From contig NC_069004.1 of the NCBI RefSeq assembly GCF_001194135.2, forward strand, positions 36,039,551-36,080,075: a stretch of DNA of 40,525 nt, given 5' to 3'. The notes under the pieces were generated by a model, which made no database searches, was not told where the DNA came from, and saw only the letters and a list, made by a program, of their open reading frames with translations. Source of the stretch: Octopus bimaculoides. Taxonomy: Eukaryota. A program made the translations under genes and the position numbers. Shown piece by piece: positions 1 to 40,525 of the stretch (its first letter is position 1; the number at the start of each line of letters is the position of its first letter).

Positions 1-204
1 CTGTGCTGAGGAACCCATCTGTCAGTTGAAATCTCAAAGAGTGAAGGAAATCGCGTGCGCGCGCAAACACACACACACACACACATCGCTACGCGAGTTG
101 TCGTGCTTGTCAGCATCAAGCCTTCCATCTTCCCCCACTCCCTCTCTGTCACATACACTTTCTCGCTCGCTATCTTGATATACATGTGTGTGTGTGTGTG
201 TGTG

Positions 205-521
205 GCCGATCTAGTTAGTCATCTCTGTCTCTCTCTCTCTCTCTCTCTCAGCTGATCCGATCAACGGAACAGCTTGTTCGTGAAATTAACATGCAAGTGG
301 CTGAGCACTCCACAGACACGTGCACCTCAGGTAGATTCAGCGTGACACAGAGTGTGACAAGGCTGCCCTTTCAAACACAGGTACAACTCATTTTTGGCAG
401 CTGAGTGGACTGGAACAATGTGAAATAAAGTGTCTTGCTCAAGGACACAACGCGTCGCCGGGAATTGAACTCACAACCATACGACCGTAAGCGGAATGCG
501 CTAACCACTGAGCCACGCGCC
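205..521 (-). mobile_element. tRNA-derived SINE with CORE-like segment
   Basis: The minus strand shows A-box TGGCTCAGTGG (515-505), B-box GTTCAATTCC (470-461), then tgtccttgagcaagacactt. It ends in a microsatellite. Confidence 0.8.
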
Positions 522-954
522 TTCGCACACACACACGTGTGAGTGTGTGTGTGTGTGCGTCTGAATGTATGATATACAATCCTTTACTCATTCGCAGCCT
601 CTCCCGCTTCTACACTCATTCTGTGAATATATCTGTCTGTCTGTCTCTCTCTCTCCCCCTCTCTCACTCTCCTCAAACACATACATACATATATAATTAA
701 AACAAAAATGAGCGAAGAAAAGTTACTCAGAGTAACCAATATCATGGATTTGGATAAAATGAAAAGAGAAAATCATAACAAATTACCATATCATATGAAT
801 TCTTGATCTACTAAAACGATCTTGGCTTCGAGAGAAAATAAACAAGGACCTAACGGTAACTGCAACCCACTCTAAGTGAGAAAGGGCGATAATCTCAAAC
901 AATCAACAATTCTCCAGAATTAAGACACACACAAACACGCATATATACATATAC

Positions 955-998
<44 letters not shown>

Positions 999-1202
999 AA
1001 TAATGAAGATAAACGAGCGACAATGATGAGTAAGGGAATGAGAGAGTAAAAGTGAGAAAGTAGAAAGCAGACTTTTTTTGATATTTAACAGGTAAATAAA
1101 TTGCACATCAGATATACACAGCTTTCGGCCAGAGTAAAAAAAAAAGTTCGACTGGGAACTACAGAAATTATCAAAAGAAGAAGTTTTATATAAGATGAAA
1201 TT

Positions 1203-1298
<96 letters not shown>

Positions 1299-2412
1299 GG
1301 TGGGGAGAAGAAACAGAAAAATAAAATAAATAAATTCAAAAGAATTTGGTCAAAGATTCGCTCCTCATCCGCATCCTCCTCCTCTTAGTATTATCAGGCA
1401 AGAACCTCCGCTACTGACTTGAAGACATCCTCACATCCAAATATCAACAATGGCCACATAACAGTATCACGGACGGTAGAAGACGAGAGTTGAAGGTAAA
1501 AGAGTGAGTTTGATAGACTGAAAGGTCAAACGTTCTGTTGAAAGACGGATTAGAATTGGACCTAACGAGATATTGTTGGGTGAGTGGGTTTAAATAAAAA
1601 GAGGAAGAATAAGAAGGGAGAGACGGGGAGAGGAAGATAAAGAGGAATAAAGATATCCAAGATATCTACACAGCCCCCACTGCTCGCCAACGATTGATTG
1701 TAGATAAAGAATGATTGTGAGGCCTTACACACACACACACACATACACGTATGTATGTATGTATGTATGCCTGTATATATGTATATATGATAGATAGAGT
1801 TTATTTAGTCTGGTCCAGTGGTCTCTTACTCTGGACTAACCTAAATCAAGCACTCTGTTTATGCTTGTATTGAGTACTTCGTCTCCAGATCATTACCCTA
1901 TTATATATGTCTGTGTGTGTGTATGTGTATCTATGTGTGTGTAAGCGTGTATGTGTATCTATTCGTCTGTGTGTATGTGTATGTATGTACAGATGTTAAG
2001 ATAAATAAACATGTACCTAGACAGACTCCAAGACCGACAGACACAGACAGACAGACAGACAGACAGATAGATAGATAGCAACAAACGAATACAACTAGTT
2101 CCAATATAGCAAAATAAATGAATAAATAAAGGAAATAAATAAATAAATATAGAAAGAAAGAAAGAATCAATGAATGAAAGAAAGAAAAGTAAGCAAATTT
2201 ATGTTAGTATTATGTAAAAATTTGCCAGTGTATATGTCGGCAGCCATATTGGTTCAATTCAGAAAGTATGGACCGGAAGATCGATGTAACTTTTGATAGG
2301 AAAATAATCCGGAGTGAAAAGAATGTTTAAATATAACCGGAAGTTAACATTGATTGACTGAGCAAAACGAGTGGAACTTTCGACAATCTGTAATAATATG
2401 TGTGCCTGAATA

Positions 2413-2417
<5 letters not shown>

Positions 2418-2495
<78 letters not shown>

Positions 2496-3195
2496 GAGAG
2501 AGAAAGAGAGAGAGAGATGGGGGAGGGGTCAGGAAAAAAAGGCGAAGAAGAAATATTAAAAGAAATGATGGGCAAAAAAAAAGCGAAATAAAAGCAGAGA
2601 TATAAAATGAACGAAATTAGAAGAAAAGAAAGGAAAATTGAAATTTGAAGGAAAGGAAAAATAAAAATAAACAAAAGACGAAAGAGAGCAAAAGAAGAAA
2701 GAATACAATATTGAAAGAAAGAGAAAATGAATGAAGGAAAGAGAAAATGAAAAAATATTGATAGAAATGTAAGAATGAAAAGAAAAAAAAAGGAATGGAA
2801 TATTGCAAGAAATAGAAACCAGGAAAGAAAAGAATAACCGAAGATAGTATTTAACACACACACACACACACACACACAAGGGGAAAAAAACGAGTAAAGA
2901 AAGAAAGCAAAGAAGAAAGACAGCAAAAGAGTTAAAAACAAAAATAAGAAAAAGATCAAAGGGAAAATAATGAAATGCAACAAAGAGGAAAAAGATCAAG
3001 AAAGAAAGAAAGAAAGAACGATGAAAAGTAATAAAGAAGGAGAACAAAGAAAAGAAAGAGAGGGGAGAAAGATAACAAATAAAAAATAAAATGAATGAAA
3101 TTAAAAAAAAGGAAGAAGCAAAAGTAAATAACGGAAGACAGTAATTTATCTCTATCTATCTATCTATCTATCTATCTATATATATATATATATAT

Positions 3196-3240
<45 letters not shown>

Positions 3241-3360
3241 TAGGCAGACAAACAGACAGAGAAATATAGAAAGGAGGAAAAGGAAAAGTTAAGAAAGAAT
3301 CAAAGAAAGAAAGGAAGAAAATAAAGAGAAAATGAGAGAGAGAGAGAGACGAGGGAGGTA
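2418..3360. repeat. (GA)n, A-rich low-complexity and (TATC)n/(TA)n/(GATA)n block
   Basis: Directly visible; the source of spurious F/L/S-rich minus-strand ORFs. Confidence 0.9.
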
Positions 3361-3840
3361 AAAAAAAAGCAGGTGAGCGATGTTGTAAAGAGGCGCCATC
3401 TGTCAGAAGTTGTATCAAACAATGAATTCATTAAGGCAGACGACATAATTACAACTTTTCACCATTGATGTCCGCCGTATCGACATTTTAGCTTTCCATC
3501 AACTAAATTTCAACTGCTAACAACATTATCATTGTCGTTGTCGTCATAATGATTATTAGCAACAACAAACAACAACAAATGAAACCACAAACAGCAGCAG
3601 CAGTAGTATCTTCGCCATCTTGACTTTCATATTTCACTGATAAAAAAATCACATCGCCTGTTTACTTTTCTTCCATTTTAGTAATGAAGTGGTTATATAG
3701 AATGGCGGCAGCCTTGGTGGTGGTGATGGGGGAGAAGAGACGATTCGCCTCTGGGGCAATAGGTTTCATTTGTCTACCTACCATCTTACCTCTCTCTCCC
3801 TCTCTTTCTCTATCTATCTATCTATCTATCTATCTAAGTG

Positions 3841-4190
3841 CAGACATGGCTGTGTGGTAAGAGACAAGCTTCTCAAGCACGTGGTTCCGAGTTCAGTCCT
3901 ACTGAGTGGCACCCTAGCAAGGGTATTCTACTATAGACGCAGTCCAACTAAAGCCTTATGAGTGGATTTGATAGACGGAAATAAGTGCGCGTAACTCCGT
4001 CTCCCAACACTGCTTAACAACTGGTCCACGCCCTCGCCACTTAGCGGTTCGGTATAAAAGAGCAATAGATGAAGTAGCATGCTTAAAAATTAAGCACTGG
4101 GGTCGGTTCGTTGGACTAAACCCTTCAAGGCGGTGCCCCAGCATGGGCGCAGTCTAATGACTGAAACAAGTAAAAGATAAAAAAAGATAT
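3841..4190 (+). mobile_element. tRNA-derived SINE, family A (most abundant in the window), near full length
   Basis: A-box-like TGGCTGTGTGG, B-box-like GTTCAGTCC, body (aaagcc..gagtggattt..agacggaaa) and tail (ctgaaacaagtaaaaga) are shared with several other copies. Confidence 0.8.
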
Positions 4191-5514
4191 ATAAATCTAT
4201 GAGCGTATGCAGACACATGCATATAAGACGCAGACACATATATGTGTGTGTGTGTGTTTGTGTGTAAACGATAAAAGAAGGTACACAGTACATGGTAGAG
4301 TTTATTAATTGATTCGAAGCCGAGGCATCACAAAGTCGCTCGTCTCTGCTATTCCTGTCGATAGAGTGATGTCGGAATAAAGCCTCAACTCAATATTAAA
4401 TCATGCAGTGACAATTAGAACAGAAAGATACAATATAAAATTGATTTTAGTTTTCTTTCCTGCTCACGAAAAAAAAAAAAAAAATGTAAATCTCATGCTC
4501 TCGATCTAGCCATTGGTATCGTCTGCTGGATAATTAATTTGTAAGAAGAGACTGATGACATCATACTTGTTTTGATGCCGATAAAATACAAACCTAGCAC
4601 AAAGTGACATAAGACTCTAGAAGTCGACAACTGCTTAAAATAAAATCGTAAACGTGATTTTTAAGCAGCAATGTGCCCAGCTGAGCGTTAAGATGTTGTC
4701 ATGTCAACTTTCGTAGTCAAAAATTTAAGCGGTTTATATTTCGTGTGTGAGTGTGTGTTTTTAGAACTGAGAAAATGGCACCAGTAAAGAATTCAGCAGA
4801 TGAACCGGGCAATAACAGAAGAAAAGGCAGAGTATTTTGAACTTTTTCAGTCGTGCTATAATCCCACCCATACAAAAACTGAATCGGGTTCATTAGCAAC
4901 CGAGAACATGAGAGTTTATGTAGAGATAGGCAAGATGCAATCAGTCGCAGAGTGTCTGGAAATGAGATGAACAGAACTTGTTTCGTATCTCGTGGATTCT
5001 GTGGAAAGCATTAATTACATATTCACAATAGAGTGATGTAAACTGAGGCAGTTTACAAGTGCTGTGCTTTACAAAAGATGTCTTGTTTGTGTTGAATAAT
5101 TTCACCACAAGCTTTAGTTTGGCAACATTACAATCGTGAAGCTTGCAAAAATCGTTGAGAAACTACTGTAGAAGAGGCTGGAAGAAGGCCCAGTTGTCTG
5201 ATGGAAAAGAAGTTCACACTGAAAATATTCCTATGGATTGTCAAGAGAAATCAATATGTTGCAGAAGTTTTGGTGCCAAACATTACACAAGATGCGATTT
5301 CTACCACTGGAACTTTGGTCCAGCACTATGATGAAGGACTGGCTTTAGTTGTAATTGGTCAATAACCACGAACTCAACTGAAGATTTCGTATCCAAGATA
5401 CTGCTAAAATGTTTCTTTAAAACCAAAATTTGGTAACTCAAAAGTAGCTCGCTGTTTGCTTTTTGTTGTAAGGACGTGGCATAGTCAGCCCAGGGTCCAT
5501 ATTCATTCAGGAAA

Positions 5515-5566
5515 GAAGAAGAAGAAGAAGAAGAAGAAGAAGAAGAAGAAGAAGAAGAAGAAGAAG
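5515..5566. repeat. (GAA)n trinucleotide microsatellite
   Basis: About 17 uninterrupted units. Confidence 0.95.
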
Positions 5567-5666
5567 CGAGAGAAAGAGGAAAACGCCTGTTCGACGACAG
5601 CAAACACAAAAAGAACGAGAGAGATAGAGAGGGAGGTGGAGGGAGGGAGGAGATTAGAAAAAAGAG

Positions 5667-6112
5667 NNNNNNNNNNNNNNNNNNNNNNNNNNNNNNNNNN
5701 NNNNNNNNNNNNNNNNNNNNNNNNNNNNNNNNNNNNNNNNNNNNNNNNNNNNNNNNNNNNNNNNNNNNNNNNNNNNNNNNNNNNNNNNNNNNNNNNNNNN
5801 NNNNNNNNNNNNNNNNNNNNNNNNNNNNNNNNNNNNNNNNNNNNNNNNNNNNNNNNNNNNNNNNNNNNNNNNNNNNNNNNNNNNNNNNNNNNNNNNNNNN
5901 NNNNNNNNNNNNNNNNNNNNNNNNNNNNNNNNNNNNNNNNNNNNNNNNNNNNNNNNNNNNNNNNNNNNNNNNNNNNNNNNNNNNNNNNNNNNNNNNNNNN
6001 NNNNNNNNNNNNNNNNNNNNNNNNNNNNNNNNNNNNNNNNNNNNNNNNNNNNNNNNNNNNNNNNNNNNNNNNNNNNNNNNNNNNNNNNNNNNNNNNNNNN
6101 NNNNNNNNNNNN
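5667..6112. other. Assembly gap (N-run)
   Basis: Other gaps: 9408-9450, 10497-10539, 13435-13605, 16515-16640, 17551-17662, 20504-20908, 25370-25599. Confidence 1.
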
Positions 6113-6164
<52 letters not shown>

Positions 6165-6276
6165 GCTAGAAAGATTGATGAGTGTATGCTAGTAGACGCA
6201 TGTATCTACATGCATTATATATGTATAGACGGAATAGACGGATGTATGTGTGCATGCGTGCGTGCGTGCGCTTATG

Positions 6277-6308
<32 letters not shown>

Positions 6309-6328
6309 GATGGATGGATGTGCATTTA

Positions 6329-7170
6329 TACAGAATGACCCCCCACAAAAAAAAAAAAAAAAAAGAAAGAACCCATAAAAATGTCATTAAATCCTACAAA
6401 GGTCCAGCAAATTTCTTGAAATTTGTTGGACTTAAACTTCGGTCTGTGTACGATCATCCCCTTTGCATAAAACATGCTTCAAATATCCTCCGCGGCGCTG
6501 GAGGCACATTTGCAGGCTTCGATCAAAAAATCGTGAATTACTCGAACACGTTCCTCTTTGGGGATTTCCCTGATTTCTGCTGTGATTCCTGCCTTCAGTT
6601 CACCAATCGTTTCAGGGTTCTTCTGGTAGACATCATCCTTGAGATACTCCCACAGATAAAAATCTGTGGTGTTCAGATCCGGTGAATGCGGTGCCCATTC
6701 AACGTCACACTTCCTGCTGATCACTCTCACCTGAAATCGCTCTCTCAGCCAGGCTAGGGAGTCATTTGACGCAGGGTGGTGGTGGTGGGGACCCGTTTTG
6801 CTGGAACTACTGTTCATCTCAATCTATCCCCCTGCGTCGTCCCAGTGATGCCCAAGACGTCCTCAGTCCTGCCACATAGCGCTCCGTATTCACCGTTTGA
6901 GCTCTCTCATTTTTGTCTTCGAACCAATATGGGCCAATTATGCCATGTTTAGAGACTGCTACCCATGCTGTGCACTTTGTTGTGTGTAACGACCTCTGAA
7001 ACACTTCCTCCGGTGCGGATGTACCCCAATAAACATTATTTTTGCTGTTTACATGCCAAATACGATCCAAGAAGTTTGGATTGTCTTCGATTGTCTCACA
7101 AAACCATTCCCACGTGGTTATGCGTTTTTCTATGTCTGCCTTTGTAAGTTTTACGTTCATTATTTTTCCT
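6329..7170 (-). mobile_element. Decayed Tc1/mariner-superfamily transposon, probably DD41D (rosa/Visitor-like)
   Basis: ORFs 6819..7160 and 6479..6817 give HVNSKNNVYWG, KCTAWVA..GIIGPYWFE, RVISRK.DVEWAPHSPDLN..DFYLW and LKDDVY. Stops, a frameshift and a D-to-N change are present. A TA+CAGAATGACCCC TIR-like end lies near 6329; the other end was not identified. Confidence 0.85.
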
Positions 7171-8269
7171 TCTTAGAAGAAATATTTTTTCAATTACTTT
7201 CAAGGTTTCTCAGCTTTTATCATTCCTTGATTCTTTCATCTGAGTTTCTTCATCCCCCCCCCCACTCACACCCCATATTTATTATTTCCTTCAATTTCTC
7301 TTTGAAATATTTCCCATTCTCATTCCACTATTGCAATAGTTCTTTCTCATTCGTTTACATTATTTCTTGAAACTTTTCTCTTACTTCAATATTTCCTCAA
7401 CTCCAACTCACCTACCACCTTTTTAATAGGGTCTTTCATTCAACATTTTATTACTATCATGGTTTAAACCTTTCTTTGTCCTTTATTCTCCATCTTCCAT
7501 TCACTCAAGTCCCTTTTTCTTAAAATAACAAAACAAAAAAAGCATACGACACTTGTGCTATCTTCTGCCATTTCATGTCACTCCATATTAACTTCACGAC
7601 AATCACAAAATCACTCAGCAAAAACGTCGTCGGATTAACGACGGTTTGATGTCAGATTAACGATGGTTTACTTTGTTGCTTTTCGAAACTAATTCTTTAT
7701 TGCATGACTCTCTCCCCCTGCCATCGCTTTCTCTGTTTCAGTCTCTCTCTCTCTCATCCACTCTCTAACTCTCTTTTCCCGTCTCCTGAACAATCTATCA
7801 CTCATTTCCGGTCTCAGGTCCCCACCCCAAACTCGTTTCCTATGAAAGTTCTTTCACACTTTCTTCATCTTCCTTCTACTACTACTTCTTCTTCTGTCCT
7901 TTTATACGTGATGGTGCAGCAGTTCTGTGAGTATTACGCCTGTAAAAGCGACGAGATGGTCACGGTTGCTCCATCAGTTGAATGAGGGAAAGTCAACAAA
8001 GAAAGCATCAGACAGTCACGTTTCTTTAATGCCCTCTATGACTGATGAAGTTTACAAACAATAAGTCCGTTTCCTGGTCGATGCCAAGGTTTCCACTATG
8101 TCTGTTGAAGAAAAGGGTTTGCGATTTACATTCCTTGGTGCTTGTTGTGAAGACAACTGGTAGTTAGGGGAGAGAGAGAGGGGAGAGGGGGAGAGAGAGA
8201 AAGAGAGAGACACACATACAGAAGCGAGAGAGATCTATGTAGAACTGCTGCAACTAACAGAAATAATAC

Positions 8270-9110
8270 TACACCGTGGAAATATGGGGTTCGGGAATTC
8301 AAAAATGGTAGAAAGTCTACAACTGATGAAGGAAAATCTAGCCACTCTCAAGATTTTCACGAAACTTTCAAAGCAGAAAAGCGATAAATTGGTGTCACGT
8401 GACTCTTATAAACAGAGTGGAGAATATCATGAAAGATGTTGGTCATTTTTCTGCCGAAATACTGGAATTGACCTGTTTCAACTGCCGTGATTGTGGTAAG
8501 GAACCCTGAAGTACTTTATCTCACCTACAATGTAGGAATTTCAAATTTGATGATACCATGAAACTACCTACTTGTCATCCAGCCTGTAAATATCGTCCAA
8601 AGAAAAGCCAAGAAATAGAAAAGATCAATGAAGTTTTTACTTTCTTTGGGGATGGTCAGTGTGCTTGTAATCTTGTTCGGGTCGCTGATTAAACCATCAG
8701 GTCGAATGTAGGTTGTAGGGGGGGGGAGGAGAAAAAGACGTGATCGCAGAAACATATTACTTTAATATCTTCACAACAGTTCCTTCCTACACACAGCTGG
8801 TGCCTTTCTGTTTCTTATTGAAGCTACTGGCTTCGCTGTTCTGTTACAATCCGTCGTATAGCTTGCATCTGTCTTCAGGCAGCTTCGGGATGTTTCGTAC
8901 TATTAAGCTACATTCAGTAGGATACCTTTTTGAAAACTAAGAAGAGTTTAAGCAAACAGTAGAACAGATCTTCGACAACGGTAGATGAGATTTCTTTGAA
9001 AGAAACCGGTGATGGATAAGCAGAAATGTGGTGACTCGTTTGAATATCGTGAGCAGAAATGATAGCGCTACATGGAGTTCTTTGAGAATGCAAATTTAAT
9101 CATTCAGACA
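8270..9110 (+). mobile_element. Possible very old mariner relic
   Basis: VREFKNGRKSTTDE (about 8290-8330) resembles the mariner HTH end. EEFKQTVEQIF...DFFER (about 8940-9010) resembles the C-terminus. The middle is unrecognisable and no TIRs were found. Confidence 0.35.
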
Positions 9111-9618
9111 TTGCATTCATTAAAACAACAGTCTGTATACACTTTCACACACACACACACCTATTTTTTCATAACTAAAATGTCAGTTTTAATTTTACAA
9201 CATTATTAATTCTTATGTACCACTAATGTAGAACACACACACGCTCCCCCCCCCCGTCTGTTCCTTTGACTACCCTTCTGTCTCACTTTCTTCCAGTCCC
9301 TCTCATTCTCTGTGCCACCATTCCCCTTTCTTTTGCTGTTTCCTCTTACATTTCCTTTTCCCTTCTCTCTTCCAACCTATCTATCTACCTATCTATCTTA
9401 TATATATNNNNNNNNNNNNNNNNNNNNNNNNNNNNNNNNNNNNNNNNNNNTATATATATTTGACTTGCTGTCTGGTTATTTGTACACGCGCGCGCGCACG
9501 CATAATTACACCCGACACACACGCGTGTGATGTTTGTATCTGCTTGTTTGTCTGGTAGTTTACATTGAGAGTACGACAAACAGACAGACAGATAAATAGA
9601 TCAATACATGGATATAAA

Positions 9619-9904
9619 GATAGCTTCGGGCCGACCAAAGCCTTGCGAGTGGATTTGGTAGACGGAAACTGAAAGAAGACCGTCGTATATGTGTGTGTGT
9701 GTGTGTTTGTCTCCCCAACATCGCTTGACAACCGATGTTAGTGTGTTTACGTCCCCCGTAACTTAGCGGTTCGGCAAAAGAGAACGATAGAATAAGTATT
9801 AGGCTTACAAAGAATAAGTCCTGGAGTCGATTTACTCGACTAAAGGCGGTGCTCTATCATGGCCGCAGTCAAATGATTGAAACAAATAAAAGAATACAAG
9901 AATA
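9619..9904 (+). mobile_element. SINE family A, 5'-truncated, CpG-intact copy
   Basis: Body and tail align by eye with 3841-4190. Confidence 0.8.
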
Positions 9905-9943
9905 TCTATATATCTATCTATATTTATATCTATTATAATTATG

Positions 9944-10051
9944 GGTGTCTAAAAGATACCACCATACTAAATATAGCAGCCAAAACTTGACTCTAAAACC
10001 ACAGTCAAATTTTGGCTGCTATATCTAGCATGATGGCATCTTTTAGATACC
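9944..10051. repeat. Hairpin-forming inverted repeat (MITE-like)
   Basis: Arms 9944-9992 and 10003-10051 (49 bp, 6 transition mismatches), 10-nt loop. Weaker extension to 9932-10063. Confidence 0.9.
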
Positions 10052-10456
10052 TTTAACTATAATTTTAATAATAATTATTACCTCTGAGGTTTTTATTCCC
10101 ATGCTAGCCTCCTGATATGATCGGTATTTTAAATAACGACCTTATCCTTATTAATATAAATTTCTCTCTCTCTCTCTCTCTCTCTTATATATATATATAA
10201 AACTTACTGTTAATTTGTGTTCGTGGGAAGAACCATTTTAACGATGCGTACTGCCTTAATTCTTCGAAACGCCGGAGTTTTAATGGTGGCAGCTGATGAA
10301 GGGGATGTTTCTATGTGGCCTGCTTGTTTGTTGCACCTTGTTTACCATTTTGTCCTTGTTCTTTTGCCACGTCATGTACCCAGTTATGTATCTATATGTA
10401 CATGTAGATGAACGTATATACATACATGTACATATTTATGCATATACTCATATATT

Positions 10457-10496
<40 letters not shown>

Positions 10497-10620
10497 NNNN
10501 NNNNNNNNNNNNNNNNNNNNNNNNNNNNNNNNNNNNNNNGTAGACAGACAGATAGATAGATAAGTAGACAGACAGACAGATAGCTAGATAAGTAGACAGA
10601 CAGACAGATAGCTAGATAAG

Positions 10621-10696
<76 letters not shown>

Positions 10697-11439
10697 AACA
10701 AAGTAGAAAAAGAAAAGATGAAAAAGATTTCTAAGGAAATATGTCTGAACGAAACTGTCAAACTGATTATATTAGCAGACGTCGAAATCATTTCACGAAT
10801 TTTGTTCATTTTTATAGGAGTAATAATAATGGTAGCAGTTGTTACTGATATGAGTATACCCAAACACACACACACGCACAGGCAGTAATACACAAAGCGA
10901 AAGATGAAAGAATGATTTTCGTTAAATTTACACATGTTCATTTGATAAAATGTCTGCTGCTTCTTCATAGTGTCGTCTGACAAATGACTAGCTAACTACT
11001 TCCGGTTAGATCATTTCATCAAATCGGTAAATGCTTCATTTCCGCTACACAGAGCTCAATGTCTCTTTGACTTCTTTCGCTCTTTCTCTCTCTCTATCTC
11101 CTGTTTACTTTTATGCCTATCTTCTCTCTATGCTTTTTCGTCTCTACTTCATGATTTCTCTTTTTTCCCTTCTTCTTCCTCTCATTTTTCTCCTTAGTTT
11201 ACTATTTCTCATCTCTGCCTCAAGCTCAATATTTTCTCATTCTCTACTTTGTCTTCCTGTCCACTATTTTCTTTCAGTCTTCACCTTTGCCATCAACTCT
11301 CTTCATCCTTAACTAGCTTTAATCTCTCCCTATCTCTCATCCAATATACATACATATTATACTTAACGAATAAATATATTGGCTGGAATATGTTGCAATG
11401 TTACATTTAACATTTGCACGTCTAATCCTATATATAAAA

Positions 11440-11629
11440 TACGAGGGGGTGCCGAAAAATTCCTGACCTTAAGAGTATCGTGAAAGGCCCAACAATCCAA
11501 GCTTAGAAAAACTGAAGGACCGCTGCAAAAGTGTGTGAACCCGAGAGGGGAATATGTTGAATAAAATCAGAATTAATTGGTTCTCTTGTATTTTACCCCA
11601 AACCAGGAACTTTTCAGTACATTCCCTTA
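11440..11629 (+). mobile_element. Internally deleted mariner (MITE-like)
   Basis: Left end TA-CGAGGGGGTGCCGAAAAATTCCTG and degenerate inverse CAGGAACTTTTCAGTAC. The interior encodes a mariner C-terminus (LEKLKDRCK/CVNPRGEYVE*) with a 1-nt frameshift. Confidence 0.8.
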
Positions 11630-11928
11630 TATGCAGAGAACGATTTCTAATTCAGTTGTAAGGTTACGTAAATCAAGAGCAGAGAACTCCATGCATCACA
11701 GATGCCATGAACGAAACTTTAGGCCCTTAAATCACTTATTACAGCCGAACAAAGTGTATGTGCGCGCTTGAAACCAAATATTTCGATGAATTTTTTATGC
11801 ATTTTATATTCCCACGATAAAGGAATCTGACCTACAAAAATCTGTCCTCCACTTTGATCTATATTTCGCTCATATAGGGCACTAATTAGATACGCTGCAG
11901 CAAAGGGTCTTCTTTTTTTCTTTTTATT

Positions 11929-11986
<58 letters not shown>

Positions 11987-13714
11987 CAATACATGTATGC
12001 ATGCGTGTGTGTGTGTGGGGTGGGGTGGGGTGGAACCCGTTGGATCTCTTAGAGTCGTTCCATGCTTTTTCTCTGCTGGTTCAAGTGGCTCTGTAATCAC
12101 CGACGATGACACATTGTCGGTACTTCCATGGTTGACTCAACGGAATATCCAGGAACGAGTCAGCCAAGCACTGGTGCAAGCCTGAGAAGAATGAAGCAAC
12201 ACGAAATGGTAGGCCCTGCTTAAGCTTAATGTGACACCCATTACAGGAATCGAACTCACATTTCATAATCAGAATCTGAGCGGCAAAGAATTTTCCTGGG
12301 TCACTCGAACAGAAAGAAGCACAGCGTTGTCATGGGGTCTGATGGGTGTTCTGAGCCAACTTAGCCACTGGGCTCTCACTCATGTGGGGACAGGCGAAAT
12401 GACCCCCAAATATTTTTCTTGTACATCACAATATTATAGATTGTTTTAATTATTGGGTGTTAATATTTTTATCTTTACTTAGTATTTCATTAATTTTCTT
12501 TAGTCTGTTTTATTTAATATCATTTTTACCGTTTCTCCATTTTTATAGAATTCGGTTTGTCCAGCTCCGTATGTATTGAAACCGCTAAGTTTTAATGTTC
12601 AGCGCATTGTCTGTGCGACTTCCTTGTAGCTAATAAAGCTAATAAAGAAAACCTCGTATTTTACCGTGTCAACATTGCTTTACAAGTTTCAATTCTGGAT
12701 TATTATTAGCATTTTTTGTGAACCCCCCTCCCCCAAATCACTTGACTTTTTTCCTGTCAATTCACCTGACTTGTTTCACAGGTGAGCAGTTTGTTATTAA
12801 GTTTGAAAGGGAGAAGGAGGGACCTATTTATTTAATGTAAGTTGACCGTCCATACGATATGTTCATGAGAAATAACCCCCGCTCTTCGAAAAGTTTTTAC
12901 TGATGCACAAAAAAGAAGAAAACGAAAAAATATATATATATTGCAAAATAAAGCACAAAACATTTTAAAAGATATTTCTAGTTTTTGATGCAAATAAGAG
13001 CGATTTTGACGACTCAACAACAACGGAAATAACAACAAGGATTCAATAACAACTTTGCAGATGCTAAATGCAAGGGGGGAAATGTGGATAAGGTCCAGTC
13101 AGAGAAGCAAGTTAGGTCATGGAAAGTCTGTGTTGGAAAAATTTGTCCAAGAATGGACGGGGAAAAAAATAAACATAATTCTGCCTCGAGTAGAGATAGG
13201 GATGCATTTTGCCACCAAAGGATGACATGAAGGAGGACCCGGCCGGTGTGTGGAGTAATCTGCTGGTCATTGGGTGCTGTAGGATTTTCAGTAGAGTCTG
13301 CTTGCTTTTCAGCACAGGACTCAAGGAAGAATGGCAAGGAGACATAGTAAATACGCAGACATCGGCTTGTGCTGCAGGCGACGGGTCAATACAATACAAG
13401 CGTGGCAGGTAGGGTTGATGGCCGACCGCCGTATNNNNNNNNNNNNNNNNNNNNNNNNNNNNNNNNNNNNNNNNNNNNNNNNNNNNNNNNNNNNNNNNNN
13501 NNNNNNNNNNNNNNNNNNNNNNNNNNNNNNNNNNNNNNNNNNNNNNNNNNNNNNNNNNNNNNNNNNNNNNNNNNNNNNNNNNNNNNNNNNNNNNNNNNNN
13601 NNNNNCTTATTGTACAACGACCTAGCCCGGCCCCACTTCTTTCTTGTACGTCAACCGCCCCCTTTTAACGTTATATATAAATTATAAACCTTTGTGATTG
13701 GACAAAACACCTTG

Positions 13715-13890
13715 CGGTATTTTCTCTCTCTTTTTAGATTCTGAGTTCAAATCCCGCCGAAGTCGACTTCGCCTTTCATCTTCGCGGAGTCATTGAAATA
13801 CCAATTATGCACCGAGGTTGACTTTCAATGACAACTCCGTTGCCCCTCCCCTTCTCACAGATTTCTGACTTTCGACTTAAGTTAGAGACG
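13715..13890 (+). mobile_element. SINE family B (gagttcaaatcccgccgaagtcgac...)
   Basis: B-box GTTCAAATCC. Related fragments at about 33055-33105 (+), 30000-30170 (-) and 40140-40240 (-). Confidence 0.65.
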
Positions 13891-14407
13891 ACCCCCCCCC
13901 CCCATTCAAAGGCAATAGAGCATCAATGAGAGAGGAGAGACACTGAACAAAACAATACTTTGCAGTAGTTCCGTCACCGTTCTGAGTTCAAATCTCGTCC
14001 ATTGGTCCATGGGTAGGTAATGGAGATCAGTGTAAGCTACTGTACTCAGCACCCTAAATCTCTAACTGGGAACCTGTGTAGAATCAGTATTTGGTTTCGC
14101 CTTTCTACACTTCAGGTTCAAATCACACCAGAAACGAATTCGCATTTTTCTTTTCGGATCGGTACAATAAAGAACCAGCCAAGTACTGACGATGGAGGAG
14201 AGGTAACATAATCATAATTCGAGGCATTGTCCAAGAAAACGGTTTTAGAACCGTTATCGTTATTGTTGCTGTTGTTTTACAATCACTTAACGAAATGAAG
14301 AATAACAAAAATCAAAACAAAACAGGAACACACGCAGGAGAGTGACAGTGGGAGGAGAGAGATGAACAAGAAGGGGTAAGAGTGGCTGACAGAGACAGAA
14401 AGGGAAA

Positions 14408-14458
<51 letters not shown>

Positions 14459-14814
14459 TCCAGCGTGAAGCGGTGATGATAAAAAGATGAAAGAGGTGCT
14501 AGAAGCTTTCCACTTGAAATTTACTCGAACAAATGTCTCCAACCAAGAACAAAGAGGTGACACATAATAAACGTCACATTTGTCAAAAGTCATTTATGTT
14601 AGAGAAGAGATTAACAAGAAGTGGAGATGGTGGTGACGATGGTGGAAGGATGGCGTGGGAGAAGGGAGACGGGGGTGGCGGGACTGGCTTTGCGCATGCG
14701 CATAAACATTCCTGATGAATGCTGCAATGGAAGCAGCCTTTTTTATATTTTACGTACTTCCGGTTTGAGTATGTCTCATTTCTAGTCTTGAGTTTAGTCT
14801 TTTCTAGAGAGAGG

Positions 14815-15028
14815 GAGTGCGCGCGCGCGTGTGTATACACAAACACACACACATACACATATATATATACAAATATATATACATACATATATATACATAC
14901 ACATATATATATATACATACATATATATGCATACATATACATACATGCATACATATACATACATGCATATATATATATATATATATATATACATACATAC
15001 ACATATATATACACACACACACATATAT

Positions 15029-15061
<33 letters not shown>

Positions 15062-15134
15062 TATATATACACACACACACATATATATATACACACATAC
15101 ATATATATACACACACATACACATATATACACAC

Positions 15135-15193
<59 letters not shown>

Positions 15194-15195
15194 CA
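14815..15195. repeat. Compound (CA/TA/TACA)n-(GA)n microsatellite block
   Basis: Directly visible; the source of several spurious overlapping ORFs. Confidence 0.95.
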
Positions 15196-16945
15196 CGTAG
15201 CTGTGTGTTAAGAAGCATGCTTCCCAGCTTCCCACCCACATGGTTCCTTTGAAATTGCTTTTTGAGTCTGAATTTCTCTCCTCCTCCTGGATTGATTTCC
15301 TGGTGGTCCTATACAGTCCTTCCTCTCTTCAAAGTGTCCCAACATTTCATTGTCCTTTCGATTAGTCCAGTTAATATAGCTGCTAGGTCCCTGCCAAGAT
15401 CTTGTTCTAATTCATTCCATGCTGTGTTGTCAATCACAAGTTGGGTATCAGGGCTAGCATTAAAACATTCTCTTTTATGACTTTTGGGTAGACTATTTCT
15501 TCCCGAGAACTCTACTCTGCAACAAGGGCGATGGTGATGGCTTCTTGACCAAACTCATCAGGTCTCCGCCCGGCACTGCATGCCCTCTCTCCATCATGAT
15601 TTGGTCACAACTGTTGGATCTTCAATCCGATTACGTTTTTGTAAGCCTTTCTGCAATTTTCCACTGCCTTTTGTTGTCCAGGAGTTTCCCATGGTCAGTA
15701 TCGTAATATCCGTCCTTCGGTGTTTCTCATCTTTCCCACTAACTCTCGAGGACGTGGAGCATGGCCTGTTGTTCCATTATATATACATGTGTGTAAGAGA
15801 TAGGGAACAGCGTGGTGGGGGGGAAAGAGAATCAACCTCAGCAATTCACCAACCCCGCTAGGATAAAAGGCTAAGATATACTTGGCAGGAATTGAACTTA
15901 CAATGCAGAGTCAGAATGAATACTTTAAAACATTCTATCACAACTTGCCATTTTATAATGTATGTTGATGTCTATATTTATACACACTGTTGATGAATAC
16001 AGGAATACAAATTACTTCAGCCATTACAGTTAAGATCAGGTTTGTGACTGACTTAAATAGCGACTGTATTGGTAGCAGAGAGAAGGAAGGGGGCACACTT
16101 GTCATCTAAAAAGTGATCGACAATGATTTCCATCTATTAGTGTGAGAAGAGTATAACAAAATATGCTTAGATCTGTTTCATTTTGATAGCAGAGGGTTCA
16201 ACTACATTAAATTTATCTGGCCATTGCATTGTGAGAGGAATTAGTAGAAACTGCATGGAAGCGTGCATGCAGGTGTGTGTGTGTGTGTAAGAAAGTTGTC
16301 TCTTCATGCATGAGAGCATTTGGACAAAAACTGGTGTTGTCATATTTACATTCCCTGTGAACATTACATCACATAACTCTACACTTGAAATAGTGGAATG
16401 AAAAAAAAAATCCCTTGTAAAAGGGGTAATGGTTGGTAACAGGAAGAGCACCCAACTTAAGCAACCAGCTAACTTCTGTCAGCAGAAAGAAACAAATGTA
16501 AAACAAACAAACACNNNNNNNNNNNNNNNNNNNNNNNNNNNNNNNNNNNNNNNNNNNNNNNNNNNNNNNNNNNNNNNNNNNNNNNNNNNNNNNNNNNNNN
16601 NNNNNNNNNNNNNNNNNNNNNNNNNNNNNNNNNNNNNNNNCAACCAGCTAACTTCTGTCAGCAGAAAGAAACAAATGTAAAACAAACAAACACATGCATA
16701 CACACAGAATGTAAGATTTAGAGAGACAATATGTGAGATTTACATTATATACACACACATACAAGGTTATATATTTCAAGAGACCAATGCTATACACATT
16801 GAATATTAATTGTTCTCACTTGCCATGCTGAATGAGAGACATGAGCTGAAAAATTACAATGGTTGTTGCCTTGGGTCTGAAACAGAGAGAAAGACAAGTA
16901 AAATAAGAAAAAAAAAAAGAACAAAGAAATTTTTTTTAAAGAAAA

Positions 16946-16951
16946 TTTATT
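16946..16951 (-). terminator. Candidate polyadenylation signal (AATAAA) for POLR2E
   Basis: First AATAAA I found on the minus strand after the stop codon (about 235 nt downstream). A T-rich tract follows (plus-strand A-run near 16905-16920). Use is not demonstrated. Confidence 0.5.
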
Positions 16952-17184
16952 GCCTAACATTGATGATGATGATGATGTGAATGAAAGAAGACAGAAGTAC
17001 ACAACAAGGAAAATTTCCCTCTGCTCATCACAATATGATATTGTTGAAAGCCGAAGAAGCCATTTCCCTTTCCACTGGGGTTGGTCAGTTGGTTGTGGCA
17101 TTAGAGCAAGAAGGAGAGATTAAGCCATTGTTGTTGTTGATAGAGATGAGTGATGGTGAATAAAGTGCCTCTCCTCTCTGTCCA

Positions 17185-17250
17185 TCAGACCACAAGGCGA
17201 TAGCTTACGTATCGGCCAGCTGTTTCACTGGGCCGGACTATCTTCACAAC
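17185..17250 (-). CDS. POLR2E: RPB5 terminal coding exon 8 (VVKIVRPSETAGRYVSYRLVV*)
   Basis: Acceptor gtttatttctacag, 66 nt ending in TGA (17187-17185). Conserved RPSETAGRY motif; completes a 210-aa protein. Confidence 0.96.
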   Translation of the reverse strand, partial: VVKIVRPSETAGRYVSYRLVV

Positions 17251-20119
17251 CTGTAGAAATAAACAACAACAGAGGATAGCGATTTGCCATTAAAGGATTA
17301 ACACTGCATCCTTACACATATGCACACACCTAACTTTCCCTCACACACAGTCTTCTTCTTTACTCTGCTCCGCAAACACGTACACACAATTTCTTTCTTT
17401 CTCTGATACAGCCCCCCCCCCCACACACACACACACTGTCATACATGTATATACTAATATACATCACACACAACTAAACACCTTTGGCCATTCGCACCTG
17501 TCCACCACCCACATTCACTGTACACACCTGTCCACACCCTAAACAATCATNNNNNNNNNNNNNNNNNNNNNNNNNNNNNNNNNNNNNNNNNNNNNNNNNN
17601 NNNNNNNNNNNNNNNNNNNNNNNNNNNNNNNNNNNNNNNNNNNNNNNNNNNNNNNNNNNNNNCCACCAAGGGAGGCTCCCCACTCCCTCCTCCTCCACAG
17701 TTGCTCGACCTGCTAGAAATAGCAACTAACCTATTGTGATAAATCACTGAAGTTTGATAATTAGGTAACAGCTCTGCCATTCAAAACAGACAGGATGGTC
17801 ATGACTGGAATATCCCACTGAAATGACTTTCACTACTGTCACCCCCAACACCCCTCACTCCCCTCCCTGGGATATCAACTTGGGGGGGGGGGGTGTTGGG
17901 GGAGCAGTTATGACCAACACCCATAAAAGTTAACACTGCAACAACAACCAGCTACACATACACACAAATATACAACAGCACACCACTGCAACATTGCATG
18001 CACATACACACACACAGCTGCAGAAGGGGAGGAGGGAGTGGTGTAAAAAATATTTTATGATTTGTCCAATAAAATGATCTTAAGAGGTGGGGAGAGAAGA
18101 GAGAAGACAACATGAGAGAGAGAGATAGAGATAGAGAGAGAGGGGGGAGAGATGGAGGTTAGGCCAAGACTTTACAAAGAATTCAGAACATTCCAGGCTA
18201 AAATTGGGCACCAAAGTGATGCAGCAGACCTGGTGAAGAAATCTGAAGTGTGTGTATGGAGGCATGTGTGTGTGTGTGTGTGTGTGCGTACATTTATACA
18301 CACGCACATATATATTCTAGTCAATATTATATTAGTGGAGTGAGTATGTGTATGTATACAGCTTAGATTAAGCATGTTTATGTCTGTTTGGAAGTAGATC
18401 TAAGCTGAAAACACTAAAATCTATAAATAGATCAATGTGTTTTGGGGTGTGTGTGTGCGTGTGTATAGATATATTCATTTATTACACATCCACATACACA
18501 GAACAGTGTGTTTTTTGTATGCTTATGTGTATATGTACATCCACAGACACACACACAAATCAATGTGTTTTGGTATGTGTGTGTGTGTGTGTGTGTGTGT
18601 GTTGCATCACAAGGTCTCAATTTCCAGGCTGATGTGTCCTTAAGTAAAACCCTTCATTTCTTATTTGCTCCAACTAACTCATCCATAAACGTGTCGCCCC
18701 ATGATGGACTGATTTTCCATTCAACAGGAATGTCGTCCTGCTTCTCCTGGTCTACAACAGCATCTGATAAGACTGGTGGCTACACACACACACACACACT
18801 TCATAGACCAATTAGCAGAGTGGTTAGTGTATTGGACAGATTACTTTACAGCAAATGATTCCATCTCTGAATGTTGTGGATTCAAATCCTACTGAAGTCA
18901 GTTATACCTCCAAACTTGGGTGGTGCAACTGTGAGGCCACCAAGCAGGATGTCATGGGATATTGCAATGTCCCAGCAAAGTGGTGGAGTTAATTCATTGC
19001 TATTGCAGTCCCTACCTCAGAGCACTTACAAGTGAACAGCAGAAGGAGGAGGAGTTCCAGAGGGGTGATACTGTGGGGAGGAAAGATTGGATGTAGTGGT
19101 TAATAGAGGCCCTGGATTAATGGACACAATGTGGAAAGGGAGTGGAGAAAAGGTGTGTTGAGTGGAATAAAGCAGAGGTTACAGTAGTAGTGGTAAAATC
19201 AGCAGAGGGAGGACATAGTCTCTTAGTTCACACACACACACACATGCAGGCAGCTTCACCATTCCTCACAGGTGAATATAACCTGATAGTTTGTACAATA
19301 CTTTTATTGTTTCAGGTGCCTATGTTCATCATGAGCAGATGTAGACACTCTTCAACTAAGAGGACATCAAGGACATGATATCTGGAGGGAGAGACAGTTG
19401 TAGCCATCGTTGGTTGGTACAAAACAGAGGAGACAGTAGCAACATGAACTGTGTGCTTTGCTCAAGGATGGAACATATGGCTTGCACTAGGAATCAAACT
19501 CATGACTTTATGATAGTAAACCCAACCGCCTAAATTCTAAACCCTCTCTCTCACAAGCACAAACATGGACACTCAATGGTTGATGGTTAAGAACTCCCTT
19601 CATAATCACAAGAGTCTAGGTTTGATACTCCTGCCTGGTGTCTAAGACAAATGTGTTTGCCATAGGCTTGGGCCAACCCAAATCATCTGAGTAAAATTGG
19701 GGAGATGAAAACTGTGTGGAAGCCTTCTGAGTGGATTAATGCCAGTAATTCTCAAGGTCACACTTTGTGTCATGTCAATTGGTTTAAAGCTACATTTGGT
19801 GACCCTTCAACAAATGGTTCTCTAAACGAACAAATTGAATAGCAGTTTTTCCTAAGAAAATTGAACTCACATAACGAGCTGAAATTTGATAAACAATCAA
19901 TGAACAGACTCCAAAAATGTTTAAGTTTCTGAGAAGTCATTTACTTAATGATTTGAAATTTGGTCAACAACAACAACACACTATACTGATGGCTGGGAGA
20001 ACATCTACGGATGGTACACAAAAGGAACAAATTGTATAGCAAAAAGGGTTTCTGAAGAAAATTACATTCAGCCAACGAAATGCAATTCAAACAACTTCAC
20101 AAAGTGGACTCAGCATTCA

Positions 20120-20228
20120 TACAAGCAGCTGGGGGAGAGTACGAGGACAAACGAGAGTACAAGCAGCTGGGAGAGAGTACGAGGACATGAGAGTACAAGC
20201 AGCTGGGAGAGAGTACGAGGACAAACGG
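20120..20228. repeat. Three tandem copies of a 36-38-bp unit (tacaagcagctgggrgagagtacgaggaca...)
   Basis: Copies start at 20120, 20158 and 20194. Confidence 0.9.
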
Positions 20229-20284
20229 TTTGTTTAAAGTCCATGGACGCATTTCGTACAGTTCAATGTAGCTTGTGAATTTTC

Positions 20285-20445
20285 ATATTTTATATCTTTT
20301 ACTTATTTCAATCATTAGACTGCGGCCATGCTGGGGCACTGTCTTCAAGAGTTTTAGTCAAATGAATTGACCCCCAGCACTAATTTTTTGAAATCCTCGT
20401 TCTTATTCTATTGGTCTGTTTTGCCAAAAATGCTAAGCTACAAGG
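20285..20445 (-). mobile_element. SINE family A, 3' tail fragment
   Basis: Reverse complement of the tail (tttacttatttcaatcattagactgcggccatgctggggcac). Confidence 0.7.
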
Positions 20446-20908
20446 ACAAACACACACACACACACACACACGTTTGTGTATATATATAGAATATATATAT
20501 ATANNNNNNNNNNNNNNNNNNNNNNNNNNNNNNNNNNNNNNNNNNNNNNNNNNNNNNNNNNNNNNNNNNNNNNNNNNNNNNNNNNNNNNNNNNNNNNNNN
20601 NNNNNNNNNNNNNNNNNNNNNNNNNNNNNNNNNNNNNNNNNNNNNNNNNNNNNNNNNNNNNNNNNNNNNNNNNNNNNNNNNNNNNNNNNNNNNNNNNNNN
20701 NNNNNNNNNNNNNNNNNNNNNNNNNNNNNNNNNNNNNNNNNNNNNNNNNNNNNNNNNNNNNNNNNNNNNNNNNNNNNNNNNNNNNNNNNNNNNNNNNNNN
20801 NNNNNNNNNNNNNNNNNNNNNNNNNNNNNNNNNNNNNNNNNNNNNNNNNNNNNNNNNNNNNNNNNNNNNNNNNNNNNNNNNNNNNNNNNNNNNNNNNNNN
20901 NNNNNNNN

Positions 20909-20942
<34 letters not shown>

Positions 20943-21543
20943 TAGTATTATAACCCGATTTCATTCGGGTCTACTCGGGCACATTTTAAAGATGAGGAAT
21001 TTTGCCCCAGAGGCCATGCCTTTCAATTGAGCAAACTCCCCACCACTTTTAACATAGATGTACAAATTTTCAGGTCAATCCGACCACATTTATTAACACT
21101 TTTGTCTGCAGTTATGCAGGCAACGTCCGCCCTTCTCACAAATATATAGTATATATATCGTAAATATACACGCTGTATTGATTACTCTTATTATTGTTAC
21201 TAATTATTAAATACAGGGTCATCTGTATAAGGTCTTCCTCAGTCGAACAAATTAATTTGTCACAATTAATTTATAAGCTTCTGTTAATCAAATATTTATT
21301 ACAATTGTTAATTTTTGAAAAGTTTTAGAGTTACATTAATTTATGGGAGGAGGGGGGGGGCATGCAAACACTCCCGATTCTTTGTCCCTTTCAATTGAAA
21401 ACTTGTGGCATATAATTTAAAATAGAACAAGCAGCAAAACTTATCTGCAATCAACACCCGATTTGTGTACGAAACGAAAATTATAGGGATGAAAACAAAC
21501 CAACATCAGTTGCTGAGCAGCAACAGACACGAACAGACACGAC

Positions 21544-21665
21544 GGGCTCCCGTACAGTTTACATCTACTAAAAACCATTCACAAGGCATTAGTCAGCGCA
21601 GAAGGCACTTGCCCGAAGTGCCGCATGTTGGGACTGAACTTGAAACCACGTGATTGCAAAGCGAA
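21544..21665 (-). mobile_element. SINE family A, head and body fragment
   Basis: ggactgaac (reverse complement of the B-box), ggcacttgcccgaagtgcc, catctactaaa. Confidence 0.65.
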
Positions 21666-21722
21666 CTATTTTAGCTGCCAGGCCAGGCCAGGCCAGCACT
21701 CACCATTCTGCAGCTCATTCAT

Positions 21723-21762
<40 letters not shown>

Positions 21763-23314
21763 GTCTCCAGAATAAACAGTTGACAAGAGGTGCGGACACA
21801 GAAAGCCAGTGAGAAACAGCTTCAGCCACACACACACACACACACACAGCTGACATCAAATCCTCCCCCCCCTCTCTCTCTCACCCACCCACACACACAC
21901 TCGCTGACACACAGACGGAAGTACATCAACTGATTTACAAATCTAAAAACAAATTTAATACAAAAACTTTCACTCCAGACCGTTTCCTACGTTTCAATTT
22001 ATTCACCAGAATCGGTGTGACATATTGACCTATATATATATATATACATACACACACACGACCTCCTGACCCATATATTGACCCAGTCAGTTTGCTTACA
22101 CATCGCACGTACTACAGATACTACTACTACAGTAAAACACGCTGAGGCGATGTGTATGGTCTCGTTTCTCAGCGTTAGATACACGCAAACATAAACATCT
22201 CAAACGATAATGTTTCTACACACAGAGTGACAAAAGGACCACACACACACACACACGCATACACACAATGTACATGATTGTGTGTGTGAGAGAGAGAGAC
22301 ATGTATGTTTATAAATCTAAACAGATACGAGCACGCACAGACATAAGTACAAATGTGATTATAAATATATCCGTGAGCATAACTGTGTTTGTGTGTGTAT
22401 ATATATAAATATACACACACACATACACACGAGCAAGCACCGACACAGACATACAAAGCAGATAAACAGGGAGATGGACAAAGCGAAAGAGAGAGGCGGA
22501 GGAAAGAGATCAATTACGAAAAGGGAGAGAGGCGGTAGGAGTTGGTGAAATAAAAGGGGAGGAGGGGTTTACAATTAAGAGAGAAGGAAGAGTTACAATA
22601 GAAAGGGAGGGGCGGGTCTCACAGAGCACGTGGCTGCTGTTATTGTCACCACTACCACCATTTCTTCCTCCTCTCAACACCACCACCATCATCTCACTGA
22701 TTATCCCGTTTCCTCCACCGCCGTCATGAGCGAAAATGAGAAACTCCACTTGGTAATTTCATCTGCTAGAAATAGCAACCAAATTTCCCTTTACTCGCAA
22801 TTCATCCTCTTGAAAAAAGAGGCCACATTGGGAAAATGTAATCCTTGATAGACAATAGTCGTGCCATTCCTATTGGGGTGGCGGCCGTGGCAATATTGTG
22901 TGGTAGTAATGATGGTGTTTGGGTGGGTGGTACCACACTCACCACCACCACACCTACTTTCCAACCTAGCAATTACTGCAACTGCAATAATTACAATCCA
23001 AGAATTTTAATTAAGAATATTATTTCAACTCTTGTGTGTAAGTACATGTGTGTGCGTGAGTGTATACGAAGCCACATTATGGATACAACATGACTGAACA
23101 ATTACGAAATTCAAAATCACGAAATCTCAATTTGTGGTAACTGGAAACGTCGAATGGGAAGACAGTTTTTTTTTTTGTTAAACACATCCTACATCTATGG
23201 TATATTCAACCGCTTACACGCTAATTCGATGAGTCTAGAAGTTCAGTTGATCAAACAATTGACTAGCCATCATTGCAAGAGGTGGAGGATCGATTTACCT
23301 TTCTATGCATATCT

Positions 23315-23450
23315 GCAGTCACAAGGCTTTCGCTGGCCTGGGGCTATAGCAGAACACACTTGCTCAAGGTGCTATGCAGTGGGACCAAACCTGAAACCAT
23401 GTGGTTGGACAGTGAGCTCCTGAACCACACACCCATGGCTGTATGTAGGC
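23315..23450 (-). mobile_element. SINE family A, head fragment
   Basis: ggggctatagcagaacacacttgctcaaggtgc...aaaccatgtggttgg...aaccacacacccatg. Confidence 0.7.
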
Positions 23451-24094
23451 ATGTGCAGTGCGCATGTGCATATGTATGTACTAGCTGAATTAGTAAATCT
23501 TTCTGGAAAAAAAAAAAGAAAAAAAAAAACACAATGAAATTTCGGACTAAGAACACTACTTTGTAGACCTTTTTTTTTTTTTCTTCTTTTAAGAATATAT
23601 TTTTGTTTGATATCCAAATTCCAAACATGCAATTTCAATTCTGTTAAAATTTGTGCACAAATTCAAATCTTTTGAAATCCTTTTCAATTTCTGCTTCAAC
23701 TAATCCTTACCCTAACCCCCAAAATTGCAATCCTAAGCGCTAACACAAAACATTAAATGCAATGTTTCGTCAAGATTGGTTCACTGGTATAGGCAGCAAG
23801 ATGGTAACAGACAGAAATCGTCATTTATGTGTGTGAAAATAAAGGCTGGTATATTATGTTCAATTCTATGTTACACTTGTCTCATTACAATATAAGTTAC
23901 AAGGGATAGACATGCAGAAAACGTACAGCACCTCCATGTTGTAATTCAGCCCAAGATTCAAATAGTATTAGTTTTGAAAATTTGCATCCATGTATGTGTA
24001 TATATGTATGTATGTGTTTGAGTTAGGACATACCGTTGCCTTGACATCAAATGATAGTTGTGAGAGAGTGCCATTGTCATACATGTGGTGGCCT

Positions 24095-24268
24095 TCATTC
24101 CCAATCTCGCATGAGAAACATGTCTGGCCATGGAGAAATATGACCTTGTTTGGAAAGAGGTGAAGGTTGGTGACAGGAGGAGCACCCAGCTGTAGAAAGT
24201 CTGCCTCAAGGAATTCATTCTGTCCCATGCAAACAAGGAAAAGTAGATGTTGATGATGATGAGTCCTA
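24095..24268 (+). mobile_element. Retroposon 3' end with (GAT)n tail
   Basis: ggttggtgacaggaggagcacccagctgtagaa...catgc...gatgatgatga. Related copies at about 34670-34795 (+), 33505-33655 (+) and 35768-35960 (-). Confidence 0.6.
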
Positions 24269-25218
24269 TGACAATCTTCAGGGCCTTCAAGTGTGGTGAT
24301 GGGGGGGGGGCGGTGAACCTGGCCTCAATGGACCCTACTAAAGGTATCCAGAGTGTCAGATGGCAGTGTTAAACTAGATGACAAGTGTGCCATCCAGGTA
24401 GTCCATGGTGGGATTTGAACTCAGAAGACAAAGGCCTGGAACACATACACGAAGGCATCACAACTGATGTTCACCCACCAAAAACTAGTTTCTTTATTGA
24501 TTCTTGAAGAATGAAAAAGCAAACTTGAGCAAGAGTTGAACTCAGAATGCAAAGAATGAAAATATTCTGCCACATGGGTCCACAGAAGCCAGTCTTTCTT
24601 TTTAAGGGTTGATGGTGTTTGAGCAAAGAGACACCATGGAAAGGGATGAGGATCTCTTCTTCTACTTTTAAGTATTTACCTTAAGAATGTCCAACCTCGT
24701 TTCTTAACACCCCTGCCCTGCCACCCTCCACTTGTCTTACCTTCCAGACTGGTAAAATGATAGATGGGGAGGGGTGGTAGTGGGTTGGTGGGGGCTGACA
24801 ACAGCTGGGATCATGAAAAATGGGGGGTGATGGTGGGGGTACGATGAGGGTTACTGAACCCAACCATCACATTACCCAGGTAAGGTGAGATGTGGTGGTG
24901 GTGGTGGTGGTGGCAGTAATGTGTGTGTGTGTGTGTGTTGCTGTCTGATTAAATGGAAGCAGAAGGAACACATCAACCACCGTCACCACCACCACTAATG
25001 AAAAAGTGACAACAATACTTAACTCCAACCACAGGTAAAAGAAAGGCGAGGAAGAAGAGGAAAGACGGTTGTGAATGGACAGCAGACAACAGCAGCCTCC
25101 ACCAGATGGAGCCACTCAGCAGAGTCAACTGCCTCCCTCTACATGTCAATGCCAGGTCCATAGACTCTAGCTTTAATTTACACAACAATGAATTGTTGAT
25201 ACAATGACAGCTGCCCTT

Positions 25219-25757
25219 CCTCATCTCTTGCCCCTAAAGGACCTCTAAAAGGTAAACAAGTGGATCCTCATCTCTTGCCCCTAAAGGACCTCTAAAAGGT
25301 AAACAAGTGGATCCTCATCTCTTGCCCCTAAAGGACCTCTAAAAGGTAAACAAGTGGATCCTCATCTCTNNNNNNNNNNNNNNNNNNNNNNNNNNNNNNN
25401 NNNNNNNNNNNNNNNNNNNNNNNNNNNNNNNNNNNNNNNNNNNNNNNNNNNNNNNNNNNNNNNNNNNNNNNNNNNNNNNNNNNNNNNNNNNNNNNNNNNN
25501 NNNNNNNNNNNNNNNNNNNNNNNNNNNNNNNNNNNNNNNNNNNNNNNNNNNNNNNNNNNNNNNNNNNNNNNNNNNNNNNNNNNNNNNNNNNNNNNNNNNC
25601 AAGTGGATCCTCATCTCTTGCCCCTAAAGGACCTCTAAAAGGTAAACAAGTGGATCCTCATCTCTTGCCCCTAAAGGACCTCTAAAAGGTAAACAAGTGG
25701 ATCCTCATCTCTTGCCCCTAAAGGACCTCTAAAAGGTAAACAAGTGGATCCTCATCT
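25219..25757. repeat. 47-bp minisatellite (CCTCATCTCTTGCCCCTAAAGGACCTCTAAAAGGTAAACAAGTGGAT)n interrupted by a gap
   Basis: Units start at 25219, 25266, 25313 and 25360, and again at 25609, 25656 and 25703. All visible full units are identical; gap at 25370-25599. Confidence 0.95.
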
Positions 25758-26018
25758 TTCAACCACTTTACCACCACCACCACCACCATCACCAACAGAT
25801 AATGAAGCTTCTACATGACCACTCAGTCAGACAGAAATAGCAACTAAATTCTTACTGCCTTCAATAATGCACTGCTCTTTAATAGTCAGGATGGTCATTA
25901 CTGGAATGCCTCTCTTTGATCTTTCGATCTGTTGGACTATAGCCGATATCTGAAGTAAGTAACTACTACAACAACAACAACATTTGTTCTATTTAAAAAT
26001 GAACAACTGTGTTTGTTG

Positions 26019-26055
<37 letters not shown>

Positions 26056-26295
26056 AGGTATGTGAGTGAATGTATATGTATGCATTTGTGTATGAATGCA
26101 TGTGTATATGTATGTATATGATTGTGTGTGTGTGTGTATATCATGAACTCTCCAATCAGAAGACAACATAGGAAGGTTCAGCAATTTCTTGCTGAACAAC
26201 CACGCAGATAATTTGTTTGTAGTGATCACTCCCTCCATCAAATCGACATTACCTGAACAGGTGCACCGTGTGCCACATGTCAAATGACAAAATGA

Positions 26296-26380
26296 TCGCA
26301 CACAACACAAAGCCCAGCCTGCGAATTGAAAGCATGATCTTGCACTCGTGAACACAGCACCCTAACCACTAAGCCATGCA
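26296..26380 (-). mobile_element. tRNA-derived SINE head
   Basis: Minus-strand TGGCTTAGTGG A-box and degenerate B-box, similar to the head at 430-521. Confidence 0.6.
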
Positions 26381-26407
26381 TGCATAATAATAATAATAAT
26401 AATAATA

Positions 26408-26440
<33 letters not shown>

Positions 26441-26451
<11 letters not shown>

Positions 26452-26704
26452 TCTAAGATGAAATTTATAAATATTTGATACATCGCTACGTGTGTTTCCA
26501 CAAATCACCTGATTTTAACATCAAAGTTGGTATCCTTGGGATTAGTACAGTATAGTCTGTATTATCAGCGGGCATCCGGTTGATCTTCGTCATTGATTCA
26601 TTTTTGATCAACTGGATGCCCATGGATAATACAGACTATACTGTGCTAATCCAAAGGATATGGACTCTAAATATTTATAAATTCCATCCTAGAATTATTA
26701 TTAT
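26441..26704. repeat. Bipartite fold-back inverted repeat
   Basis: Inner arms 26531-26585 and 26606-26660 (55 bp, 6 mismatches, 20-nt loop). Outer arms 26441-26476 and 26669-26704 (36 bp, 2 mismatches). Confidence 0.9.
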
Positions 26705-26978
26705 TATATTCAACCTACATTATATCAGTGTAACCATGATGCAGCCCTGAAAATCTGACTCCCTAGTCAGTATCATTAGACAGTAATTGGCATAATGAAA
26801 TAGGGGCTTTATTTGCATACCCCCTTATGTTACCATAAACGAATTTAAAAGATATTAGCATAGATCTGATGGTGATATCTCTATAAGGTATATACACACA
26901 CACACACACCTCCCTATAAACATACATTAGGTTTGGAAGGCTGACGTTAAACGATGATGATGATGATATCTTATTAAA

Positions 26979-27098
26979 ACTGAGGTGAGAGTTTGTATCA
27001 CAATTGAAGTTTCATGCCAGTGTGATCATCAGGTTAGTTTTGCTTGATGATTGCATTGGTGTGAAACTCAAGTCATGAGACAAACTCTCAGTTTCAGT
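26979..27098. repeat. Imperfect hairpin / palindromic MITE-like element
   Basis: Arms 26979-27033 and 27043-27098, 9-nt loop. Confidence 0.85.
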
Positions 27099-27959
27099 GT
27101 TAATAAAAAAAAACTATATCATCCACATTTATTGAGCACTCCTTTTCCATTTGTTTGACATTAACGTGTGTGTGTGTGCGTGCATATATATATATATATA
27201 TATAAACATGCACATACAGAGATTCTAAACCAAAGTGTATGTATAAAACTGAAGTGGTCATAATAACAACATTGTTTCAGGTTTCTGGTGAAAATTCCCA
27301 GTTACTAATGGAAGTCCCTCCTCGATCACTTCAAATGAGTAGAGACATGAATCTTGAGAAGGGACCACAGTCAGATTCAGTAAATCTTATTCCACTTCTA
27401 CCTTGATGAGAACTTATGTTTGCTTAAATTCACATGCAATTCATTCATTTCATGAGAGAGAGACAGACAGACAGACAGAGAAGAGAGAGAGTGTGTGCAC
27501 ATGTGCATGTCAGTGTAGACACACACACGGGCCTGTACACACACACACACAATACGTAGACTGAACTTCAGTGAAAGCATCTTGTGCAGGGAAGCAATAA
27601 CTTTAAATAAAAACCAACACAGTTTGGAAGGGCCACTTAAATCCATTCAGACAAACCTTCAGGTACTGGTAGCATGATGAAAGGCACCAAATCCATTCTG
27701 TGACACAATGCCACAAATAAAAAAATGATAGAAGAGACTGTAGAGCCTGACTGCGTCTACAGGAATAACCTTTACTACTTTAGTACGGCAAAGAGCAATG
27801 GGTCCTTGGGTACACCTGACCAAGTGAGAAAACCTCGTGAAGGTCATCAGTAATAGCACGCTTCCTGAAAACAGACTCCAGATATCAACCCATCCACCAT
27901 TAACAGAAGGTCAGGGCTGCAACCATCAATGTTAATAAAGCGAAAGATAAATCGGGTGA

Positions 27960-28995
27960 AATTGTTGGGATGCTAGACTAGAAGCATGAAGGTGATTTTA
28001 CTTGGCTAGATGCGTCTCCCCAAATACAGCAAATTGCAACAACAACTCCTGGTCTCTTGTCATTTCCTCAGTGAGGTCCAGTGTCTGAAGATCCTTTCTC
28101 ACCACTTCATCCCACATCTTCCGGGGTCAACCCTTTCCATAGGTTCCCTCTGCAATTAGAGCTTAGTATTTCTTCATGTGGCTGTCCTCATCCATTCACA
28201 TCACATGACCAAACCAGTGCCGTCTTCTCTCTTGCAAACCACATGATGCCTCTTATACCTAGCTTCCTTCTTAAGTCATCATTTACACTCTGTCGTGCAT
28301 GCACACTGACATTACTCATCTAGTGGAGCATGCTAGCTTCATTTCTTTCAAATCTTTGCAAGTCCTCTGTTGTCAAAGCCCATGCTTCACTGCCATGTAG
28401 CATGGCTGTTCCCACACAGGCATCATACAATCTGCCTTTCACTCTGAGGGAGAGGCTCTCAGTTACCAACAAAACGTAGAAGCTCTCTCAACTTTTCCCA
28501 GCCTCTTATTCTAGCAACTACACTTTCAGAACTTCCTCTTCCACTGTTAACTTCGTCTCCTGGGTAATAGAAGCTATCTATTACGTCTAATGACTCCCAA
28601 CAAGCATTTAAAGGAATCTACTGTCTGCCCATTTTTAGTGCTTATTATACCCACACATTCGACACACACAAAGACTATATTCTCCGTTAACCTTCCTGTG
28701 ATACCACTGCACCTCTTATGTGTCCAAAACTTGCACTGGGTACAACGTATGGAGTTTCTACCAATACCCTTCTTACATATCGAACAGGGCCATTTCCTTG
28801 TGATTTGTCTATTTTCCTACTTACTAGTATTTTGGTTTTTGCCAAATAAATCCTAAGGCCCTTAGATTCCACATCTGAAATTTTTCCTCCAGGTCAGATA
28901 CTGATTCAGCTAGAAGAACAAGGTCACCAGCATAGAGGAGCTCCAGTGGTGGCTGGTCTTGAATTCCTGTGTTATGGTCTGGAGGATTAAAATAA
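27960..28995 (-). mobile_element. RTE-like non-LTR retrotransposon 3' fragment (RT end, PHD finger, C-terminal region), frameshifted
   Basis: ELLYAGDLVLLAES (YADD changed to YAGD at 28934-28923), ESKGLRIYLAKTKILVS, a C4HC3 finger at 28786-28655, then RVKGRLYDACVGTAMLHGSEAW, typical of the RTE-type ORF2 C-terminus. Confidence 0.85.
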
Positions 28996-29099
28996 GTGGG
29001 GACTGAGAACCGTTCCTAGGTGAACTCCTACTTGTACACTGAATTCATTGTTATACCTGTTGCCAACCCTCATCTTCTTGACAGCAACCCTTTACATGG

Positions 29100-29217
29100 C
29101 TTGTGCAGCTCTCACTAACCCTCATCTATCCCTAGCTTGCACATTGACCACCAGATAAGGGGGTGTGGTCAATGTGGAAGCTAGGGATAGATGGGTGGTT
29201 AGAGAGAGCTGAACAAG
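29100..29217. repeat. Hairpin-forming inverted repeat
   Basis: Arms 29100-29151 and 29165-29217, 13-nt loop, 4 mismatches and 1 indel. Confidence 0.9.
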
Positions 29218-31044
29218 TGTAATATTAGTGAGTATGGGTGATGTGGTGTGGATAAGCTGAGAGATAAACTAAGTATAAGAGGAATCAAATGCGAGAGAGA
29301 GAGAGAGAGAGAGAACTGTAATGAAATGTGTATGGATGATAAGAGATGGTTAAAGCAGTGGAGAAGATCAAAGTGGAAGGAAATTATGGAAGATGAAAGT
29401 TGTGGTAGACGTAGGCAGAAGTGGTGAAAGCTGGAAATCACAAAAGACAAAGAAATATAACAATTGGTGAGATGCTGTGTTGGTGAGGATCAGTGCAATC
29501 CATGCCAGCAGGAAAAACAGACACAAAAATGAAGATGATGCCAAGTAAAATCTAGTGAAGAAATAACAGCTAAACTGTAGAAAGTCTGAGAATAGAAGCA
29601 CGGTTGATTGTGCCATTTTAACCATGCAGCCCACTTGTCCACTACAGACTAAGTCTTTACAAATGCTACAATCAGGGGACTCCAACCTAAATCCTTTTCT
29701 TTCCAAAACAGAAATTTATAGAGAAGTTATGAAATATATACAAATGTGTTTTGATAGGGTCATTTTACCAATAAAAAAACACATGCACTGCTTCCAATTG
29801 CTTGCTTAATATTATTATTATTACTAGTCAAATAGTAATTAACCAATTAGTTAAGTGATTAATCAATCCTTCTAACAACCACTTGATCATCGAGAGGGTT
29901 TGTCAGTCCTTTTCCTCACCTGCCAAACTAGCTGAATGATTGATTGATCAGATTAACTATAAGTTAATTAGCTAATGAGTTAACTAGTTGACTAATAATA
30001 AGGGTTTCGAATTTTGGCACAAAGCCAGCAACTTTTAGAGTGAGGAGCTAGTTGATTACTTCAACCAAAATACTTCACTGGTACTTTATTTAATTGACCC
30101 CAGAAGGATGAGAAGCAATGCTGATCTCAGCGATATTTGAACACAGGATGTAAAAAAGCTGGAAGAAATACTGTTACAAAAATTGTCCAACTCACTGCCT
30201 TGACTAATAATAATAATAATGACAAAATATAAAGTCTACAACTTTGTGTTTATAATGGCAAAACGACCGCCTCACAATACACTATATGGTTCAACACAAA
30301 ACATCTTACAAAATAAATACAAAACGTGTGTGTGTGTGTCTTTATACAAACCGGCCTCACTTTTGTTAATCCATATTAGTAAACCGTAACAGACAGAGGG
30401 AGAGAACTCCAATCTTACTAAAAGATAAAAATTCATCTGATTCAGTCAATAAAACGGTGTGTGTGTGTGTGTTACTCAATTCCCACTTATAACATATTGA
30501 GACCAGAAAGTATATAAAGTGTAAACTTATTGTATAGACCAAAGCATAAGAGTAGACACGTATTTCAATTATACTTATTACAAACATATAAAGGTATACA
30601 TACTCTCAGATGTAAGCATTGAGGTGGAGGTATACAAAAATCTCCAAACTTTTTTAAAAGTTTGTTTTAACCAGAGGCCAGTTGTTTAATAAGAGACGAT
30701 GGAGTAGAACTGCTGTTGCTATCAACACTTCAACCCCCCCCCCCCCATCACACAGAGTCAACACTTCCAGCAGTTCAACCCACCAGCCTAGAAAAAGGGA
30801 CTTCCATGCACTGTGCTCAAAATTATAAAAGACTACCTCCTCAGTTGCATAAAATAATTCAGTTTAATATAATGCTAGCAAGGAACACGGACGTTAAATG
30901 ATGATAATTAGTATTAAATACAGTTAGTACATCTTCTAATTGAAAGATGAAACTGAGAAAATGACAGTTGTTAGTTAATAAAATTAGTTTAAAGAATAGA
31001 GAACTTTCAAAAGTTTGAGGTTTTGGGGGAAATTCATTTAAATG

Positions 31045-32224
31045 TTGGGTTGGTGCATAATTATTGCAGCTTTTTTCAACAAAAACATCTTTAAATGATT
31101 ATTTCAAAGCATATTCACCATCTACTTCAATTTCTGCTTCCCATTTGCTTGACAGACAGTCGATTCCACAAGCGAAGAAGTTAATGTTCTTAGAGGCAAT
31201 CTGCTCTTTGACGGTGGCCACCAAGTCCTCCAAGTCAACTTTTCAGCGATCGATTGACATGATAGTCCGTGGATGCTTCTGTGGGAGAATATGGCAGATG
31301 AGGAAGCTGTTCCCAGCCCTTATTGGCAATAGATTCAACAACACAATGCTCAACATGTGTATGTGCATTATCATGGTTGAAGACAATATGGTTCCTTTTG
31401 CGCAGTCTTTTCGTTATGATTGCAGCATGAATGCAGTTGCTGTTGATATTTAATTGCTGCTTGCCGTTTTTGTCTGAAATCTACCACTGTTGGCACTCAT
31501 TGGCGTTATTCCACCAATAACAAATCCTGCTTCAGATGATTTCCCAGTGAATGATTCCACTTTTGTCCCACCAAACACACCTTACAGTGGACACCTGTCA
31601 GTATTCCTTTGGGTGAAATACAAACCTTCTTTCTTTTGATGTTTTTGAAGAGAAGCCACGATTCATCCCCAGTGATGAGATTCTTCAGGAAAGGGGTTTG
31701 CTCATTTTGCTGCAGTAAATCAGTAAAAATTTGGACACGCTTGGCTTTGTTGTTATCAGAGAGTTCGTGGGGGACCCACCCAGCCAATTTCCATACTTTT
31801 CCGAGCTTTTTGAGATGACGAACGATGGTCAAATGGTCCACATTGAAGTCTTAGGCCAACATTCGTGTTGTCAAGCTTTTGTCCATTTCCACAGCTGCCA
31901 AAAGTGCCTGCTCGTTGAAATTTGATGGTCAACCTCTTCCTTTTTTCATCTGCAAGGTTTGTATCGGCCGATTTGAACTTCCTGAACCATCTCTCAACTT
32001 GGCTTTTACTGATTGCTCCTTCACCAAAAAGTTCATTGAGATCGCGAAATGACTGTGTTGCATTCCAACCTTTCTCAAAGTGGTAGAGCATAATTTGACG
32101 AATGTAGATCTGATTTTTCGATATGCATTTTTATGAAAAAAAAGCTGACCGTCATTTAAAGATGCTTTTGTTAAATACTGTTATTTTTGTTGAAAAAAGC
32201 CGTAATAATTATGCACCAACCCAA
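31045..32224 (-). mobile_element. Near full-length mariner (DD34D) DNA transposon, frameshifted and inactive
   Basis: 41-bp TIRs at 31045-31085 and 32184-32224 differ at 2 positions. TA flanks the right end and TG the left. Transposase fragments include the HTH (MLYHFEKGWNATQSFRDLNELFG...VERWFRKFK), WVPHEL, TGDESW, HDNA (D at 31372-31370) and a third D at 31267-31265, with 34 residues between the last two aspartates. Confidence 0.95.
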
Positions 32225-32440
32225 TAGAAGGGGTTCTCTGTAATGAGTGACTGCACTATACATACACAACTGGGTCCAGCCATACACTGCTAAACCACAC
32301 ACAGCCAGATGAAATAACATTTCAGAGTTAGGACTGGCCACGCATTTTGCCAGGTCAAGTAAATAGGTTCCACACCATACAAAGAAAAGCTGTGGATGAA
32401 GGAGAGAAGTCGAAAACGAAAGATAATGAAGCTGCCCTAC

Positions 32441-32519
32441 CTGACCTCTCTTCAGTCCAAAATACCTGGCAACAGGGTCCCCTTGTTGGACACGGGGCAG
32501 TTGTGATTCCTTTAACTTA
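32441..32519 (-). CDS. POLR2E: RPB5 coding exon 7 ([26 protein letters not shown])
   Basis: Acceptor tgtctcaccag, donor GTAGGG, 79 nt. Conserved QLPR...[11 protein letters not shown] motif. Confidence 0.97.
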
Positions 32520-32955
32520 CTGGTGAGACAGGAATTAAGGAGAAAATAAAGGTTTCAAATTTGGAACAGGGCCAGCAGTTTCTTTTGGTGGGGGGTGTAG
32601 ATGGGGAAGGTGTGAGTGCAGGTGCATGTGTGGAGGGGAAGGGTGCATTTGAATGAAAGAAGAGAGAGAGAGAGTGTGTGTGTGTGTGTATTCATACATA
32701 TTTAAGGAAGTATATGTTTTTTACTGTCATCACAGAACAGGTTTAAATAGAAGGGAAAGGAGGGAGAGAGAGAGAAAAGTGAAGAGACGATAAGAAAAAG
32801 AGATAAACAAGGGAAGTAGAAAGGGGGAGAGGAGAGAGAGCAAAACAGCATGTGTGAGTGTATATACACACATACACACGTATATATATATGCGGGGAGA
32901 TGTGTTTAATGAGACAAAACAACAACAGCAGCAGCAGTCACAGTCTAAAGGATAC
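32520..32955 (-). other. U12-type (minor spliceosome) GT-AG intron, POLR2E intron 6
   Basis: The 5' splice site GTATCCTTT (32955-32947) matches the RTATCCTT consensus. A branch-site-like TCCTTAAT (32541-32534) lies about 15 nt before the AG. Confidence 0.9.
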
Positions 32956-33014
32956 TATCGCTGCAACAGTTCAGACTTCTCTTCGGGTGTCATCACAACA
33001 TGTTCTGGAACCAA
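32956..33014 (-). CDS. POLR2E: RPB5 coding exon 6 (LVPEHVVMTPEEKSELLQR-Y)
   Basis: Acceptor ttttattatttccag, 59 nt. Followed by the U12-type donor GTATCCTTT. Confidence 0.97.
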
Positions 33015-33123
33015 CTGGAAATAATAAAAAGAAGTAAAATCAATATTTCTTAATCAGAGTTCAAACTCCGCTGAGGTCGACTTTGCCTTTCATCCTTTCA
33101 GGATGGTTACATTAGAATTTTAA

Positions 33124-33464
33124 AGGTTTATGTCTGAACTAATTACGTCCGTTAATAAGATTTCAATATTCCTATAGTATTACCCTCATCATTAGAACCA
33201 TCAATAATCTGCAACATTTATAATTTCATCTTTGATCATCAGGTGATGGTTTATTCGGGGATGTGTAAATAACTCCAGGTTGAACTTGAACTCGGATCCC
33301 ATATTTCTACATAAAATATTCCTAATATTGTAATGCCTGAGATCTCTGTTGTTGACAAATCAAACCACCTCCAACATATTTGTAGAGGGATTTGCCGATA
33401 AATAAAATTTCAGCTCTAATAACCACATGAAATAATCTTAATAACATTCATCTCAGATAAACCT
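33124..33464. mobile_element. TTAA-flanked non-autonomous DNA element (Kolobok-like termini)
   Basis: TTAA at 33120-33123 and 33465-33468. Termini AGGTTTAT...ATAAACCT are exact inverses, with weaker subterminal complementarity. Confidence 0.55.
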
Positions 33465-33468
33465 TTAA

Positions 33469-33829
33469 CCCTTCAGCATTAATAAAACTGACTTCGTCTG
33501 TGATGGTGCCATGTAAAAAGCACTCAGCCCACTCTATGGAGTGGTTGGCACTAAAAAGAGCATTCAGCTAAAGAAGGTGTAGGCCTCTGCCTGGCCAACT
33601 CCTGTCAAACTGTCCAATCATGCCACCATGGAAGGAAGATGATGATGATGATGATAACTGTCAAATGTAGTACATATTTATTTCCAGTGTTTTCAATTAT
33701 GTTTTATCTTGATTTCAATGATATTATTACATATTTTAGAATGACATTGTATGGTAGGTGAGAGGTCAGATGTGGCTGGATTGAATAGAAAACAAGTAGA
33801 ATATTTTGGCCACCTAAAATGTTAAAGAG
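33469..33829 (-). mobile_element. TTAA-flanked piggyBac-like MITE carrying a SINE-like insertion (about 33505-33655)
   Basis: TTAA-CCCTTCAGCATT left end and AATGTTAAAGAG-TTAA right end. The interior is recognisably homologous, in inverted orientation, to 38038-38260. Confidence 0.6.
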
Positions 33830-34283
33830 TTAATCAATTGAATGAATTTTCAATCAATCAATTGGAAAATGAGCAGAGAAAAAAATTAAATTCAAGGACA
33901 TGACAACCTCTCCAGTGTAGTACCTGGTCCACCTTGTATAATGTACCCAAATATACCTTATAAAGTAATTAGTGTTGAGAAGGGCATCCACCGGTAGTGG
34001 AAACATATGAACAAGACAGGATCCTTTGGCCCCTTGAAAAGGTTAGTAATTTTGAAAAAGAACTGATTTAGACTGTGATGATCCCATCCAACTGCAAGGA
34101 GAGCAGTCATAAAATGATGAATCAACAAAATTGTCAATAAATAAATAGAATTTTCAACATTTGAACAGCAAAATTCTGATCAAGCATTAGGATTTTCAAT
34201 GACTAATCAATAGAGTTATCCTGAATGAATATTCTGAGTTAGTTTGAAATCAAACTCTCTAAACATGGTCACAACAGACTTAC

Positions 34284-34364
34284 CATGTGTGATGTGATGT
34301 TTACCAATAATTCTGCTTCCAAAAACTGTTCCAGAATATATTTTGGTGCCATGTCTACCAGAGC
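34284..34364 (-). CDS. POLR2E: RPB5 coding exon 5 ([27 protein letters not shown])
   Basis: Inside ORF 34269..34451. Acceptor ttcctgaccag, donor GTAAGT, 81 nt. Confidence 0.97.
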
Positions 34365-34959
34365 CTGGTCAGGAATATAACAAAATAATGAATTAATAAC
34401 ATATATATACATATATATATATTGAAACAACATACCATACACCATCAACATAAAATATGTTTCAAAAACATGAAACTTGCAAGATCTGACCTGGAGGTGC
34501 TAAAACACACCAGCTGCTGTTATTGTATAACCCTAGGTCAGTTCAGCTTGAGGAGACTACTGATCAAAAATTAATGGAGTGGTGAGTGAAACTTAACAGA
34601 TGGAAACTGAATGGAAGCCTGCTACGTGTCATCTTCATCTTTTAATGTCTGTCTTCATTTCCAGTCTTCCATTGAAAAAACATGTCTGACCAAGTGAGGG
34701 TTGGCAACAGGAAGCGCATCCAGCTGTAGAACATCTGCCTCAACATATTGTCTGGCCTATGCAATCATGGAAAAATGGATGCTAAATGATAATGAGGACA
34801 CACTCTATAAACACAATTAGGCCCCTCACCTAATTTCCTCACTCCAACTCTTCGTTCTCTATTTGCCAATCTCCCCATCGTTTGCTTCATGTGGCAGTGA
34901 TGCTCATTTACAGCATCATGTCAGGACAAAGATAGAGACACATGCATACAAATATGATG

Positions 34960-35116
34960 GGCTTCTTTCAGTTTCCATCTACCAAATCTACTCACTCAAG
35001 TCTTTGGTTGGCTTGGGGCTATAGTACAGTACACTTGCCAAAAGTGCTTCACAGAGGGCCTGAACCAGAGGCCAAATGGTTGGGAAGCAAGCTTCTAAAC
35101 CACACAGCTTTGCCTG
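34960..35116 (-). mobile_element. SINE family A, head and body
   Basis: cttctttcagtttccatctaccaaatc...ggggctatag...aagcttctaaaccacacagc. Confidence 0.7.
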
Positions 35117-35398
35117 TGTCTATATGTACGTGTGAGATCCAGTCGACAACACCATGACATGTCTATGTATGAAATAAAGTATAAAATAAAGGTTGGTGTT
35201 GAGAAGAGCATTCAACAAAGCAAACTGTTGCAAGAAATCTCATCTAACCCTTGGCCCTGATACAAAGTGGGAGGCGGGGGAAAAAAAAAGATCAATGCCC
35301 GGTACAAGTTTTGGTTTTGTGCAGTTTCCATAAAATATAAGAAACAAATGTAGATATATTTTAGTCTTATCGTTTGAGATAAGCATCAAACTGCATTA

Positions 35399-35623
<225 letters not shown>

Positions 35624-35736
35624 TTAAAAAAAAAAAAAAACAGAAACAAAAAACTTACTAACATTTAGGAAACAGTAGTGAATCTAAGTGAATCACCAGG
35701 GATACAAATATATGGAAATAATAATGGAAAGAAAGT

Positions 35737-35772
<36 letters not shown>

Positions 35773-36133
35773 ATATCATCATCATCATTTAATGTCCATT
35801 TTCCATGCTGGCATGGGTTGGATTGACAGAAGCTGGCAAGCCAGAGGATTGTACCAAGCTTTGCTGCCTGTTCTGGCAGAGTTTCCATGGCTCAGTATGC
35901 CCACTTCCTAACACCAACCACTGTACAGTGTATGGGTTGCCTCTTGTGTGGCACCAGTGAGGTCACCAAGTCACTTACAAGACTAGTATTTAAGGAAGTG
36001 GCTTGTGCCAGGTGATGTGAGGTTAAACTATGATAGAGGTACAGATACAAGTGTCTTGCTTTAGAGGAGATACATGGCTAACCCAGACAGAGCAAGACAA
36101 AGAGATGGTAGCAAAATGCCAACATACACACAC

Positions 36134-36188
<55 letters not shown>

Positions 36189-36903
36189 GTGGTGAAATCC
36201 TGACAACCCAACAGGATATCAAGTGAGCTGTCCTAAACCTTATAAAGGTGCATGCATACTGACAATGCAATGTACAGTGTGGTGTGTGCAGTCGCATCTG
36301 TGAAGGCTGTTGTAGAAGTCGTTGAGAAGAGATATAAGTTTGTTACTGATTTAGTGTTTGTAGTGTTATAACACTGTTACAGTGTAGTCCAACAATTAAG
36401 ACGCGTTTTTTTTAATATTAAGTAAAGACAGTATCCGTCCATCAACGTCATTCAACACAAAATAAGATATCTCTATTTTTACCTATTATTTACTATTGTA
36501 GAAAGAAATTAATGATAGAATATTATAAGCTAAATGTGAGGTTTGGTCCACGGACCTCTGTCAAAAAACTATGGATTTTGGGATAAGAAATTGTGTACCT
36601 ATATATGTATGTGAATGCATATATATATATATATACACACACACAAAGAATGATAAAAGAAAAACTTCTTGATAGAACCAGATTATCAATGTATGGGTGT
36701 ATATATGCATACGTATACACACCCATATATGACCTGATGCAGTAGTAAGGGAAGAAAGGTGACATAGAAGAGGAATGACAAAAAATAAGGGTTTTAACAT
36801 TGGTGCCAATATAATTAGTATAATATTCCACAAAATGTGATGGATACTTTGTGTCTATGTTATAGAGAGAGAGAGAGGCAAGGTAAGTAAAATTCTGTCT
36901 CAC

Positions 36904-36965
36904 CTGTAGGGTCATCGTTGTGAGCCACTAAAACAATCAAATCACTGCGGGCTGGTCGACGTTCA
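36904..36965 (-). CDS. POLR2E: RPB5 coding exon 3 ([21 protein letters not shown])
   Basis: Acceptor ttttctctttatag, donor GTGAGA, 62 nt. Phases 2 and 1 fit the neighbouring exons; conserved [10 protein letters not shown] motif. Confidence 0.96.
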
Positions 36966-37330
36966 CTATAAAGAGAAAACATTGAGCATTTGTCATTCAC
37001 AACAGTAAACAACATCATCATTAACAGTGTTTTAATTGAGATGATTTAATTCTATGCAACACTCTTATGAGATAACCAAATTACTGCAGAATGTCCATGT
37101 TACATGAAAGTCAAAGAAAATATAACATTTGGCATTATGGAATTCCAGGTTAATGCAAAATTGCCAAATACTTGATGCTTCTGTAAGGCTAGGATTGTCT
37201 GAAGTAATAATAATGAGTTGTAAGGAGTGTTAATAAATGATGGGAGGGGGTTCTACCTTGGTACAGAAGGGGAGAGGAGAAGGAGATGTTATACAGATGT
37301 AGAGAGGAGGTAAGCAGAGAGGTTACGTTA

Positions 37331-37450
<120 letters not shown>

Positions 37451-37502
37451 TTATTATAATGAAGATATGCTACATAAATACATACACACATATATATAAT
37501 AG

Positions 37503-37640
37503 GTGCAGAAGTGGCTGTGTGGTTAAGAAACTTGTTTGCTTGCCAATCATGTGGTCTCGAATTCATCCCCACTGTATAGCCCCAGGTTGACCAAAGCTTT
37601 GTGAATGAATTTGGCAGACAGAAACTGAAAAAAGTCAGTC
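37503..37640 (+). mobile_element. SINE family A, CpG-decayed copy
   Basis: gtggctgtgtggttaagaa...gaccaaagctttgtgaatgaatttggcagacagaaactgaaa. Confidence 0.7.
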
Positions 37641-38033
37641 ATGTATGTATATGTTTGTGTTTATCTCCTCCATTCTTTCAACCTTTTTTATGATTTAGGA
37701 TTAAGTTCTGTGCCCCACCTCTTCTTTCTACATCAATGACTTTCTTACCATCACGTCCAGTGCCAACCCTCTTACAATACCCTTCAGTTCTCTTATGTTA
37801 TCCACTCAACAACCTAGACACTACATAAAGACACAACTTGAAAGCATCCTCCAATACGCACATGTCAATCTTGTCATTGAACACAGAAAACATCAACAAA
37901 AATGCATCCCCTTAAAATGAGCAGCACTCAGCAAAATCTCCTCAAAATTGCTCCAATTATTGAGTCTCACTGTTCTAGACACATTGGAATGCAGTTCCAG
38001 CCATGTTAAAGATGTGCTGGCAAAACCACATCT

Positions 38034-38263
38034 TTAAGCCTTCAGCATTTTAAACTGGCCATATCTGGCCCGAATATTCTACCCGTTTTATGTCCCAAAC
38101 TGACCAGATCTGACCTCTCACACCTCTCCTACAATATCATTAAAAAAAAATACAATCATACCATTGAAATCTCAAAACTACAAGATAATGCATGATCAAC
38201 TGAGGACAAGGTGAATAAATAAGTATTATGTTTGGCAGAGTAATCTGAATGCTGCACGGTAAA
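38034..38263 (+). mobile_element. piggyBac-like MITE, same family as 33469-33829
   Basis: TTAA-GCCTTCAGCATT start and degenerate AATGCTGCACGG end. Shares the blocks aatattctac, atctgacctctca and cattgaaatc with the other copy. Confidence 0.55.
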
Positions 38264-38339
38264 CATTACCTGAAGTACAACCCAATGCCAAGCCTTTGTT
38301 TTTCAAGCCAGAAGATATTTTAGCCTTCACCAATCATTG

Positions 38340-38645
38340 ACACTTTCCAAAGCTTGGCTGAGGCTCACATGGAGTATTATTCTCACATTTGGGATGGTGT
38401 TATAGCTGCACTCACAGGTAGCATCCAGAAAAGGGCCACCCAACTGTTTAGCATCACCAAAAGACATGCTTCAGTCTCTGGCCTAAGGTTGCAGTCTTCT
38501 CTCTCTGTTTTTCTACTGCAACTATTTTGGCCTCTACTCTGGCTGCCTCATACCATTCCATCCCACTTGCCACTCTTTTTCTCATCACTCCAAGTCCCAC
38601 TACACATGTTAAAATGAGCAGTGCAGTCCTGACGCAGGCAGACAT
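38340..38645 (+). mobile_element. LINE ORF2 3' fragment (Jockey/L2/Crack-like)
   Basis: ORF 38354..38617 HMEYYSHIWDG...SIQKRATQL resembles the post-RT 'RP.MEYCSHIW.G...IQKRA' motif. Clade assignment is tentative. Confidence 0.65.
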
Positions 38646-38884
38646 AGTAGATGTGTTGTTTGACTAACTCACTCACATCTAACCCAACTCACACAACACA
38701 AGAGTGCTTCATCTGTGAACTACATAGTTGTTTAACCAATTATTTACCTAATCTACATTTACTTAATATCACTTTTACAGTGTCTATCTATCCAGTCAAC
38801 ATCTACACACAGTGTAATGCCTATATCTACCTAATAATGTCTACATGTTACAACTTCGTGCAGTAATGTAGTCTCAGCAAACAA

Positions 38885-39330
38885 AGTCGAAATTTCTGTT
38901 ACCCTCACAATATGTTCAGCTATTTCTTCCTATTTCTCCATTTCCTTCTATTTGACAGTCTTTTTTCTGTCCATTCATCTCTTAATATCCACAGTCACTA
39001 TTTACTCCTGCATCTCGGGGAGAAAATATGAGAAAAAGAAGCCTTCCTCCCCCATAACAAAAACAAAACAGTTATTATCAATAACTCTTTAGGTAACAAA
39101 ATATTTTCAAAATATTTGTTACCTAAAGAGTTATTGATAATAACTGTTTTGTTTTTGTTATGGGGGAGGAAGGCTTCTTTTTCTCATATTTTCTCCCCGA
39201 GATGCAGGAGTAAATAGTGACTGTGGATATTAAGAGATGAATGGACAGAAAAAAGACTGTCAAATAGAAGGAAATGGAGAAATAGGAAGAAATAGCTGAA
39301 CATATTGTGAGGGTAACAGAAATTTCGACT
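38885..39330. repeat. 446-bp palindrome (inverted duplication) in POLR2E intron 1
   Basis: 38885-39107 is the reverse complement of 39109-39330, apart from one extra A near the centre. Single central C at 39108. Confidence 0.97.
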
Positions 39331-39756
39331 GACGATTTTACAAAGAACTTCCACGCGGTTACATACACACCAACAATACAAGTTGCTACATACACACACA
39401 TATTTATATATACATACATACGACAGTAGAAATACTGCTAAGGAACTTGAATAAATAGTCATATCCAAACTTATTTCGCCTGACTGGGAAATTCGATCCA
39501 CGAAGAATATTTCAGAAGCTTCCAACAAAAACTGAATCGACAGTTTTTTTTGTTTTGTTCCTTGAGGTTCCCTTGTCTTTCCTTCTAAAGGAAGGTTTAC
39601 TTTAAAACATTATTGGAACGTTTCATTTTATATAATTGTCAGAAGACTGACGACGACCGGACAGTCTGGAGAAATACAACGTGGTTTGTGACTAAATAAA
39701 TATTATTATTTATTTAGTTGGTAAAGAAACAAAAAGAAATGTAACTGAGCATTTAC

Positions 39757-39813
39757 CTGCATTACAGTCCTACGAATACGCCATAATTTATAAGTTTCTT
39801 GCTCGTCATCCAT
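39757..39813 (-). CDS. POLR2E: RNA polymerases I/II/III subunit RPABC1 (RPB5), coding exon 1 (MDDEQETYKLWRIRRTVMQ)
   Basis: Manual translation matches the recognised RPB5 N-terminus. ATG at 39813-39811; phase-0 donor GTAAAT follows. Confidence 0.97.
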
Positions 39814-39859
39814 CTCCAAGAATTCACTGGAATATTTCTTATATTTTCTGCGATTTTAA

Positions 39860-39960
39860 ACGAACCAAACCTGACTCCAAAACCGGAACCGTAATGAGTC
39901 GCAAATAAATACTTCCGGTTATTGAAGCTGCCGTAGCTTCGTAAAATCGAAGGAAGATTT
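39860..39960 (-). promoter_or_regulatory. POLR2E proximal promoter / 5' UTR region with ETS motif
   Basis: ACCGGAAGT on the minus strand at 39919-39911, about 100 nt upstream of the ATG. CpGs reappear from about 39.3 kb onward. The TSS cannot be located from sequence. Confidence 0.5.
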
Positions 39961-40525
39961 CTAAGTAAAAACAAAACTAAATACGTATAGATATCAGTCT
40001 ATTTATCCCAAAACCATACGTTCATGGAGAGGTAGATATCGACTAAAGAACTTCACTACAATAGATGGTAAAAGTAAACCTTGTTGGGAAATGAATTCAG
40101 ATTCTCAATAAATATTGTTTCTAATTGACATGTTTTAACGGGGATGTGGTTAGTCGATTACATCGATTCCAGTATTTGAGTGGTAATTTACTAACCACAG
40201 AAATATAAGAGGCAAATTAACATCAGCGGGATTTGAACTTGAAGAGCAAGAAAAAAAGTACCTTTCCAACCTGACCGCTTAGACGCTGTTGGTTCAGAGT
40301 ATATAGGGATTTTTTGGCAAGAAGAGTTTCAGAAAATTCACACGACCCGAATTTTTACCGTCATAGCTTTCAGGAAAATGGGTGTCATTTGAAAGTTTGC
40401 ACAAATACCTTTTAAAAGGCATAGATTACGATTTTAAAGAAATTTGTTACGAAAACTTTTTCCGAGGGTGTGAGGAGGGAAGTTTCGGATCAGGAAGACC
40501 ACATAAGTTGGAATTTCTCCGTTTT

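What the first reader, a model, noticed from the sequence alone, without database searches (positions are those of the whole stretch)
38885..39330. Essentially perfect 446-bp spacer-less palindrome in POLR2E intron 1
Seen: a 223-nt left arm and 222-nt right arm are exact reverse complements, except for one extra A beside a single central C. The arm is ordinary-looking unique sequence with no TIR/TSD, in a window where the other hairpins and TE copies are visibly diverged. Established: long perfect palindromes extrude cruciforms and are unstable. About 220 bp of perfect dsRNA is an excellent substrate for ADAR and Dicer, and coleoid cephalopods edit RNA extensively. Inference: this is either a very recent fold-back inversion-duplication that places a long dsRNA in the pre-mRNA of an essential gene, or a library/assembly artefact. 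Both should be treated as plausible.
Basis: partly seen in the sequence, partly recalled or inferred. Interest (0 to 1): 0.72.

Follow-up and report, generated by a model that had tools for sequence, protein, structure and literature searches.

The report
Near-perfect 446-bp palindrome in octopus POLR2E intron
Intron 1 of the Octopus bimaculoides RNA-polymerase subunit gene POLR2E carries a 222-base stretch copied backwards right next to itself, which a sister species lacks; it is most likely a young one-step replication error, but I could not check sequencing reads, so an assembly error is not excluded.

Summary
Window 38885-39330 is a 446-bp palindrome: a 223-nt left arm, a central C at 39108, and a 222-nt right arm. 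The right arm is the exact reverse complement of the left arm minus one A of the run 39098-39101.

The window is Octopus bimaculoides. POLR2E/RPABC1 lies on the minus strand, and the palindrome sits in intron 1 (39756-37421).

The new result is comparative. The Octopus sinensis ortholog has only one arm, collinear with the window's left arm and both flanks. The upstream flank there abuts what is the palindrome centre in O. bimaculoides. So the right arm is a derived inverted copy inserted directly beside its template. It is not a transposon: no target-site duplication (TSD) and no other copies.

Both arms share all 28 substitutions and all indels that separate them from O. sinensis. That bounds the age at under about 3 My, which is young but not necessarily "very recent".

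The anatomy fits a replication template-switch mutation. It includes two blunt novel junctions, an asymmetric centre, and a switch point on a self-complementary 10-mer.

Read-level validation was not possible, and both public O. bimaculoides assemblies appear to share the same short-read contigs. I put real at about 0.6 and artefact at about 0.3. The dsRNA, ADAR and Dicer consequences remain inference.

The parts
38885..39107 (.). Left arm (distal arm in gene orientation), 223 nt. This is the ancestral copy and the template of the duplication.
   Evidence: It is collinear with O. sinensis L002 5867-6111 and continuous with the downstream flank. It is the only other match to the arm in 145 kb.
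39098..39107 (.). Self-complementary 10-mer AAAATATTTT at the inner end of the left arm. It marks the inferred switch point. Its A-run 39098-39101 holds the one unpaired extra A.
   Evidence: It is partly conserved in O. sinensis, where GAAAATATT abuts the upstream flank.
39108..39108 (.). Central unpaired base, C on the + strand and G in gene orientation. It is present in the single-copy O. sinensis sequence (TTTGAAAATATT).
39109..39330 (.). Right arm (proximal arm in gene orientation), 222 nt. This is the derived inverted copy, absent from O. sinensis.
   Evidence: It matches O. sinensis only in reverse orientation, onto the same L002 5867-6111 segment. It is identical to the left arm at every site that differs from O. 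sinensis.
39331..39393 (-). Upstream flank U. In O. sinensis the ortholog (L002 5805-5865) directly abuts the centre-side end of the single arm. The outer junction ...TTTCGACT|GACGATTTT is blunt, with at most 1 nt of shared sequence.
38218..38884 (-). Downstream flank D, collinear with O. sinensis L002 6112-6801 at about 84% identity.
37421..39756 (-). POLR2E (RPABC1) intron 1, which contains the palindrome. The palindrome lies 426 nt from the exon-1 donor and 1,464 nt from the exon-2 acceptor.
39757..39813 (-). POLR2E exon 1 coding part (MDDEQETYKLWRIRRTVMQ).
39418..39462 (-). Alternative first coding exon of RefSeq isoform X2 (MTIYSSSLAVFLLSY). Its donor lies 87 nt upstream of the palindrome, so the X2 first intron also contains the palindrome.

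Best explanation
The palindrome is a real, lineage-specific inverted duplication in the sequenced O. bimaculoides genome, made in one step by a replication template switch (a 'template-switch mutation').

The inferred steps, on the + strand, are these. Synthesis ran through the segment 38885-39107 and the C at 39108. At the self-complementary motif AAAATATTTT the growing end moved to the opposite strand and copied the same 223 nt backwards, losing one base in a T-run. It then returned to the original template at the very next base, now 39331.

The result is template, one central base, and the reverse-complement copy, with nothing lost.

The element has no function of its own. As consequences, the DNA can extrude a cruciform and should be deletion-prone. 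Every POLR2E pre-mRNA should carry a roughly 222-bp perfect hairpin in intron 1, a likely ADAR (and possibly Dicer) substrate that is removed with the intron.

Shown: the structure, the ancestral single-copy state in O. sinensis, the junction sequences, and the predicted RNA fold. Inferred: the switching mechanism, that the palindrome exists in the animal's DNA, and all RNA consequences.
For: 1. O. sinensis, in a locus without any N, has flank U, one arm, then flank D. U abuts the centre-side end of the arm. O. bimaculoides therefore has an extra inverted copy inserted exactly beside its template.

2. The two arms are identical to each other at all 28 substitutions and 26 gap columns that separate them from O. 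sinensis. The copy therefore postdates nearly all lineage-specific change.

3. It is not mobile. There are no other copies in 145 kb and no target-site duplication. By contrast, a genuine dispersed repeat nearby has copies only 67-83% alike.

4. The switch point lies on a 10-bp self-complementary motif.

5. Template switching is documented to create perfect reverse-complement repeats in a single event. The longest such pattern in human haplotype-resolved assemblies is 318 bp, so 222 nt is within range.

6. Assembler logic favours a real structure. Meraculous closes a gap only along a unique, read-supported k-mer path whose length agrees with the pair-estimated gap size. If the true sequence were simply U, one arm, D, there would be no fork and no gap to close.

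7. The centre is asymmetric, with a 1-nt bulge and an odd central base, so it is not a graph 'turn-around' on a palindromic k-mer (for that mechanism).

8. The outer junction is blunt, with no overlap an assembler could have used to join contigs.
Against: - There is no independent evidence that the two novel junctions exist in DNA, because reads could not be examined.
- GCA_001194135.2 is 100% identical to the window over the 2,601 bases compared, and appears to carry the same contigs, so it is not a second witness.
- Perfect short-spacer inverted repeats with arms this long are very rare in well-finished animal genomes. The longest in human has 140-bp arms.
- Long perfect palindromes are unstable in vivo (general knowledge).
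- The region comes from a gappy short-read scaffold. It has demonstrable local flaws: two gaps flanked by perfect direct duplications. The palindrome lies 1.2 kb from a contig end.
- Polarity rests on one outgroup only. The Argonauta intron does not align.
- That the assembly was built with Meraculous is from my own knowledge. The original paper could not be opened.
Confidence: 0.6

Rival explanations
1. Assembly or library artefact. The animal's genome has one arm, or some other unassemblable sequence at the U/arm boundary. The inverted copy was introduced by gap closure, mis-oriented reads or duplicated chimeric fragments in the 2015 short-read assembly, then inherited by the chromosome-scale version.
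For: - The window is a short-read scaffold with 8 N gaps.
- Two gaps are flanked by 53-nt and 150-nt perfect direct duplications, which is typical of unmerged contig ends.
- The N-free contig ends 1,195 bp from the palindrome.
- The only other O. bimaculoides assembly is base-identical over the 2,601 bases compared.
- Perfect arms longer than 200 nt are almost unknown in finished animal genomes.
- Exact arm identity is what an assembler produces when both arms are built from the same k-mers.
Against: - A de Bruijn-type assembler cannot invent the two novel junctions. Both need read support, and a fold-back chimera gives only the central junction, not a precise return to the next base of the original template.
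- The centre is asymmetric, not the symmetric turn-around expected of a graph artefact.
- No overlap exists at the outer junction that could explain a false contig join.
- None of the 8 gaps in the window has inverted flanks, and no other long palindrome occurs in the 45 kb of this assembly that I could see.
- Meraculous closure requires agreement with the pair-estimated gap size.
Confidence: 0.3
2. An old palindrome that predates the O. bimaculoides / O. sinensis split. Arm-to-arm gene conversion has kept it perfect, and O. sinensis lost exactly one arm.
For: - Large palindromes elsewhere are homogenised by gene conversion (title and abstract listed, PMC6790999).
- There is no second outgroup to fix polarity, because the Argonauta intron 1 is not alignable.
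Against: - It requires a scar-free deletion of precisely one 222-nt arm in O. sinensis, leaving U joined to the centre base.
- It also requires about 34 My of survival of a spacer-less palindrome, a structure expected to be unstable. The split date is as cited.
- A single derived event is more parsimonious.
Confidence: 0.05
3. A foldback or MITE-type transposon, or another mobile palindromic element, inserted into the intron.
For: Palindromic MITEs about 200 bp long exist and are heavily edited in other animals, for example frog Harbinger.
Against: - One arm is ancestral, in-place intron sequence shared with O. sinensis.
- There is no target-site duplication.
- There are no further copies in the window or in the three octopod loci.
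- Real repeats here are 67-83% alike, not 100%.
Confidence: 0.02

Closest known systems
Template-switch mutations (Ripley quasi-palindrome model; Loytynoja and Goldman four-point model) that create perfect hairpins and new miRNA stems
   Same: A reverse-complement copy of adjacent sequence is inserted in one event beside its source. The result is a perfect stem that is absent from the outgroup. The switch occurs at a short self-complementary motif, and the event lies in an intron.
   Different: The scale differs. This copy is 222 nt with essentially no loop. The miRNA-founding events cited are 28-83 nt, and a 318-bp maximum was seen in human haplotype assemblies. Read support is not shown here.
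Human palindromic AT-rich repeats (PATRR11, PATRR22, PATRR17); from my own knowledge
   Same: They are spacer-less, near-perfect palindromes of several hundred bp. PATRR11 is about 450 bp. They are AT-rich, non-coding, cruciform-forming, and hard to clone and sequence.
   Different: PATRRs are much more AT-rich, polymorphic and old enough to have variant alleles. They are known for mediating recurrent translocations. Here the sequence is 66% A+T and unique, with a known single-copy ancestor. No instability data exist for it.
Fold-back inversions / inverted duplications from fold-back priming or ODIRA (origin-dependent inverted-repeat amplification) in yeast, cancer and human germline
   Same: A head-to-head inverted duplication is seeded at a short inverted repeat, and a strand switch at a fork or break is invoked (PMC10622511, PMC3907307).
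   Different: Those events span kb to Mb, usually keep a spacer between the short inverted repeats, and end in dicentrics or triplications. This one is a 222-nt local insertion with an immediate return to the original template.
Long hairpin RNA (hpRNA) endo-siRNA loci and hyper-edited intronic inverted repeats
   Same: An intronic inverted repeat is predicted to fold into long perfect dsRNA. O. bimaculoides is among the most hyper-editing animals surveyed.
   Different: No small-RNA or editing evidence was available. The arms derive from the host intron itself, so any siRNAs would have no obvious trans target. Rfam gives only sub-threshold generic hairpin matches.

Membership tests
Template-switch mutation (TSM) | The derived allele contains a reverse-complement copy of nearby sequence. 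| tested here: met
   The right arm equals the reverse complement of the left arm minus 1 nt.
Template-switch mutation (TSM) | The ancestral or outgroup sequence lacks the copy but has the source and both flanks, collinear. | tested here: met
   O. sinensis L002 5805-6801 reads U, single arm, D. There is only one informative outgroup, because Argonauta is not alignable.
Template-switch mutation (TSM) | One event explains all differences: source and copy are close together, and synthesis returns to the original template. | tested here: met
   The copy is directly adjacent to its source. Synthesis resumes at the next base. The only extra difference is a 1-nt run-length change.
Template-switch mutation (TSM) | The variant exists in genomic DNA, shown by independent reads or segregation. 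| not testable with these tools
The second assembly is identical over the stretch compared and appears to share the contigs.
Foldback / MITE transposon | Target-site duplication and multiple dispersed copies. | tested here: not met
   The flanks are ...ACAA|A... and ...T|GACG..., with no duplication. There are no other copies in 145 kb. One arm is orthologous in place.
Known RNA family (miRNA or other, Rfam 15) | A match at or above the family's gathering score. | tested here: not met
   The best hit is 68 bits against a gathering score of 171. Hits are plant long-hairpin miRNA models, several of them matching both strands, which indicates structure-only matches.
hpRNA / ADAR-hyper-edited dsRNA locus | The transcribed strand folds into long near-perfect dsRNA. 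| tested here: met
   The 546-nt pre-mRNA segment folds at -407.8 kcal/mol, z = -47.6, as a continuous stem of about 222 bp. This is a prediction only.
hpRNA / ADAR-hyper-edited dsRNA locus | A-to-G clusters or 21-23-nt small RNAs mapping to the arms. | not testable with these tools
   No RNA reads were accessible.
Fold-back assembly artefact | It sits at a contig end or gap, or is exactly symmetric about a palindromic k-mer. | tested here: inconclusive
   It is not at a gap. The nearest N run starts 1,195 bp away, and none of the 8 gaps has inverted flanks. The centre is asymmetric. However, closed gaps are invisible in the released sequence.
Fold-back assembly artefact | The centre is supported only by chimeric reads, and depth is that of a single-copy arm. 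| not testable with these tools

The most novel reading that the evidence does not exclude
The palindrome is real and young, and possibly still polymorphic. It would then be a 222-nt template switch that in one step planted a perfect long hairpin in the first intron of an essential Pol I/II/III subunit gene, in an animal with extreme ADAR activity. That would make it a natural case of long-hairpin RNA birth, three to eight times longer than the template switches shown to found miRNA stems. Its hyper-editing, dicing, effect on POLR2E splicing and DNA fragility could all be measured between carriers and non-carriers.
Probability: 0.15. Interest if true: 0.6.

Novelty: new member of a known kind. 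Interest (0 to 1): 0.33.

Why it matters
If real, this is an unusually large and clean example of a single replication error creating a long perfect hairpin. The ancestral state is preserved in a sister species, and the host gene is essential and ubiquitously transcribed. It would give a defined endogenous substrate for asking three questions:
- how octopus cells handle long perfect intronic dsRNA (editing versus dicing versus innate sensing);
- how long a spacer-less palindrome survives in an animal germ line;
- how far template switching can go in making new hairpin genes.

If it is an artefact, it is a concrete error to correct in the reference used for nearly all O. bimaculoides editing studies. 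Such false palindromes would inflate estimates of dsRNA-forming potential.

Tried and rejected

2. Sampling more of the O. bimaculoides assembly, to see whether such palindromes are systematic. I searched with a read-through of the decayed mariner transposase in intron 7, hoping for annotated O. bimaculoides copies to look up. All 61 hits were from other organisms or unnamed metagenome contigs. This was a dead end and cost one protein search.

3. A second outgroup. In the Argonauta hians POLR2E locus only exons 1 and 2 align, and intron 1 is too diverged.

4. Original genome paper. It is not held, by PMC id or by DOI. The assembler and library details are therefore from my own knowledge plus the Meraculous paper.

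5. Looking up intron ORFs that span the junctions in independent Logan contigs. I considered this and dropped it. A k=31 graph breaks at the arm boundaries whether or not the palindrome is real, so failure would say nothing.

6. Rfam gave only sub-threshold generic hairpin hits.

7. Microhomology at the outer junction. A 7-nt TTTCGAC similarity exists between the end of the right arm and the inferred ancestral centre. The observed junction (CGACT|GACGA) is not the product such annealing would give, so I do not claim microhomology there.

8. Porath et al. report that 0.44% of random 50-mers in the O. bimaculoides assembly have a >95% identical inverted match within 2 kb. I considered this as a sign of systematic palindromes. 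I set it aside because their BLAST ran without a low-complexity filter, and (AT)n-type microsatellites, which are abundant here, would score.

Full report
**1. The observation**

The sequence at 38885-39330 was read directly. The repeat finder gives arms 38885-39100 and 39115-39330: 216 nt, 100% complementary, 14 nt apart.

A script resolves the centre:
- The left arm is 223 nt (38885-39107).
- A single C sits at 39108.
- The right arm is 222 nt (39109-39330).
- The right arm is exactly the reverse complement of the left arm once one A of the run 39098-39101 is removed.

It is the only structure of its kind here. The other 216-nt "inverted repeats" in the window are runs of N. A scan of the window plus three fetched octopod loci (about 145 kb) found no other perfect short-spacer inverted repeat with arms longer than 38 nt, and the 37-nt one in the window is microsatellite.

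**2. Where it is**

A tblastn with RPB5 places eight POLR2E exons on the minus strand. The spliced 210-aa product is 100% identical to O. bimaculoides RPABC1 isoform X1 and 99% identical to the O. sinensis protein.

Coordinates:
- Exon 1 coding sequence: 39813-39757.
- Exon 2: 37420-37332.
- Intron 1: 39756-37421.
- The palindrome lies 426 nt from the exon-1 donor and 1,464 nt from the exon-2 acceptor.

RefSeq isoform X2 starts in an alternative exon at 39462-39418, whose donor is 87 nt upstream of the palindrome. Both isoforms therefore carry the palindrome in their first intron.

The window is a short-read scaffold with eight N gaps. In the chromosome-scale record CM046624.1 a 1,715-N gap begins immediately after the window's last base. 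The palindrome therefore lies in an N-free stretch, 25600-40525, and sits 1,195 bp from its end.

**3. What it is: comparison with O. sinensis**

I fetched the POLR2E locus from O. bimaculoides GCA_001194135.2 (L001) and O. sinensis GCA_006345805.1 (L002).

L001 is 100% identical to the window over the 2,601 bases compared, palindrome included. To my knowledge this assembly is a Hi-C re-scaffolding of the 2015 Illumina contigs. It is therefore not an independent witness.

L002 contains no N and has only one arm. In detail:
- L002 5867-6111 aligns collinearly with the window's left arm and runs on into the downstream flank, to L002 6801.
- The window's right arm matches the same L002 segment, only in reverse orientation.
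- The upstream flank (window 39393-39336) aligns to L002 5805-5865. It therefore abuts the end of the single arm that corresponds to the palindrome centre.

In gene orientation:
- O. sinensis reads CTTTGTGAAAGTTT-G-AAAATATTACCTAAAG...
- O. bimaculoides reads CTTTGTAAAATCGTC-[AGTCGAAATTTC...AACAAATATTTT]-G-AAAATATTTTGTTACCTAAAG...

The bracketed 222 nt are the reverse complement of what follows. The right arm is thus an extra, inverted copy inserted exactly beside its template.

A four-way alignment shows the two O. bimaculoides arms are identical to each other at all 28 substitutions and 26 gap columns that separate them from O. sinensis.

The arm has no other copy in any fetched sequence, and the palindrome has no target-site duplication. 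By contrast, a genuine dispersed repeat that O. sinensis carries 60 bp away (L002 5431-5805) has many copies at 67-83% identity. A transposon origin is rejected.

**4. Age and polarity**

Arm divergence from O. sinensis is 13.4% (Jukes-Cantor distance 0.148). With the 34-My split quoted in the O. vulgaris genome paper, this gives about 2.2e-9 substitutions per site per year.

No substitution between two 222-nt arms then bounds the age at roughly under 3 My (95%), with a mean waiting time to the first difference of about 1 My. "Young" is justified. "Very recent" is not required.

A short-read assembler would also tend to collapse small arm differences far from the centre.

Polarity rests on one outgroup. 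In Argonauta hians only exons 1 and 2 align. An ancient palindrome kept perfect by gene conversion, with a scar-free loss of one arm in O. sinensis, is possible but unparsimonious.

**5. Mechanism**

The anatomy is that of a template-switch mutation. On the + strand, in four-point terms:
- Synthesis proceeds to point 1 (C, 39108).
- It jumps to point 2 (39107) on the other strand.
- It copies back to point 3 (38885).
- It resumes at point 4, the next original base (now 39331).

Nothing is lost. The switch point sits on AAAATATTTT (39098-39107). This self-complementary 10-mer could let a nascent 3' end pair with the opposite strand. The single missing base lies in the matching homopolymer run, as slippage would give. 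The outer junction (...TTTCGACT|GACGATTTT) is blunt.

Template switching is documented to create perfect reverse-complement repeats in one event. The examples cited that founded miRNA stems were 28-83 nt. Patterns up to 318 bp occur in human haplotype-resolved assemblies. A 222-nt event is therefore large but within range.

**6. Real or artefact?**

The argument is therefore indirect.

For an artefact:
- The source is a gappy short-read assembly.
- Two gaps in the window are flanked by perfect direct duplications of 53 and 150 nt.
- A contig end lies 1.2 kb away.
- Perfect arms this long are nearly unknown in finished animal genomes. The human maximum is 140 bp.

For a real structure:
- A k-mer assembler cannot create the two novel junctions without reads that contain them.
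- A fold-back library chimera yields only the central junction, never a precise return to the adjacent base of the original template.
- The centre is asymmetric, unlike a graph turn-around on a palindromic k-mer.
- No overlap exists at the outer junction for a false contig join.
- Meraculous closes a gap only along a unique read-supported path whose length agrees with the pair-estimated gap. A real palindrome would be assembled by exactly that route: the arm as a fork-bounded repeat contig, the flanks linked by pairs, and the gap closed by oriented reads.
- A plain single-arm genome would have produced no fork and no gap.
- None of the eight visible gaps has inverted flanks.

I put real at about 0.6, artefact at about 0.3, and the remainder on the gene-conversion and other scenarios.

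**7. Consequences (inferred)**

The 546-nt pre-mRNA segment is predicted to fold into one continuous stem of about 222 bp: -407.8 kcal/mol, against -118 +/- 6 for shuffles, z = -47.6.

O. bimaculoides shows one of the strongest hyper-editing signals among 21 species surveyed, and editing tracks long near-perfect dsRNA. ADAR hyper-editing of this intron is therefore a reasonable expectation, but it is untested.

Rfam gives only sub-threshold, structure-only matches to long-hairpin miRNA models, several of them on both strands. There is no evidence that the hairpin is a gene.

**8. Verdict**

- It is a derived inverted duplication placed directly beside its template.
- It is best explained by a template switch.
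- It is not a transposon.
- It is young, but only bounded to a few million years.
- Its existence in the animal remains to be shown with reads.

It is a new member of a known kind, of modest interest unless it is validated and shown to be edited, diced or polymorphic.

Noticed in passing
window 16515-16640 and 25370-25599: Two N gaps are flanked by perfect direct duplications of the contig ends. At the first, the last 53 nt before the gap equal the first 53 nt after it. At the second, 150 nt match at 100% within a short tandem unit. These look like unmerged overlapping contig ends or collapsed tandem repeats in the scaffold.
   Followed up: partly
window 5667-6112: This N gap is exactly 446 bases, the same length as the palindrome. 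It is probably coincidence, and I found no link.
   Followed up: no
window 40525 / L001 2574-4288: The window ends exactly where a 1,715-N gap begins in CM046624.1. The N-free contig carrying the palindrome is therefore 25600-40525.
   Followed up: yes
window 39418-39462 (-): RefSeq isoform X2 of RPABC1 (P0036) starts with MTIYSSSLAVFLLSY. This is encoded by an alternative exon inside intron 1 whose donor is 87 nt upstream of the palindrome.
   Followed up: partly
window 30900-32100 (-) and 6479-7160 (-): Two decayed mariner-type transposase remnants with frameshifts and stops. The first lies in POLR2E intron 7. Its closest database relatives are unnamed metagenome or Logan proteins and rotifer, nematode and spider SETMAR-like proteins, not annotated octopus proteins.
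   Followed up: partly
window 3151-3224: A 74-bp perfect zero-spacer palindrome made of microsatellite, (TCTA)n - TATATA - (TAGA)n.
   Followed up: no
L002 5431-5805 (O. sinensis): A 375-bp dispersed repeat is present in O. sinensis intron 1, 60 bp from the junction, and absent at that site in O. bimaculoides. It has many 67-83% identical copies in the window and in L002. ARAGORN finds no tRNA in it.
   Followed up: partly
window 17250-32438: The last POLR2E intron is about 15 kb and holds three of the N gaps. The O. sinensis gene spans 34.5 kb, against 22.6 kb in O. bimaculoides.
   Followed up: no
L003 19976-20056 (Argonauta hians): A perfect inverted repeat with 38-nt arms and a 5-nt spacer in complex, non-repetitive sequence. 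It may be a small template-switch hairpin.
   Followed up: no
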